From the UHGV virus genome UHGV-1800104: a stretch of DNA of 25,476 nt; one strand, written 5' to 3'. Origin of the DNA: a virus. How positions within the stretch are numbered: the first letter of the stretch is position 1; every line of letters starts with the position of its first letter. Of this stretch, positions 1-25,476 are shown one piece after another. The notes beneath the pieces are model-generated. The model made no database searches, was not told the origin of the DNA, and worked only from the letters and a program-made list of their open reading frames with translations. The position numbers were made by a program, and so were the translations under genes.

Positions 1-184
1 ACTGGCCTTTATAGTCCTGGGCGATCCCGAAGTTCAGGCAGATAGATTTCGCATGACCAATATGCAGATAGCCATTCGGTTCCGGCGGGAAACGGGTATG
101 TACTGTGGTGTGCTTACCACTGGCCAGATCTTCATCGATGATCTGACGAATAAAGTTAGTCGGGCGGGCTTCTGCCTCACTCAT
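1..184 (-). CDS. glnS: glutaminyl-tRNA synthetase, N-terminal 61 codons; gene continues past the window start
   Basis: Minus-strand translation from ATG at 184..182 reads [61 protein letters not shown], which I recognise as the enterobacterial GlnRS N-terminus with the class I HIGH motif. Absent from the ORF track because there is no stop inside the window. Confidence 0.9.
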
Positions 185-352
185 TGTGGATTCCTCAAAG
201 CGTAAACAACGTATAACAGCGTATGATCTTATAAGCCGAATAGGCTGACAACCACTAGTTGATTAGAAATTGCTTTCTATCGTTATTTCAATAATGAGCT
301 TTTTCATGAAGCCCACTTTTGCGCATAAGTAAATTAATGATAAATGGTACAC

Positions 353-420
353 AATTGGAACCAAAAAGGATGTAAAGGTGCACCAAATTAGTGGTGTATT
401 GGTACACCTTTGGTTCAAGA
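353..420. promoter_or_regulatory. nested imperfect palindrome (ttggaaccaaa...tttggttcaag, with inner ggtgcaccaaat / attggtacacc) between glnS and the partition genes; candidate protein-binding site or bidirectional terminator
   Basis: Inverted repeats are visible by eye. The 11-mer aattggaacca recurs at 1538..1548 upstream of parA, and the 13-mer aaaaggatgtaaa recurs at 4344..4356 upstream of the spanin genes. Confidence 0.3.
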
Positions 421-452
421 CTTTTTAAGTTCTAAAACCAACCTGAAAGACT

Positions 453-740
453 TTATTTTGCTTCCTCAGACTCCGCTAACATGAGGATAGCATGGCGGAT
501 CATATTCAATTTGCTGCGATTATGCTTTTTACTTAACGCATCAAGTACTTGGTACTCGTATTCATTGAAACCAACACGAATAGATTTAAAATCACGTGGA
601 GCGTCCTTATCGAGCACTTTGTTGTCTTCTGGTTGCTCACCCGGCACCAAATCAGCCTTACTGGCAAAATCCTCAATTCGGCGTTCAAGATCGGGGTCTT
701 TTACTTCGGGGGCTTTTACCGATTTACGAGGCTTAATCAC
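453..740 (-). CDS. small partition partner protein (ParG/ParB-like, putative centromere-binding), 95 aa
   Basis: GTG start at 740 overlaps the last codons of the upstream ParA gene and is preceded by AAGGAG about 7 nt upstream on the coding strand. Small charged protein directly downstream of a Walker-type ParA, the usual type Ib arrangement. No specific motif recognised. Confidence 0.5.
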   Translation of the reverse strand: MIKPRKSVKAPEVKDPDLERRIEDFASKADLVPGEQPEDNKVLDKDAPRDFKSIRVGFNEYEYQVLDALSKKHNRSKLNMIRHAILMLAESEEAK

Positions 741-1374
741 TTAATAACTCCTTAACCAACATCTGGATTTCACCTTTAGCTTTCCCGTTGTCCATCTCAA
801 CAACGCCCTTCCCTTCAGCCATGCAATCGCGGTAAACCTTACGATCACGAATGATGGTTTTCAGCAACTTCAGTTGCGGATATTCAGCCAGGTACTCTTT
901 GGCCTCATTAGTTTCATTCACAACCGGATTGGATGGGGCCATTGTTAAGACTGCGAACGCCTTAATGCTAGGATTAGGCATCAGGTCCAAAGCCTCTTCA
1001 AACACTTCAACAAAGTGTGCCAGCGTGTCTAAATCTGGTTGAGATGGTCTGAATGGGACCAACACAATATCTGCAGCGGTTATGCCTGTACGCATCTCTT
1101 TGCTATCGCGCCCGGCTGTATCAACAACTACAAATTCATAACGCTTATCCAGATCGAGAAGTGTTTCTCGAATATTACCAAACTTCTGGACACAATGAAT
1201 TACAGGAGAAACCTCTGCCGTGTTACGGTCAGCTGCCCAGCGGGCAGCTGTTCCTTGCTTGTCTGCATCTAGTAACACTACATCCTTATTTGCGCGGGCA
1301 AGCTCCGCACAGATGTTTACGCTTGTGGTTGATTTTCCACAGCCACCTTTTTGGCTGACTACCAATATAATCAT
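733..1374 (-). CDS. parA: ParA/ParF-family partition ATPase (type Ib, deviant Walker A)
   Basis: MIILVVSQKGGCGKSTTSVNICAELA... carries the KGGxGK[ST] deviant Walker A at the extreme N-terminus, and LLDADKQG follows. I place the start at ATG 1374 (GAGG about 7 nt upstream) rather than the TTG at 1404 given in the ORF track. Confidence 0.85.
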   Translation of the reverse strand: MIILVVSQKGGCGKSTTSVNICAELARANKDVVLLDADKQGTAARWAADRNTAEVSPVIHCVQKFGNIRETLLDLDKRYEFVVVDTAGRDSKEMRTGITAADIVLVPFRPSQPDLDTLAHFVEVFEEALDLMPNPSIKAFAVLTMAPSNPVVNETNEAKEYLAEYPQLKLLKTIIRDRKVYRDCMAEGKGVVEMDNGKAKGEIQMLVKELLSD

Positions 1375-1618
1375 ATCCGTTCCTCGGTGTGATTTTGGTA
1401 TCAAAACGGTTCCAGATAAGAGCCTTTTTGATGCGGGACAGGCTCTATAATGGAGTCATGAATGTTTGGCAAAGTATAACATCAATCAGACCAAATACAC
1501 CTTATATTGCATCCTATTTAACACGAAATCAGCCCTAAATTGGAACCAGATACAAAATTGCACCATAACAGCACCTAACTGGTGCCAGATTAACACTAAT
1601 TAGACACCATTAAGGCAT

Positions 1619-1641
1619 AAAAAAGGCTGCAATTTGCAGCC
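1619..1641 (-). terminator. intrinsic terminator downstream of parR
   Basis: Perfect 7-bp stem GGCTGCA/TGCAGCC with a 3-nt loop, followed on the minus strand by a run of six T, about 20 nt past the parR stop. Confidence 0.6.
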
Positions 1642-1661
1642 TTAAACCAGCACATCTTCTG

Positions 1662-2006
1662 TCAATCAGGTAGAGAGTCAGCCAGATTGCGCGCCGACGC
1701 GCTTTTGGCAACAACTTGCTCCTTCACTGGCTCAATGGAGGCAGGGCGCTCCTCAACCGCAGCTGGTAGTTCCAGGAAGGATGCCAGCATTTTTCGGATC
1801 AGCTCCGGGTTATTGTCTTCGGTCAGCAGGGAAGCCAGTAATCCTGGAAGCCTGCTATCGACTTCTCCCAGCGCAAGCCCTGCCAACAATGCGGTTCTTG
1901 CCATATCGCTATGTTTTTTTATCTTCTCGCTCGCCGCCTTTTCATTGGCATAAGCCTCTGGGCGAAGATAAATCATCACTTTCTTACGTTCCTGAGACAT
2001 GGACAT
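1662..2006 (-). CDS. parR: ParR-like centromere-binding adaptor of a type II (ParMR) partition system
   Basis: Sits immediately downstream of parM in the same orientation. Segments RTALLAGLAL and LLASLLTED...ML match my recollection of R1 ParR (RAALTAGLAL, FLLCELLTKE). Start may be the ATG at 2006 or the one at 2000. Confidence 0.7.
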   Translation of the reverse strand: MSMSQERKKVMIYLRPEAYANEKAASEKIKKHSDMARTALLAGLALGEVDSRLPGLLASLLTEDNNPELIRKMLASFLELPAAVEERPASIEPVKEQVVAKSASARNLADSLPD

Positions 2007-2013
2007 TACCTCG

Positions 2014-2970
2014 TTAACCGATTGCTTTCAGGCCATGAACAAGAGCAAGTTGCGGGTCATCCGCCACGAAGAAACGGTCATCACGAATATTAACTTGCTC
2101 GCGAATTGCATCTGCCACCAGCGGTGCACCACCACCGATCACCATGACATGCGTATATCCTTTAAAGTCGCCAATCACATCAAGAACTCGGGTACGCAGA
2201 CGGTCAATGCTTGCGGCAATGGCCTTTTTCACATCACCAATCGCTGATGGGTCATTGATATTGTCGTTCAGATAATCTTCATCGTGGCGGTTAATAATGA
2301 GCTGATCAACATTGTAATTTGACGTTTCGGTATTGGCCCTTGCAAGTGCTTGCCTTACTTCCCTGGTGACCAGTGATACACCAAGATTCGAATCGCCAAA
2401 AACACGGGAAACTGCCGTCATTTGCCCGGCGACCATTGAAACATCAAGGGTAGTTCCACCCAAATCGATGATAAGAACAGAATGGGCAGGGTTCAGATTG
2501 TCGCACAGGCCAATTCCTGCCGGAATAGACTCCGGTCGTACCGTAACTTTCTTAATCGTGAACACATTGCCTTTATTCAGCGTGACGGGGCGCATAAGGC
2601 TGGCTTTCTTGCGCTCGATGTTATCGAGATTGTATTGCGCGTCGTCGTCGTAAAACTCCGCCAGAGGCAGCGTGACCACAATTTCTACTTCCTGCGGCTC
2701 AATACCGCTTGTCAGCAGGGCATGGTGAACAGCCAGGACGTTAAGCGGGCTGTATTGCCATTCCACGTTATTCGTCGGCAGAACATCTGGCGAGATCAAA
2801 TCATACGAATACTTCTCGTCGTCAATGACATAGTTAAACGGCTTGCCAGCACCAAATGTTGCTGACCATCCGCGCTTAAAGCTGTTAGGACTGATGTGAG
2901 TGCGAGTTTCCCCGTCGTGCTCCCACAGCATTTTGATATTGGTTGAACCATCATCGATAAAAATGCGCAT
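2014..2970 (-). CDS. parM: ParM/StbA actin-like plasmid segregation ATPase
   Basis: MRIFIDDGSTNIKMLWEHDG...HISPNSFKRGW...AVHHALLTSG...IIDLGGTTLDVS...YTHVMVIGGGA tracks R1 ParM closely along its whole length. Start placed at ATG 2970 (GGAG about 7 nt upstream) instead of 2994. Confidence 0.9.
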   Translation of the reverse strand: MRIFIDDGSTNIKMLWEHDGETRTHISPNSFKRGWSATFGAGKPFNYVIDDEKYSYDLISPDVLPTNNVEWQYSPLNVLAVHHALLTSGIEPQEVEIVVTLPLAEFYDDDAQYNLDNIERKKASLMRPVTLNKGNVFTIKKVTVRPESIPAGIGLCDNLNPAHSVLIIDLGGTTLDVSMVAGQMTAVSRVFGDSNLGVSLVTREVRQALARANTETSNYNVDQLIINRHDEDYLNDNINDPSAIGDVKKAIAASIDRLRTRVLDVIGDFKGYTHVMVIGGGAPLVADAIREQVNIRDDRFFVADDPQLALVHGLKAIG

Positions 2971-2994
2971 CTTCTTGCTCCACTTCTGAGACAC

Positions 2995-3200
2995 ATTTGA
3001 GAATCAAAATGTAATTTTAAAAGAGAAGCACCCAAAAATCCACACCAAACGAGACAAAAAAGAGCGCTTGTTGAGTTTATTTTGAGAATATCTTAATCAC
3101 CCACTGAATGATGGCCTGATAGTGAGATTTATTTGAGAATGAATTGAGAATACAAAAATATTCCGAAATTTAACTCTCCGTTTGAATGACGAAATAACAA
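2995..3200. promoter_or_regulatory. parC-like centromere/promoter region with repeated TTGAGAAT motifs, also holding the divergent promoter for the forward operon
   Basis: Exact TTGAGAAT at 2997, 3082, 3133 and 3144, with variants at 3071 and 3182. Pairs are spaced 11 bp apart (3071/3082, 3133/3144), i.e. one helical turn, as in R1 parC iterons. Confidence 0.4.
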
Positions 3201-3236
3201 AGTGATGACAATAGGAGGATAACCAGGAGGTGAAGA

Positions 3237-3521
3237 ATGAGCGCAATAGCCACCAGCGACACCCTTTGTTCTGGTCACGGAGGATTTCCGCCGCGACTGG
3301 TAGCTGAAACCGTTCCCTGGTTCACCGTTAACGGTAAGCCAGTTGTTGTAGATGGTGCCATGTTTCCCAGTCACACTGACGGTAACAGTGCACACCCAGG
3401 GGCAGCTGTATCGACGCGAGTATGGTTTTCGATAGGTGGAAAGGGAGTTGTCTGTGTAGGCGATCCGCTTTCTTGTGGTTCTGTTATCGCCAACGGCGAG
3501 GATATTTTTCAGGTTGCATAA
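3237..3521 (+). CDS. PAAR-like small protein (possible spike-tip protein), 94 aa
   Basis: Strong RBS GGAGG about 5 nt upstream. Contains NGKPVVVDG and VCVGDPLSCGSVIANG, resembling the xARVGD...C...G and G.PTV.I.G elements of PAAR proteins, although no literal PAAR tetrapeptide is present. Confidence 0.4.
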   Translation: MSAIATSDTLCSGHGGFPPRLVAETVPWFTVNGKPVVVDGAMFPSHTDGNSAHPGAAVSTRVWFSIGGKGVVCVGDPLSCGSVIANGEDIFQVA

Positions 3522-4324
3522 TGCTTGATTCAATAGGTGAAGTTAAAGCCTTCAAAATTCTGTCAGATGCCGGTATCTCTACACCAGAATCTATAACCAT
3601 AAGCCGGGCAGCTTCTGTAAAAGCCTCATCGCTCGCCAGCGCCATACAGGGAATAGTTCACGCCGATAAAACCTATCCTGATTCTGTTTCGGCCTGGACT
3701 ACTCAATTGCTTGGCTTTTCTGAACAGCTCAATGAGGCCAGCAAAGCGTCTTCATTACTGGCTGATTCTCTTTCCCCATACACCAAGCCATCAGAGCTGT
3801 TACAGATGAAGATTGGCTGGGAATGCTACGCAAAAGGTAACGAGCTGACCCCCATACCTGCTTTCGCCCTTGTTGAGGGAATGGGGAATGTTTCCATTCC
3901 GCAATCTCTAACGGACGCATTGACGGCGCTAAAACTTGATGCTCTGAAAACCGCCATGAACGCCATTAACGCAAAAATTGAAGCTGCCGGAAGTGCTGGT
4001 GGTGATAGCAATGGTGGGCAGGGTGGTACTGGGGGCGCTCAGGCTCCAGTCATTACTCAGGATGAAATTGATGCTTTACGGGAAGCAGTGACAGCCGCCG
4101 AAGTTTTACTCTCCGAAATTAACTCAGCAAGTGAGAGTGTCGTAGCCCTTGCAGGTCGCATTAAAACGTCAACCACTCAGGCAACCAAAGGTTTAGAGAA
4201 CGCTGTCGCCATCACGTTAACTGGTTCTCTACTGGATGATGCAGTAATGAGTCCGGCAATCAGTTTAATCATGCCACAAGGCGTTATCGACGCGCTCCAA
4301 ACGAACACCAAAAAGGAACCATAG
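3521..4324 (+). CDS. hypothetical protein, 267 aa, translationally coupled to the PAAR-like gene
   Basis: ATG at 3521 overlaps the upstream TAA (TAATG). Ala/Ser/Gly-rich with a GGDSNGGQGGTGG linker. No holin or endolysin motif recognised. The track's 3422 start would overlap the upstream gene by about 100 nt. Confidence 0.6.
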   Translation: MLDSIGEVKAFKILSDAGISTPESITISRAASVKASSLASAIQGIVHADKTYPDSVSAWTTQLLGFSEQLNEASKASSLLADSLSPYTKPSELLQMKIGWECYAKGNELTPIPAFALVEGMGNVSIPQSLTDALTALKLDALKTAMNAINAKIEAAGSAGGDSNGGQGGTGGAQAPVITQDEIDALREAVTAAEVLLSEINSASESVVALAGRIKTSTTQATKGLENAVAITLTGSLLDDAVMSPAISLIMPQGVIDALQTNTKKEP

Positions 4325-4382
4325 CAACACCACTTAGGAACACAAAAGGATGTAAATTGGTACATGTTTAACACCAAAAAAA

Positions 4383-4856
4383 ATGAACCTGAAGAGGATG
4401 GTTTTGAAAAAGATAATTTTGATTGTAATTGCGCTTTTAGCCATTTCTGGAATTTACCGAACAACGACGGCAGTTATCGAACACATCAGGTATGTCCGAT
4501 CGCTTGAAGACTCAAAATCACAACTGGAAAGCACGAACAACACGCTTTCTACCGCATTACAGTTAAGTGAGAACGCTCGCTCAGCCATGCTGACCGAAAA
4601 CGAAAGAATTAAAGCACTGGAAAAGGAGTACCAGCGCAAAACAGCAGAACTGAATGCCAACCTAATCAAACAACGGGAGGAAAGCCAGAATGAAATCACT
4701 CGCCTTGAAAATGCGTTACGCCGTGCTGGGATTAACGATGTGCGTGTGCCTGATGACGTTATCAGGATGCAGCGGGAACGGGCAAAAGCCATCAACCAGC
4801 GTGCCAGTGAAAATTACCGTAGAAGCCACCAGCAAGCCGCAGGCAAATCTGATTGA
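4383..4856 (+). CDS. Rz-like i-spanin (inner-membrane spanin)
   Basis: N-terminal transmembrane segment KKIILIVIALLAISGIY followed by a long charged, coiled-coil-like periplasmic region; an overlapping lipoprotein gene lies in another frame at its 3' end. Start could be 4383 or 4398. Confidence 0.7.
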   Translation: MNLKRMVLKKIILIVIALLAISGIYRTTTAVIEHIRYVRSLEDSKSQLESTNNTLSTALQLSENARSAMLTENERIKALEKEYQRKTAELNANLIKQREESQNEITRLENALRRAGINDVRVPDDVIRMQRERAKAINQRASENYRRSHQQAAGKSD

Positions 4857-5022
4857 TTACTCCCCTTGTTTAGTGCCAGAAGACACGCCAGTGCTGTTAA
4901 ACAAGTATCCGACATACGCTGAACAGCTATTCAGCACGATCGACGAATGCAACCAACGAAACGCACTGAATAACCAAAGAAACAGGGAGATTTGGGAAGG
5001 GAAGGGGGATCAAGGCTCCTGA
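4690..5022 (+). CDS. Rz1-like o-spanin (outer-membrane lipoprotein), overlapping the 3' end of the i-spanin gene out of frame
   Basis: MKSLALKMRYAVLGLTMCVCLMTLSGC gives a positive n-region, hydrophobic h-region and an LSGC lipobox; the mature part is Pro-rich. GGGAGG lies about 9 nt upstream of the ATG at 4690. Confidence 0.7.
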   Translation: MKSLALKMRYAVLGLTMCVCLMTLSGCSGNGQKPSTSVPVKITVEATSKPQANLIDYSPCLVPEDTPVLLNKYPTYAEQLFSTIDECNQRNALNNQRNREIWEGKGDQGS

Positions 5023-5468
5023 AGCCAGATGTCCTGGCTGTCAGCTTCTTCGAAACCGTGACAGACGTTAAAGTCACTCAAACGATACTGACGCTGACGG
5101 CCCCTATTTCGCTCATGCCAATGCATATATCCACCAGCAAATGCCAGCGGACAATCGCTATAGTCTATGTAACCAATACCATTCCCCAAACGTGCTTCGC
5201 GCGCACCAGCTTTCCAGGACAGTAGAAAAGAGTCACGATCCGCCAGCATAACAACAAAATCGTCCGGATCTCCGATACAGTGAAGAATACCTGCCTTACA
5301 TAACTGCTTGAGCGCTTTTGACTGGCTCAGGATGTCTTCTCCGTAATACTGAAAACAATCATCAACAACAGCGGGATAGCCTGCCGGGGGATTCAGGCTG
5401 GTTGGTATAGCTGACGCGATCGCCAGCATTAAGCGATATTGTGTTTTTGATGGGTTAACGTGACTCAT
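5010..5468 (-). CDS. hypothetical protein, 152 aa (second gene of an opposite-strand cassette)
   Basis: Intact ORF with AAGGGA about 4 nt upstream, 16 nt downstream of the preceding minus-strand ORF; no family recognised. Its 3' end overlaps the o-spanin 3' end convergently. Confidence 0.55.
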   Translation of the reverse strand: MSHVNPSKTQYRLMLAIASAIPTSLNPPAGYPAVVDDCFQYYGEDILSQSKALKQLCKAGILHCIGDPDDFVVMLADRDSFLLSWKAGAREARLGNGIGYIDYSDCPLAFAGGYMHWHERNRGRQRQYRLSDFNVCHGFEEADSQDIWLQEP

Positions 5469-5484
5469 TTTGTCCCTTGTTTAC

Positions 5485-5877
5485 TCATTGTCGCCATGCA
5501 TTTTTTAACTCAGGAATATCTGCCATTTCAATTAACTTGCGAAGTCCAGCACTGACTTTCCCATTGCCAACCATAGCAAGCCAATCTCTTACAGCTTTCG
5601 GCATGTAGAGCGTTGCAGTTACCGGCTCTTCAACCCTGGCAGGACATCCGCATACAGGCCATTTAATTGATTCCATAACTTCGGATGCCGGGGTGAGGGC
5701 GGGGACATTGAGTATATCTCTACCAGAAAACTGGATAACGATCCGTTCAGCGAGCGAGAGTATCTCACTTTCGGCAAGAATTGATGCCAACTGCGCCTCA
5801 ACAAGAAAGCGACTTGTTGTGTTCAGAGAGTGGCTCTTAGCGCCATTTTTATACGAAACAAAGATTCGATACGCCAT
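5485..5877 (-). CDS. hypothetical protein, 130 aa (first gene of an opposite-strand cassette); C-terminal segment may be DNA-binding
   Basis: Intact ORF reading away from an AT-rich intergenic region (5878..6035). C-terminal PKAVRDWLAMVGNGKVSAGLRKLIEMA has a helix-turn-helix-like look, which is weak evidence. Confidence 0.5.
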   Translation of the reverse strand: MAYRIFVSYKNGAKSHSLNTTSRFLVEAQLASILAESEILSLAERIVIQFSGRDILNVPALTPASEVMESIKWPVCGCPARVEEPVTATLYMPKAVRDWLAMVGNGKVSAGLRKLIEMADIPELKNAWRQ

Positions 5878-6035
5878 AACTCTAATGATTTGTGTTAGAA
5901 AACTAAAATTAAATCACATAACAACATGCGTGTTAATAGATTTTATTTTACTAAACCTATTGACTAAATCACAAAGTAGGTATTGTTAGCCCGTCAAAAG
6001 AACCTTCACGCCGCGCCCGAATTTAGGGCTTAACC

Positions 6036-7733
6036 GTGAATAAAAACATTCAGCCAGCTCGTGATCGCGAGCGCGAGATTATGAATCGGGCGGCAAGCGT
6101 CATGGCTATGACCGTCGATCCGACCACCGATGCAGCAGGCAACATGATTGCTGACCAGGCAGTAATGATGGAAAACCTGGATAAAGCAATCCAGAAAGTG
6201 CCTATGTTTGAAGGCGTAAATCCAGAGGTCGCTCGTCAGATCACTGGTGGGTGGGCTATGTCTCTGCATGAGTATAAACGTCAACATGGTCATTACCCGG
6301 CAAGTGACATCCTGGCGAACGCACACATGGCTCTTGAACGCCTGATGACTGAATGTGCCAGTGATACCCATGAAGGCACGGGTAAGGCAATGTTTGAGTC
6401 TGTCGCGCAATCAATGCGTAGCTCTGACGGCGTAATGAAAGTTGCTCAATATGCTGCTCTAATTCTGCCTGCCTCTCTGGGCGCTGCTACCAGTGATGCC
6501 TGTACTTTTGTTCCTTGTGATCGTGACGAGTCAAATATTTATGAACTGGTCAACGTAGCAGGCACAAAATTCGGCACCTTCAAACAAGGTGACGAACTGA
6601 ATATGCAGTCAGCTGGTGTTTATTCTCAAATGAAGCGCCTGTATACCCTTTCCACTAAAGGGGATGGCAGCACCAAAACCTTCCAGTTCGACATCCAAAA
6701 TTTTGAGGGACAATCCTGCCCGCTTCGCGCTGGTTATAACAAACTGCTGATCAACCGCAAACCGTCCAAAGTTGACGACGGCGATGGCAACCTTTATTTC
6801 AATGCTAAAGACAGCAAAGGTAATGCTTTCTCAGCGACTGCCAAAGTTGCCTATGACACTGGTGTCATTGACATTACATTTACCCAGGCTCCGCCAGAAG
6901 GTACTGAAATTGCTGTTCAGGTCGAAATTAACATCGAGCGCAATCCAAGCCTGATTCCTGTGATCAACCAGGCTATGCGTAAGTACGAAGTTCGTCCGTC
7001 CCAGTACGTAATTGCTTCCGAACACACGGTAATGTCCGCATCCGATTTAAGCCGTGAGCACGGCCTTGAATTAGCGGCACTTCAGTTCTCCGCGATGCGT
7101 AACTGGATCTCCCATGAAACCGACATCATGCGTCTGCGCACCCTGGTATTCCATACCGTTTATGGTCGTGAATTTGATGTGGCTCTGCCGGAAGCTCAAA
7201 ACTATGAGTCCTGGGTCGGCCTCCTGCGTCACGTAGTAAACGCTCTGTCTCAGGAAATGGCAAATCGTACCCTGACAACGGGGATTCGTGGCGGCTTTGC
7301 TGGTGGTGACGCCGCGAACTTCCTGCGCTCTCTGCCTCCACAGCACTTCCAGATCGCACCAGGTTACGTTCAGTCGCCGTATGTACAGTACATCGGCACC
7401 CTGTTTGGCACGATTCGTATTTACGAAGTGCCGCAACCTGTCTGTGAGCAATTCCAGGCACAGGGATATGACTTCGGGCTGGATGACATCTTCTTCTATG
7501 GGCGTGGCGAAGGCATCGGTAAAGCCGGTCTGATTGCTGGTGATGCAGTCCCAGCAATCCCTTACGTGCACGAAACCAATCCGTCTCTCGTTAACCGTAC
7601 CACTCTCTGGGGCAGTGCCATCAACGAAGTGCATCCTCGCAACGGTGAAAACTACTTCACCCGCCTGCGTCTGACTCGTGCCAAAGAAGGTGCTATCGAC
7701 ATGCTGACAGGCAAGGTTAACGAAAAAAAGTGA
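6036..7733 (+). CDS. major virion protein, 565 aa; putative major capsid protein with a charged N-terminal delta-like region
   Basis: Long ORF at the head of the forward structural block, just upstream of an Ig-like protein gene and the sheath gene. Charged, helix-prone N-terminus. Start is GTG 6036 (AGGG upstream) or ATG 6081. The capsid assignment is by position and size only. Confidence 0.35.
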   Translation: MNKNIQPARDREREIMNRAASVMAMTVDPTTDAAGNMIADQAVMMENLDKAIQKVPMFEGVNPEVARQITGGWAMSLHEYKRQHGHYPASDILANAHMALERLMTECASDTHEGTGKAMFESVAQSMRSSDGVMKVAQYAALILPASLGAATSDACTFVPCDRDESNIYELVNVAGTKFGTFKQGDELNMQSAGVYSQMKRLYTLSTKGDGSTKTFQFDIQNFEGQSCPLRAGYNKLLINRKPSKVDDGDGNLYFNAKDSKGNAFSATAKVAYDTGVIDITFTQAPPEGTEIAVQVEINIERNPSLIPVINQAMRKYEVRPSQYVIASEHTVMSASDLSREHGLELAALQFSAMRNWISHETDIMRLRTLVFHTVYGREFDVALPEAQNYESWVGLLRHVVNALSQEMANRTLTTGIRGGFAGGDAANFLRSLPPQHFQIAPGYVQSPYVQYIGTLFGTIRIYEVPQPVCEQFQAQGYDFGLDDIFFYGRGEGIGKAGLIAGDAVPAIPYVHETNPSLVNRTTLWGSAINEVHPRNGENYFTRLRLTRAKEGAIDMLTGKVNEKK

Positions 7734-7846
7734 TGGTGGCGAACGTGTCGGTATCACCAACGTCACTTGACGTAGATGAAGGTGAAACTATCGCCGCGAA
7801 CACTTCAAAGGCACAGAAAAAAACAAAGCAGAAGTAAGGCAAAAAC

Positions 7847-7867
7847 ACGCCCCTGAATAAGGGGCGT
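7847..7867. other. GC-rich stem-loop between the 565-aa gene and the Ig-like gene
   Basis: ACGCCCC / GGGGCGT 7-bp stem with loop TGAATAA. A run of five A precedes it, so on the minus strand it would read as hairpin plus T-run. Confidence 0.35.
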
Positions 7868-7880
7868 TCAGGAGAAAAGA

Positions 7881-8159
7881 ATGGCAAACATTCAAGTAAC
7901 TATCACGCCATCTGACGCAACAGACAAATCTTTCACTGTTGAGTCAGATCACCCTGAAATTGTCCAGGTTGATGGCACTACATGTACCGCTCTTAAGGCC
8001 GGGCAGGCAGTGCTGACAATCAAAACAAATGACGGCAATAAAACCGCACAGTGCACAGTCACTGTTAGGGAGGCACCTAAAAGCGTAAGCGCCGTCAGTG
8101 TTGAACCAACTACGAAAGAAGTAACCGTAGGCGACAACTTCACGGTAAGCGAATCCTGA
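7881..8159 (+). CDS. bacterial Ig-like (Big_2-type) domain protein, 92 aa; candidate virion decoration protein
   Basis: AGGAG RBS. TITPSDATDKSFTVESDHPEIVQVDGTTCTALKAGQAVLTIKTNDGNKTAQCTVTV has the Big_2 pattern. The C-terminus (VSAVSVEPTTKEVTVGDNFTV) looks like the start of a second Ig repeat cut by the stop. Confidence 0.6.
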   Translation: MANIQVTITPSDATDKSFTVESDHPEIVQVDGTTCTALKAGQAVLTIKTNDGNKTAQCTVTVREAPKSVSAVSVEPTTKEVTVGDNFTVSES

Positions 8160-8163
8160 TCAG

Positions 8164-8190
8164 AGGCTGCCCATTAACCGTGGGTAGCCT
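8164..8190 (+). terminator. stem-loop after the Ig-like gene, possible weak terminator or attenuator
   Basis: AGGCTGCCCA / TGGGTAGCCT 10-bp stem with one G-U pair and loop TTAACCG, followed by a pyrimidine-rich tract (TGCCTCGTTCTCTCGCTTT). Confidence 0.3.
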
Positions 8191-8226
8191 TGCCTCGTTC
8201 TCTCGCTTTAGAGGATAAGAACCAGC

Positions 8227-9885
8227 ATGAATAAGATTAGTTTTTCGGTAGGGCAGGCAGCTGGCGTTGCTGTAATGTCAGTCAATGCTGACGCTACCCT
8301 CACCAATACCAGCGGTGGCGCTTCCGTCTTTGCTGGGCTTGTAATATCGCGTCGTGGCGCACCGGGTAAGGTACTGAAAGTTGACGATACGACTTATCAA
8401 AGCGTATTAGGTTCACCGATTCACCCTCGCCTGGGCGCGGCATTTGAACCATACCGCCACGTGGAGCGTGCAGTAAAAGGCGGTTCTGGATATGTCGTTC
8501 GAGTTTGCGCTAAAGACATGAAGGTACCGAGTATTTCTGTTTCCGTTGTGGGCAGAGCAAAAGCGGCAAAGGCGAGTAAAGAACTTTCCGTTGAACCAAC
8601 TGAAACCACAGTAAATCCAGGTGACACATTAAGCGTTGGTGTTGCTTCAACAGTAACGACTCAATCAGAGGTCTTCACACCAAAAGAGACGCCTCAGATA
8701 AAAGGTGATGAGAAAGCATTATTCTTCATCAAAGATGGTGATGCATCTCAAAATCGCACGTTATCACTAACCCGCGATAATGAAGAAAGCGAACTCTTTA
8801 CGCTGACGCTGAAAGAAAAACAAACTGATGGGTCCATTGAGGTACTGGAAAGCCACCAGGTGTCCTTCAATCCAGAAGGCACTAACGACATGGGCCAACC
8901 TGCATGGATTCCGACACTGCTTGAAAGCCAGTCCACTCGCATTGGTGCCGTGCTGGCAGATGATGCAGAAGCATCTGCTGCTCAACTCATTTTTGAGGAT
9001 GTAGCTTTTGAAGGTGGTACTGATGGCGATCTGTCCACAATTAACACTGAAGACTATCTGGAAGCATTAAAGGTTCTCGAAGCTTCAGAGGTTAATTACA
9101 CCGCATTGCTGTCACTGGGTTGTTATGACGCATCCGCCTTAGCCGCAATCAAAAAGCTGGCTGAAGATGTTCGCGTAGACATGTTCTATGACCTGAAGGG
9201 CAACCAGACACCTGAAAACGCTATTTCAGAAGCGAAAAGCCATAGTTTTGGCGGCTCACATCAACCAAGCCGTTACTACTTCCCGCTTTCCTGCCGAGAT
9301 ACCTTCACTGGGATGAATGTCGTCTATGGCATTAGTTGCGACGCATTCGTAGCGAAAGCAAAAGGAGTTGCGCTGGTACCGGATGTTGGTGGTTGGCATT
9401 ACGCACCCGCAGGTATATCACGCGCAATTATTGATCGACAGAACATTGCCCGAATTCCAAATATCGGTGCAGTTGATCGTGAAGCGTTCGTTCTTGCGCG
9501 CATTAATCCAGTTTCAGTTGCTGCTGACGGGTCCGTTTACATTGACGACTCTTTAACAACTTACAGCAAAAACAACTATCTGCGATTCCAGCATGTGTCT
9601 TCCTTGATGAACGCCATCGCCAGAAATTTCTATGACGTAGCTCAGGCGATTAAGCACGAACCGGATGGCATTACCAAAGAAACGCTCATGAAAGCAATGA
9701 CTGAATTGCTTGACCGTTACGTTGCAGCCGGTGCGCTGGTTACTCCACGTGACAAATCCCAGGGCGAAGATCCATATGTTGTTCAGGTTGTCCAAAAGGA
9801 CATCGATCTGTGGGAAGTGTCCTGGTCTGTTTGTCCGACCGGTACAGCTCGCCGAATCGTCGGTAAGCCAATTCTGATGCGCTGA
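8227..9885 (+). CDS. contractile tail sheath protein
   Basis: C-terminal half follows the conserved sheath-family pattern as I recall it: DYLEALKVL, RVDMFYDLKG, RYYFPLS, GVALVPDVGGWHYAPAGISRAIID, ARINPVSV, YLRFQHVSSLMNAIARNFYDVAQAIKHEP, and a C-terminal LWEVSWSVCPTGTARRIVGKPIL. GAGGA RBS. Confidence 0.75.
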   Translation: MNKISFSVGQAAGVAVMSVNADATLTNTSGGASVFAGLVISRRGAPGKVLKVDDTTYQSVLGSPIHPRLGAAFEPYRHVERAVKGGSGYVVRVCAKDMKVPSISVSVVGRAKAAKASKELSVEPTETTVNPGDTLSVGVASTVTTQSEVFTPKETPQIKGDEKALFFIKDGDASQNRTLSLTRDNEESELFTLTLKEKQTDGSIEVLESHQVSFNPEGTNDMGQPAWIPTLLESQSTRIGAVLADDAEASAAQLIFEDVAFEGGTDGDLSTINTEDYLEALKVLEASEVNYTALLSLGCYDASALAAIKKLAEDVRVDMFYDLKGNQTPENAISEAKSHSFGGSHQPSRYYFPLSCRDTFTGMNVVYGISCDAFVAKAKGVALVPDVGGWHYAPAGISRAIIDRQNIARIPNIGAVDREAFVLARINPVSVAADGSVYIDDSLTTYSKNNYLRFQHVSSLMNAIARNFYDVAQAIKHEPDGITKETLMKAMTELLDRYVAAGALVTPRDKSQGEDPYVVQVVQKDIDLWEVSWSVCPTGTARRIVGKPILMR

Positions 9886-9929
9886 TTTATAACCCCCCGC
9901 TAAATGATGCGGGGGAAAGAGGTTTGAAT

Positions 9930-10664
9930 ATGAAAAATTATACTGCTGATCCTTTTATGCGTGCGATTTTCGGTTCTGGCTGCTTTGAAAGCGGTGATAA
10001 ATCCACGCAGGACAATAATGATAACGCCATGCTGGAAAGCGCAGGACAGAAAGGGAAGGACACTCAACCAAAGCCCAAAGACGACATTGAAACCGCAATG
10101 ATGGAAGCGGTTGAATCCCGTGCACAAGGTGATATGCGCAGCCTGGCAGCTTCCATGCTTGCTGGTTGGGTTGAAGATGGTGATCCGGAGGCTGACTCAT
10201 TTGATGCATTAGCAATCACTATGGCTGGTCTGGCTGATATCGATGAAGACACCGATTTCACCGATGAGCAAATCGATGCTTATAACGATGCTCTCGCAGC
10301 TCTTGCTGATGCAGCTGTTGCGCTTGGCGCTGATCAGGACGATGTAACCGAAATGATCGACGATGAAGATGACTCAGCTGCCGAACGTGTTTATGACGCT
10401 CTTTCCGAAAGCGACACCGACATGATGGAAACAGCTATTGCCATTTACACCGTTGCTGGTGGTGATAGCGCAATGCTGGAAGCGGTACGTAAAAAAGTGG
10501 TTCGTGATGGCAAGGTTACCATCATCCGTAAACGCCCGCGTCCTCGCCGCATGACGTCATTGCAAAAACAGGCGCTGAAAAAAGCACGCCGCAAAGCACA
10601 TACATCCGTAGCGAATATCAACCGCAAAAAATCAATGCGCATTCGCAAAAAACGCGGTTTGTAA
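9930..10664 (+). CDS. bipartite protein: strongly acidic body with a polybasic C-terminal tail, 244 aa; function unknown (scaffold-like or DNA-mimic-like)
   Basis: ATG at 9930 with AAGAGG about 7 nt upstream. Body dominated by D/E (DIDEDTDFTDEQIDAY, DDEDDSAAERVYD); last ~55 residues are Lys/Arg-rich (IIRKRPRPRRMTSLQKQALKKARRKAH...RKKSMRIRKKRGL). Confidence 0.6.
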   Translation: MKNYTADPFMRAIFGSGCFESGDKSTQDNNDNAMLESAGQKGKDTQPKPKDDIETAMMEAVESRAQGDMRSLAASMLAGWVEDGDPEADSFDALAITMAGLADIDEDTDFTDEQIDAYNDALAALADAAVALGADQDDVTEMIDDEDDSAAERVYDALSESDTDMMETAIAIYTVAGGDSAMLEAVRKKVVRDGKVTIIRKRPRPRRMTSLQKQALKKARRKAHTSVANINRKKSMRIRKKRGL

Positions 10665-10713
10665 GTGACATAGGCCGCCTGCAAAGGTGGCCTCTACCTG
10701 GGAGAAATAGCGT

Positions 10714-11304
10714 TTGATTTGCGGCGCGATAATGCCTGACGGAATAAGTCCGTTAATGAAGGTTTATATCCTCTCTTCAGAGGATATGGTCGTCGGTTAT
10801 ATCGGTGAAGGATCTACCGCAGAACTGTCATCAATGTGGCAATCACCATTTGAAAACCAGTCAGTAGGAGGTTTGCTTGGCGGTATTAGCGCTGCGGCTG
10901 GCTCTCTTGCAGATACGCTTCAGACCGCAACCGGCGTAACAACAAAAACCCTCTTCAACTCAATGCTTGTTTGGGAAGGTCAGCAACCGCCTGAATTTAA
11001 TCTGGTAATTGATTTCATGGCGACAACGAACGCGCAACTTGAAGTGAACGCAGCCATTACAGCATTGCTGAAGATGGAATCGCCGGAACTGAACAATGTA
11101 GCGCCATTCGGTCGTCGCCCGGAGACAGTAACGTTAAACATAGGTAGGAACATAGCCCTTACCGACGTTGTTATCAAAAGCGTGAGTTACCAACTGGACG
11201 CCCCGCGCACACCGGAAGGCTATTTCACTCATAACACGGTAACCCTGCAATGCAGCGGTAACACATCGATCAACCGTAGCAATATCTCATCTGTTTTTGT
11301 GTAG
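10714..11304 (+). CDS. hypothetical virion protein, 196 aa
   Basis: ORF in the structural block between the acidic protein and the putative tube gene. Start uncertain: TTG 10714 (GGGAG about 9 nt upstream), ATG 10732 or ATG 10756. Confidence 0.5.
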   Translation: MICGAIMPDGISPLMKVYILSSEDMVVGYIGEGSTAELSSMWQSPFENQSVGGLLGGISAAAGSLADTLQTATGVTTKTLFNSMLVWEGQQPPEFNLVIDFMATTNAQLEVNAAITALLKMESPELNNVAPFGRRPETVTLNIGRNIALTDVVIKSVSYQLDAPRTPEGYFTHNTVTLQCSGNTSINRSNISSVFV

Positions 11305-11312
11305 GAGTATTT

Positions 11313-11804
11313 ATGTCCGGTTTTGCAAATACAAAAGCCGATATGGCCTTTCTAAAATCCCGGTTTAATAAAAACCTGGCTGCAGGCGAAAAACTTATTG
11401 GTTCTGAATATTGGATGACCATTAAGGGTTACGAACATCTGTCTGTACTAGTTCGTACAGCTCAGTTACCAGAAATGACACGTGAAGATGTGGAGGATTA
11501 CGCCCCTGGTGGCATGAAATTCAACCAGCACGGACCATTACGCAACTCTGGTGAATTTCAGGTCACATGCGCGGAAACTATCGAAGGCGCAGTTCTCGCC
11601 GCTGTAAAACAGATGGTATACGGAAAAGAATATCTGGAAATTACCTTACAGGCGGCGGCTGAATCGAATAGCGGTAACCATAAAGGTCTGATCCGCACAT
11701 ATTCTCATTGCAAAGTGTATTCCGACGCCGTGGACTTCTCATCCGAAGACGTAACGGCGGTCGTTAAACCTTCTCTGCGCATTGTTTACAACTGGGCGGA
11801 ATAA
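11313..11804 (+). CDS. putative tail tube protein, 163 aa
   Basis: AGGAG RBS. Size and position near the sheath gene fit a tube protein; the C-terminus (...RIVYNWAE) loosely recalls the C-terminus of the T4 tube protein as I remember it. Assignment is tentative. Confidence 0.35.
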   Translation: MSGFANTKADMAFLKSRFNKNLAAGEKLIGSEYWMTIKGYEHLSVLVRTAQLPEMTREDVEDYAPGGMKFNQHGPLRNSGEFQVTCAETIEGAVLAAVKQMVYGKEYLEITLQAAAESNSGNHKGLIRTYSHCKVYSDAVDFSSEDVTAVVKPSLRIVYNWAE

Positions 11805-11858
11805 TCCCTATCCCGCCCTTGTGGCGGGAACATCCTTGTTATTGAGTTGTAGGCAACA

Positions 11859-12410
11859 ATGACACCAATTGAATTATTAGAAAGCGTTAAAGAGCGATTT
11901 AATCCACTGCTTGTGCGTGAAGAAGAAACGTTGAAAGCATTCCTGATCAAAGCTCTGACCACGTATCAGGACAGGGCAGGGGTAGTGAAAACGTTAAAAC
12001 TTGAAAAAGCTGGTGGTACTGCAATTCCGTTGCCAGAAGATTATCTCTCTCTGGTTCATGTTACCGACAACAACGGCCTGTTGGTCTATTCGGATGAATT
12101 ATCCGGATTTATTGAATTAGAGCTAACAGGTTCAGAACGCTGGCCTTTACGAATGCTGTATCTGGTTAACCTACGCGACAGAAAGCTGGATGAATGGCAA
12201 GTGCCTCCTGCAATCATTGGAATGCTGGAGGAATATCTAGAGGCGCTTATCAATGTAAGAAATGTCGCTCGGCAGCGTAGAGCGTCCATCGACGGGAAAT
12301 TTGACTACTCCGATCTGCCCGATGAAGCCACGCTATATGCCCGCGTGCAGGAGATTGAGGAAAAAATGTCCTCAAACCGGGCCATTATTCCGGGGGCTAC
12401 CATTTTTTAA
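11859..12410 (+). CDS. hypothetical virion protein, 183 aa
   Basis: Intact ORF co-oriented with the structural block; preceded by a GC stem-loop (11811..11829). No family recognised. Confidence 0.5.
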   Translation: MTPIELLESVKERFNPLLVREEETLKAFLIKALTTYQDRAGVVKTLKLEKAGGTAIPLPEDYLSLVHVTDNNGLLVYSDELSGFIELELTGSERWPLRMLYLVNLRDRKLDEWQVPPAIIGMLEEYLEALINVRNVARQRRASIDGKFDYSDLPDEATLYARVQEIEEKMSSNRAIIPGATIF

Positions 12411-12425
12411 CGCTGGAGGCGCAGA

Positions 12426-13133
12426 GTGAGTATTTTCAGCAGCGTTGGTAGAACGTTGACCACCGCATTGTCATTTAACACGAAATCATTCACCAGCAAC
12501 CTCATTAGCGACATTCTTGATAAAGCCATATCAGGCGGCGGGGTAAGCGGGAATTACAGTAGCGATATTGCCTACGGGAAAAATATTGTTGCTGCCGCTA
12601 TGCGTATCCGTTACGCCCAGGGGTGGCAGTGGACCGTTGAAGTGGATGGTCTGAACGGCTTCGATATGTTCGTGAAGGATATCACCTACAGCAGTGGGAA
12701 CATCGAGACAGAAAGCAAGGTGATCGGCAGCGTAGAATTCAGCAAGCCAACCTATGTTAGCGCCGGACCGGTCACTATGACCGTGAGGGATACCGAAGAT
12801 GGCAAGATCATGGACTGGTTCAAAGAGCGTCGTTCTCGTGTAACAAATCCTGATGGAACAATAAACCTTCCTCCTGAATATCTGATGAAAATCCGTGTCT
12901 ACCGGGTGACTCAGGACGGCGGAAAAGAACTGGAAGAAGAAATGCGCGTATTTCCTACGCAACTTGGGGAAATCACACGCTCACGTGATCAGGTGTCAGA
13001 GTTCTTGTCATACCCAATCACTTTCCAGAAATACACATCCGCAGGCTCAGGTGTTTCTGCTTTGGTCAACGGTGCCGCTGGCATGGCTACAAGTGCGTTA
13101 AAGGGGGCTGTGAGTGGAGTAATCAAATTCTGA
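12426..13133 (+). CDS. hypothetical virion protein, 235 aa
   Basis: GTG start with GGAGG about 6 nt upstream; last gene of the forward block before the replicon. No family recognised. Confidence 0.5.
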   Translation: MSIFSSVGRTLTTALSFNTKSFTSNLISDILDKAISGGGVSGNYSSDIAYGKNIVAAAMRIRYAQGWQWTVEVDGLNGFDMFVKDITYSSGNIETESKVIGSVEFSKPTYVSAGPVTMTVRDTEDGKIMDWFKERRSRVTNPDGTINLPPEYLMKIRVYRVTQDGGKELEEEMRVFPTQLGEITRSRDQVSEFLSYPITFQKYTSAGSGVSALVNGAAGMATSALKGAVSGVIKF

Positions 13134-13222
13134 ATAGCTTTAATTATGTGTGCTGGAGGGTTGCTCATTTCCCGCCAGCACCCACGCCCTCAACGATAGC
13201 GGGTAGGGAAGGTAGCGCAATT

Positions 13223-13518
13223 TTGAGGGCATTTTTTACATCATCAATTCATCTGTAATGAAGGCATTCTTTACACATTTCAATAATATCAATCAGTTAA
13301 CACAGTGAATGATAATAAAAAAGCGCAATAAGAATGCACGATACGCACGATATTGGTTGAGGGCGATTTTTACATAGTCCTTACATATCAATACGTTATA
13401 TAAAAACACAACTTGCTAATAACAAGATACATGCAATTAAGATGTAAAAATTGCCCTCAATTGCCGATCGTTAAGGGCAAATTCTACACCTTGAGAGGGG
13501 TGTAAAAATTGCCCTTAA
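13223..13518. repeat. iteron array downstream of the initiator gene (about 20-bp units, mixed orientation); candidate copy-control locus
   Basis: Units matching TTGAGGGCAAATCTTACACC: direct at 13223..13242 and 13357..13376, inverted at 13441..13460, direct variant at 13471..13490, inverted at 13499..13518 (overlapping the initiator stop codon). The spacers are AT-rich. Confidence 0.7.
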
Positions 13519-14303
13519 GACTGCTGATAGGTAAATTTTATCCTGGTAACTTTGCCGCCTTCCGTCACCTCTGAGAAGACTATTTTCATTTTTGTATTTT
13601 TTTCAATCTCTGCTACAGCCTTCGTTAAAAAACTTCTCTTAAATTCGGCATACCGCTGATAGCTTTTTGGTAACCCATAACGCTCCCGCATCCATTCGAC
13701 GCCAAGTATGGCAAAGCCGCTTCCATCATCCTTCCTGTACTGGCATAAGGACTCATAAAGCCGCATAGAATAAGGATTTGTAAGGCGAGATACTTCGGTA
13801 AAATTCAGCCTTGTGAATCTCTTATCAAGCAGAGTAAAAAACGGCATGAGATATGGATTAAGATGAATAATGTAAGTCCCGCGCCGTGGTGAATAGGCAT
13901 CCTTAATCATCCAAGGATAAGACTCATAACTGTCTTCTGATTCGGTCGATTCATCAGGGTTATATATCGTAACTTTCTTCTCGCTAAGCCCTGAAATGGC
14001 CTTACGAATATCCTTGCTGGCTTCAGCAGAGGGCAAATTATACATCTCTGCATATTCGTTGACCGTCAACTCACAGGCACCTGAACCAAGAACGCCATCC
14101 TTAGAAGCATAGCGAAGTCTTCCCACCACAATAAACAACAGTCGCTTTTGGTCGCGAGTCAGGTGATAAGCAGCCTCCGTGATCTCATTGGCTTGTGCCA
14201 AACTACGACTAATAGGTGTCGCTGACTCAATCAGGCTGACGGCTTTTGCTGTTAATTCCGCTCTGTTCATAACCCTGTGTGATCCTTCAAATGGTGAGGG
14301 CAA
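13515..14303 (-). CDS. repE: RepE-like (F-plasmid RepFIA-type) iteron-binding replication initiator
   Basis: ITEAAYHLTRDQKRLLFIVV, AEASKDIRKAISGL, SYESYPWMIKDAYSPRRGTYIIHLNPYLMPFF and TNPYSMRLYESLCQYRKDDGSGF closely match F RepE as I remember it. Flanked on both sides by iterons. Start is ATG 14270 or TTG 14303, which lies inside the first iteron. Confidence 0.85.
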   Translation of the reverse strand: MPSPFEGSHRVMNRAELTAKAVSLIESATPISRSLAQANEITEAAYHLTRDQKRLLFIVVGRLRYASKDGVLGSGACELTVNEYAEMYNLPSAEASKDIRKAISGLSEKKVTIYNPDESTESEDSYESYPWMIKDAYSPRRGTYIIHLNPYLMPFFTLLDKRFTRLNFTEVSRLTNPYSMRLYESLCQYRKDDGSGFAILGVEWMRERYGLPKSYQRYAEFKRSFLTKAVAEIEKNTKMKIVFSEVTEGGKVTRIKFTYQQS

Positions 14304-14412
14304 TTTTTACATCACTTTGAGGGCAATTACTACACCTTTTGAGGGCAAATCTTACACCTTTTGAGGGCAAATCTTACACCGATCGTATTTAATTGAGGGC
14401 AAATCTTACACC
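14294..14412. repeat. five direct iterons upstream of the initiator gene (origin and autoregulation region)
   Basis: TTGAGGGCAA(A/T)T(C/T)TTACA(C/T)C units at 14294, 14317, 14339, 14361 and 14393; the first four are on an exact 22-bp period. The core TGAGGGCAA resembles the reverse complement of F iterons (TGTGACAAATTGCCCTCAG) as I recall them. Confidence 0.8.
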
Positions 14413-14439
14413 AGCCTCCTCTACAGCCCGCGCCACTAC

Positions 14440-14554
14440 TGGCTCCAGCGACGCCTAAAAAGGATCTAAAAAGGATTAAAAATGGAAAAAGGTTTATAAA
14501 AATACTCTGTGGATATGTGAGTAGCGTCACTTAAGGTGTAAAAATCACCCTCAA
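14440..14554. promoter_or_regulatory. origin-associated AT-rich tract with 11-bp CTAAAAAGGAT tandem repeats, a DnaA-box-like site and one inverted iteron
   Basis: CTAAAAAGGATCTAAAAAGGATTAAAAATGGAAAAAGG at about 14455..14492; TGTGGATAT at 14508..14516 matches 8 of 9 positions of the DnaA box (TGTGGATAA); inverted iteron GGTGTAAAAATCACCCTCAA at 14535..14554. GATC sites at 14281, 14381 and 14463. Confidence 0.55.
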
Positions 14555-14658
14555 TAATCGCTTCTCGACCGGCAAAGATCTTCATTCAATCCCCATCGCA
14601 AATCACACACTCCCTATCCTCTGGAAAATGAACAGATACCTGCTTTTCGGAGGAATAC

Positions 14659-15480
14659 TTGAACATTCCAAAATTCCCATTGCCTTCCCGTCCTGAGACA
14701 GAAATTCAGTTCCACGCCCCTACCGTGAAGGATGCGCTGAAATATTCTGACCTGAACCCGGCAGAAGATGAGGCAACTACTACAGAGTACCTTAACTCTA
14801 TGCAGGATGGTGAAATTAACGACAGTGCTAACTGGACAGTTCAGGATCGCAGAACTGCTCTTTGGTGGATATTTGTTAATTCGCGCCCCGATGCAGTAAT
14901 GACCTACTCCTATGAGTGCAGTCACTGCGGTAATACGCATCATGCAGATATTAACCTGAGCGACCTGGCCCAAACAGTAGAAATACTCACCGTACCTCCT
15001 TACGTGAAAACCAACGTACCAGTAAATGGAGTACCAACAGACTGGATACTTAAACCATTAACCGGGAAAGGCGCGGAACTCCTTGAACGAATGCGAGCGT
15101 CACTTCCTGATATGAAAAGCCCCGAATACAGTGCTGGCGTGGCACGGATGCGGATTGCTGAACTGGCTTTATGCACGGCGCTTGAAGACGATCCGGAGGA
15201 CTTCACGCAGGCCGCTAACCGACGCTTTGACATTATTGAAAGCATGGCGCTTGAAACCGAGTTTACACCGCTTGTGGCTCGCATACAGCTTATGCAAAAA
15301 GACCTACGCCACGGCCTGAAAATGTCTATTGAGAGAGGCGCAAGCCGACTGATCCTGCCTCCGCAACATTGCAAAAACGCTAAGGAGGGTGCAGATGTGA
15401 CAACCACACTGTACGTCCCCTTTCTCAATAGAGAGTTTATCCCATCAATTAGATCTGAATGGATGGCTAACCATTATTAA
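14659..15480 (+). CDS. hypothetical protein, 273 aa, upstream of the tape-measure gene; contains a CSHCGNTHH Cys/His cluster
   Basis: TTG start with GGAGG about 5 nt upstream. Its position before the tape-measure gene would suit a tail assembly chaperone, but no motif supports that. Confidence 0.5.
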   Translation: MNIPKFPLPSRPETEIQFHAPTVKDALKYSDLNPAEDEATTTEYLNSMQDGEINDSANWTVQDRRTALWWIFVNSRPDAVMTYSYECSHCGNTHHADINLSDLAQTVEILTVPPYVKTNVPVNGVPTDWILKPLTGKGAELLERMRASLPDMKSPEYSAGVARMRIAELALCTALEDDPEDFTQAANRRFDIIESMALETEFTPLVARIQLMQKDLRHGLKMSIERGASRLILPPQHCKNAKEGADVTTTLYVPFLNREFIPSIRSEWMANHY

Positions 15481-15494
15481 CAACCTGACTCTAT

Positions 15495-18400
15495 ATGGAT
15501 ATCAGCCCGTTAGCGACGTTGAACAATTACCGCAATGGCGAGCACTCCATATGTCAAAAGCCCTGGAAGAAAAATACAAAGCTCAAGCTGGGAAACGTTG
15601 ATCGCGCTGGTAAAAGAGAGGTTATTTTGAAAGAAAATAAAGACCGTATCGCAATAATTGACGCTATTCAGGAAGCGAGCACAAACGAACTTAAAGCTCT
15701 TGCTGAGGTAAAAGACGCCATTCTTTCTGGGGCAAGCACCATAACTCAACAGGACGAAAGGCAAGGCAGAGTTAGCAACAGACTATCACGCAGGCGTAAA
15801 GACTACGAGCAAAGTACATCTGATAGCGTTAGAGATGTCCAAACTAACCCATATAAAAAACGTCTCCCTGCTAAAAAGGAGAGGGCACCGATAAACCAAA
15901 CCGTGGACCGCTCTATCGTTGCAACGAACACACCAGAAAGTGTTCGCTCTGTGCAATCACGTCAGACCATCCGAAAATCGGACGGTTTTATACCAGTAGC
16001 TGCTAATTCAGCACCTCTTGAACCACAATCCCCCCAAAGTCTAAAAGGCCCGCTGCGGGATAGTAATGGACGTTTTGTATCCCAAAAAAGCAATGAGGAT
16101 GTAGCCAGAAAAAAAGAATTGCAGAACGCACGTAAAGCCGACGCAAAATTACAAGCTGGCTTTCTCAGAAAGCTAGGTTCCATTATGGGGGTAGATGGCA
16201 ATCAGTCTTCCAGTGAAGAGTCTTTAACAAATGCAGCTGGTGTCGGTGCTGGTGGGCCGTTATGGATGGCGGCTCGTGGCATGTACGACATAACTAAAGA
16301 GATCACAGGTAAAGCAGAATCTCTTAAAGAATGGGTAGAAAAGGGGAAAAAAGAAACATCAACCTCGAAAGCGATATCACCAGTAATTACTTATCCGGCG
16401 GCGGTGAATTCTCAAAAATCAACATCTGCAAAAGCGTTCAATAACGCTGTTGAGACAAAATCCGCACAAGCAGTAGAAGAGCAAACCAAAATCCTTCAGA
16501 CCAATGACAACAAAATAATTGATGGTCTGGAAAATGTTTCTGACGAGATAGTTAAGCTTCGGAAATCAGTGTCTTCTGGAAATAAGTTCGGCTTAAGTGA
16601 TCTCTGGAAAAATCGAGCAAGCAGAAGAAATAAAATTAATATTGGTGATCGGGCGGGAAAAAATAAACGGAACAAATCGAAAAGGAAAGGCCGCAATCTT
16701 GGGAAAAAAGCACTCTCCGTTGGCGAAAAAGTTGCTGCCGGTAGCGCTGCAGCTGGCACTGGTGTCGGAACAGCCAAAGCAGTTAAAAATAAGATCAGCA
16801 AACCCAAAGATGTAAGCACTATCAGCGATACATCAAAGGGGATTGCAAAGGAAACAAAAAATACTGCTAAGGCCGTGAAGTCAGCTGGTGTTGTGGCTGA
16901 AGATACTACCATTAAAACCGGCGAAGCCATTGCAAAGAAAAAAACTGAATCTGTAGCCCTCAAAAGTGCTGCAAAAATAGGTGTTAAATCAGCAGCATCC
17001 ACAGCGGCAAGAGCGGTCCCTATCATCGGTTCGCTGGCAATGGCTGGATATGACGCCATAGATGGTTACACAGATACAGAGGCGCAAAAGGCAGCCTTTG
17101 GTTTAAGTGACGATGATGCTGTATCCGAACAGCAAAAAACGGCTTACGCAACAGCTAATGTGCTCGATATGGGGGGCTTGGTGTCGGGCGCAACAAACTT
17201 GATAGGGAAAGGAATTTCTGCGCTAGGATTTGAAAGAGCTGGTGAAAAACTTCAGAATTTTGATACCGGAGATATTGCTCGTGGTGTTAACGGTGCAGTA
17301 GATATCACCAAATCTGTTTTTGGTAGCCTTAAGGATACATTTTTATCCACTGACGAAAACACGAAACAAGTAAAAAAAGCGGTTGAGGATGGCACCAAGA
17401 AGACCGTCGATGCGATTCATTCTTTAGGTGAGCAGCTACAAGGCGGGCGTGATGGTGAAGATGGTGTTGGTGAGCACGGGTATACTTCCCCGGCTGAATT
17501 TAATGCCCCTGCCAGCAACACCATTGCAGCGGATCTGAATATTGGTGGCAGCAACGCTAAAAACCGCAATTACCGGAATAATAACCTCGGCAACCTTGTT
17601 TTCGCTAATCAGGAAGGGGCGGCGCTGGAAGCACCAAATGCAAAAGGTGAACAACGTTTTGCGCGATTTAACACGCCTGAAGAAGGGATCAGGGCGCTGG
17701 CAAACCAGGTGTCAAGCTATTACAACGGCACCAGCGCCGCCGCTGGGTATCAGAAGCTACAGACGGTATCCAGTATTATTTCCAAATGGGCACCCCCAAA
17801 GGAGAACAATACTAATCAATATATTGATAACGTCAGCAAATATCTTGGCGTCTCGCCTAATGAAAAAATAGACGTCAGCAACCCAGAGGTTATGACGCAA
17901 TTAGTTCGTGCAATAGCGACGAAAGAAGGTGGAAACCCGGCGGTTAACAATGAGTTCATAAAGAATGCTCTTGGGGCATTTAACACAAACACTGGTCGAT
18001 GGGAGGGACAATTCTCTGACGAAACATTGGCGCGGATTAATAAAATTCAGAAAGAAAATGGTGGTCAGCTAATTGCCCGCGATTCGCAATATAGTGTTGG
18101 TCGCAAGGTAAAATATGCTAATGGAAAATCTCCAGCTCAACCAGTTTTGAATGCCGTTCCGACAGCAACACAACAGCCAATTGAGGTTGCACAACATGCC
18201 CAGGCAGTCAAAAAGCCACAAAAAACAGGCAATCAATCGCAACCGATTAATCCAGAGAATGTTGATGTTAATACTGGCTCGCCATCAAGTCTGCTTGAGA
18301 GATTAATCGCTATAAATGACAGCGGGGTAGGTAATTTATTTGGAGGTGCGGCTACCAGCCTTGCTGGTACAAGCCTTGGCCTGATTAAGGATTTTGCGTC

Positions 18401-19277
18401 GGCGACTTCGTTTGGTTCTATATCTTCGCTTTCCGAAAAAGCGAAAGGAATGGATCAGGCTCTTACTGAAAAGATATCCAGCTTAACCGGTAAATCTTTT
18501 GGATTTCAAAAAGCAAGCCAGGTAACTGATATAAGAGACGCTTTACAAAAAAGACCAAAAGCTGAACGCGATATGCCTTCAGTGGATCTTCTTTCCGGTG
18601 TTTCTTCGGCAAGTGAGAGTGAAAAAATCTCTGTAAACTCAAGGGGGATTCCAGTTTATGACAATGGATACAAGGTAATTGATGGTGAAGATAAGGGGGT
18701 GCTTGGCTCTTTGTTTGACTCGTCATTAACAGGTCTGAAACGTATTAGCTCTGCTGTGTTACCTGCAATTGGCGATAACGTTTCACAACTTATTGGTGGG
18801 GTAGATGGCACAGGCATTGTTAATGATTTGGTTTATCAGGCTACTGGGCAGAACTCAACAATTGCCAGGGCTATTAGCCCGCTTACCAAGAGCGCCGGTA
18901 GTTGGCTGAATAATGGTATTCAACAAACCGCAGATAGCATTAGAGGTATATCAAACGAAGCCAATAATGCCATATTTGGCTCTGCGTCAGCCGTGCAAGA
19001 ACCTTTTCTTGCTATGCCACCACAGCTTCCTACTGTAACAGATCTCGCACGAAGCGGAATAAGACAACCATTAACTACTGACACTATAAATAACGATCCT
19101 GCTATGTTGAAGGCGCTGGATAACATCTGCTCTATCCTGAACGACCTTCTGAATGTGAACAAGAACAATACAAAAGGCGATCCGGATAAGGTTGTCAAAA
19201 CATCGCAGCCGCAACCGCGACCACGTGCTAGCACAACTATTAATGACCCGTCGCTGGATGCTCTGCTTGAGGATTAA
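15495..19277 (+). CDS. tail tape-measure-like protein, 1260 aa, with an embedded globular domain
   Basis: Very long ORF just upstream of baseplate genes. Lys/Ala/Gly-rich helical regions and hydrophobic Gly-rich segments (GVGAGGPLWMAARG, AVPIIGSLAMAGYDAIDG). An internal block (NRNYRNNNLGNLVFANQEG...SKWAPPKENNTNQYIDNVSKYLGV...ATKEGGNP) looks like a folded domain, possibly cell-wall-interacting. Confidence 0.65.
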   Translation: MDISPLATLNNYRNGEHSICQKPWKKNTKLKLGNVDRAGKREVILKENKDRIAIIDAIQEASTNELKALAEVKDAILSGASTITQQDERQGRVSNRLSRRRKDYEQSTSDSVRDVQTNPYKKRLPAKKERAPINQTVDRSIVATNTPESVRSVQSRQTIRKSDGFIPVAANSAPLEPQSPQSLKGPLRDSNGRFVSQKSNEDVARKKELQNARKADAKLQAGFLRKLGSIMGVDGNQSSSEESLTNAAGVGAGGPLWMAARGMYDITKEITGKAESLKEWVEKGKKETSTSKAISPVITYPAAVNSQKSTSAKAFNNAVETKSAQAVEEQTKILQTNDNKIIDGLENVSDEIVKLRKSVSSGNKFGLSDLWKNRASRRNKINIGDRAGKNKRNKSKRKGRNLGKKALSVGEKVAAGSAAAGTGVGTAKAVKNKISKPKDVSTISDTSKGIAKETKNTAKAVKSAGVVAEDTTIKTGEAIAKKKTESVALKSAAKIGVKSAASTAARAVPIIGSLAMAGYDAIDGYTDTEAQKAAFGLSDDDAVSEQQKTAYATANVLDMGGLVSGATNLIGKGISALGFERAGEKLQNFDTGDIARGVNGAVDITKSVFGSLKDTFLSTDENTKQVKKAVEDGTKKTVDAIHSLGEQLQGGRDGEDGVGEHGYTSPAEFNAPASNTIAADLNIGGSNAKNRNYRNNNLGNLVFANQEGAALEAPNAKGEQRFARFNTPEEGIRALANQVSSYYNGTSAAAGYQKLQTVSSIISKWAPPKENNTNQYIDNVSKYLGVSPNEKIDVSNPEVMTQLVRAIATKEGGNPAVNNEFIKNALGAFNTNTGRWEGQFSDETLARINKIQKENGGQLIARDSQYSVGRKVKYANGKSPAQPVLNAVPTATQQPIEVAQHAQAVKKPQKTGNQSQPINPENVDVNTGSPSSLLERLIAINDSGVGNLFGGAATSLAGTSLGLIKDFASATSFGSISSLSEKAKGMDQALTEKISSLTGKSFGFQKASQVTDIRDALQKRPKAERDMPSVDLLSGVSSASESEKISVNSRGIPVYDNGYKVIDGEDKGVLGSLFDSSLTGLKRISSAVLPAIGDNVSQLIGGVDGTGIVNDLVYQATGQNSTIARAISPLTKSAGSWLNNGIQQTADSIRGISNEANNAIFGSASAVQEPFLAMPPQLPTVTDLARSGIRQPLTTDTINNDPAMLKALDNICSILNDLLNVNKNNTKGDPDKVVKTSQPQPRPRASTTINDPSLDALLED

Positions 19278-19282
19278 TACAG

Positions 19283-19657
19283 ATGCTTTATGAAATAGAC
19301 GCAAGACTTCAAACGAATGAGAGCGGTGTCATTATTGCAGAAGGAAGTACCGCAGCATGGATGGCCCGACTTGACGAGTGGCTACGAACCCCTGAAGGGA
19401 GTGTTTATGGTTTACCCTCTTGGGGGAATCCAATGGAAGAATTTAAGCATGAACCATTCGGCTCTGAAACTTCGCACATAGTTGAAGTGGCTATTGAAGG
19501 GAGAATGATGAAAAAACTACGACAAGACTTGCCAGGTTTGGATGTGGAGGGGATTCGTTGCACATCAATTTCTGAAGATTCTTTATTAATTAGTTTTTAT
19601 GCGAAAGGTGGGAGCATGGATATTGTTATGCAGAAATCAAGTGGGGTGGGCGCGTGA
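19283..19657 (+). CDS. baseplate wedge protein (gpW/gp25-like), 124 aa
   Basis: Small protein directly after the tape-measure gene, with GAGGA RBS. The motif GSVYGLPSWGNP...IEGRMMKKLRQDLPGLDVEGI fits the gpW/gp25 pattern as I recall it. Its stop overlaps the next gene's GTG start. Confidence 0.55.
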   Translation: MLYEIDARLQTNESGVIIAEGSTAAWMARLDEWLRTPEGSVYGLPSWGNPMEEFKHEPFGSETSHIVEVAIEGRMMKKLRQDLPGLDVEGIRCTSISEDSLLISFYAKGGSMDIVMQKSSGVGA

Positions 19658-21084
19658 CGATTACAGAATTACTGGACAAATTTAACGCTAAGTTAAATGA
19701 AAACACATGGTGGTCACGATTTGTAAATAGTCAGTTTGTGCAGATGCACGCTATATTCGGATCACAGCTTATTTATATTGCCCGTACATTTGCAAGCCGC
19801 GGCCTCACTGAGGGACTTATTTCAACGGCTACGCGCCGCTCAAGTATTTTAGCGGTTGCTGAAGACCGTAGTTACGTAGGGCGATTTGTTAGTGCTTCAT
19901 ACGGAACAACGTCTATAACTAATAAAACTGATCGGGATATTACGTTACCAGCCGGGGCTGAATTGCTTGCCAATGACCAAACACCTTTGGCAATTATTAA
20001 CAGTGTTGTAATTCCTGCTGGAGGAACTGTTTCTGGCGTAGAAACTAAACAGCATGAAGCTGTTAGCGTTACATTTGATATTGAGAAGGAAACTTTATTT
20101 CTGACATTGTTGCTTTCCAGAGAGTTAACAAAAGAAGTCTCCAGTCTGGATGTTTATGTTATTACAGATGGCGTAGAAGAAAAATGGACATATAACCCAT
20201 TATTTAGAATGTCCAGAGACAAGAGTAAGCACTATTCATTGGCATATAAACCTACAGAACAACTTGGAGTCAAGTTTGGTGATGGTTCTATGGGTATGAT
20301 GCCTCCAGCAGGCTGTCAGGTTCGAATCGATGTTATGGCTAGCCTTGGCGACTATACTTTGGCTGAAGGACAAAAGTTAGAACCGGCTGGAAATATCGCT
20401 CAATATGTGGAGTCACTAGAGTTTAAAACTGATTCGATCATTACCGGTGGTAGTGGTATGGAAACTACAGAAGAAACTCGAAATCGTGCTCAGTATTATG
20501 TTGCATACGATGAACAAGTGGTATGGGGCGGTGATTATCGCCAATTCATTCAGAATGTTGTTCATGGAACTTCATGGTTGAACGTTTGGGGCGAAGCGTT
20601 ACAAGAGAAAATAACTGGGTTTGACGTTCGAAACATCAACAAGATTTTCTTTTGCGGACATAAGCCAGGTGTAAGCCAGGCTCAGCTAAAATCAGAAATA
20701 CTGAAAGCTCTAGAGAATGTTCCAAATGAGTTGAACAAGCGGTTTGAGTATGTAGATACAAATGAACAACCATTTACTATAAAATTTACAGGTATTGCAC
20801 GTAAAAATGTTCTGATAGACGACGCTCAAAATGCTATTAAAGCAGCGTTGGAAGATAATTTTGGTCGTGATTCGTCATCATTCAGTTTATTACTACAGAG
20901 TGATGATGATTCTCAGCAATGTTATGCACAGGTAAAAGTTAAAGATATTTGGCGAGTAATAGAGTCGCTGGATATGTTTCTCTCTTATGACATAACAATA
21001 CAAAATATGAAAGATGCAGTTTACTTTAATGACTTCATTTATCTTGACGTGAAATCTTCAACGTTCAGTATTTCTTACCCGTAA
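19654..21084 (+). CDS. baseplate protein, 476 aa (gpJ/gp6-like by position)
   Basis: GTG start overlapping the upstream stop (GTGA), i.e. translational coupling with the wedge gene. Assignment is by position and size only. Confidence 0.4.
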   Translation: MTITELLDKFNAKLNENTWWSRFVNSQFVQMHAIFGSQLIYIARTFASRGLTEGLISTATRRSSILAVAEDRSYVGRFVSASYGTTSITNKTDRDITLPAGAELLANDQTPLAIINSVVIPAGGTVSGVETKQHEAVSVTFDIEKETLFLTLLLSRELTKEVSSLDVYVITDGVEEKWTYNPLFRMSRDKSKHYSLAYKPTEQLGVKFGDGSMGMMPPAGCQVRIDVMASLGDYTLAEGQKLEPAGNIAQYVESLEFKTDSIITGGSGMETTEETRNRAQYYVAYDEQVVWGGDYRQFIQNVVHGTSWLNVWGEALQEKITGFDVRNINKIFFCGHKPGVSQAQLKSEILKALENVPNELNKRFEYVDTNEQPFTIKFTGIARKNVLIDDAQNAIKAALEDNFGRDSSSFSLLLQSDDDSQQCYAQVKVKDIWRVIESLDMFLSYDITIQNMKDAVYFNDFIYLDVKSSTFSISYP

Positions 21085-21094
21085 TGAGGTTAGC

Positions 21095-21940
21095 ATGAAA
21101 GATAATTGGCTTAAGGAACGATTAACTAAAGTAAAACAGGATTCACATCTCTGGAGTGCATTTATAGACGCTTTACAGGATGTCTGGAATGAGGCAGTAG
21201 AACCAATATTAACAAGAATAAGTAATAGAAAATCCTTCTTCACTATGGACAGTGAGGATATGGATGCCCGCATTGCTGAATACGGGCGTTTTTTCGTTAT
21301 CACTGAAAAAGATAAGGCTCGTAGGCCAATGCTGCTGGCACAACGTTTAGATGAAGTGCACTTTAAAGGCACTATCTTGCCAATTGAGCAGACATTCTGG
21401 CGTGAATTCGGTTGTATTCCTGTTAGTTGGGAACCGCTGTATGCACCTGTAAATATAGAAAAACACCCCTATGGTTCATATTTTGCGACCGAAATAGAAA
21501 TACCTACGGCACAGGCTCAATTCGGTGAGTTCTTCCTGACATCAAGGGGGCTGGTCGTTGTTGATCAGAACAAGCTATATCGCTCATATGGAGAGCAGGA
21601 TAAAGAAGCCGCTGTACAGAAATTGTTATCTGACTTCGAAACAGTAATAGCCCCTTTATTGCCATTGCATATTGTTTTTGATGGCGTCTCGTTTCGGCTT
21701 AGTGCTGTATTCCCTGAAGTGGCAGAAATACTAAATTGCTTGTCTACGGATGTTTCGGTAATTGAAGGTGTTTATGTTACTGAGAGTATGGCTGATATGC
21801 TATCCCGTAGTGATACCTCCTGCCAGGTAGACAATATTTCTCTTAACGCCATACCGAACCGAACGGCAGAAAAGCAATTACATCTTGATGTAACCCCACT
21901 CGATGCGTGGCCTTTGGATTACCACCTTCAACCTGTTTAA
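21095..21940 (+). CDS. baseplate or tail protein, 281 aa (gpI-like by position)
   Basis: Starts 10 nt after the previous stop in the same orientation. No motif recognised. Confidence 0.35.
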   Translation: MKDNWLKERLTKVKQDSHLWSAFIDALQDVWNEAVEPILTRISNRKSFFTMDSEDMDARIAEYGRFFVITEKDKARRPMLLAQRLDEVHFKGTILPIEQTFWREFGCIPVSWEPLYAPVNIEKHPYGSYFATEIEIPTAQAQFGEFFLTSRGLVVVDQNKLYRSYGEQDKEAAVQKLLSDFETVIAPLLPLHIVFDGVSFRLSAVFPEVAEILNCLSTDVSVIEGVYVTESMADMLSRSDTSCQVDNISLNAIPNRTAEKQLHLDVTPLDAWPLDYHLQPV

Positions 21941-21943
21941 TAA

Positions 21944-21969
21944 TTCTTCCCCCGCATTTGGGGGAAGAA
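21944..21969. other. perfect 10-bp GC-rich stem-loop immediately after the 281-aa gene
   Basis: TTCTTCCCCC-GCATTT-GGGGGAAGAA begins 4 nt after the stop codon. No T-run follows on either strand. Confidence 0.4.
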
Positions 21970-22034
21970 CAACGGAAATCACAAACTGAGCATACTCTCC
22001 TTTGGTTCATTGCTTATGAAGGAGCTATGTTCGT

Positions 22035-22481
22035 ATGGCTGAAAATTTAAAGGCAAGAGATGGTAACCGCCTGTATAAGGCGCAATTGCTTTCCTACTAT
22101 TATTCACGCCGCGCAGAGTCGGCGATCGGCAAAGGTGCGCGTTTTGTTATCTCTAAGGCGTATTGGTGCAAATCTAGTCTGGTAACTGCTAATGGTGCAG
22201 GAGGCTGGAATATAGCGGACATTCCACTCGATTTTAAATTGAGTGACGCTCAACAGTTTGCCGTGTCCGATCTGATATTATCCAGCGTGGATGGGATTAT
22301 CACTATCAATGCAGCCTTCCCTCAAGAAAGAATGCCGGATAACACGCCTTACGACTTTAACACGCTTGTGCTTGTTGATGCTGAGGAACAGGCTTTTGGT
22401 GTGCTTTGCACCCAGCAAGATACCCTCTATAAAGGTAAACGTTACAGTATTCTCATGACAATCGAGCAAGTTGAGGGTTGA
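22035..22481 (+). CDS. hypothetical tail-associated protein, 148 aa
   Basis: AAGGAG lies about 11 nt upstream. Ends 2 nt before the tail fiber ATG. No family recognised. Confidence 0.45.
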   Translation: MAENLKARDGNRLYKAQLLSYYYSRRAESAIGKGARFVISKAYWCKSSLVTANGAGGWNIADIPLDFKLSDAQQFAVSDLILSSVDGIITINAAFPQERMPDNTPYDFNTLVLVDAEEQAFGVLCTQQDTLYKGKRYSILMTIEQVEG

Positions 22482-22483
22482 TT

Positions 22484-25476
22484 ATGGGGGCTGATAAAAC
22501 GAACAACATAATGACACTATCCTCTGGTGTCTCACAGCCTTTGCTTGCTGATGTTCAATATTTCGAACTCTATAGTAGTTCGGCTCTTAACAGAAAACTA
22601 AAAAATATTGTTTTGCCTGGCTTTTACTGTGGATTTGAACCAGTTCCCGGCACAGGGTTGAGCGTCCGTATAACTTCTGAAAATTCAGAAGGTAAAGGGG
22701 CTGCTTCAGTAGATGTAAATAATGTTCAGATATCCGTTCAGCAAATAGAAGATGTGACTGTCTCGGTAAAGGCAGGGGCTACCAACATTATTGTGCTGGA
22801 AGCCAATTTTGAACATGGTGTAAAAACGACACAGGTAGATAGCACATCTTCTGTCAGTGCTGCAAGAATTTACGCGCGTACGGACAATACTATTGGGCAG
22901 AATCAAATTGAATTATGTCGAGTTATCGTGCCTAGCGGCGCAACGGCTGTGACTAAAGAAATGATTGTGCTTAAATACCGGGTTAACCGTGCTGTTGGTG
23001 TCGAATTCTCTAATGAAATAAGCAGTACAGAAGAAAGAAAAGCGGCTACACCTCTGGCTGTCAAAACTCTCCATGATTTGGTTGATACAAAAGCTCCGCT
23101 CGATAGTCCGCATCTGTCAGGTACGCCGACTTCGCCAACACCTGAACCCGGTACAAAAAACACACAGATCGCAAATGCGGCCTTTGTCTATGCAGCTATA
23201 AATGCGCTTATCAATGGTGCTCCGGGAACGATGGACACGCTGAAAGAAATTGCAGCAGCCATCAATAACGACCCAAAATTCAGCGAAACTATCAATAACG
23301 CACTGGCTCTTAAAGCTCCTTTGGCAAGCCCTGTGTTCACAGGTACGCCGACAGCGCCTACGGCCTCACAAGGCACAAATAGCACGCAGATTGCAAATAC
23401 AGCCTTTGTTAAGGAAGCCATAACGGCACTTATCAACGGTGCACCTGGCACACTGGATACGCTTAAAGAAATAGCTGCTGCGATCAATAACGACCCGAAT
23501 TTCAGCACAACTATCAATAATGCCCTGGCTCTCAAAGCGCCTTTGGCAAGCCCTGCATTAACGGGTGTCCCTACTGCGCCGACCGCCGCACAGGGCACAA
23601 ATAATACGCAGATTGCTACGACCGCTTATGTAAGAGCTGCCATTTCCGCATTGGTTGGTTCATCACCAGAAGCTCTTGATACCCTGAATGAGCTTGCCGC
23701 AGCACTTGGCAATGACCCGAACTTTGCGACAACAATGACAAATGCGCTGGCAGGCAAACAGCCTCTGGATGCAACTTTAACCGCGCTTGCTGCCCTTGCG
23801 ACTGGTGCAAACAAACTGCCTTATTTCACCGGTAAGGATACGGTAGCGCAGACTGATTTAACGTCAGTCGGTCGCGATATTCTGGCTAAAACAAGCACAC
23901 TGGCCGTTATCCAATACCTTGGTTTAAGAGAACTCGGTACCAGCGGTGAAAAGATCCCCCTGTTGAGTACGGCTAACACATGGAGTGCGCGCCAGACTTT
24001 CAACGGCGGGATCACCGGGGCGCTGACAGGGAACGCCGATACCGCGACGAAATTGAAAACAGCCATAAACATTAATGGCGTCAGGTTCGATGGTTCGGCT
24101 GACATTACGTTGACTCCTAAAGATCTGGACGTTTACAGCAAAAGCGAAATAGACAATAAAAAAGGGATGAGAAAATACACTTTTTCAGCGCCTGCAAATG
24201 CAGTAAGCGGTAAGTGGTATCCTATAGTATTTCGCCGATCTAGAGGCAGTACCGATGAATTAGCCTCACGAGTTGTGATAACTACTTATTCCTCAGCTGG
24301 CGGATACGCCATGAATAATTGTGAATTTAATGGTTTTGTTATGCCTGGCGGTTGGTCTGATCGCGGTTCATATGCGGCTGGTTTTTTCTCAATATATTCT
24401 ACTGCTGAGCGAGCTATACACTCGATTATTTCAAGTGTGAAAGATGACGATTTGTGTAGTGTGTTTTACGTTGAAGCCAGAGCATTTCCTATCAAGATAT
24501 TTGCTGAGGAGGGCTTGAACGTAATTGTTCCAACTACTGACTATACCGTTGGTCAAGCCACCTATAAGTGGGGGGTCACAGATCCAGTAGCAGAAAGTAC
24601 AAATACTCAAACCATTCTGGATTTTAAAAATGGACGTGGTTATTACTGCTCACATCAGTTTGTTTCAAGCCTTTCAGGAAATGCAGCAACAGCAACGAAA
24701 TTAGCAAGTTCGATAAACATAGGTGGTGTATCCTTTGATGGTTCAGCCGATATAGATTTGCCTGGTGTGAATACAAAAGGTAATCAAGACACTACCGGTA
24801 ATGCAGCGACAGCGACCAAGTTGCAGACAGCATGTACTATCAACGGCATCTCGTTTGACGGTTCTAAAAATATTGAGCTAACAGCGGAAAATTTAAATCT
24901 ACAGGAAACGGTAAACAAGGCTGATAACGCGGTTCAAAAGACAGGCGATTCCTTGTCCGGTGGACTTACTTTTGAAAACGACTCAATCCTTGCCTGGATT
25001 CGGAATACTGACTGGGCAAAGATTGGATTTAAAAATGATGCCGACAGCGATACTGATTCATACATGTGGTTTGAAACAGGCGACAACGGCAATGAATATT
25101 TCAAATGGAGAAGCAAACAAAGTACCACAACAAAAGACCTGATGAATCTTAAATGGGATGCTTTGTCTGTTCTTGTTAAAGCCCTTTTCAGCAGTGAAGT
25201 AAAAATATCGACAGTCAATGCACTGAGGATATTTAATTCATCTTTTGGTGCCATTTTTCGCCGTTCTGAAGAATGCCTGCATATCATCCCTACACGAGAG
25301 AATGAGGGAGAAAATGGTGATATAGGGCCATTACGCCCCTTTACGATTAACCTTAGAACTGGTCGGATAAGCATGGGGCATGGTCTGGATGTTACAGGAG
25401 ATATAACAACTAACTCCTGGGTGTATGCAAACAGGTTTGCTATTAATAGTGGTTCAACCTCATGGATTGATATGCG
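22484..25476 (+). CDS. tail fiber protein, 3'-truncated by the window end (at least 997 codons)
   Basis: Open frame from ATG 22484 (GAGGG about 6 nt upstream) to the window end; not in the ORF track because it lacks a stop. Holds three tandem 74-aa collar repeats (...NTQIANAAFV...LDTLKEIAAAINNDPNFS...ALALKAPLASP) and three copies of the GNA(A/D)TATKL...ING(V/I)xFDGSxxI tail-fiber repeat. Confidence 0.85.
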   Translation, partial: MGADKTNNIMTLSSGVSQPLLADVQYFELYSSSALNRKLKNIVLPGFYCGFEPVPGTGLSVRITSENSEGKGAASVDVNNVQISVQQIEDVTVSVKAGATNIIVLEANFEHGVKTTQVDSTSSVSAARIYARTDNTIGQNQIELCRVIVPSGATAVTKEMIVLKYRVNRAVGVEFSNEISSTEERKAATPLAVKTLHDLVDTKAPLDSPHLSGTPTSPTPEPGTKNTQIANAAFVYAAINALINGAPGTMDTLKEIAAAINNDPKFSETINNALALKAPLASPVFTGTPTAPTASQGTNSTQIANTAFVKEAITALINGAPGTLDTLKEIAAAINNDPNFSTTINNALALKAPLASPALTGVPTAPTAAQGTNNTQIATTAYVRAAISALVGSSPEALDTLNELAAALGNDPNFATTMTNALAGKQPLDATLTALAALATGANKLPYFTGKDTVAQTDLTSVGRDILAKTSTLAVIQYLGLRELGTSGEKIPLLSTANTWSARQTFNGGITGALTGNADTATKLKTAININGVRFDGSADITLTPKDLDVYSKSEIDNKKGMRKYTFSAPANAVSGKWYPIVFRRSRGSTDELASRVVITTYSSAGGYAMNNCEFNGFVMPGGWSDRGSYAAGFFSIYSTAERAIHSIISSVKDDDLCSVFYVEARAFPIKIFAEEGLNVIVPTTDYTVGQATYKWGVTDPVAESTNTQTILDFKNGRGYYCSHQFVSSLSGNAATATKLASSINIGGVSFDGSADIDLPGVNTKGNQDTTGNAATATKLQTACTINGISFDGSKNIELTAENLNLQETVNKADNAVQKTGDSLSGGLTFENDSILAWIRNTDWAKIGFKNDADSDTDSYMWFETGDNGNEYFKWRSKQSTTTKDLMNLKWDALSVLVKALFSSEVKISTVNALRIFNSSFGAIFRRSEECLHIIPTRENEGENGDIGPLRPFTINLRTGRISMGHGLDVTGDITTNSWVYANRFAINSGSTSWIDM
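23093..23758 (+). repeat. three tandem 222-bp coding repeats inside the tail fiber gene
   Basis: Copies at 23093..23314, 23315..23536 and 23537..23758 each encode 74 aa. Copies 1 and 2 are near-identical in protein but differ at synonymous positions; copy 3 is more diverged. Confidence 0.8.

Follow-up and report, generated by a model that had tools for sequence, protein, structure and literature searches.

The locus analysed here raised the question of why the beginning of a housekeeping gene, glnS, lies directly beside a plasmid-type partition operon and phage genes. The window (the whole stretch of DNA analysed, 25,476 nt of the virus genome UHGV-1800104) opened with the 5' end of glnS on the minus strand, followed by the partition operon and the phage genes, and all of these features, described in an initial annotation, were confirmed at their coordinates (Table 1). 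Three explanations had been put forward: an element integrated just upstream of a chromosomal glnS, a plasmid-borne element that had captured chromosomal sequence, or a chimeric contig. The comparisons reported below favour the second: there was no integration junction in the window, glnS was cargo of a phage-plasmid, and positions 1-452 were in all likelihood the interior of a circular, D6-like, P1-related phage-plasmid.

Features at the glnS end of the window

The glnS start codon and the stop codon of orf61 (position 453) were 268 bp apart, and the translated residues of glnS included HIGH and DYKGQ. The plasmid glnS promoter was predicted from consensus match plus conservation: both hexamers and the Shine-Dalgarno sequence were conserved with respect to the chromosomal glnS promoter, and a Dam site (GATC, 225-228) lay inside the predicted -10 box. 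Repression of the E. coli glnS promoter by Dam was described by Plumbridge and Soll (1987), as reported in PMC12369378. The dam gene adjoining glnS was a pseudogene in the window-identical plasmid.

Table 1. Features of the glnS end of the window and the replication gene, with the basis of each assignment.
Feature	Position	Strand	Basis and details
glnS, first 61 codons	1-184	-	Translation; homologue of D6 orf62; start codon 184-182; gene runs past the window start
glnS leader and promoter	185-272	-	Homology with chromosomes, promoter scan; Shine-Dalgarno GAGGAA 196-191; predicted -10 GATCAT 228-223; predicted -35 TTGTCA 251-246
AT-rich filler	273-344		Between captured promoter and partition locus
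Repeat cluster GGTRCAC / TGGTACAC with 13-bp inverted repeat	345-413		Repeat search; inverted repeat 374-386 / 399-411
95-aa ORF (D6 orf61)	453-740	-	ORF list; annotation in D6 and plasmids
Type Ib ParA partition ATPase, 213 aa (D6 orf60)	733-1374	-	NF041546, Pfam
Second partition system (D6 orf58, orf59): ParM/StbA actin-like ATPase and StbB	1662-2970	-	Pfam; ParM/StbA 2014-2970, StbB 1662-2000
Rep3-type RepA	13515-14270

The AT-rich filler was confined to glnS-bearing D6-like plasmids, and in glnS-less relatives the matches to the window began at position 455. No match to the sequence from 273 to 454 turned up upstream of glnS in 80 species-representative gammaproteobacterial genomes, or in any PLSDB plasmid outside the D6-like group, and a junction probe containing the filler (262-455) matched 98 PLSDB records only, all of them D6-like.

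The repeat cluster, situated just downstream of the small partition gene (orf61), held three of the seven GGTNCAC sites of the whole 25-kb window inside 62 bp. Related TGGNNCCA motifs were present upstream of parA (at 1541 and 1580), and a glnS-less plasmid carried TGGCACCA and GGTACAC at the equivalent place. The segment had an RNA fold z of -3.0, and an Rfam search of positions 1-3300 (E<=1) detected no known RNA element, including in the 185-452 interval. This segment may be a centromere-like site, the terminator of the parA operon, or both.

The ParA protein matched the NF041546 ParA_partition model with an E-value of 8.5e-48 and 162.6 bits, which is below the model cut-off (180 bits), and its scores for the Pfam families CbiA and AAA_31 exceeded their cut-offs. 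The orf61 product, with no match in Pfam or NCBIfam, is the presumed centromere-binding adaptor and downstream partner of ParA because of its position in the operon. The second partition system was identified with Pfam: PF06406 and PF21523 with E-values of 1e-55 to 1e-69, and PF10784 with 3e-11. P1-like genes for capsid, sheath, tube, baseplate and tail fibres were found downstream of the partition genes, so that plasmid replication and partition genes and a myovirus structural module occurred in the same element.

Replicon context and joins with the chromosome

By sequence comparison, the window was collinear at 100% with closed circular E. coli plasmids of approximately 92 kb: positions 1-3000 were 100% identical to these plasmids, in which glnS was complete, and positions 1-24107 were 100.0% identical to the closed plasmid NZ_AP022217.1. 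Phage D6 (MF356679) had the same gene order, 97% of the window aligning to it with 98.5% identity. The circular records matching the window measured 87-97 kb, and the partition region was present in 101 of 5,426 complete E. coli genomes; each of the 101 occurrences was on a plasmid and none on a chromosome. The window's family corresponded to an autonomous circular replicon of around 90 kb and not to an integrated element. In these replicons glnS was flanked on one side by the ParA-type operon and on the other by a dam/dmt methylase gene, and its far side was phage-plasmid DNA in the closed plasmids and in D6 (dam/dmt, rdgC, baseplate genes and higBA).

D6 and the D6-like plasmid prophages (pYU39_89) showed the same junctions and the same order, dam/dmt - glnS - orf61 - orf60 (parA-like) - stbB - stbA, with 98.1% identity to D6 over a 3.2-kb region; the difference with D6 was one of allele, and lay mainly in the 3' 650 nt of glnS. 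Phage P1 (Punavirus) is not known to carry glnS. It resembled this element as a circular low-copy plasmid prophage with a myovirus structural module, a Cin-invertible tail-fibre segment and homologues of dmt and hrdC/rdgC, but nucleotide matches were restricted to the tail-fibre segment (about 4% of the window), the D6 partition ATPase resembles, in its published annotation, just the C-terminal third of P1 ParA, and the D6-like element has a ParM/StbAB system besides ParA. The carriage of glnS by D6-like phage-plasmids is already published: glnS is reported from all D6-like genomes, which also carry 4 tRNA genes, and is regarded as a moron (PMC6799933, where Gilcrease and Casjens 2018 is cited for glnS in these genomes).

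A prophage integrated beside the chromosomal glnS and carrying its recombination functions at the opposite end was refuted for this sequence family. The window alone ends at codon 61 of glnS, and what lies beyond is invisible in it; moreover, the gap-free draft contig L103 (GCA_042709895.1) ran from parA-orf61 through a hybrid glnS to chiP-fur-seqA-pgm, and the 4.69-Mb contig L097 (GCA_019584115.1, VDAT01000001.1) carried the element internally. However, the 5' allele of L103 was unlike that of the window (8 differences in 380 nt), 24.1 kb of the window were collinear with closed circular plasmids, the complete genomes contained no chromosomal occurrence, and D6 is a known plasmid prophage. 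The absences reported in the initial annotation were verified: there was no integrase at the glnS end, ARAGORN found no tRNA in the window, and no k-mer of at least 14 nt from 185-460 recurred in the window, shorter matches being at about the level of chance. Its description of glnS as chromosomal had to be abandoned: the 184 nt of glnS in the window and the promoter were plasmid-specific, being 100% identical to the plasmids vs. 93-95% to each of approximately 5,420 E. coli chromosomes.

The third explanation, a plasmid contig wrongly joined to the chromosome during assembly, was likewise refuted for this junction. In carrier cells glnS is a two-copy repeat, and other draft assemblies do contain plasmid/chromosome joins at glnS that are artefactual or hybrid: scaffold SQKP01000065.1 had 10-N gaps at the plasmid/chromosome joints beside glnS and ran at its far end from tail-fibre genes through a glnS fragment to nagE, and other contigs changed replicon inside shared tail-fibre cassettes. 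Against a chimera in the window, the same junction recurred, base for base, in dozens of plasmids that had been closed independently and came from different hosts and countries, as well as in D6, and the junction probe recovered it from the 98 PLSDB plasmids mentioned above.

Capture and mosaic structure of the plasmid glnS

The remaining explanation, a plasmid-borne element which had captured chromosomal sequence, was supported by the extent of the homology. The full plasmid gene (1,662 bp, 553 aa; 6523-8184 in NZ_CP027309) was also complete in D6 (orf62), and homology to the chromosome was limited to a segment of approximately 1.75 kb (NZ_CP027309 6527-8272), 96-97% identical to E. coli glnS and missing in the sister lineage. 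Upstream, the homology to the chromosomes of E. coli and other enterics stopped 76-88 bp before the ATG, the leader being 88.5% identical to that of E. coli. In the empty-site relative pPSS-08-1_2, 137 bp replaced an insert of 1,972 bp (from the dam stop to the orf61 stop) comprising the ORF, 88 bp of chromosomal promoter/leader and approximately 180 bp of other sequence. About 24 of the 101 related plasmids in complete E. coli genomes were without glnS; the gene is therefore dispensable for the replicon.

The glnS cassette is not an attachment junction but in all likelihood a classic moron, a cargo gene with promoter and terminator of its own. As in other phage morons, a host-type gene lay between two conserved backbone genes, was missing in pPSS-08-1_2 and other relatives, and differed in GC content (52-57% vs. 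42-48% in the backbone). Its own promoter and flanking terminator are predicted; for the latter, a GC hairpin and, after it, a T run could be read from the alignment between the glnS and dam stops. The gene differed from other morons in being a full aminoacyl-tRNA synthetase gene with 96-97% nucleotide identity to the host gene, close enough for continued recombination with the host copy. There was apparently a single capture from an Escherichia chromosome, because the junctions were the same in all copies examined, a basis other than a rooted phylogeny. The captured cassette was a tight one: it ends only a few nucleotides from the glnS stop codon and includes, upstream of the ORF, 88 bp of the gene's native promoter and leader. 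It occupies the intergenic space that separates the parA-orf61 operon from the convergent dam/dmt gene.

The plasmid alleles were compared with the chromosomal ones by distances and site patterns. Twenty differences were fixed between plasmids and chromosomes, of which 12 fell at nt 87-369 and the other 8 within the final 13 alignment columns (1656-1668). Between them (nt 370-1655) there were no fixed differences and 27 shared polymorphisms, and in a PHI-like permutation test none of 1000 permutations was as extreme as the data. The first 380 nt of the gene differed at 20-22 positions from the E. coli chromosomal alleles and, together with the promoter, were near-invariant among plasmids (0-1 differences, except for the RL465 type). 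A 468-bp 5' probe found identities of at least 95% in 77 plasmid copies only, chromosomes being at 90-95% and two at 80-90%, while with a 3' probe the chromosomes formed a continuum with a maximum of 98.2%. The first 380 nt or so and the promoter thus constitute, as judged from these alignments, a distinct Escherichia-level allele present on no E. coli chromosome. E. ruysiae, the one Escherichia species besides E. coli that the comparison covered, was no nearer to it as a possible donor, having 24 differences in 380 nt (vs. 20-22 for E. coli).

The 3' part of the gene behaved differently. The window allele differed from D6 at 25 positions in the 3' 650 nt, but at one in the first 380 nt, and over nt 1001-1655 D6 and pSL26_91 were 3-5 nt from the chromosomes of C600 and EDL933 vs. 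21-25 nt from the other plasmid alleles. These site patterns showed that the 3' two-thirds of the plasmid gene had been repeatedly overwritten by host chromosomal alleles, as would occur by gene conversion; the plasmid copy recombines with the chromosome because 1.7 kb of homology is shared. In Salmonella hosts, whose chromosomal glnS is about 15% diverged, probably too much for efficient conversion, the plasmid copy was still intact and E. coli-like. The mosaic structure of the plasmid glnS is possibly a new detail.

The plasmid GlnRS and its possible roles

The window itself holding 61 codons, the enzyme was analysed on the complete gene of a window-identical plasmid. The full-length protein scored 1067 bits with TIGR00440 glnS (cut-off 425.8), contained the three GlnRS Pfam domains (the catalytic PF00749 and two anticodon-binding domains, PF03950 and PF20974), and kept the signature motifs HIGH at residue 41, within the window, and VMSKR at residue 268. 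With respect to the K-12 enzyme there were five substitutions, V97I, Q106K, I112V, D510E and V552L, and the loss of E554. Twenty-seven full-coverage PLSDB records were listed, and glnS was annotated as an intact CDS in all but one of them, which was frameshifted. The glnS of pSa1423-90k, considered as a deep plasmid lineage, was frameshifted with many alignment gaps, probably a sequence error, and was dropped. The possibility raised in the initial annotation of a diverged, non-functional copy on a plasmid was right as to the plasmid only: the plasmid GlnRS is intact and looks functional.

An extra, expressed dose of GlnRS is the most likely role of the gene, as suggested by the near-identity of its product to the host enzyme. 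The gene would be transcribed from its own sigma-70 promoter, with the Dam site in the predicted -10 box, to give a GlnRS with around five conservative residue differences from that of the host, which would add to the GlnRS of the lysogen and, as the copy number climbs, to that of lytic growth. A variant with a new specificity is unlikely. A special lytic demand for Gln-tRNA was unsupported: glutamine made up 3.8% of the residues across 24 proteins of the window, with no enrichment.

A complete housekeeping synthetase gene duplicated on a plasmid, with the chromosomal copy kept, is also known from pBT1 of Salmonella Typhimurium D23580, where the cysS-encoded CysRS is biochemically weaker and yet in use, as established by transcriptomics, proteomics and Tn-seq, the chromosomal gene being intact but down-regulated (PMC6785131). 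With this precedent, the analogy drawn in PMC6799933 and the promoter retained by the plasmid copy, glnS could be a maintenance (addiction) device, the essential function passing to the plasmid copy upon shutdown of the chromosomal one. This is unlikely: in every carrier examined the chromosomal glnS was intact and its promoter region normal (2015C-3108 and Ec-050-T20-ESBL retained intact copies, excluding loss of the gene, and chromosomal copies were present in essentially all of the 5,426 complete E. coli genomes), two partition systems and higBA are already present on the element, and the D6-like GlnRS, known here from its sequence, hardly differs from the host enzyme, in contrast to the CysRS of pBT1, which is less active.

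The gene may also be a neutral passenger kept by gene conversion from the essential chromosomal copy, a rather improbable reading, albeit the best placed of the alternatives to a dosage role. Conversion tracts from chromosomal alleles were demonstrable, about a quarter of the related plasmids lack the gene, and no phenotype is known (PMC6799933). The dN/dS values of 0.01-0.03, obtained for every plasmid/plasmid and plasmid/chromosome pair, are no proof of selection on the plasmid, because chromosomes in which damaging changes had already been removed supplied much of the variation, and conversion alone could preserve the ORF. Against neutrality, the 5' 380 nt and the promoter were unconverted, yet intact and near-invariant, the cassette was trimmed almost exactly to promoter and ORF, the CDS was intact in the listed records with the exception of the one frameshifted (probably a sequence error), and the copies in Salmonella remained intact and E. 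coli-like despite the divergence of the chromosomal gene.

Extra copies of aminoacyl-tRNA synthetases can give resistance to inhibitors (mupirocin and ileS2, for example), and some toxins phosphorylate synthetases, such as HipA acting on GltX. These general precedents would allow the plasmid GlnRS to be a resistant or decoy variant against a toxin, a defence system or an inhibitor of GlnRS or tRNA-Gln. Such a role is very unlikely: the changes with respect to the host enzyme were conservative only, two of them (I97 and V112) are the usual residues in Salmonella and/or Citrobacter, and the 3' two-thirds were freely swapped with host alleles.

Beyond the dosage role, there is a small chance that glnS serves in addition as a 1.7-kb "homology handle" for continual exchange with the chromosome, with the Dam-sensitive -10 box as a further layer. 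If so, the conversion tracts would have been left by frequent pairing, and a single crossover would now and then produce a reversible cointegrate at glnS, for which L103 is a candidate; these cointegrates could mobilise or transduce the nag-glnS-fur-pgm region. More speculatively, a Dam-sensitive -10 box near the phage Dam gene could tie the output of GlnRS to the methylation and replication state of the element.

A housekeeping gene beside partition and phage genes was, in this case, phage-plasmid cargo and neither an integration site nor a misassembly. The two copies of glnS yield scaffolding artefacts and hybrid contigs which pipelines could misread as integrations, and the low dN/dS of such cargo genes alone is no evidence of selection on the mobile element. 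Few cases of a complete, host-identical aminoacyl-tRNA synthetase on a temperate phage-plasmid are clearer than this one; the glnS-bearing phage-plasmid spreads among E. coli, Shigella and Salmonella, and the mosaic pattern of its glnS is a natural record of recombination between phage-plasmid and chromosome.

The replicon at the glnS junction

The window opened with the 5' end of glnS on the minus strand and switched, within about 270 bp of the glnS start, to a partition operon followed by phage genes (see table); beyond the ParM/StbB pair lay P1-like capsid, sheath, tube, baseplate and tail-fibre genes. All the sequence features recorded in the initial annotation were present, including the lack of recombination signals at this end: no integrase was detected at the glnS end, no tRNA genes in the window, and no repeats of the junction sequence within the window beyond chance level. 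The RepA gene lay amid the block of tail genes, with the tube gene and pmgB on either side (cf. D6 orf42), and four copies of TGAG-N5-TTTGAGAAT (2987-3151) upstream of parM resembled parC-type iterons for the ParM/StbB system.

Features of the glnS end of the window, and the replication gene
Feature	Position (nt)	Strand	Remarks
glnS 5' end	1-184	-	first 61 GlnRS residues including HIGH; by translation
Complete plasmid glnS	window 1-184 plus 6523-8184 of L001 (locus of plasmid NZ_CP027309)		alleles in plasmid/contig loci L002, L087-L089, L094-L103
Shine-Dalgarno GAGGAA	196-191		kept in the captured upstream piece
Predicted -10 GATCAT	228-223		identical in E. coli; includes GATC
Predicted -35 TTGTCA	251-246		identical in E. 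coli
Spacer, glnS start to orf61 stop codon	to 453		268 bp
AT-rich filler	273-344		
GGTRCAC / TGGTACAC repeat cluster	345-413		with 13-bp inverted repeat; downstream of orf61
orf61	stop at 453		95 codons; distal gene of ParA-type partition operon
ParA	733-1374		NF041546 E=8.5e-48, under that model's cut-off; Pfam CbiA and AAA_31 over theirs
ParM/StbB pair	1662-2970		beyond ParA in gene order
RepA (Rep3-type replication initiator)	13515-14270	-	

Among closed circular plasmids of E. coli, several about 92 kb long matched window 1-3000 at 100%, and plasmid NZ_AP022217.1 was 100.0% identical to window 1-24107. Identity to the closest plasmids ended at about 24.1 kb, inside a tail-fibre gene, the residual 1 kb or so being the Cin-invertible tail-fibre segment; the break at 24108-25476 is compatible with the Cin-invertible C segment and with exchange of fibre cassettes. 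The P1-related plasmid prophage of Escherichia phage D6 showed 98.5% identity across 97% of the window, and its orf62 is annotated as “glutaminyl-tRNA synthetase, similar to E. coli GlnS”. The glnS of these replicons was complete (1,662 bp, 553 codons) and had phage-plasmid genes on its far side (a phage dam/dmt methylase gene, rdgC, baseplate genes and higBA), so the window begins inside a gene internal to the element.

Three origins had been proposed for the junction: integration of the element just upstream of chromosomal glnS, a chimeric contig, or capture of chromosomal sequence by a plasmid-borne element. The partition region (window 280-3000) was found in 101 of 5,426 complete E. coli genomes, on a plasmid in all 101 and on the chromosome in none. 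A 5' probe (the first 380 nt of glnS plus the promoter) matched 77 plasmid-borne copies at 95% identity or more and chromosomal copies at 90-95%, save two records at 80-90%; from this split, the window holds the plasmid allele. Carriers also kept the chromosomal gene: it was present in 2015C-3108, whose plasmid is identical to window 1-3000, and was intact in Ec-050-T20-ESBL, where it encodes the K-12 protein. As for a chimera, the same glnS/par junction was common to dozens of closed plasmids and the D6 genome, and the spacer (262-455) occurred in 98 PLSDB plasmids, every one of them D6-like. Integration and chimera are therefore wrong. Capture is right, since chromosomal homology was bounded to glnS and its upstream region and relatives with an empty site exist; it is also already published. 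PMC6799933 regards D6-like glnS as a moron (a cargo gene with its own promoter and terminator) and states, citing Gilcrease & Casjens 2018 for this point, that all D6-like genomes have it. Because glnS was present in about 77 of the 101 plasmids with this partition region, “all” is true of the D6 lineage proper and untrue of a sister lineage.

Most contigs found in a survey of public assemblies with the window's ParA and tail-fibre assembly protein retained the plasmid context. SQKP01000065.1 carried chiP and the 3' end of glnS, a 10-N gap and rdgC, that is, gaps at plasmid/chromosome joints, and at its far end tail fibre S', a glnS fragment and nagE; this arrangement resembles insertion of an element at chromosomal glnS but was probably produced by reference-guided scaffolding. 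A gap-free 47-kb contig (DAXKOX010000034.1, locus 10001-20642) ran from parA-orf61 through a hybrid glnS of 554 aa (nt 1-1000 of plasmid type, the last 655 nt and the stop of chromosomal type) into chiP-ybfN-fur-fldA-seqA-pgm; either a genuine cointegrate, formed by one crossover within glnS, or a chimeric assembly would account for it. The 4.69-Mb contig VDAT01000001.1 had a D6-like region at 1.63 Mb with plasmid-type DNA for 10 kb on either side of glnS; possible causes are integration at another site in the element and a wrong join of long reads. In some draft contigs (L107-L109) the shared tail-fibre cassette, where identity to the closest plasmids ends, marked the passage into chromosomal prophage sequence. 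None of these hybrid or artefactual contigs matched the window allele.

Boundaries of the captured segment

Homology to the E. coli chromosome began about 4 nt within the 3' end of glnS and stopped 68-88 bp before the ATG (window 252-272); the ORF was 96-97% identical and the 87 bp preceding it 88.5%. The C-terminal codons read ...AKVGE* in the chromosome and ...AKLG* in the plasmid. In the glnS-less sister lineage (e.g. pPSS-08-1_2) the flanks were 91-93% identical and enclosed 137 bp, versus 1,972 bp in glnS-bearing plasmids, a length difference corresponding exactly to the gap from just past the dam stop to the orf61 stop (window 455). The GC content was 52-57% in glnS versus 42-48% in the backbone.

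Motifs similar to the repeats at 345-413 occurred at the corresponding place in the glnS-less plasmid, and related TGGNNCCA motifs upstream of parA (1541-1587). The repeats probably belong to the partition locus, as a centromere-like site and/or operon terminator, rather than to the captured DNA; the small partition protein may bind both these repeats and the parA-upstream motifs.

The glnS gene was tail-to-tail with a phage Dam-type methylase gene (5656-6474 in the NZ_CP027309 locus), with a GC hairpin with T runs, read from the alignment and lying outside the window, between the convergent stops. The form of the methylase gene differed between relatives, some of which encode 301 aa and others a 762-aa Dcm-Dam fusion; in NZ_CP027309 it is a pseudogene. 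According to the account in PMC12369378, the E. coli glnS promoter is repressed by Dam methylation (Plumbridge & Soll 1987), and dam deletion raises it 2-fold.

Mosaic structure of plasmid glnS

Five plasmid alleles were compared with six E. coli chromosomal alleles and E. ruysiae. Of 20 fixed plasmid/chromosome differences, 12 fell at nt 87-369 and 8 in the last 13 alignment columns (1656-1668); nt 370-1655 held none, and 27 polymorphisms common to plasmids and chromosomes. Over nt 1-380 the plasmid alleles were 0-1 nt apart, or 7-8 nt where the RL465 type was involved, positions 285-324 of which are of chromosomal type. Every compared E. coli chromosome lay 20-22 nt away from them, and E. 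ruysiae 24 nt. With E. coli and E. ruysiae themselves 20-21 nt apart, the 5' part is a third lineage at between-species depth. Between nt 1001 and 1655 the alleles of D6 and of pSL26_91, a Salmonella plasmid, were 3-5 nt from the C600/EDL933 chromosomes and 21-25 nt from other plasmid alleles. None of 1000 permutations was as extreme in a neighbouring-site compatibility test, and in the full genome set a 3' probe gave a continuum of chromosomes up to 98.2% identity, the 5' probe being sharply bimodal.

By these allele comparisons plasmid glnS is a mosaic: about 380 nt at the 5' end and the promoter are plasmid-specific, at between-species divergence, and the 3' two-thirds have polymorphisms in common with E. 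coli chromosomal alleles, to which they are nearly identical in places, indicating repeated conversion by the host chromosome. The simplest reading is one old capture, as suggested by the shared junctions, and then repeated gene conversion of the 3' two-thirds from host chromosomal alleles. No description of this pattern was found in the literature searched. The glnS of pSa1423-90k was frameshifted, with many gaps and 90% identity to the window allele, probably through error-prone sequence rather than gene decay.

A putative second GlnRS

Against the glnS equivalog model, whose cut-off is 425.8 bits, the complete GlnRS reached 1067 bits; all three Pfam domains were present and the HIGH and VMSKR motifs intact. 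Its only differences from the K-12 enzyme were V97I, Q106K, I112V, D510E and V552L and the absence of the final residue; Salmonella and/or Citrobacter normally have I97 and V112. Pairwise dN/dS was 0.01-0.03, a value that gene conversion from the chromosome makes weaker as evidence of selection on the plasmid, and a neutral passenger repaired by such conversion is one of two main rivals to the dosage model given below. The other is a maintenance role like that of pBT1: PMC6799933 offers, as speculation, a benefit to the fitness of the host or to plasmid maintenance, on the pattern of pBT1 cysS, where, unlike this near-copy of the host enzyme, the plasmid enzyme is the expressed one and is less active (PMC6785131). 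No follow-up on D6-like glnS was found in the literature. The phage proteins encoded in the window were not glutamine-rich (3.8% Gln), and the spacer had no known RNA element (Rfam, E<=1, window 1-3300).

To the published account the present analysis adds the exact insert boundaries, the empty site, the mosaic pattern left by gene conversion, and a promoter with a Dam site beside the phage dam gene. As the enzyme is nearly identical to that of the host, an effect of dosage is more likely than either a changed specificity or a resistant form. The likeliest model is that these plasmids carry a second GlnRS gene that is transcribed autonomously, is functional and acts by dosage; the structure is shown by the sequences, and the function, an inference, has somewhat less than an even chance of being as stated.

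Follow-up and report, generated by a model that had tools for sequence, protein, structure and literature searches.

A type II and a type Ib partition cassette in tandem in a D6-like phage-plasmid prophage of Escherichia coli: sequence and comparative evidence for two intact, separately exchanged systems

Two complete partition cassettes lie side by side in a P1-related, D6-like phage-plasmid prophage of E. coli: an actin-type (type II) parMR operon and a short Walker-type (type Ib) parA operon with a small partner gene, each accompanied by its own repeat arrays, conserved across relatives and exchanged as a module. It is likely that these are two autonomous, intact, tandem cassettes, both working, with partial redundancy, to stabilise a prophage of low copy number and forming cargo that is exchanged by recombination at one hot spot. 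The tandem arrangement is already known and the locus is already annotated in phage D6; with the combination of types being common as well, it carries little weight as a discovery.

D6-like (P1g2) phage-plasmids combine P1-like virion, lysis and immunity genes with a RepB-family plasmid replicon. The window, that is, the whole stretch of 25,476 nucleotides analysed here (virus genome UHGV-1800104), shows P1-like tail, capsid and baseplate neighbours, RepB and near-identity to D6, which place it in this group. It is 100% identical to an E. coli plasmid (NZ_CP027309.1), and the locus shares 98.5% nucleotide identity with Escherichia phage D6 (MF356679 / NC_050154), whose orf58–orf61 have the same gene order and neighbours and differ by few substitutions. 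In GenBank, these D6 genes are labelled StbA (orf58), StbB (orf59), 'possible ParA' (orf60) and hypothetical (orf61). The locus is bordered by a PAAR/upfC gene on one side and by glnS and dmt on the other, as in D6, and no tRNA or RNA genes were found in the window (Rfam at gathering threshold; ARAGORN).

All four open reading frames lie within 453–3200 at the coordinates that a sequence-only reading had given. As a correction to that reading, all are on the minus strand, which gives a transcription order of parM, parR, terminator, parA and partner. The features of the locus are as follows.

341–415, minus strand: candidate downstream centromere in a parC2-like position, with GGTGYACC/TTGGT-like boxes and inverted repeat I4
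453–740, minus strand: partner gene (D6 orf61), probable ribbon-helix-helix centromere-binding protein, type Ib, ParB/ParG-like, 95 aa
733–1374, minus strand: parA, short Walker-type partition ATPase, type Ib, ParF-like, 213 aa
1375–1620, minus strand: candidate type Ib control region (upstream centromere and operator), with GGTRY/TGGTRC-like boxes in both orientations
1623–1643, minus strand: intrinsic-terminator-like hairpin, AAGGCTGCAA-A-TTGCAGCCTT followed by T6, ending the parMR operon
1662–2000, minus strand: parR (stbB), predicted ribbon-helix-helix centromere-binding adaptor of the type II system, 112 aa
2014–2970, minus strand: parM (stbA), actin-fold segregation ATPase, 318 aa
2983–3151, minus strand: candidate parC-like centromere and operator, seven 11-bp units with core TCTCA

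The type II assignment follows from a ParM with its motifs, an adjacent ParR and iterated repeats over a putative promoter upstream of parM. ParM is 55% identical to R1 ParM over its full length, matches StbA_N (1.8e-69) and the ParM C-terminal domain (3.1e-55) in Pfam and the R1 ParM structures 4a62/1mwk in the PDB (about 1e-111), and retains the phosphate-1 motif DDGSTNIK together with D169, the equivalent of D170, a residue essential in R1 ParM (PMC6519299). The parR start lies 13 nt downstream of the parM stop; its product matches Plasmid_stab_B (3.5e-11) and, over residues 3–74, the pB171 ParR/StbB structure 2jd3 (1.6e-6), with a ribbon-helix-helix core that is conserved in the alignment with variants.

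Upstream of parM, the TCTCA iterons form clusters of three (3151–3119), two (3089–3068) and two (3004–2983) that flank a -10-like TAAAAT at 3019–3014. The iteron octamer TTGAGAAT occurs six times in the window against 1.37 expected, a count reached by none of 100 shuffles, and four of the six copies fall within 155 bp upstream of parM; the clustered layout, with drifted flanks, recurs in the related loci L009, L011 and L005. Binding of ParR to these iterons, and promoter activity among them, would be expected from this layout. At the other end of the operon, the hairpin has a perfect stem of 9–10 bp followed by T6 and is kept in every relative despite divergent flanks. As a second correction to the sequence-only reading, the region up to 3200, with the parC-like iterons and predicted promoter, is common to parMR and the divergent PAAR gene.

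The second ATPase belongs to the class of about 200–230 aa with a deviant Walker A motif and without an N-terminal helix-turn-helix, the features of a type Ib ParA; by comparison, an Enterobacter relative has a type Ia ParA of 401 aa. Its best PDB match is TP228 ParF (4dzz, 1e-18), aligned end to end (residues 3–211 to 4–202); it matches AAA_31, CbiA, MipZ and VirC1 in Pfam, carries an intact Walker A KGGCGKS and a Walker B-like FVVVDTAG, and is 43% identical to pB171-type par2 ParA. The partner gene is translationally coupled to it, its start overlapping the parA stop by 8 nt.

Short repeats frame this operon on both sides, an architecture published for the type Ib loci of pB171, pSM19035 and pESBL (PMC7602700). 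The 287-bp intergenic region (1375–1661) starts with the terminator-like hairpin, and boxes are found to either side of an extended -10-like element, TGTTATACT (1481–1473), that is conserved. In five relatives, GGTAC/GTACC occurs 29 times against 2.1 expected (z = 18.6) and TGGTAC 15 times against 0.6 expected, at a spacing of about 11 bp, and across relatives the enrichment at upstream and downstream positions reaches z values of 18–24. In the window, TGGTNYA occurs seven times against 0.95 expected, but relatives have longer and less degenerate arrays than the two of the window, which comprise eight and six loose boxes. The downstream array follows directly past the partner gene; it is longer in L004, L009 and L011, where a terminator follows. 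Similar boxes accompany distant cassettes in Aeromonas, Marinobacter, Rahnella, Arsenophonus and Serratia. A consensus promoter scan called no promoters at the expected places and left the conserved -10-like elements unflagged, so that promoters are placed here from conservation only. From its sequence, D6 orf60–61 can with some confidence be read as an entire type Ib cassette that has a repeat array on either side.

The small partner probably adopts a ribbon-helix-helix fold, as weakly suggested by family comparison and modelling. In the family alignment, a basic, conserved N-terminus is joined through a variable linker to a C-terminal strand-helix-helix that is likewise conserved, and Pfam RHH_1 is matched by four of nine partner homologues (best E 0.0021), with one NikA-like match at 6e-6. 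The partner itself received no Pfam or NCBIfam family assignment, and the best hit of its profile against the PDB, a CopG ribbon-helix-helix protein, was not significant (E 0.42). The AF2 monomer places the two expected C-terminal helices at 60–72 and 77–94 with low confidence (pLDDT 57), because the alignment is shallow, the homologue search having returned close relatives only.

These gaps in annotation leave room for another role, namely that ParA and its partner are not a partition system at all, and act instead as a copy-number or transcriptional regulator or as a positioning ATPase for some other cargo. Besides the missing family assignment of the partner, the NCBIfam ParA_partition score of ParA (162 bits, below the equivalog cutoff of 180) and the name 'cop' given to the partner gene in the pYU39_89 cluster (PMC6799933) point that way. 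However, the partner accompanies this ParA family in every case, and the pair recurs as a stand-alone cassette beside the rep genes of unrelated plasmids (pACICU1, pRAHAQ02, paIh6, pS68-1), with similar flanking box arrays. Together with the end-to-end alignment to ParF, the similarity to the pB171-type ParA and an architecture that matches published type Ib loci (PMC7602700), this makes a non-partition role very unlikely. The sequence-only proposal that a type Ib ParA and its small partner adjoin a type II ParM/ParR is borne out by the open reading frames and by the Pfam and PDB matches, and so is the proposal that both operons share one orientation with a terminator (hairpin 1643–1623) between them.

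Plasmids with both a Walker-type and an actin-type system have reportedly been studied since pB171 (2001). The parC site of R1 has ten iterons (5+5), and the window resembles R1 parMRC in having 11-bp iterons that flank a promoter upstream of parM, with parR next, but shows seven recognisable iterons in a 3+2+2 layout; moreover, its ParR is detectably like pB171 ParR, whereas no PDB match to R1 ParR was found. The type Ib cassette resembles TP228 parFGH in its order of a short ParF-like ATPase and a small adaptor whose N-terminal tail is flexible and whose C-terminal domain is probably ribbon-helix-helix-like, yet the adaptor has no significant match to TP228 ParG, the repeat boxes differ, and arrays are present on both sides of the operon. 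The Walker-type system of R27 is of type Ia.

A close plasmid counterpart in composition is pB171, for which p15648-3 (L042), a locus of pB171-type layout whose ParR matches the 2jd3 sequence, served as a stand-in. Identities between window and L042 proteins are 42.5% for ParM, 32% for ParR and 43% for ParA, while the small type Ib adaptors of the two show no detectable sequence similarity (E 1.1). According to published accounts, pB171 likewise has adjacent type II (par1 parMRC) and type Ib (par2 parABC) systems on an E. coli plasmid, with type Ib arrays upstream and downstream as in the window (PMC6519299, PMC7602700). The pB171 operons, however, are divergent, with one control region in common and regulatory cross-talk, whereas those of the window are tandem, with a terminator between them and separate repeat and promoter regions, and belong to a phage-plasmid rather than a plasmid. 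The window thus does not show the divergent order and common control/centromere region that, along with cross-regulation, define a pB171-type double par locus.

Walker-type and actin-type systems also coexist on the single replicons of R27 (Par1 and Par2) and Shigella pINV (ParAB and StbAB), where both are functional and partly redundant or condition-dependent (PMC13245405, PMC6519299); the Walker-type system of pINV is of type Ia and its two loci lie about 90 kb apart (PMC6519299), in contrast to the adjacent type Ib system of the window. Redundancy of the two systems of the window, as put forward by the sequence-only reading, is plausible. The sequence-only reading had treated such a double system as implicitly rare, which is wrong: the type Ib and type II combination occurs in pB171 and in 971 PLSDB plasmids of a 2026 survey (PMC13245405); no D6-like accession was found among the entries searched in the supplements of that survey.

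Comparison across relatives bears directly on whether both cassettes are still in use. All four genes occur together in each of the 25 D6-like loci examined from E. coli, Salmonella and Shigella; all 25 have an unbroken parA and partner gene, and 23 an unbroken parM. The intactness counts exclude L005 and L008, in which every gene is fragmented, including neighbours such as rdgC, a pattern that indicates assembly errors. All four genes are under purifying selection, with dN/dS of 0.015–0.16 even at saturated dS (parM 0.015–0.03, parR 0.07–0.16, parA 0.03–0.14, partner 0.07–0.13), and conservation extends to the repeats, terminators and -10 elements. The sequence-only reading had named a mutated Walker A or a truncated ParM as signs that would count against it; by sequence neither is present, with Walker A unbroken, ParM complete, the D170 equivalent in place and selection acting on every gene.

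Against this background, it is unlikely that one cassette is a non-functional or decaying relic while the other alone partitions the prophage. Two loci, L004 and L022, do carry 1-bp deletions in parM; the Enterobacter plasmid pJBIWA008_2, which has a type Ia system, has lost parMR and keeps a parR fragment; and of the two systems of pINV, and likewise of SCP1, one has little effect in the laboratory (PMC6519299; PMC13245405). If the parM deletions are real, parMR may be dispensable beside the type Ib system, but each is a single-base deletion in a short base run and thus possibly a sequencing error, and a relic would sit poorly with four intact frames with catalytic motifs, low dN/dS and conserved control elements. 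Judged by these sequences, both cassettes most likely work and are at least partly redundant.

The relatives also show where the cassettes came to lie. Both occupy a site of variable cargo, bounded by dmt and the PAAR/upfC gene. What it contains differs among relatives: nothing, parMR alone, or parMR together with parA and partner, with or without glnS. (A scan of genome contigs by PAAR alignment returned four Xenorhabdus loci only, at 52–54% identity, and was uninformative.) The cassettes diverge discordantly, which indicates independent exchange: in L010, parMR has a dS of 0.05–0.08 while parA and partner are saturated, and L011 shows the opposite.

A cointegrate history, in which the cassettes would stem from two fused replicons that each serves or once served, was offered by the sequence-only reading and is not supported here. 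Its one point in favour is the coexistence of the two systems. Yet replicon calling gives just one plasmid type (rep_cluster_1704); in phage D6, orf42 of the RepB family is the only gene for plasmid replication, beside the lytic repL; and repB sits about 10 kb from the cassettes, between tail genes, with no adjoining par gene. Because the two cassettes adjoin each other at a single cargo site where relatives may have only one or neither, and because conserved P1-like phage genes border them on either side, we consider replicon fusion extremely improbable.

In the preferred reading of two working cassettes, DNA binding, autoregulation and stabilisation by each system would proceed along known lines. 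ParR dimers would bind the TCTCA iterons upstream of parM and repress the embedded promoter; ParR would also capture the ends of ATP-ParM filaments, which would push sister plasmids apart, and the strong terminator would end the parMR operon. The 95-aa adaptor, in turn, would bind GGTAC-like boxes around its own promoter and downstream of the operon and stimulate nucleoid-bound ParA-ATP, so that plasmids would be positioned along the nucleoid. The cassettes would accordingly represent accessory cargo and not remnants of replicon fusion.

Why a second cassette is kept could have a further answer. It may maintain segregation if one adaptor–centromere pair is titrated by a plasmid or phage-plasmid in the same cell, double systems being stages of module replacement, as the sequence-only reading had partly anticipated; this is a reasonable possibility, held tentatively and short of being probable. 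Adaptors and repeats of D6-like elements diverge far more than motors, with ParR falling to 58% and the partner to 76% identity, against 94–100% for ParM and 85–100% for ParA; the contrast holds within single loci, with ParR at 58% and ParM at 94% in L011, and the partner at 76% and parM at 99.7% in L010. Furthermore, iteron flanks change along with the ParR allele, the two cassettes assort independently, and relatives range from type Ia only through Ia + II to II + Ib, the first two being found in Enterobacter, with the one parR relic after parMR loss. Exchange of partition and replication genes between phage-plasmids and plasmids, possibly avoiding incompatibility, has also been proposed (PMC10879196; PMC13245405). 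On the other side, the evidence is comparative throughout, the constancy of the II + Ib pair across the 25 loci from E. coli, Salmonella and Shigella looks settled rather than transient, and the type Ib boxes are alike across partner alleles, so that evidence of a specificity change there is weak. Independent assortment and adaptor divergence are, as sequence patterns, consistent with incompatibility-driven turnover without proving it.

A more specific scheme, which we regard as rather doubtful, would have the P1/D6 supergroup pass stepwise from type Ia beside rep to Ia + II and then to II + Ib with loss of Ia, the doubly equipped elements being selected intermediates or end points and incompatibility with co-residents driving adaptor–centromere diversification. 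If it were true, the tandem II + Ib arrangement of E. coli D6-like elements would be a co-adapted, non-redundant unit, in which, for example, different systems might dominate by host, temperature or plasmid background. Across the D6-like family, partition modules have been gained, lost and exchanged for other alleles at a single cargo site, a natural series usable for testing redundancy against incompatibility escape in phage-plasmids, elements under growing surveillance in clinical E. coli and Salmonella.

Positions of the partition locus and of the flanking genes:
1-184, minus: 5' end of glnS; the gene runs on left of the window
453-740, minus: 95-aa partner ORF (ORF listing); no Pfam/NCBIfam family assigned
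733-1374, minus: parA, Walker-type ATPase (ORF listing; Pfam ParA/MinD/MipZ/VirC1 P-loop group)
1643-1623, minus: terminator-like hairpin, perfect stem with 10-nt arms, then T6
1662-2000, minus: parR, 112 aa (ORF listing; Pfam Plasmid_stab_B, 3.5e-11)
2014-2970, minus: parM, 318 aa (Pfam StbA_N, 1.8e-69, and ParM C-terminal domain, 3.1e-55)
3237-3521, plus: PAAR/upfC gene (tail-tip), divergent from parM
~13514-14269, minus: RepB-family replication gene, ~10 kb from the par locus, between tail genes

ORF coordinates, Pfam families and the terminator between the operons bear out the sequence-only reading of two partition systems in tandem, with four genes at the positions that it gave; the strand, which it left unstated, is minus. 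Along the transcript the order is parM, parR, terminator, parA and partner, and parA starts at the annotated ATG with GAGGAA 5' of it. The locus lies among P1-like virion genes. Over the 3-kb region, the E. coli plasmid NZ_CP027309.1 (93.7 kb, non-mobilizable) is 100% identical, ~120 similar plasmids of roughly 75-98 kb from E. coli, Salmonella and Shigella also match, and Escherichia phage D6, a P1-related phage-plasmid, is 98.5% identical. A dip in GC to 0.41 at window 13000-14300 coincides with the RepB-family gene, which has no partition gene beside it.

A double system of this kind is ordinary, and this one had already been annotated. The D6 GenBank record labels orf58 StbA-type, orf59 StbB-type, orf60 'possible ParA partitioning function' and orf61 hypothetical, and 'cop, parA, stbB and parM' are listed as partition genes of the D6-like pYU39_89 (PMC6799933). 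R27 (PMC13245405) and pINV (PMC6519299) are characterised plasmids with two partition systems, and the 'double par locus' of pB171 is defined, as in the window, by type II and type Ib systems on adjacent loci. In the pB171-type comparison locus (L042, p15648-3), whose ParR matches the 2jd3 sequence, however, the operons diverge around a shared 228-bp region, whereas in the window a terminator separates two tandem operons, each with a control region of its own. Protein identity between the two loci is only 32-43%, and no similarity of the small adaptors was detectable by sequence comparison. Given the tandem layout and low identity, the window locus would work as a pB171-style pair but stands outside the shared-control architecture. 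The refinements offered here are incremental, namely the assignment of orf60-61 to type Ib with dual box arrays and a module-turnover series in D6-like elements.

The ParM of the type II cassette hits R1 ParM structures at ~1e-111 (55% identity, full length) and carries the phosphate-binding motif DDGSTNIK together with a conserved D169, the equivalent of R1 D170, which is essential for ParM function (PMC6519299). For ParR, the pB171 ParR/StbB structure 2jd3 is a match at E 1.6e-6. The stretch 5' of parM holds seven 11-bp units built on the core TCTCA, in clusters of 3+2+2 around a -10-like TAAAAT; the window has six copies of the octamer TTGAGAAT, where 1.37 would be expected, and four of them lie no more than 155 bp upstream of parM. 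In relatives whose ParR alleles have diverged, the layout of the iteron clusters is unchanged and the flanks differ. Judged from sequence, this is the classical parC arrangement, with ParR as the putative binding protein. The parC-like iterons sit in a 266-bp divergent region (window 2971-3236) common to parM and PAAR/upfC, and ParR binding there might also affect PAAR/upfC expression.

The ParA of the type Ib cassette (213 aa) aligns along its full length with TP228 ParF (E 1e-18), has KGGCGKS as its deviant Walker A motif and is 43% identical to ParA of the pB171-type par2 locus; the partner gene overlaps its stop by 8 nt. Among homologues at 40-87% identity, the partner has a conserved basic N-terminus (M-V/I-K-R-R), a variable linker and a conserved C-terminal block, APRDFKxIRVPFNEYEY...RSKLNxIRHA, whose pattern is that of one strand and then two helices. 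Its profile finds CopG as the best PDB match at only E 0.42, four of nine homologues match Pfam RHH_1 and one is NikA-like, and the AlphaFold monomer has helices at 60-72 and 77-94, though its confidence is low (pLDDT 57); the partner is probably a ribbon-helix-helix protein. GGTRY/TGGTRC-like boxes occupy the parR-parA intergenic region and ~75 bp after the partner stop codon, in both orientations and spaced by ~11 bp, to both sides of a conserved extended -10-like TGTTATACT. Pooled over five non-redundant relatives, GGTAC occurs 29 times (2.1 expected) and TGGTAC 15 times (0.6 expected); the arrays are shorter in the window itself, where TGGTNYA occurs 7 times (0.95 expected). Like boxes stand at both positions in distant cassettes from Aeromonas, Marinobacter, Rahnella, Arsenophonus and Serratia, and arrays both upstream and downstream are known from the type Ib loci of pB171, pSM19035 and pESBL (PMC7602700). 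In several of these distant plasmids, and in Acinetobacter pACICU1, the parA-partner cassette adjoins a replication gene. Upstream of the Marinobacter ParA cassette (L041, ~3100-3230) are four tandem ~33-bp units (CCAAGGTGTATCTCCACCTTGCACGGTGTACTC) that also carry the GGTGTA box; they may represent iterons or a longer centromere.

Neither of the defects that the sequence-only reading named as refuting it, a mutated Walker A and a truncated ParM, occurs in the window, where Walker A is intact and ParM is full length. Across 25 D6-like loci from E. coli, Salmonella and Shigella (6 plasmid/phage records and 19 IMG/VR contigs), the tandem arrangement of all four genes is universal (25/25), ParA and partner are intact in 25/25 and parM in 23/25. 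One-base deletions in short base runs break parM in L004 (~2925, alignment column 145) and L022 (~5214, column 520), with parR, parA and partner intact; these could be sequencing errors, or the type II motor may be starting to decay. Relative to the window, dN/dS is 0.015-0.16 for every gene, also at dS values close to or past saturation.

Divergence is discordant between the cassettes. Relative L010 shares parM and parR with the window at 99-100% (dS 0.05-0.08) and has ParA at 85% and partner at 76% (dS saturated); relative L011 has ParA and partner at 96% (dS 0.17-0.37), ParM at 94% and ParR at only 58% (dS saturated). The cassettes have therefore been exchanged independently by recombination. 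Within each, the DNA-binding adaptor is much more diverged than the motor.

The 'redundant pair' reading is reasonable, and of the two explanations proposed with it, a cointegrate history is disfavoured by phage D6, which has a single plasmid replication gene (orf42, L081/L082, record 45841-46596) beside the lytic repL, and by relatives in which the site is variably filled. In the more distant Enterobacter relatives p60214CZ_1 and contig IMGVR_UViG_3300009011_000012, the dmt-PAAR site, between the methyltransferase gene dmt and PAAR/upfC, holds parMR only; elsewhere the contig carries a P1-style RepB-ParA(401 aa)-ParB type Ia module (L031 4433-5781 and L044 1648-5174, one contig; also L080). 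The double set of Enterobacter D6-like relatives is a different one, combining type Ia with parMR at the dmt-PAAR junction, without the type Ib cassette. Enterobacter sp. pJBIWA008_2 (L036) has the type Ia module only, and a parR-like relic (55 aa, 40% identity; L036 13552-13716) in its otherwise empty junction suggests that parMR was lost. Whole phage D6 contains no type Ia genes, and tblastn finds no match in it at E<1e-4 to the RepB-family initiator that the Enterobacter relatives carry (L036 1-861), so the plasmid replicon has been swapped between the two lineages along with the partition modules. The D6 replicon count and the Enterobacter site variants together argue for partition cassettes gained, lost and swapped as modules at a cargo hot spot. 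The other proposed explanation, avoidance of incompatibility, would be consistent with the adaptor hypervariability and independent assortment of cassettes seen in these sequences; published analyses already count partition and replication genes among those that phage-plasmids and plasmids trade, possibly as a way round incompatibility (PMC10879196).

Directly 3' of the type Ib cassette lies glnS (D6 orf62), a full-length glutaminyl-tRNA synthetase gene (L001 10224-11885). The window, D6 and L010 have it; L004, L009 and L011 lack it, and in these three the partner gene is followed by a terminator and then dmt; glnS is variable cargo that comes and goes at the par hot spot.

Follow-up and report, generated by a model that had tools for sequence, protein, structure and literature searches.

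Genes at the locus

The window analysed here is a 25,476-nt stretch of viral DNA (UHGV virus genome UHGV-1800104). Its region 3000-5100 shares 98.5% DNA identity with Escherichia phage D6 and matches several ~92-kb E. coli plasmids at 100%; in complete E. coli genomes, every place with a match (112/112) was on a plasmid. D6, a myovirus related to P1, persists as a plasmid prophage. Judged by its sequence, the window comes from an E. coli phage-plasmid that is D6-like and related to P1. Rfam and tRNA scans of the window returned no matches. The following features were recognised at the locus, all on the plus strand:

3192-3212, +, candidate late (Lpa-type) promoter motif AAATAACAAAGTGATGACAAT, ending 24 nt before the ATG of the upfC-like gene
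3225-3232, +, strong Shine-Dalgarno sequence AGGAGGTG, read from the sequence, 4 nt before the ATG at 3237
3237-3521, +, predicted UpfC ortholog, a 94-aa PAAR / gp5.4-type spike-tip protein (Pfam, phrog_281 and PDB matches)
3519-3523, +, TAATG stop/start overlap of the upfC-like and upfB-like genes, read from the sequence
3521-4324, +, predicted UpfB ortholog, a 267-aa acidic all-alpha protein (phrog_1559, hhalign, AF2 model)
4383-4856, +, i-spanin (P1 ppfA / Rz equivalent) with an N-terminal transmembrane segment, phrog_214; the start may be 4398
4690-5022, +, o-spanin lipoprotein (P1 mlp / Rz1 equivalent), starting within the i-spanin gene in another frame

A first-pass annotation of this DNA had proposed that the ORFs for the 94-aa and 267-aa proteins (3237-3521 and 3521-4324) are translationally coupled through a TAATG sequence, and both the coordinates and the overlap were as it described. 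At the junction GCATAATGCTT, the TAA stop (3519-3521) and the ATG start (3521-3523) have one base in common. The equivalent junction in two metagenomic phage-plasmids (L005 and L006) is TGATG, while P1 and Cronobacter phage JK004 have an 8- or 9-nt spacer with GGAG in place of the overlap, such that junctions in the D6 clade overlap (TAATG or TGATG) and the genes of the P1 clade are spaced apart. In P1 itself the 8-nt spacer between upfC and upfB provides the second gene with its own ribosome-binding site, a clear difference from the overlap in the window. A mechanical list of ORFs offered a 300-aa frame from an ATG at 3422 for the second gene; this was rejected in favour of the start at 3521, which is considered correct because ML[D/E/N] at residue 1 is kept in nearly all members of the family.

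The cassette encoding a PAAR protein, UpfB, i-spanin and o-spanin was found in five diverged lineages (the window, P1, JK004, L005 and L006), and the P1 gene order upfC-upfB-Rz-Rz1-upfA is that of the window. The length of the PAAR protein is exactly 94 aa in every one of them, and UpfB is 27-50% identical to the window protein (39% and 50% in L005 and L006).

Both proteins have been linked to P1 before. The GenBank record of D6 describes orf57 as 'similar to P1 gene upfC' and orf56 as 'similar to P1 gene upfB', and RefSeq labels the 94-aa product 'PAAR domain-containing protein' and the 267-aa product 'hypothetical protein'. The pair is largely explained by homology to P1 UpfC/UpfB, and the present result mainly corrects annotation: at least 15 RefSeq records of E. 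coli phage-plasmids list the 267-aa product as 'hypothetical', ~100 plasmids carry the region, PHROGs classes the PAAR proteins as morons and homologs are named 'phospholipase' in some records. By homology to P1, both proteins can now be named tail spike-tip components.

The 94-aa protein is a predicted ortholog of P1 UpfC

The 94-aa protein had been described as PAAR-like from sequence elements, and profile searches agreed with that description at different strengths. Pfam PF05488 (PAAR_motif) was marginal (27.2 bits against a cutoff of 27.0), while matches to phrog_281 (E 8e-29) and to the PDB chain 9vyi_A, labelled 'UpfC' (E 1.4e-35), were strong. The same PDB search returned T4 gp5.4 (5iv5_ZA, E 1.4e-5) and, more distantly, the T6SS-related PAAR protein 4jiv_D (E 0.017). 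Homologs were found in 388 phage records, mostly as gp5.4 from T4-like phages.

Aligned over all 94 residues without gaps, P1 UpfC (PDB 9vyi, 9vzk) is 57% identical to the window protein. Residues H14, H46, H53 and C80 are invariant across the five orthologs, and in the HMMER alignment they line up with the equivalent three His and one Cys of T4 gp5.4. In solved PAAR proteins the residues at these positions, near the apex of the cone, are metal ligands; the conserved H14, H46, H53 and C80 probably bind a metal ion there in the window protein also. A single-sequence AlphaFold2 model of the 94-aa protein was uninformative (pLDDT 36.6), and a conical beta-fold is instead predicted from the 57% identity to the solved P1 protein. 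Taken together, the 94-aa protein is identified by homology as the ortholog of P1 UpfC, a predicted spike-tip cone homologous to T4 gp5.4. It resembles P1 UpfC in length, in the His/His/His/Cys set and in the position of its gene upstream of upfB and the spanin genes, and differs from it in surface residues, which have diverged. Compared with T4, where gene 5.4 adjoins the spike gene, the PAAR gene of the window does not.

The 267-aa protein is a predicted ortholog of P1 UpfB

The 267-aa protein matched phrog_1559 (E 5.7e-110), a family whose label carries no function, and had neither a Pfam or NCBIfam match nor a significant PDB sequence match. A word-indexed search recovered relatives down to 37% identity, all from the D6 clade; several of these, some among the most diverged, sit on contigs of 80-95 kb. 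P1 UpfB was reached by tblastn at 27% identity over 97% of the query. Comparison of a 23-sequence family profile with P1 UpfB using hhalign gave a probability of 99.9% and an E-value of 2.4e-32 over 257 collinear columns, and this collinearity takes in a central Gly/Ser linker. The 267-aa protein is thus assigned, on this homology, as a full-length ortholog of P1 UpfB.

When 1.84 billion representatives were searched exhaustively with an HMM, only 72 UpfB-family clusters were found, with the P1 clade included. Most of the cluster representatives are 240-272 aa long, the rest being shorter pieces and one 907-aa protein, and most start with ML[D/E/N]. As sampled by this search, the UpfB family is small and uniform in length. 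Its conserved positions are M1, L2, G18, Y52, L93, G99, W100, M146, N150, A221, A228, A246 and P252. Within the D6 clade the block LLQMKIGWECxxKGN is strongly conserved, whereas P1 keeps part of it as LLQLDIGWDVYCRAN.

The protein carries a net charge of -11, and its composition includes A 14.6%, S 11.2%, G 7.9% and T 7.9%. Hydropathy analysis detected no transmembrane segment, and the Pfam and NCBIfam searches no muralytic domain. An AF2 model built from 23 sequences (mean pLDDT 81.9, pTM 0.73) was all-alpha, with ten helices, one of them 59 residues long (180-238), and pLDDT fell below 50 at residues 160-172, consistent with a disordered linker. The picture of the 267-aa protein is thus of an elongated, purely helical bundle, acidic in charge, whose linker is flexible and rich in Gly. 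The earlier description of a low-complexity, Ala/Ser/Gly-rich protein suits only the Gly-rich linker at ~155-175, as the rest is predicted with confidence to be a helical bundle. Likewise, calling the protein unknown was fair from the sequence alone and has been superseded by the literature on P1 UpfB.

P1 UpfB (262 aa) and the window protein (267 aa) are alike in all-alpha prediction, acidity, Gly/Ser linker and gene position. They differ in how they are known: P1 UpfB has been placed by cryo-EM, whereas the D6-type protein is known from its gene and a predicted model. Being 27% identical with the same architecture, the D6-type and P1-type proteins make a natural comparison set for functional surfaces.

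Hub and spike genes lie in a separate operon

The first-pass annotation had remarked that the pair is detached from the baseplate module, and that this module contains no hub or spike gene between the tape-measure and wedge genes. Both observations held. The tape measure Sit occupies 15495-19277 in the window, and the ORFs after it match P1 PmgA, BplA and Gp16 (PDB 9ay5/9vzk), the three proteins that form the wedges in the P1 baseplate structure (PMC12810830). No hub or spike gene was found between the tape measure and these wedge genes.

Orthologs of the hub and spike are instead encoded in a separate upstream operon. In D6, ORFs of the 7-24-6-5 operon match the P1 hub Gp6 (E 7.6e-72) and the P1 spike Gp5 (9vzk_q, E 2.9e-55). 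In an identical plasmid this operon lies beyond the window, ~7.3 kb upstream of the PAAR gene, and the gene at the gp5 spike position is annotated 'baseplate protein'; rdgC, a methylase gene, glnS and partition genes are found between the operon and the PAAR gene. The separation of the pair from the baseplate genes, like that of the spanins from holin and endolysin genes, is the normal, scattered P1-type layout.

UpfC and UpfB in the P1 virion

Work on P1 provides the context for these assignments. A link between P1 UpfC and T4 gp5.4 was made by HHpred in 2022 (PMC9024508), and a preprint of 2025 independently placed UpfC at the needle tip (bioRxiv 10.1101/2025.07.21.665459). In the cryo-EM study of P1 from January 2026, the spike consists of a gp5 trimer capped by a UpfC monomer, and an alpha-helical 'novel tripod' on the spike tip was assigned to UpfB by fitting an AlphaFold3 model into medium-resolution density of extended mature virions; the role of the tripod was given as speculation (PMC12810830). 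The copy number of UpfB in the tripod is reported differently, as 'three trimeric' (PMC12810830) and as 'three copies' on UpfC (PMC13611949). A single study places UpfB in the virion (PMC12810830), from a fitted AlphaFold3 model rather than a built atomic one, and UpfB was not among the chains matched in the PDB.

Genetic and proteomic data on P1 are also available. Deletion of upfC still allowed plaques to be made (PMC9024508), and CRISPRi in 2023 found upfB, upfC, ppfA and mlp to be non-essential (PMC10695390). LC-MS/MS of P1 virions did not detect UpfC, and UpfB is absent from the main text of that proteomics paper (PMC9024508). The same analysis also missed gp5 and gp26, low-copy proteins known from structure (PMC9024508), and because UpfC, gp5 and gp26 all escaped detection the negative proteomics is weak evidence.

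By analogy with these P1 experiments, the D6-type pair would be located in the virion and be dispensable for plaque formation. Since P1 UpfB and the window protein are only 27% identical, the virion location is transferred to the latter conditionally.

Spanin genes and lysis functions

The pair is followed by two genes that had been read as a spanin pair, in line with what we found. The ORF at 4383-4856 matches the Rz-like phrog_214 (E 7.6e-16) and has a hydropathy of 2.48 at residues 6-24, as expected of its transmembrane segment; its alternative start at 4398 is that of the RefSeq plasmid annotation (PGAP). The ORF at 4690-5022 has the lipobox LSGC at residues 24-27 and matches the Rz-like spanin families phrog_456 and phrog_30284. 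An overlapped arrangement of this kind, with LSGC or LSAC, was also present in P1, JK004, L005 and L006, and in P1 the i-spanin position is occupied by a gene annotated Rz. The window pair is like lambda Rz/Rz1-type spanins, with a transmembrane segment and coiled-coil region in the i-spanin and an overlapped o-spanin lipoprotein gene. As neighbours of the UpfC/UpfB pair, the spanin genes are not part of it.

It had further been noted that the spanins have no recognisable holin or endolysin nearby, and this is borne out by the two flanking minus-strand genes, neither of which matched a holin or endolysin family. Elsewhere in its genome, D6 has a lysozyme gene as well as a holin and an antiholin gene that resemble lydA and lydB. 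The window spanins, like P1 ppfA/mlp, are therefore not clustered with the holin and endolysin genes.

A candidate late promoter upstream of the cassette

P1 late promoters have been described as Lpa-dependent, with a conserved element. The motif upstream of the upfC-like gene follows the pattern AAATMACAMAST-N4-ANNNT, which was also found in the window before gene 23 (5966), pmgB (14600) and R (21976). As this pattern was derived post hoc from the four window sites, the shuffle statistic of that search is circular. An independent check was made on D6 DNA outside the window, where the motif occurred before mat and before gene 7, in both cases on the coding strand and intergenic. The PAAR genes of the diverged loci L005 and L006 are preceded by variants that keep the AAAT[A/C]ACA-N7-hexamer spacing. 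A scan for promoters and terminators over 2900-6100 returned nothing above chance.

An Lpa homolog is present in D6, and on the basis of this homolog and the recurring motif we infer that the cassette is a late operon. The genes from the upfC-like gene to the spanins are thus probably transcribed late from an Lpa-type promoter, for which the motif is the candidate.

A predicted spike-tip pair and alternative explanations

Taken together, these observations make it highly likely that the pair forms the distal tip of the tail device with which a D6-type phage-plasmid, related to P1, punctures cells. One copy of the UpfC cone would cap the blunt end of a trimeric, beta-helical gp5-like spike, and UpfB would attach to the PAAR cone to form a three-legged 'tripod' beyond the spike tip, as in P1. 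Both genes would be translated as a coupled pair and transcribed late together with the downstream spanin genes, and their products would be made late and at low copy number. Upon sheath contraction, the spike, tip and tripod would enter the outer membrane first. The tripod may have a role in envelope penetration.

The first-pass annotation had left two possibilities for the pair, a spike-tip protein with an attached partner or an unrecognised lysis component. The former is the one favoured by UpfC/UpfB homology and P1 cryo-EM, while the latter did not survive. A lysis role would make the 267-aa protein a factor acting with the spanins (a spanin regulator, an antiholin-like protein or an unrecognised endolysin) and not a virion protein. 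Its gene lies directly upstream of the spanin genes, a linkage kept in the five diverged lineages, and the spanins of the window have no adjacent holin or endolysin, both of which would suit such a factor. Nevertheless, a protein lacking a transmembrane segment and a catalytic or muralytic domain is a poor holin or endolysin, the D6 lysis genes lie elsewhere and the tripod density of P1 fits a virion protein; we consider a lysis function extremely improbable and reject the holin/endolysin reading. Much the same very low probability applies to UpfB being an assembly chaperone or adaptor that loads or shields the hydrophobic PAAR tip while the tail is assembled and is absent from mature particles, modelled on the Eag/DUF4123 adaptors of T6SS. 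Coupling of upfB to the PAAR gene and the silence of the P1 proteomics main text (PMC9024508) are in keeping with a chaperone, but the tripod density to which the UpfB model was fitted comes from mature extended virions (PMC12810830), and an absence from LC-MS/MS data that also missed UpfC, gp5 and gp26 carries little weight (PMC9024508).

A T6SS-like arrangement of PAAR protein and cargo deserves somewhat more consideration, though it is still very unlikely. Here UpfB would ride on the tip as an effector and pass into the periplasm or cytoplasm of the infected cell, with possible roles in anti-defence, superinfection exclusion or host takeover, instead of a mechanical part of the needle. T6SS PAAR proteins likewise form a cone on a trimeric beta-helical spike with extra protein on its faces, and they bear effectors on the cone (PMC12407873); UpfB is on the outside of the tip (PMC12810830), is not needed in the laboratory, which is often true of accessory effectors (PMC10695390), and has diverged in sequence much faster than the PAAR protein (D6 against P1 lineage: 27% identity for UpfB, 57% for the PAAR protein). 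However, Pfam and NCBIfam searches found no enzymatic or toxin domain in UpfB, its predicted fold is a plain helical bundle, and the uniform length and architecture of the family are unlike those of modular effector families. Unlike a T6SS PAAR-effector, the pair belongs to a phage tail context in which the partner of the PAAR protein is separate, helical and non-enzymatic. The NCBIfam model T6SS_PAAR (NF033420) scored 34.2 bits against the 94-aa protein, far below its cutoff of 124, the genes surrounding the pair are phage and plasmid genes, and T6SS genes are absent from the D6-type genome. A reading of the pair as a T6SS moron was also rejected. Nothing specific supports either the cargo-effector or the chaperone reading.

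Beyond the spike-tip assignment itself, UpfB tripods might be one case of a wider, so far unrecognised class of helical accessory proteins on phage PAAR tips, an idea that we regard as unlikely. T4 gp5.1 is a further helical PAAR-tip candidate, from AlphaFold3 modelling (PMC13611949). DUF7217 proteins are further candidates with a weak resemblance to the 267-aa model: comparison of this model with viral models using Foldseek gave weak full-length matches to DUF7217 (E 1.4e-3, TM 0.44-0.53), while the Pfam DUF7217 model had no match to UpfB-family members even at E 10, and a literature search on DUF7217 found no mention of it. Were such a class to exist, its members might act on the cell envelope; they could, for instance, sense first contact, destabilise the outer membrane or serve as docking legs in the periplasm. 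This activity might count on natural hosts even though laboratory E. coli does not require it. The conserved linkage to the spanin genes would in that case point to a common module for crossing the envelope and not to a historical accident.

Tail tip proteins and cell-wall digestion

Homologs of the spike-tip PAAR protein (3237-3521) carry the labels 'phospholipase', 'PAAR motif of membran proteins' or 'hypothetical' in public records, and the PHROGs category of the family is 'moron, auxiliary metabolic gene and host takeover'. This category is misleading, because the protein is a structural component of the tail.

Structure comparison of the model of its neighbour UpfB (3521-4324) revealed a weak, full-length similarity to DUF7217 proteins from Pectobacterium phage Wc4, Serratia phage 3M and Escherichia phage FEC14 (E 1.4e-3 to 0.4, TM 0.31-0.48), and this modelled likeness hints that other myoviruses may carry analogous helical proteins at the tail tip. 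A sequence-level link between UpfB and DUF7217 was not found, nor was any literature on such a relationship. For P1, published descriptions of the UpfB tripod are inconsistent in their stoichiometry, one giving a 'three trimeric tripod' (PMC12810830) and the other 'three copies of UpfB' (PMC13611949); UpfB was not found among the deposited chains that could be matched.

The tape-measure protein Sit (15495-19277) contains a lytic transglycosylase-like region at residues ~680-860. For the spike ortholog, the match is to P1 Gp5 (210 aa), a protein that according to the P1 papers has no counterpart of the lysozyme domain of T4 gp5 (PMC12810830, PMC9024508). Taken together, these observations assign the predicted cell-wall digestion activity of the tail to the tape measure rather than to the needle. 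Elsewhere among the tail genes, a 222-bp tandem repeat (2.1 copies, 79% match) is present at 23153-23616 within the tail fibre (S-like) gene, which extends past the end of the window.

Partition genes, candidate late promoter motif and plasmid replicon

Plasmid maintenance genes lie both upstream of the PAAR gene and within the tail gene region:

733-1404, minus strand, short ParA-like ATPase (phrog_164)
1662-2006 and 2014-2994, minus strand, ParM/StbA-like partition operon
13515-14303, minus strand, Rep3-family initiator gene, adjoining 22-bp iterons

At least five copies of TTGAGAAT, embedded in longer repeats of 18-21 nt, were located at 2987-3154, in the divergent intergenic region between the ParM/StbA-like operon and the PAAR gene. 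They probably serve the ParM/StbA-like system as its parC-type centromere and operator, and they overlap the stretch that immediately precedes the candidate late promoter of the PAAR gene. The ParA-like ATPase, which a note in the phage D6 record likens to P1 ParA over its C-terminal third, is encoded beside this ParM/ParR-type system, suggesting that the phage-plasmid may hold pieces of two partition systems.

A motif, AAATCACA-N7-(T/C)Annn(T), is common to sites on the coding strand before five genes:

Window 5966-5986, coding strand, before gene 23
Window 14600-14620, coding strand, before pmgB
Window 21976-21996, coding strand, before R
D6 4991-5011 and 9698-9718, coding strand, before mat and gene 7

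Judged from sequence, this motif is a candidate for the D6-type Lpa-dependent late promoter.

Approximately four iterons of 22 bp (TGAGGGCAAATCTTACACCTTT) were identified at 14295-14380, with a further copy near 14387. Because they lie beside the Rep3-family initiator gene, the plasmid replicon is placed inside the tail gene region, with the tube genes on one side and pmgB/sit on the other.

Annotation of the o-spanin gene and its convergent neighbours

Full-length o-spanin open reading frames with LSGC or LSAC were found in all five lineages (window/D6 type, P1, Cronobacter phage JK004 and two metagenomic phage-plasmids). The RefSeq plasmid record leaves the gene without any annotation, while the D6 and P1 records place its start downstream, such that the signal peptide and lipobox are cut off. 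The o-spanin regions concerned and, in the window, the genes following are:

Window 4690-5022, o-spanin
RefSeq E. coli plasmid 13399-14011, o-spanin
D6 21802-22023, o-spanin
P1 (MH422554) 5277-5417, o-spanin
Window 5010-5468, minus strand, conserved phage gene of unknown function (phrog_8101)
Window 5485-5877, minus strand, conserved phage gene of unknown function (phrog_7830)

Neither of the two conserved genes had a match in Pfam or NCBIfam searches. Both converge on the spanin genes, and the phrog_8101 gene shares 13 nt with the end of the o-spanin reading frame.

What the first reader, a model, noticed from the sequence alone, without database searches (positions are those of the whole stretch)
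5010..5877. Opposite-strand two-gene cassette of unknown function between the lysis and virion modules
Two ORFs (130 aa, then 152 aa, 16 nt apart) read against every neighbouring phage gene. They sit between the spanin pair and the first virion gene and have their own AT-rich upstream region (5878..6035) with TAAATCACA repeated at about 5916 and 5968. I recognise no family for either protein; the first has a possible DNA-binding C-terminus (GKVSAGLRKLIEMA). Inverted insertions at module boundaries are where phages usually carry accessory cargo such as defense, anti-defense, toxin-antitoxin or lysogenic-conversion genes, so this is my best candidate for an undescribed system here.
Basis: partly seen in the sequence, partly recalled or inferred. 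Interest (0 to 1): 0.7.

Follow-up and report, generated by a model that had tools for sequence, protein, structure and literature searches.

The report
Two unrelated phage genes, not a system
The two opposite-strand genes are real, conserved genes of unknown function in a D6-type (P1-like) phage-plasmid. They are independent genes that happen to be neighbours in this lineage, probably switched on early in lytic growth, and are not a paired toxin-antitoxin or defence system.

Summary
The ORFs are as described: 130 aa at 5877..5485 and 152 aa at 5468..5010, minus strand, 16 nt apart. The window is a D6-like P1-family phage-plasmid, and the genes are D6 orf52 and orf53 (PHROGs 7830 and 8101, function unknown). 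Pfam, NCBIfam, PADLOC and PDB gave no match.

The pair is not an obligate unit. Twelve D6-like plasmids keep orf52 but carry a c4-icd-antirepressor module in place of orf53. In the Pantoea plasmid pEuc3, and apparently in Citrobacter plasmids, the two homologues lie tens of kb apart. orf53 homologues normally sit in the cre/ref early region.

orf52 is always the first gene head-to-head with the major capsid gene. The slot behind it holds varying cargo: orf53, umuDC, RelE-HTH, NinX or nothing.

The proximal TAAATCACA copy is the D6-type late-promoter box of the capsid gene; the same box occurs 11 times in D6. A perfect copy of the inferred C1 operator lies 10 nt upstream of the orf52 start codon. 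This suggests a repressor-controlled early operon rather than prophage-expressed cargo.

Both genes are under purifying selection. An orf52 C-terminal ribbon-helix-helix domain is plausible but unproven. The biochemical function of both proteins remains unknown. Interest is low to moderate.

The parts
5485..5877 (-). orf52 homologue (130 aa). N-terminal alpha/beta domain of about 70 aa, plus a C-terminal strand-helix-helix segment (TATLYMPKAVRDWLAMVGNGKVSAGLRKLIEMA) that may be a ribbon-helix-helix domain. It is a backbone gene, always head-to-head with the capsid gene.
   Evidence: ORF. It is 99% identical to D6 orf52 and matches phrog_7830. AF2 model pLDDT is 74. Family alignment. Synteny in 8 genera. 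dN/dS is 0.15.
5010..5468 (-). orf53 homologue (152 aa). Small ORFan family with invariant H116, C136-H137-G138 and aromatic residues. It is a mobile early-region accessory gene.
   Evidence: ORF. It is 100% identical to D6 orf53 and matches phrog_8101. Only 23 representatives were found among 1.8 billion proteins. Alignment. dN/dS is 0.02. Homologues sit elsewhere in other elements.
5469..5484 (-). 16-nt spacer with an AAGGGA Shine-Dalgarno-like sequence in front of orf53. Co-transcription with orf52 is inferred.
   Evidence: Read directly from the sequence. No terminator-like site lies between the genes.
5888..5902 (-). Perfect copy of TTTTCTAACACAAAT, the inferred D6-type C1 repressor operator, ending 10 nt upstream of the orf52 ATG.
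   Evidence: It is the only match in the window. In D6 the motif lies upstream of c1, lpa, hrdC, the ref-divergent operon and the repL/icd region. Two of these positions are equivalent to P1 Olpa and Odmt.
5945..5974 (-). Sigma-70-like promoter candidate for orf52: -35 TTGTGA at 5974..5969 and -10 TAAAAT at 5950..5945. Its -35 is the complement of the capsid late-promoter box.
   Evidence: Consensus scan. The hexamer positions are kept in three relatives. Function has not been shown.
5966..5986 (+). Late promoter of capsid gene 23 (LP23 equivalent): box AAATCACAAAGT, 3 nt, then -10 TATTGT. It contains the proximal TAAATCACA copy.
   Evidence: The composite pattern occurs 4 times in the window, all upstream of plus-strand late operons, against 0.18 expected. 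It occurs 11 times in D6, each upstream of a late operon. P1 LP23 has the same architecture with a different box.
5910..5918 (+). Distal TAAATCACA copy, followed by a poor -10 (ATGCGT). It is a degenerate or auxiliary late-promoter box whose role is unresolved.
   Evidence: It is less conserved in relatives than the proximal copy.

Best explanation
The 'cassette' is a lineage-specific juxtaposition of two independent phage-plasmid genes in one small transcription unit. It is not a dedicated two-component system.

orf52 is a backbone gene of D6-group P1-like phage-plasmids. It always sits head-to-head with the late promoter of the major capsid gene and opens a slot that holds different cargo in different elements. 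Its C-terminus probably forms a dimeric ribbon-helix-helix-type DNA-binding domain, so it most likely acts as a transcription regulator of the divergent promoter region (inferred).

orf53 is one such cargo. It is a strongly constrained early-region accessory protein whose usual home in related elements is the cre/ref early gene cluster.

A perfect copy of the inferred C1 operator lies just upstream of orf52. The unit is therefore most likely silent in the plasmid prophage and expressed early after induction or infection, before Lpa turns on the overlapping capsid late promoter (inferred).

Shown: gene reality, separability, synteny and the identity of the motifs. Inferred: C1 control, timing, DNA binding by orf52, and any biochemical activity of orf53.
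For: Identity: the region is 99.2% identical to phage D6 and is present in 121 PLSDB plasmids.

Separability:
- pF719-4 and 11 other plasmids keep orf52 but have c4-icd-ORF6N in exact place of orf53.
- Pantoea pEuc3 has the orf52 homologue beside the capsid gene and the orf53 homologue downstream of cre, tens of kb away.
- Two Citrobacter records of identical length show the same split: the orf52 homologue next to the capsid gene in one, the orf53 homologue in the cre region of the other.
- orf53 homologues at 60% identity follow unrelated genes near ref.
- A 34% homologue lies in a long early-type gene string of Vibrio phage douglas 12A4.
- Vibrio plasmids have orf53 homologues but no orf52 homologue.

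Anchor role of orf52: it is the first gene divergent from the capsid gene in Leclercia, Citrobacter, Enterobacter, Xenorhabdus, Pantoea, Hafnia and Yersinia elements, with varying downstream genes.

Mosaic evolution: against a Salmonella relative, the capsid protein is 91% identical, orf52 65% and orf53 96%, with dS 2.2 against 0.9-1.1 for the neighbours.

Regulation: late-promoter box; operator motif, with positional equivalence to P1 Olpa and Odmt; P1 has 22 dispersed asymmetric C1 operators (PMC8546580).

orf52 fold: two C-terminal helices preceded by a conserved hydrophobic strand and a G-x-G-x-x-S turn. hhalign places it in register with Arc, Mnt, CopG, NikR and ParD.
Against: - The operator is identified by analogy with P1; no binding data exist. 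It lies between the only consensus promoter candidate and the start codon, not over the -35 as in P1 Plpa and Pdmt, so the mode of repression is unclear.
- The promoter itself is only a consensus match: 1 site in the scanned region against 2.7 expected in shuffles.
- Both families occur together at genome level in most Enterobacterales elements, going by genus counts. A functional link acting in trans is therefore not excluded.
- Nothing here reveals what either protein does biochemically.
Confidence: 0.5

Rival explanations
1. The pair is a novel type II toxin-antitoxin, abortive-infection or defence module. orf52 would be a DNA-binding antitoxin or regulator and orf53 the toxin or effector.
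For: The genes are small and adjacent, 16 nt apart, with a possible ribbon-helix-helix domain in the first gene. The same slot holds RelE-HTH modules in Hafnia and Xenorhabdus relatives. orf53 has invariant His and Cys-His residues that could be catalytic.
Against: - orf53 homologues occur without an adjacent orf52 homologue in several elements, and orf52 occurs without orf53 in 12 plasmids.
- The two genes do not co-evolve: 65% against 96% identity in the same relative.
- There are no PADLOC, Pfam or NCBIfam toxin or defence hits.
- The putative DNA-binding domain is C-terminal, and the element already carries phd-doc and higBA.
- A C1 operator implies silence in the prophage.
Confidence: 0.07
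2. The unit is a prophage-expressed moron giving lysogenic conversion or superinfection exclusion. It would be transcribed in the lysogen from its own sigma-70 promoter, with orf52 as autoregulator.
For: The orientation is inverted relative to the late operons. There is an AT-rich upstream region with a sigma-70-like promoter. The locus is a variable cargo site.
Against: A perfect C1-operator-like site sits directly upstream of orf52. In other elements orf53 homologues lie among early lytic and DNA-metabolism genes: ref, RdgC, dut and oligoribonuclease. GC content is like the rest of the element, so nothing points to recent import.
Confidence: 0.15
3. orf52 is functionally tied to the capsid gene rather than to its own operon. 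It would modulate the late promoter LP23, either as a brake until Lpa accumulates or as a co-activator, or it would act in head morphogenesis. orf53 would be an unrelated passenger.
For: The head-to-head position with the capsid gene is invariant across eight genera while everything downstream varies. The candidate orf52 -35 hexamer is the complement of the LP23 box, so the two promoters overlap physically.
Against: P1 has no orf52 homologue yet has a working LP23. No structural or sequence similarity to morphogenetic proteins was found. Conserved synteny alone does not show a functional link.
Confidence: 0.2

Closest known systems
Escherichia phage D6 orf52 / orf53 (MF356679; PHROG 7830 / 8101)
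   Same: The proteins are 99-100% identical, with the same position and orientation between orf54 and the major capsid gene. They are full-length matches to the two PHROG profiles.
   Different: Nothing differs; these are the same genes. They are annotated only as hypothetical proteins, and both PHROGs are of unknown function.
P1 C1-controlled early operons (for example Plpa/Olpa = Op94, Pdmt/Odmt = Op68)
   Same: A single asymmetric operator-like sequence sits in front of a small operon. The D6 motif copies lie at positions equivalent to P1 Olpa (about 74 nt against 71 nt before the lpa start) and Odmt (upstream of hrdC).
   Different: The operator sequence differs: TTTTCTAACACAAAT against ATTGCTCTAATAAATTT, about 10 of 17 positions by eye. 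Here it abuts the ribosome-binding site instead of overlapping a recognisable -35. C1 binding was not tested.
Ribbon-helix-helix regulators (Arc, Mnt, CopG, NikR N-domain, ParD)
   Same: The orf52 C-terminus has the pattern of a hydrophobic strand, helix, glycine turn with Ser, then helix. hhalign aligns it in register.
   Different: No significant profile or fold match was found. Helix A is about 4 residues shorter. The domain is C-terminal, behind an uncharacterised 70-aa alpha/beta domain with an invariant Y-x2-G-x2-S-H-x3-T loop.
Type II toxin-antitoxin modules (phd-doc and higBA on the same element; RelE-HTH in the same slot of relatives)
   Same: Two small co-directional genes, the first possibly DNA-binding, in a cargo slot that holds genuine TA pairs in Hafnia and Xenorhabdus elements.
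   Different: The two genes are separable and evolve independently, and there is no toxin homology.
P1 upfA (130 aa, between repA and mlp)
   Same: It occupies the corresponding interval between the spanin genes and gene 23 once the P1 rep-par block is set aside, and it has the same length as orf52.
   Different: It is on the opposite strand relative to its neighbours, and profile comparison detected no similarity.

Membership tests
Type II toxin-antitoxin system | The two genes are inherited and found together as an adjacent pair | tested here: not met
   orf52 occurs without orf53 in 12 plasmids. orf53 homologues sit next to unrelated genes or tens of kb from orf52 homologues.
Type II toxin-antitoxin system | The second protein belongs to, or folds like, a known toxin family | tested here: not met
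Type II toxin-antitoxin system | Toxicity of one product, neutralised by the other | not testable with these tools
   This needs expression experiments.
Known anti-phage defence systems (PADLOC-DB v2) | A protein matches a defence-system profile | tested here: not met
   No families matched either protein at E <= 1.
Ribbon-helix-helix DNA-binding superfamily (orf52 C-terminus) | A beta-alpha-alpha unit with a conserved turn, detectable by profile or fold | tested here: inconclusive
P1-type Lpa-dependent late promoter (the TAAATCACA motif) | A conserved box centred near -22 plus a -10 hexamer, with no -35, repeated upstream of the late operons | tested here: met
   AAAT[CA]ACA-N7-NANNNT occurs 11 times in D6, each upstream of a late operon. 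It occurs 4 times in the window against 0.18 expected. P1 LP23 is annotated with a -22 region and a -10, and P1 has 11 late promoters (PMC10695390). The box sequence differs from the P1 box AAGTGACTT. Dependence on Lpa was not tested.
P1-type C1-repressed early operon | A C1 operator at the promoter of the unit | tested here: inconclusive
   A perfect 15-mer is shared with sites upstream of c1, lpa, hrdC and others, at positions equivalent to P1 Olpa and Odmt. Binding and the promoter position have not been determined.
PHROG 7830 / PHROG 8101 | A full-length significant match to the family profile | tested here: met
   E = 7e-79 over 1-130 of 130, and E = 8e-98 over 1-152 of 152. Distant homologues also match.

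The most novel reading that the evidence does not exclude
orf53 may found an uncharacterised family of early phage proteins. The family is very strongly constrained (dN/dS 0.02), has an invariant His...Cys-His-Gly signature, and has only about 20 sequence clusters known. It would act as an enzyme or inhibitor in host takeover, recombination control or counter-defence. orf52 would be a fast-diverging DNA-binding specificity factor that gates a cargo slot beside the capsid promoter in P1-like phage-plasmids. Either would be a new functional class rather than a relative of anything described.
Probability: 0.2. Interest if true: 0.55.

Novelty: new member of a known kind. Interest (0 to 1): 0.3.

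Why it matters
D6-like phage-plasmids are common in E. coli, Salmonella and Shigella from food animals and patients: more than 120 complete plasmids in PLSDB. Knowing which of their genes are backbone and which are swappable cargo helps in reading their evolution. This work removes a tempting but wrong 'new two-gene defence/TA system' label. It identifies a cargo slot next to the capsid gene that carries TA modules, umuDC or extra antirepressor modules in relatives. It also gives working definitions of the D6-type late-promoter box and C1 operator, which can be used to annotate the whole group. The two proteins remain functionally unknown. orf53 is the better target for follow-up because it is small, strongly constrained and has candidate catalytic residues.

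Tried and rejected
- Profile searches of both proteins, and of their family alignments, found nothing beyond the two unknown-function PHROGs. Libraries searched were Pfam, NCBIfam, PADLOC, PHROGs and PDB sequences.
- The exact P1 C1 operator consensus is absent from the window.
- An ACTAAnTTAGT palindrome seen upstream of lydA is not a general late-promoter element.
- Homology of orf52 to P1 UpfA, and of orf53 to D6 orf116, was rejected by hhalign.
- The genes upstream of orf53 homologues in other elements are unrelated to orf52 by BLASTP. The small upstream ORFs in Pantoea and the Vibrio phage show no obvious resemblance by eye.
- The search for related loci with the divergent orf53 alignment failed for lack of a conserved block.
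- The D6 genome paper (Gilcrease and Casjens 2018) and the P1 genome paper are not held in the library.

Full report
**1. Observation.** The minus strand carries a 130-aa ORF (5877..5485) followed after 16 nt by a 152-aa ORF (5468..5010). The immediate neighbours are on the plus strand: upfC, upfB and an overlapping membrane-protein/lipoprotein pair on the left, and the major capsid gene from 6036 on the right. The upstream region 5878-6035 is AT-rich, at 34% GC against 46% for the window. TAAATCACA occurs at 5910-5918 and 5965-5973. On its own, a 9-nt repeat there appears in 6.4% of shuffles.

**2. What the window is.** The region is 99.2% identical to Escherichia phage D6, a P1-like plasmid prophage, and matches 121 PLSDB plasmids from Escherichia, Salmonella and Shigella. 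The two ORFs are D6 orf52 and orf53, annotated as hypothetical proteins. In P1 the interval between gene 23 and the spanin-like mlp/ppfA pair holds parS-parB-parA-repA-upfA. D6-type elements keep their replicon elsewhere and have orf52-orf53 in this interval.

**3. No known family.**
- Pfam, NCBIfam and PADLOC gave no hit, and PDB sequence searches gave only non-significant matches (E > 0.2). Each protein fully matches only a PHROG of unknown function, 7830 and 8101.
- An exhaustive profile search for orf53 found 23 representatives among 1.8 billion proteins.
- A profile search for orf52 found 42 clusters. The named ones are all Enterobacterales apart from one Acinetobacter plasmid, and many sit on contigs of about 90 kb.
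- The orf52 AF2 model (pLDDT 74) shows an N-terminal beta-alpha-beta-beta-alpha domain and three C-terminal helices. It has no convincing structural neighbour.
- The orf53 model is unusable, with pLDDT 46.

**4. The pair is separable. This is the main result.**
- In pF719-4, orf52 is intact but the segment corresponding to orf53 is replaced by a c4-icd-ORF6N antirepressor module in the opposite orientation. Twelve PLSDB plasmids share this arrangement.
- orf53 homologues at about 60% identity lie in other P1-like elements downstream of ref, next to unrelated genes.
- In Pantoea pEuc3 the orf52 homologue is beside the capsid gene, while the orf53 homologue lies in the cre operon tens of kb away. 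Two Citrobacter records of identical length (84,106 bp) show the same split, the orf52 homologue in one and the orf53 homologue in the other.
- Vibrio phage-plasmids and Vibrio phage douglas 12A4 have orf53 homologues among early and DNA-metabolism genes (PadR, Ref, RdgC, oligoribonuclease). Neither tblastn search found an orf52 homologue in any Vibrio record.
- Against a Salmonella relative, the capsid protein is 91% identical, orf52 65% and orf53 96%. Synonymous divergence is 2.2 for orf52 against about 1 for its neighbours. The two genes therefore have different histories.
- Both are under purifying selection, with dN/dS 0.15 and 0.02.

**5. orf52 is an anchor gene of a cargo slot.** The orf52 homologue is the first gene divergent from the major capsid gene in Leclercia, Citrobacter, Enterobacter, Xenorhabdus, Pantoea, Hafnia and Yersinia elements. 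What follows it varies: umuDC, a string of small genes, nothing, NinX plus RelE/ParE-NadS, a convergent large gene, RelE-HTH, or small genes.

The family alignment shows an invariant M-x-Y...Y-x2-G-x2-S-H-x3-T N-terminal signature. It also shows a conserved C-terminal block (T-A-T-L-Y-M-P ... D-W-L ... G-x-G-x-x-S-x-G-L). That block reads like a ribbon-helix-helix unit. hhalign puts it in register with Arc, Mnt, CopG, NikR and ParD, but only weakly, with P = 0.026. I treat DNA binding as plausible, not established.

**6. orf53.** Across 15 divergent members the invariant residues are Y41, F81, G88, G95, Y100, F110, G113, H116 and C136-H137-G138. The N-terminal half is variable. The strong constraint and the His/Cys-His signature suggest a specific binding or catalytic function, but nothing here identifies it.

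**7. The upstream region.**
- The proximal TAAATCACA copy belongs to AAATCACAAAGT-N3-TATTGT. The composite pattern AAAT[CA]ACA-N7-NANNNT occurs four times in the window, against 0.18 expected. All four are on the plus strand, just upstream of upfC, gene 23, pmgB and R.
- The same pattern occurs eleven times in D6, each upstream of a late operon.
- P1 has 11 Lpa-dependent late promoters, each with a conserved element (PMC10695390). The P1 record annotates LP23 with a '-22 region' plus a -10. The D6 box has a different sequence but the same architecture.
- At least the proximal repeat copy is therefore the capsid gene's late promoter, not an operator private to the cassette. The distal copy has a poor -10 and is less conserved.
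- On the minus strand, TTTTCTAACACAAAT (5902..5888) ends 10 nt before the orf52 ATG.
- In D6 this 15-mer, allowing up to 3 mismatches, marks several intergenic sites: upstream of c1, lpa and hrdC (an inverted pair), the operon divergent from ref, the repL/icd region, and next to cre.
- The lpa and hrdC sites correspond in position to the P1 C1 operators Olpa (Op94) and Odmt (Op68). P1 has 22 dispersed asymmetric C1 operators (PMC8546580).
- I infer that this is the D6-type C1 operator and that the orf52 unit is repressed in the prophage.
- The only consensus promoter candidate (-35 at 5974..5969, -10 at 5950..5945) overlaps the late-promoter box on the opposite strand. The true start site is unknown.

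**8. Mechanism and rivals.**
- Best reading (confidence about 0.5): a C1-controlled early transcription unit. It combines a conserved, probably DNA-binding backbone gene (orf52) with a mobile early accessory gene (orf53), in a slot that takes varied cargo.
- A TA or defence pair is unlikely (0.07), because the genes are separable, do not co-evolve, and have no toxin or defence homology.
- A prophage-expressed moron (0.15) is disfavoured by the operator and by the company orf53 keeps elsewhere.
- A capsid-linked role for orf52 (0.2) is suggested only by invariant synteny and promoter overlap.

**9. Comparison, novelty and score.** These are already-annotated hypothetical genes of a published phage. 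Nothing places them in a described functional family. The evidence points to an ordinary kind of unit, a repressor-controlled early accessory operon at a cargo hot spot, not to a new system. I rate interest at 0.3. The residual novelty lies in orf53 as a tightly constrained ORFan and in orf52 as the conserved gatekeeper of the slot.

**10. Limits.** No expression or binding data are available. The D6 and P1 genome papers could not be read.

Noticed in passing
window 3192-3212, 5966-5986, 14600-14620, 21976-21996 (all + strand): D6-type late-promoter consensus AAAT[CA]ACAnA[CG]T-N3-TAnnnT, found upstream of upfC, gene 23, pmgB and R. There are eleven copies in the whole D6 genome, one per late operon. 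The box differs from the P1 -22 box AAGTGACTT, which suggests a different Lpa specificity.
   Followed up: yes
window 5888-5902 (-); D6 genome (MF356679) positions 208, 4641, 21267, 54208, 64125/64136, 76637: The 15-mer TTTTCTAACACAAAT marks the presumed C1 regulon of D6-type elements. It could be used to annotate early operons across the group. At orf52 and hrdC it sits immediately before the ribosome-binding site, which is an unusual position for promoter occlusion.
   Followed up: partly
window 4383-4856 (+) and 4690/4801-5022 (+): An overlapping pair: an N-terminal transmembrane coiled-coil protein and a lipoprotein with an LSGC lipobox. This is probably an i-spanin/o-spanin pair. The hit to O_Spanin_T7 is weak (E = 0.01). 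The P1 counterpart mlp is annotated as an Rz-like spanin, and relatives hit LysC and DUF2570. The pair lies in a late operon with PAAR-motif UpfC (3237-3521), far from the holin genes.
   Followed up: partly
L015 2280-3900 (pF719-4) and 11 other plasmids: A c4-icd-ORF6N antirepressor (immI-type) module exactly replaces orf53. The search reports 3 places in most of these records that match this query, which may mean additional modules of this kind.
   Followed up: partly
L017, L022, L023 (Leclercia, Xenorhabdus, Hafnia elements), slot downstream of the orf52 homologue: The same slot carries umuDC, RelE/ParE-NadS-HicB fragments or RelE-HTH toxin-antitoxin genes. It is a recombination hot spot for accessory cargo next to the capsid gene.
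   Followed up: partly
window 5990-6045 (+); D6 about 72060-72100 upstream of mat: The capsid-gene leader is highly conserved across relatives and can fold into a hairpin that pairs UUCACG with CGUGAA, covering the GTG start codon (-13.6 kcal/mol, z = -2.3). A 17-nt stretch, CGTCAAAAGAACCTTCA, recurs with one mismatch in inverted orientation in the leader of the D6 mat late operon. This is unexplained.
   Followed up: partly
window 5485-5877 versus L002 8001-8393: orf52 is far more diverged (65% aa, dS 2.2) than the genes on either side (91% and 96% aa). This looks like allelic replacement of this one gene, a pattern typical of specificity or immunity determinants.
   Followed up: partly

What the first reader, a model, noticed from the sequence alone, without database searches (positions are those of the whole stretch)
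9930..10664. Strongly acidic protein with a polybasic tail encoded between the sheath and tube genes
The body is dominated by Asp/Glu and the last ~55 residues are Lys/Arg-rich. The gene is co-transcribed with virion genes. Two readings fit: a scaffolding-type assembly protein with a basic binding domain, or a packaged DNA-mimic-like protein (anti-restriction style) whose basic tail tethers it to DNA or the virion. Its position between sheath and tube is not where a scaffold is normally encoded.
Basis: partly seen in the sequence, partly recalled or inferred. Interest (0 to 1): 0.5.

Follow-up and report, generated by a model that had tools for sequence, protein, structure and literature searches.

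The report
Protease-cut head protein, mislabelled as tail
This acidic protein with a strongly basic tail is the phage D6 copy of phage P1 gene 21, and although databases call it a tail or baseplate part, it carries two conserved cutting sites for the head-maturation protease, so it is most likely a processed head-assembly protein, a component P1 was thought to lack.

Summary
ORF 9930-10664 (+) encodes a 244-aa protein whose residues 51-187 have net charge -35 and whose last 57 residues have +23; no shuffle of 100,000 reached this charge separation. It is 100% identical to phage D6 orf47 and 41-44% identical to P1 gp21 (PHROG 1053, unknown function).

All family members examined (about 260 proteins) keep an acidic body and a basic tail of about 60 aa. 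The gene sits between sheath and tube-linking genes in about 240 viral loci.

The new result is two cleavage-type motifs in predicted disordered linkers: AMLE|S (E36) and AMLE|A (E184), the latter exactly at the acid/base junction. They match the Edman-mapped maturation site of the P1 capsid protein (AMLE|S). Across about 130 genomes the residue before the cut is the same at all three sites and switches together among Glu, Asp, Ser and Ala. A control motif in PmgC does not co-vary.

P1 gp21 was not detected in virion proteomics or built into cryo-EM models. I conclude it is a prohead-protease substrate, hence a head-internal scaffold or core-type protein, cut into a propeptide, an acidic domain and a 7-kDa polybasic peptide. 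Cleavage itself and the role of each piece are inferred, not shown. The DNA-mimic reading found no support. Interest is moderate to high.

The parts
9930..10664 (+). Whole gene: the D6-type ortholog of P1 gene 21 (244 aa plus stop), PHROG 1053
   Evidence: ORF and sequence. 100% identical to D6 orf47 and 41-44% identical to P1/P7 gp21. phrog_1053 E=3.4e-85.
9917..9922 (+). Shine-Dalgarno AAGAGG, 7 nt before the ATG
   Evidence: Read directly from the sequence.
9930..10037 (+). Predicted N-terminal propeptide, residues 1-36 (4.0 kDa), mostly disordered with a short helix at 8-14
   Evidence: AF2 pLDDT 40-56. Its end is defined by the invariant E36. Fragment mass. The family median propeptide length is 30 aa.
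10026..10040 (+). N-site: AMLE|S (residues 33-37), a predicted prohead-protease cleavage site
   Evidence: E36 is invariant in the 70-sequence alignment A2, whose members are all Glu-type; over the wider family this residue is E, D, S or A. It has the same motif as the P1 gp23 site KAMLE|SVAA and co-varies with the capsid site across E, D, S and A types.
10095..10109 (+). Possible third site AMME|A (residues 56-60), conserved only in the enterobacterial subfamily
   Evidence: E59 and A60 are at least 90% conserved in A2 but absent from the Asp-type subfamily. The site lies in a confident helix, so it is less certain.
10038..10481 (+). Acidic body, residues 37-184 (15.6 kDa, net -33); residues 50-176 are predicted as a compact helical bundle
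   Evidence: Composition. AF2 pLDDT 86-98 with helices 50-83, 88-98, 112-131, 136-145, 148-159 and 163-176. No structural relatives.
10470..10484 (+). C-site: AMLE|A (residues 181-185), a predicted cleavage site exactly at the acid/base junction
   Evidence: E184 is invariant in A2, whose members are all Glu-type; over the wider family this residue is E, D, S or A. The linker 181-186 has pLDDT below 50. Agreement with the capsid-site residue is 100% in 124 genomes. S and A types agree as well.
10482..10661 (+). Polybasic tail module, residues 185-244 (7.1 kDa, net +24): a beta-hairpin at 187-200 plus two helices at 210-241. It is the most conserved part of the protein.
   Evidence: Conservation. 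AF2 pLDDT 81-93. Length after the C-site: median 60 aa, 5th-95th percentile 59-67. The module is duplicated in tandem in two family members.
6387..6401 (+). Reference site in the capsid gene (6036-7733): AMFE|S, residues 118-122, aligned to the Edman-mapped P1 gp23 cleavage E120|S121
   Evidence: The P1 site comes from PMC9024508.
8227..9885 (+). Upstream neighbour: tail sheath (gp22 ortholog)
   Evidence: phrog_1036 E=5e-196. D6 annotation.
10714..11304 (+). Downstream neighbour: PmgG (tube-linking protein in the P1 baseplate)
   Evidence: phrog_1114. Role in P1 from PMC12810830.
11313..11804 (+). BplB ortholog (the tail tube protein in P1)
   Evidence: phrog_1120. PMC10304247.

Best explanation
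The gene encodes a head-internal assembly protein of the scaffold or core type that is processed by the phage's prohead protease. It is not a tail or baseplate part. Shown: the charge architecture, its conservation, the synteny, and two (locally three) copies of the capsid-maturation cleavage motif in disordered linkers. The residue before the cut co-varies with that of the capsid protein's own site through four states (Glu, Asp, Ser, Ala). Inferred: (1) the protein enters the prohead together with the capsid protein and the protease. (2) The protease cuts after E36 and after E184, giving a 4-kDa propeptide, a 15.6-kDa acidic helical domain (net -33) and a 7.1-kDa polybasic peptide (net +24). 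(3) The conserved tail (beta-hairpin plus helix-turn-helix) is the docking element, binding the capsid interior, an acidic partner, or neighbouring acidic bodies. Cutting precisely at the junction uncouples the acidic body, which is then lost from the head and would be repelled by incoming DNA. This resembles herpesvirus scaffold release by cleavage of its C-terminal capsid-binding tail, and T4 core proteins cut at Glu sites. (4) The fate of the basic peptide is open: it may be lost, or retained on the DNA. In this view the 'tail' phenotype attached to P1 gene 21 reflects polarity on pmgG and bplB, or a mis-assigned open reading frame.
For: Motif identity: P1 gp23 is cut at KAMLE|SVAA by Edman sequencing (PMC9024508). 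The D6 capsid protein has KAMFE|SVAQ, and D6 gp21 has NAMLE|SAGQ and SAMLE|AVRK. Both Glu residues are invariant in 70 Glu-type homologs and lie in linkers with pLDDT below 50. Co-variation in 128 genomes (capsid site / gp21 N-site / gp21 C-site): EEE 72, DDD 50, AAA 1, and 5 apparent exceptions: the three DED and the one DKD are alignment slips, and one locus lacks an aligned capsid site. Two Ser-type loci are SSS. On a capsid-protein tree built with the site masked there are at least 3 independent coordinated switches. Control D/E columns in the capsid, sheath and BplB proteins reach at most 84% agreement in either direction (at most 91% if inverse association is counted), against 100% and 97.6% for the gp21 sites. 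The PmgC 'LLES' motif does not co-vary. Within 260 family members the N-site and C-site residues pair as EE 181, DD 35, SS 4, AA 2. Proteins carry 2.6-2.8 own-type motifs against 0.4-0.55 in shuffles; D6 gp21 has 3 against 0.2, P=0.001. The same type switch appears in the protease's own C-terminal motifs: P1 Pro has 5 phi-phi-E|S sites, and Asp-type Pro homologs have phi-L-D|S/A. The motif also predicts DarA cleavage at DLLE|A (E68|A69), and the cryo-EM DarA model lacks density for residues 1-69. Variants with N-terminal extensions carry 4-5 motifs, and two variants carry two basic modules, each preceded by a motif. P1 gp21 is absent from the virion proteome table, the cryo-EM component list and the PDB, as expected for a protein removed at maturation. 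P1 has no identified separate scaffold. The gene sits behind the two highest-copy structural genes with a strong Shine-Dalgarno sequence.
Against: No experiment shows gp21 in proheads or shows it cleaved; every processing step is inferred from sequence. The P1 record labels gene 21 'baseplate or tail tube', a label that comes from amber-mutant phenotypes. A true scaffold defect should give head defects. The gene lies among tail genes in every genome examined. There is no sequence or fold similarity to any known scaffold; the only hint is a weak hit of 2 of 15 members to phrog_14114, 'head scaffolding protein', at E=0.005. The acidic body is predicted to be a compact bundle, not the elongated coiled coil typical of scaffolds. 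P1-type capsid proteins already carry a 120-residue N-terminal domain proposed as the scaffold, and Pro has a coiled-coil C-terminal half, so a further scaffold may be unnecessary. Genomes are related, so the co-variation rests on a handful of independent switches (3 to 5).
Confidence: 0.6

Rival explanations
1. A non-structural tail assembly factor (chaperone) needed for baseplate or tube formation. The basic tail would bind the negatively charged tube lumen or the tape-measure complex, and the protein would leave before the tail is finished.
For: The P1 gene 21 record says 'baseplate or tail tube'. The gene always lies between the sheath and tube-linking genes. The protein was not detected in P1 virions. 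The tube lumen is electronegative (PMC10304247).
Against: This reading does not explain two conserved motifs that track the capsid maturation site through Glu, Asp, Ser and Ala, because prohead proteases act inside proheads. The gene is not at the chaperone position (tube to tape measure); PmgB occupies the position upstream of the tape-measure gene sit. There is no overlapping frame for a -1 frameshift product and no hit to chaperone families. The tail phenotype can be explained by polarity: the CRISPRi 'essential' call is uninformative because pmgG and bplB lie downstream, and no non-polar knockout of gene 21 was made.
Confidence: 0.15
2. A packaged cargo protein: the acidic domain is a DNA mimic or other anti-defence effector, targeted to the head by its N-terminal propeptide, tethered to DNA by the basic tail, and injected with the genome.
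For: The high density of acidic residues on a compact domain is typical of DNA mimics. An N-terminal propeptide removed at a protease site resembles T4 capsid-targeting sequences and DarA processing. P1-type heads do carry injected anti-restriction proteins. The fragments yield at most 1-2 usable tryptic peptides, so the two-peptide proteomics threshold could have missed them.
Against: No fold match to Ocr, ArdA or any other DNA mimic. The gene is a core, syntenic gene present in every relative found, unlike the variable Dar genes. Cleavage at E184 would separate the supposed tether from the supposed effector. No gp21 density or chain appears in P1 virion structures.
Confidence: 0.1
3. A precursor of a protamine-like DNA-condensing peptide. 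The acidic body is an intramolecular neutraliser that keeps the +24 tail harmless in the cytoplasm. After cleavage in the prohead the 60-aa peptide stays on the packaged DNA. This overlaps with the best explanation but puts the function in the tail rather than in scaffolding.
For: The tail is the most conserved part and has a fixed length. It is excised exactly at its boundary. Two family members carry two tail modules, each with its own upstream motif, as in a polyprotein. The peptide is invisible to tryptic mass spectrometry, with one peptide of 7-10 aa.
Against: There is no evidence of retention in virions. Conservation of non-basic positions (G194, Q212, A215, L216, S235, G243) and a predicted defined fold suggest a specific protein partner rather than non-specific DNA binding.
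Confidence: 0.15

Closest known systems
Phage P1 gp21 (P1_gp056, YP_006524.1) and PHROG 1053
   Same: Ortholog: 41-44% identity, the same acidic body and 59-60-aa basic tail, and the same position after the sheath gene.
   Different: P1 gp21 is 271 aa with a longer N-terminal region, and its C-site reads EMLTE|A. Databases annotate it variously as 'baseplate or tail tube', 'tail tube protein', 'tail protein' or hypothetical. None of these labels is backed by a fold or by presence in the virion.
T4 prohead core proteins (gp22 scaffold, gp67, gp68) and internal proteins IPI-III, cut by the gp21 protease after Glu (established knowledge of T4 head assembly)
   Same: Acidic, helical and of similar size (T4 gp22 is about 269 aa). 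Several cleavage motifs of the form hydrophobic-x-Glu followed by a small residue. An N-terminal segment is removed, as with the T4 capsid-targeting sequence. The protein is absent from, or fragmented in, mature heads.
   Different: No detectable sequence or fold homology. The body is predicted to be globular. No T4 core protein has a 60-aa +24 tail excised as a unit. The gene lies among tail genes.
Herpesvirus scaffold (pre-VP22a / UL26.5) released by assemblin cleavage of its C-terminal capsid-binding tail (established knowledge); P1 Pro is reported to resemble the HK97 gp4 protease
   Same: A maturation protease cuts at the boundary between the scaffold body and a short C-terminal docking tail, uncoupling the body from the shell.
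   Different: The herpesvirus tail is about 25 aa and not polybasic. The resemblance is in proposed mechanism only and was not tested here.
P22 gp8 scaffolding protein, C-terminal basic helix-turn-helix coat-binding domain (established knowledge)
   Same: A C-terminal helix-turn-helix with basic residues that binds the coat protein electrostatically. The gp21 tail is predicted to end in two helices.
   Different: P22 gp8 is not proteolysed but recycled. Its domain carries only a few basic residues. No fold hit was returned.
Adenovirus core protein precursors pVII and pX/Mu, processed by the viral protease into basic DNA-condensing peptides (established knowledge)
   Same: A maturation protease releases a highly basic peptide inside the capsid.
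   Different: An unrelated virus and protease. Retention of the gp21 peptide on DNA is only a hypothesis.
DNA-mimic anti-restriction proteins Ocr (T7 gp0.3) and ArdA
   Same: A very acidic, compact protein.
   Different: No fold similarity. gp21 is a late-operon core gene, it has a basic tail, and it was not found in P1 virions.

Membership tests
P1 gp21 / PHROG 1053 family | Full-length sequence homology to P1 gp21 | tested here: met
   phrog_1053 E=3.4e-85 over residues 1-244. tblastn to P1, P7, SJ46 and RCS47 at 40-44% identity over 74-87% of the query.
P1 gp21 / PHROG 1053 family | Gene order capsid, sheath, gp21, PmgG, BplB | tested here: met
   Present in the window, in P1, in D6 and in about 160 IMG/VR loci.
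Prohead-protease-processed head core / scaffolding proteins | Carries the protease's recognition motif at conserved, accessible positions | tested here: met
   AMLE|S and AMLE|A lie in disordered linkers. The residue before the cut co-varies with the capsid site through E, D, S and A. The motif is enriched 5- to 7-fold over shuffles.
Prohead-protease-processed head core / scaffolding proteins | Actually cleaved by the prohead protease | not testable with these tools
   This needs biochemistry. Only the P1 gp23 site is mapped experimentally.
Prohead-protease-processed head core / scaffolding proteins | Present in proheads, absent or fragmented in mature virions | tested here: inconclusive
   The virion half is consistent: P1 gp21 is not in the LC-MS/MS table, the cryo-EM component list or the PDB. 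Prohead content is unknown. The mass-spectrometry absence is weak evidence because few tryptic peptides are usable.
Prohead-protease-processed head core / scaffolding proteins | Loss of function gives a head-assembly defect | tested here: inconclusive
   The P1 label is 'baseplate or tail tube'. The CRISPRi result is polar. No non-polar knockout exists. The primary phenotype papers are not in the held library.
Prohead-protease-processed head core / scaffolding proteins | Sequence or fold homology to a known scaffold | tested here: not met
Tail tube / baseplate structural protein (the database label) | Tube-type beta-sandwich fold or a baseplate fold | tested here: not met
   The AF2 model is an all-helical bundle plus one hairpin. 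There are no tube or baseplate matches.
Tail tube / baseplate structural protein (the database label) | Component of the virion | tested here: not met
   The P1 tail and baseplate were fully assigned to other proteins, and gp21 is not among them. It is not in the proteome.
Tail assembly chaperone (lambda gpG/GT, P2 E/E' type) | Encoded between the tube and tape-measure genes, with a programmed -1 frameshift extension | tested here: not met
   The gene lies between the sheath and PmgG genes. The tape-measure gene (15495-19277) is preceded by PmgB. No overlapping + strand ORF exists at the 3' end of the gene.
DNA-mimic anti-restriction proteins (Ocr / ArdA) | Fold that displays acidic residues in a DNA-like array; homology to known mimics | tested here: not met
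DNA-mimic anti-restriction proteins (Ocr / ArdA) | Accessory gene, expressed early or delivered in the virion | tested here: not met
   It is a core syntenic gene in the late structural block and was not detected in P1 virions.

The most novel reading that the evidence does not exclude
gp21 is a charge-block polyprotein. Its acidic domain and its +24 tail let it self-associate into the prohead core. The prohead protease dissolves that core by cutting exactly at the block junction. The excised 60-residue polybasic peptide then stays in the head as a protamine-like counter-ion on the packaged DNA and enters the cell with it. This component of the classic phage P1 would have escaped detection because trypsin shreds it and icosahedral averaging hides it.
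Probability: 0.25. Interest if true: 0.8.

Novelty: new variant of a known kind. Interest (0 to 1): 0.62.

Why it matters
P1 is one of the founding model phages. Yet the 2022 proteome paper and the 2026 whole-virion cryo-EM paper both state that no separate scaffolding protein is known and assign that role to the capsid protein's N-terminus. Gene 21 is conserved across a large lineage of about 60-100 kb myoviruses and phage-plasmids, with 496 clusters at 50% identity. It carries contradictory tail labels in the databases.

Evidence that it is a substrate of the head protease would do four things:
- Correct the annotation of the family.
- Add a missing player to P1 head assembly.
- Give a sequence rule for the protease (hydrophobic-hydrophobic-X|Ser/Ala, with X switching between Glu, Asp, Ser and Ala in different lineages). 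The rule also predicts the unmapped DarA cleavage site and self-cleavage sites in Pro.
- Raise the testable possibility that a polybasic peptide is packaged with the DNA.

The four-state switch of a protease and all its substrates together is also a clean natural example of coupled change in enzyme specificity and substrate sites.

Tried and rejected
- **Family and sequence searches.** Pfam gave no family for gp21, or for P1 Pro. PDB sequence searches with the family profile and with P1 gp21 gave nothing meaningful.
- **Literature.** The P1 genome paper (PMC523184) and the amber-mutant electron-microscopy paper (PMC256520) are not held. The gene-21 phenotype therefore rests on the GenBank note and on my recollection. 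The supplement of the proteome paper has no gp21 entry.
- **Universality test.** A sheath-anchored scan, meant to ask whether every P1-type sheath gene is followed by gp21, failed because the sheath alignment had no stretch conserved enough to search with.
- **Protease locus scan.** The Pro-anchored scan returned only Glu-type relatives. Asp-type Pro sequences were instead found at the edges of loci already held.
- **Frameshifted chaperone.** Considered and rejected, because no alternative-frame ORF exists.
- **Composition-driven D-versus-E co-variation.** Considered and rejected. Control columns and the PmgC motif do not follow the pattern, and composition cannot explain the Ala and Ser types.
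- **Apparent exceptions.** The apparent mixed cases DED and DKD are alignment slips; a fifth exception is a locus with no aligned capsid site.

Full report
**What is there**

The window is a close relative of phage D6: 98.8% nucleotide identity over 6000-13200. D6 is a P1-like myovirus and plasmid prophage.

ORF 9930-10664 (+) starts at an ATG, 7 nt after an AAGAGG Shine-Dalgarno sequence. It encodes 244 aa that are 100% identical to D6 orf47 ('putative baseplate protein, similar to P1 gene 21') and 41-44% identical to gp21 of P1, P7, SJ46 and RCS47. It belongs to PHROG 1053, 'unknown function', and has no Pfam family.

The neighbours are:
- capsid gp23: 6036-7733
- a 92-aa Ig-like ORF: 7881-8159
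- sheath gp22: 8227-9885
- PmgG: 10714-11304
- BplB: 11313-11804
- PmgC: 11859-12410
- Tub: 12426-13133
- a Rep3-type initiator on the opposite strand: 13515-14303
- PmgB, the tape measure Sit, PmgA, BplA, gp16 and R

Residues 51-187 contain 26 Asp, 13 Glu, no Lys and 4 Arg (net -35). Residues 188-244 contain 12 Lys, 12 Arg and one Asp (net +23). None of 100,000 shuffles reached the observed charge separation: 60, against a maximum of 46. No other protein in the window comes close.

The pattern is a property of the family. In 115 close homologs the body is -26 to -40 and the tail +16 to +29. An exhaustive profile search found 496 cluster representatives, and those I sampled keep the same design. 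The tail after the junction has a median of 60 residues, 5th-95th percentile 59-67, and it is the most conserved part of the protein.

**Structure**

AlphaFold2 with a 70-sequence alignment gives mean pLDDT 81. It predicts:
- a disordered N-terminus (residues 1-49)
- a compact helical bundle (50-176, pLDDT 86-98)
- a low-confidence linker (181-186)
- a beta-hairpin (187-200) plus two helices (210-241), at pLDDT 81-93

**What is known about the P1 ortholog**

- The P1 record labels gene 21 'baseplate or tail tube'.
- gp21 is missing from the virion LC-MS/MS table, which lists its neighbours gp22, gp23, PmgG and BplB (PMC9024508).
- gp21 is not among the proteins built into the whole-virion cryo-EM maps, where tail and baseplate are fully assigned to other proteins (PMC12810830, PMC10304247).
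- P1 gp23 is in the PDB, but no chain matches gp21.
- A CRISPRi screen scored gene 21 as essential. The authors stress that such calls are uninformative upstream of known essential genes, and pmgG and bplB lie downstream (PMC10695390).
- The 29 single-gene knockouts of the 2022 study were drawn from the pmg/upf-type genes of unknown function; gene 21 is not mentioned among them in the text I read, and the list itself (Supplementary Table S3) was not checked.
- Both recent P1 papers state that P1 has no identified separate scaffolding protein.

**The key finding**

The alignment shows two invariant Glu residues inside otherwise variable, disordered linkers. E36 lies in AMLE|S, and E184 lies in AMLE|A exactly at the acid/base junction.

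The only experimentally mapped cleavage by the P1 head protease is in gp23, between E120 and S121. The sequence there is KAMLE|SVAA. The D6 capsid protein has KAMFE|SVAQ at the aligned position.

I fetched about 240 related loci from IMG/VR. In 128 genomes that hold both genes I compared the residue before the cut at the capsid site and at the two gp21 sites:
- Glu at all three sites: 72 genomes.
- Asp at all three sites: 50 genomes.
- Ala at all three sites: 1 genome (GLMLA|S, ALMLA|S, ELMLA|A).
- Apparent exceptions: 5. The three DED and the one DKD are alignment slips with the expected motif a few residues away; the fifth is a locus without an aligned capsid site.

Two further loci have Ser at all three sites: DMLLS|S with ILLS|S and MLLS|S, and GMLLS|A with MFLS|S and LILS|Q.

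On a capsid-protein tree built with the site masked, the states require at least three independent coordinated switches.

**Controls**

- Other Asp/Glu-variable columns in the capsid, sheath and BplB proteins agree with the capsid-site state at most 84% of the time in either direction (at most 91% if inverse association is counted). The two gp21 sites agree 100% and 97.6%.
- A similar-looking LLES motif in PmgC does not co-vary at all.
- Within 260 family members the two gp21 sites pair as EE 181, DD 35, SS 4 and AA 2.
- Each protein carries 2.6-2.8 motifs of its own type, against 0.4-0.55 in shuffles.

**The same rule in other head proteins**

- P1 Pro contains five phi-phi-E|S motifs, mostly in its coiled-coil C-terminal half.
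- P1 DarA has DLLE|AISS, with the cut predicted after E68, and the cryo-EM DarA model lacks density for residues 1-69.
- The portal C-terminus and DdrB each have one motif.
- Pro homologs in Asp-type phages carry phi-L-D|S/A instead.
- The cultured Asp-type relative, Xanthomonas phage Rb1, has VTLD|S and PALD|A in its gp21 homolog, IAMD|S in its capsid protein, and ILD|S and FLD|S in its annotated 'prohead core protein protease'.
- Family variants with N-terminal extensions carry four or five motifs. Two variants contain two basic modules, each preceded by a motif.

**Interpretation**

Shared and co-switching recognition motifs are hard to explain unless the same protease reads all three sites. 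Prohead proteases act inside proheads. I therefore place gp21 inside the prohead as a processed scaffold or core-type protein.

For D6 the predicted products are:

| Residues | Mass | Net charge |
|---|---|---|
| 1-36 | 4.0 kDa | -3 |
| 37-184 | 15.6 kDa | -33 |
| 185-244 | 7.1 kDa | +24 |

The most economical mechanism has three parts. The conserved tail docks the protein. Cleavage at the junction releases the acidic body. DNA entry helps expel that body. This is inference. The closest analogies are T4 core proteins and the herpesvirus scaffold tail.

Absence from the P1 proteome fits removal at maturation, but it is weak evidence. After cleavage each fragment yields at most one or two usable tryptic peptides, and the tail only one, against a two-peptide threshold.

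**What argues against it**

- The tail-type label of P1 gene 21.
- The gene's constant position among tail genes.
- The lack of any homology to known scaffolds.
- The globular prediction for the acidic body.
- P1-type capsid proteins already have an N-terminal domain proposed as the scaffold, and Pro has a coiled-coil half.

The tail label could come from polarity on pmgG and bplB, or from assigning the genetic locus to the wrong ORF. I could not read the primary papers to check this.

**Rivals**

A tail assembly chaperone explains the label and the position but not the motifs. It also fails the positional and frameshift criteria of the known chaperone class. A packaged DNA mimic has no structural or distributional support. 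A variant in which the excised basic peptide is the functional product, retained on the DNA, is compatible with everything found here and is favoured by the tandem-module variants, but it is untested.

**Verdict**

- The DNA-mimic reading is not supported.
- The database labels 'tail tube' and 'baseplate' are most likely wrong.
- The protein is best filed as a new variant of protease-processed head-internal assembly proteins.
- The central biochemical step, cleavage in the prohead, still has to be shown.

Noticed in passing
L161:19014-20033 (P1 pro); L054, L062, L040, L034, L010 and L011 near their 5' ends: The P1 head protease Pro has no Pfam family. Its C-terminal, coiled-coil-like half carries several copies of its own cleavage motif: TMLE|S, AMIE|S, GMFE|S, LLE|S and LFE|S. 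Asp-type homologs carry L-D|S/A instead. This looks like a protease fused to a self-cleaved scaffold domain, as in lambda C/Nu3 or P2 gpO. RefSeq mislabels Pro as 'tail fiber protein'.
   Followed up: partly
L161:27904-29823 (-) (P1 darA): The motif rule predicts that DarA is cut at DLLE|AISS (E68|A69). This fits the cryo-EM DarA model, which lacks density for residues 1-69, and it fills a gap left when N-terminal sequencing of DarA failed (PMC9024508). DdrB (GLFE|S at 439) and the portal C-terminus (QILE|S at 557) also carry one motif each.
   Followed up: partly
L089/L253 (IMGVR_UViG_3300009414_000001); L245; L246: Some lineages have switched the residue before the cut from Glu or Asp to Ala (LMLA|S) or Ser (LLS|S) at the capsid site and at both gp21 sites together. 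This implies changes in protease pocket specificity. The protease genes of these contigs were not retrieved.
   Followed up: partly
P0194 (408 aa) and P0257 (412 aa): Two distant family members contain two copies of the 60-aa basic module, each preceded by a cleavage-like motif. P0257 also has extra domains. Their genomic context was not examined.
   Followed up: no
window 9894-9915: A perfect 7-bp GC-rich hairpin (CCCCCGC, an 8-nt loop, GCGGGGG) lies between the sheath stop codon (9883-9885) and the gp21 Shine-Dalgarno sequence, with no T-run after it. P1 has only 9 nt in this gap, so the hairpin is not conserved. It may be an mRNA-stability or translation-tuning element.
   Followed up: no
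window 13515-14303 (-): A Rep3-type plasmid replication initiator (Pfam Rep3_N and Rep3_C) lies on the opposite strand between tub and pmgB, splitting the tail-gene block. In P1 these tail genes are contiguous and replication uses RepA/RepL located elsewhere.
   Followed up: no
window 7881-8159 (+): A 92-aa ORF consisting of a bacterial Ig-like (Big_2) domain lies between the capsid and sheath genes. P1 has no gene there and is said to lack a decoration protein. This ORF could be a capsid or tail decoration.
   Followed up: no
window 11859-12410 (PmgC) and its homologs in about 55 loci: The head-tail adaptor PmgC starts with a conserved MTP..LLE/D motif that resembles the cleavage motif. It does not follow the Glu/Asp state of the genome, so it is probably not a protease site. 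It served as a negative control.
   Followed up: yes
L243/L244 (Xanthomonas phage Rb1, PQ569993.1): A cultured 91-kb Xanthomonas phage belongs to the Asp-type branch of this lineage. It keeps the order capsid, one extra gene, sheath (labelled 'tail connector protein'), gp21-like gene. It would be a second experimental system.
   Followed up: partly

Follow-up and report, generated by a model that had tools for sequence, protein, structure and literature searches.

A RepE-like iteron replicon between the tub and pmgB genes of a D6-like phage-plasmid

Features of the locus

The stretch of DNA analysed here (the window) is 25,476 nt long, about 25 kb out of a roughly 92-kb element. Within its late virion gene block, and antisense to it, is a replicon cassette extending from 13165 to 14602 (Table 1). 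The original prediction, made from the sequence alone, placed an F-like RepE/iteron replicon inside the virion genes at this position, and it was correct in nearly every detail: the cassette sits between the tube gene and pmgB/sit, with the iteron theta layout of origin iterons, rep and control iterons that RepE homology and alignment with F ori2 bear out.

Table 1. Coordinates of the replicon, its flanks and the partition genes in the window
Feature	Position	Strand	Basis or remark
95-aa ORF adjoining the ParA-type gene	453–740		ORF listing
Small ParA-type partition ATPase (first partition system)	733–1374	-	Pfam CbiA, ParA, MipZ
Second, actin-type partition system: StbB (1662–2000) and ParM/StbA (2014–2970)	1662–2970	-	Pfam
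tub (tail tube), left flank of slot	12426–13133	+	D6 annotation: similar to P1 tub
Relic P1 RepA-type iteron (TATGTGTGCTGGAGGGTTG)	13145–13163	+	P1 PWM 18.4; 13 nt past tub stop
Possible second P1-type iteron relic, degenerate (CGTGGGTGCTGGCGGGAAA)	13168–13186	-	P1 PWM 13.0, background level
Downstream iteron 6, copy-control	13223–13244	-	PWM 23.8; conserved in pEF-4 and MINF_7C p4
Downstream iteron 5, degenerate (AATGTGTAAAGAATGCCTTCAT)	13258–13279	-	PWM 12.2
Candidate IHF-consensus site TATCAATCAGTTA	13287–13299	+	Exact match to WATCAANNNNTTR; predicted binding
Downstream iteron 4	13357–13378	-	PWM 20.1; conserved in variants
Second candidate IHF-consensus site TATCAATACGTTA	13386–13398	+	Consensus match; predicted binding
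Downstream iteron 3, inverted relative to origin iterons	13439–13460	+	PWM 27.3
Downstream iteron 2	13471–13492	-	PWM 25.0
Downstream iteron 1, inverted, overlapping rep stop codon	13497–13518	+	PWM 23.2
rep, 251-aa RepE-like initiator (WH1 + WH2)	13515–14270	-	Pfam, RepE homology, dN/dS
Iteron-like site within rep	14027–14048	-	PWM 18.5
Five direct origin iterons	14294–14414	-	Spacings 23, 22, 22, 32 bp; align with four F ori2 iterons
Spacer rich in GC (70.7%); on the rep strand its end is AGAGGAGG	14415–14455		Composition
AT-rich tract, 19.6% GC, ~11-bp periodic T5 runs, one GATC; presumed unwinding element	14456–14506		TRF, composition
DnaA box ATATCCACA	14508–14516	-	Aligns with second DnaA box of F ori2
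Outlying inverted iteron past the DnaA box	14533–14554	+	PWM 22.1
Conserved element (AAATCACACACTCCCTATCCT) between cassette and pmgB; candidate late promoter	14600–14625	+	Homology, motif
pmgB homologue, right flank of slot	14659–15480	+	D6 annotation

The initiator gene

The product of rep has both domains of the Rep_3 family of winged-helix iteron initiators, the N-terminal WH1 and the C-terminal WH2. In a Pfam search of the initiator, Rep3_N (PF01051) was found at 3.4e-29 (102.5 bits, cut-off 22.4) and Rep3_C (PF21205) at 9.8e-16 (58.2 bits, cut-off 21.1). Alignments to F RepE and P1 RepA had been proposed as a check. The first gave 50% identity over 228 aa (E 2e-86); the second gave a BLASTP E of 0.057, with no detectable sequence similarity. 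Matching PDB chains include RepE (1rep/2z9o, E about 1e-73), pi (2nra, 2e-6) and pPS10 RepA (1hkq, 6e-4), and the relatives of the initiator are plasmid initiators. Against the NCBIfam RepE equivalog model (NF010305) it scores 280.6 bits, below the cut-off of 342; F RepE scores 537.8.

The ATG at 14270 was taken as the start because it is kept in relatives and because the TTG at 14303, which would give the longest ORF extension, falls within iteron 1 and was rejected. It yields a protein of 251 aa, as in the D6 and RefSeq annotations. No sigma-70 promoter for rep was found on the rep strand at a threshold of at least 9/12 matches or of at least 8/12. Comparison with diverged variants gives dN/dS values for rep of 0.003–0.018, with 1 nonsynonymous against 72 synonymous differences from pEF-4 and 5 against 58 from MINF_7C p4.

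Iterons

Thirteen iteron copies of ~20 bp were identified: five phased at the origin (TRF period 22), one inverted outlier, one inside rep and six downstream, the last forming the mixed-orientation array that had been predicted along with the five direct origin copies. The pattern TGTANNNNNNNCCCTYA has 11 matches in the window (0.07 expected), all between 13224 and 14553, that is, in the 1.33 kb around rep. A position weight matrix (PWM) derived from the five copies at the origin finds seven more at 18.5–27.3 within 13223–14554, with a best score of 13.5 elsewhere in the 25 kb. The end of the last origin iteron is 24 nt from the rep ATG, and downstream iteron 3 is a 19-nt perfect reverse complement to origin iteron 1. 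The outlier and the site within rep are additional to the features first noted, as are the two P1-type matches near tub; these fall inside the interval originally described, yet belong to a different iteron family.

In pEF-4 and MINF_7C p4 all 13 iterons are conserved in position and orientation, with diverged spacers between them; the outlier is also kept in L006. Downstream iteron 5, despite its low score, is a conserved island amid diverged spacers in three variants. The site within rep falls in the only interior 30-nt window of the gene without substitutions among three variants, and it is not kept in a 78% relative; this is no more than a weak hint.

Origin elements and flanking sites

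Beyond the iterons, the AT-rich tract with 11-bp repeats (TRF period 11, 2.6 copies) and the DnaA-box-like site are where they had been predicted. The DnaA motif alone is not significant in the window (5 one-mismatch sites, 6.3 expected); TATCCAC at this position is invariant in eight aligned origins (seven related ones and F ori2). The box, TATTTTTA, the T5 runs, the GC spacer and the iterons can be aligned both with F ori2 and with four relatives that have 57–78% identical Rep proteins. The TATTTTTA and TTTTT runs are invariant across the relatives and F, and the GC-spacer block has an equivalent place in all of them.

In F, the operator between the iterons and repE shares 8 bp with the iterons and is the site of autorepression by RepE dimers. 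The roughly 65-nt F segment containing this TGTGACAA-N9-TTGTCACA inverted repeat is missing from the window and from six relatives.

On the downstream side, ATCAA..GTTA of the first candidate IHF site is invariant in three diverged variants; the IHF consensus occurs four times in the window (1.67 expected). Just outside the cassette, the conserved element upstream of pmgB contains the motif AAATCACA, which is enriched in the window (7 copies, 1.57 expected) and is also found upstream of genes 23 and R. P1-type late promoters (AAGTGACTT-N4-TAnnAT) were not found at sensible places within the window. Another motif, TCCCTATCC, common to the regions upstream of pmgC and pmgB, was set aside as uninformative, having only two exact copies, one of them in a terminator-like hairpin. 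Rfam and tRNA scans gave no matches.

The tub-pmgB slot

The genes tub and pmgB, which are 14 bp apart in P1, bound a fixed slot that the module occupies as a cassette. Sibling D6-like elements fill this slot with a cassette of the P1 RepA type. In pE2863-2 a Rep protein 84% identical to P1 RepA, with P1-type iterons, occupies it in the same orientation; tub is nearly identical to that of the window through its stop codon and slightly beyond, and homology stops at about 13160 and restarts at about 14602. Among PLSDB records, about 108 have the RepE-type and about 10 the P1 RepA-type cassette.

A second PWM, built from the 14 annotated P1 iterons, picks out the relic at 13145–13163, whose position equals that of the first incA-like iteron of pE2863-2; the best match elsewhere in the window scores 12.7. 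A search for P1-type 19-bp iteron arrays (origin, incA) gave only this clear relic and the doubtful second one, which has an intact homologue in pEF-4 (TATCCCACCAGCACACATC). The tub-side relic points to an earlier P1-type cassette that gave way to the RepE-type one. The direction of replacement is read from a single clear relic iteron.

Distribution, plasmid state and prior knowledge

By sequence, the window belongs to a D6-like phage-plasmid. Across the whole module its identity to phage D6 is 99.2%; it keeps the D6 gene order throughout and is 100% identical to several ~92 kb plasmids of E. coli and Salmonella with the module in the same tub-pmgB position. The replicon was found in 88 of 5,426 complete E. 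coli genomes, where all 100 of its locations are on plasmids, with no chromosomal copy. It was also found in 111 circular PLSDB records. It is the only replicon typed by MOB-suite on these plasmids (rep_cluster_1704). It also appears in 17 IMG/VR viral contigs and in the phage D6 genome record, which presumably derives from virion DNA. The phage-plasmid lifestyle originally proposed thus agrees with both the D6 match and the plasmid-only locations. The two partition systems cited in its favour are also present, one a ParA-type ATPase and the other ParM/StbA with StbB (StbA_N 1.7e-69, ParM_N 3e-55, Plasmid_stab_B 3.2e-11).

The suggestion that the replicon falls outside the known P1, N15 and SSU5 groups did not hold. 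The module is the plasmid-maintenance replicon of the D6-like phage-plasmids of E. coli and Salmonella, already catalogued and not new, and it is the usual one of the D6-like subgroup (P1-g2) within the P1 group. The window holds one more copy of it (orf42 or “repB”), with no material difference. The D6 record annotates the gene as a putative plasmid replication initiator, and the pYU39_89 replicon has been described as “repB associated with iteron sequences” (PMC6799933). In P1-g2 the replicon lies apart from the partition genes (PMC7969092). A recent survey reports that D6 repB is missing from common typing tools (bioRxiv 10.1101/2025.09.12.675607), so D6-like elements can be mistyped. PlasmidFinder “p0111”, at first considered as the replicon of D6-like elements, was rejected on the same source, in which p0111 and IncY are P1-type. 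For annotation, the module can simply be labelled as the maintenance replicon of a D6-like phage-plasmid that is common, being carried by 1.6% of complete E. coli genomes. Three details were not found reported in the accessible literature, the primary D6 description aside: the absence of the operator, the RepA-type siblings and the relic iteron. These side findings are of modest evolutionary interest and open no long-standing question.

Proposed mechanism and alternatives

The favoured reading, with a probability of about 0.9, is that 13165–14602 serves as the low-copy theta maintenance replicon of a D6-like phage-plasmid. By homology with F ori2 and RepE, initiator monomers would bind the five phased iterons by the gene and, with host DnaA at the neighbouring box, would open the AT-rich tract, where the host helicase would load. 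The short gap between iterons and ATG and the lack of an F-type operator suggest that the rep promoter overlaps the iterons or sits upstream of them, in which case rep would also be repressed whenever the iterons are occupied, as happens in P1; this autoregulation is proposed from spacing only. The six iterons downstream, together with the two IHF-consensus sites, would restrict copy number through titration and handcuffing (pairing), as would the inverted outlier. The extreme purifying selection on rep, the conserved iteron layout and the plasmid-only locations back function, and the replicon is evidently functional.

Were it instead a decaying or passenger plasmid fragment, the prophage would be kept by another replicon elsewhere in the genome. 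The window covers just 25 kb of the element, relic iterons of another replicon adjoin the module, and D6 has a lytic replicon of the RepL type as well (PMC6799933). This is nevertheless very improbable given the dN/dS of rep, the full conservation of the iteron layout and the lack of any other typed replicon on these plasmids. Siblings without the RepE-type module, moreover, have a different complete replicon in the slot, as expected of an essential maintenance slot. It is less probable still that this is mainly an origin for the lytic or induction phase. Its position inside the late virion block, antisense to it, would fit such a role, but the architecture is that of a copy-controlled iteron plasmid, with control iterons and a DnaA box, the initiator's relatives point the same way, and D6-like elements have a separate repL (PMC6799933).

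The module might also be a genuine IncFIA replicon (F RepFIA), interchangeable and incompatible with F and cross-reacting with F RepE and F iterons. Identity to RepE, the same origin block structure and AAATTGCCCTCA, common to some iteron copies and F iterons, speak for this, and to that extent the label “F-like” stands. It does not extend to the operator and promoter segment, absent here, or to the initiator score, which is below the RepE equivalog cut-off. Nor does it extend to the iterons: on the D6 iteron PWM, those of F ori2 and incC all stay below 12 bits, and the register from TGT to GCCCTCA differs by one base. In a look at the sibling plasmids of three strains, E. coli strain ST167 was found to carry the D6-like plasmid NZ_CP093921 beside the IncFIA-typed NZ_CP093920 and NZ_CP093922, a co-occurrence that is only suggestive, as the latter two are multi-replicon. 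Overall, an IncFIA identity is unlikely, at odds of about the same low order as those of a passenger fragment.

With the maintenance replicon as the preferred reading, a broader one can be offered at slightly better than even odds. The tub-pmgB junction may be a slot dedicated to the exchange of whole iteron replicons, in which an F-RepE-type replicon displaced a P1-RepA-type one and left a relic incA-type iteron behind. The incoming replicon, of the RepE clade and without the F dimer operator, would be autoregulated via its origin iterons like P1. It would probably be compatible with both IncY and IncFIA, which would explain the predominance of the RepE-type cassette. Unrelated iteron replicons can be exchanged as cassettes within a phage late operon and leave the operon undisturbed.

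Comparison with known systems

A close parallel is F RepFIA (ori2/oriS, repE, incC), where DnaA boxes, AT-rich tract, GC spacer, direct iterons, rep and downstream iterons follow in the same order and the conserved blocks align base by base. The iterons of both end in GCCCTCA; the left half and register of the D6 iteron differ from those of the F type, TGTGACAAATTGCCCTCAG. D6 has five origin iterons and one good DnaA box, F four and two; F has the operator/promoter segment that D6 lacks, and about 85 nt between the last iteron and the ATG. The five incC iterons of F are all inverted, whereas those downstream in D6 are of mixed orientation and accompanied by IHF-consensus sites, so the control geometry may differ. 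F sopABC adjoins its replicon; in D6 there is no adjacent sopABC, and the partition genes are about 10 kb off. This close but non-identical kinship to F ori2 makes a natural system for studying what determines iteron specificity and incompatibility, and whether a dimer operator is needed.

The P1 replicon (oriR/incC, repA, incA; IncY) also serves a P1-group phage-plasmid and resembles D6 in having five origin iterons abutting rep, with the promoter annotated within them in P1, control iterons after the gene, and a DnaA box beyond an AT- and GATC-rich tract. Its initiator is unrelated in sequence, its iterons are different, and its neighbours are parAB and gene 23 instead of tub and pmgB. A precedent for exchange is found in the P1-g1 phage-plasmids, where IncY and p0111 are alternative replicases at one position (PMC7969092). 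There, as here, two unrelated replicon types occupy a fixed position in a conserved phage-plasmid backbone; in the present case a D6-like (P1-g2) backbone has the slot in a tail-gene operon, the alternatives are RepE-type and P1 RepA-type, and a relic iteron is present at the point of exchange.

Identity and distribution

The replicon is an already known and annotated feature. The module is shared with Escherichia phage D6 at 99.2% identity and, at 95–100%, with about 100 plasmids from E. coli, Salmonella, and Shigella, all of them circular, non-mobilizable, and ~90 kb in size. MOB-suite types these plasmids as rep_cluster_1704 only. The cassette is found in 88 of 5,426 complete E. coli genomes, in 100 plasmid places and no chromosomal ones. 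This supports the phage-plasmid lifestyle proposed in the original prediction, and both of the partition systems named there were located. The suggestion that the replicon type is foreign to known phage-plasmid groups was wrong: in the D6 record, rep is orf42, “putative plasmid replication initiation, pfam01051”, between homologues of P1 tub and pmgB. The D6 subgroup (P1-g2) has been described as having 14 persistent genes between the replication and partition genes (PMC7969092). The refinements added here (whole-origin homology to F ori2, operator loss, cassette alternation with a relic iteron, and IHF sites) are real yet incremental.

The 5′ end of the window (1–186) lies within a phage-borne glutaminyl-tRNA synthetase gene, annotated as GlnS-like in D6. 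A D6-like element with this replicon is also contained in a 216-kb conjugative plasmid record, NZ_CP021720.1, typed as IncFII, rep_cluster_1418, and rep_cluster_1704, which is either a phage-plasmid/conjugative plasmid cointegrate or a misassembly.

The initiator gene

The rep ORF is on the minus strand, with its stop codon ending at 13515. In the mechanical ORF list it runs as far as a TTG at 14303; this start was rejected, as the codon falls within an iteron and an ATG at 14270 is kept in relatives. The ATG gives a 251-aa product, as annotated by GenBank and RefSeq in identical elements. It matches the Rep_3 initiator fold in both its halves (Rep3_N, 3.4e-29; Rep3_C, 9.8e-16). The alignments proposed originally uphold the RepE reading: crystallised F RepE sequences match at E ~1e-73, with 50% identity over 228 residues, while similarity to P1 RepA is not significant (E 0.057). 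Against the NCBI RepE equivalog model the protein scores 280.6 bits, under the 342-bit cut-off. Identities in PLSDB are discontinuous, with 108 records at ≥95%, one at 60–80%, and thousands of RepE genes only at ~50%; the gap is bridged by relatives from metagenomes and genomes, at 78, 71, 63, 60, and 57%. In IMG/VR, 17 viral contigs have a gene for the same protein.

Two of these relatives are in phage-like backbones. The 71% Rep (6001–6759 of L006, a 104-kb metagenome scaffold) has as neighbours an exonuclease, a capsid-size protein, a tail sheath, and a gp21-like gene, and the location roughly matches P1's own replicon site. The 78% Rep (6001–6756 of L004, an 87-kb contig) is near genes for an amidase endolysin, an HNH protein, DdrB-ParB, and a 2,234-aa SNF2 helicase. 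Phage-plasmids may be the preferred carriers of this RepE sub-clade.

Origin layout and evidence of function

All elements of the replicon layout originally described were located (see table), namely iterons, AT tract, DnaA box, rep, and a mixed downstream array. The ~20-bp repeat around rep is GGTGTAAGATTTGCCCTCAA on the rep strand. The degenerate pattern TGTANNNNNNNCCCTYA has 11 matches, all within 13224–14553, against 0.07 expected. With a PWM trained on the five origin copies, seven further copies in this interval score 18.5–27.3, against at most 13.5 elsewhere in the 25 kb. A consensus promoter for rep was looked for and none was located. A short imperfect palindrome, CCTTCA-AATGG-TGAGGG (14284–14300), spans the junction between the last origin iteron and the rep leader and is kept in close variants; it is not equivalent to the F operator.

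Features of the replicon and its surroundings, origin elements in the direction of rep transcription
Feature	Position	Description
Small ParA-type ATPase	733–1374	First partition system
ParM/StbA + StbB	1662–2970	Second partition system
Inverted iteron	14554–14533	First element
DnaA box	14516–14508	ATATCCACA
AT-rich tract	14506–14456	51 bp; 19.6% GC; T5 runs ~11 bp apart; TRF period 11
GC-rich spacer		41 bp; 70.7% GC; between AT tract and origin iterons
Five direct origin iterons	14414–14294	Spacings 32, 22, 22, 23 bp; TRF period 22
rep leader		23 nt; last origin iteron ends 24 nt 5′ of ATG
Iteron-like site	14027–14048	Thirteenth copy, within rep
Six downstream iterons		Mixed orientation; <300 bp past rep stop; first overlaps stop codon
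IHF-consensus sites	13386–13398, 13287–13299	Exact matches; conserved like downstream iterons
AAATCACA copies	5966–5986, 14600–14620, 21976–21996	Also at 5911, 4515, 12970, 1388
P1 RepA-type replicon	2108–3500 of pE2863-2 (L011)	tub-pmgB slot; orientation as in window; IncY-like, rep_cluster_2221

Evidence of function comes from two diverged D6-like variants, whose rep genes depart from that of the window at many synonymous and hardly any nonsynonymous sites. The comparison gave one nonsynonymous and 72 synonymous differences for pEF-4 (dN/dS 0.003), and five and 58 for MINF_7C p4 (dN/dS 0.018). In both, the 13 iteron positions occur in unchanged order and orientation. Downstream, the iterons, including a degenerate copy at 13258, are conserved islands amid freely diverged spacers. 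The site within rep lies in the gene's sole interior 30-nt stretch without substitution among the three variants (pairwise dS 0.47–0.98). The 78% relative does not conserve it, and it may have a regulatory role or be fortuitous.

By likeness to F and P1 (general knowledge of their biology and the P1 record), a mechanism can be inferred in which Rep monomers would bind the origin iterons, the AT tract would be opened with DnaA assistance, rep would be autorepressed via iteron occupancy, and the downstream iterons would control copy number.

Replicon alternation between tub and pmgB

In P1, tub and pmgB are separated by 14 bp inside one late operon, compared with 1,525 bp in the window. In about 10 D6-like plasmids, pE2863-2 (NZ_AP018804) among them, the match to the window starts only at 14603. 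Their Rep is 84% identical to P1 RepA, in a cassette with five P1-type origin iterons, GATC repeats, a DnaA box, and seven downstream iterons. The window and these siblings are near-identical across tub, 13 nt past its stop codon, and the first P1-type iteron, after which they diverge; homology rejoins at TCACACACTnCCTATCCT, 5′ of pmgB. The window has thus retained a P1-type iteron at 13145–13163, scoring 18.4 with a P1-iteron PWM (background maximum 12.7); a second relic at 13168–13186 is doubtful. Two or three P1-type iterons are kept in pEF-4, and pE2863-2 has no RepE-type relic. The tub-pmgB slot is a replicon cassette site. The most economical interpretation is that, in D6-like elements, a P1-type cassette gave way to one of RepE type. 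This parallels the IncY/p0111 alternation in P1-like elements (PMC7969092). No earlier report of alternation in D6-like elements was found in the literature consulted.

The motif AAATCACA occurs seven times in the window, against 1.57 expected. Capsid gene 23, pmgB, and tail-fibre gene R are each preceded by a copy, and a hexamer (TATTGT, TATCCT, or CATACT) comes after each of these three copies at constant spacing. P1-type late promoters were searched for in the window and not found; AAATCACA could be a D6-type late promoter. With the copy at 14600, pmgB, sit, and genes further on would still be expressed even though a replicon in antisense orientation is inserted ahead of them.

Comparison with F

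The 330 nt upstream of rep were aligned for the window, the two diverged variants, four of the 57–78% relatives, and F ori2. All eight origins have identical TATCCAC in the DnaA box, TATTTTTA after it, T5 runs, and iteron cores, and a GC-rich spacer is at one common position. At the level of sequence, this alignment shows the whole origin as homologous to F ori2, beyond a mere likeness of plan. The DnaA box is not enriched in the window as a bare motif, and is credible because its position is conserved across the aligned origins.

None of the seven D6-clade origins has the ~65-nt stretch in which F carries its repE promoter and TGTGACAA-N9-TTGTCACA operator; in them the leader directly follows the last iteron. 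The iteron end GCCCTCA is common to both, but the other half and the register differ, and none of the F iterons scores with the D6 profile. In one complete genome, that of strain ST167, a D6-like plasmid occurs alongside two IncFIA-typed plasmids, which suggests that the D6-type replicon is compatible with IncFIA; this falls short of proof because those plasmids are multi-replicon. Three defining features of RepFIA/IncFIA are lacking: the operator segment, the iteron sequence, and a score above the RepE equivalog cut-off. Taken together, the whole-origin homology and these differences argue that the replicon falls within the wider F ori2/RepE clade and works in the same way, yet is probably not RepFIA/IncFIA proper.
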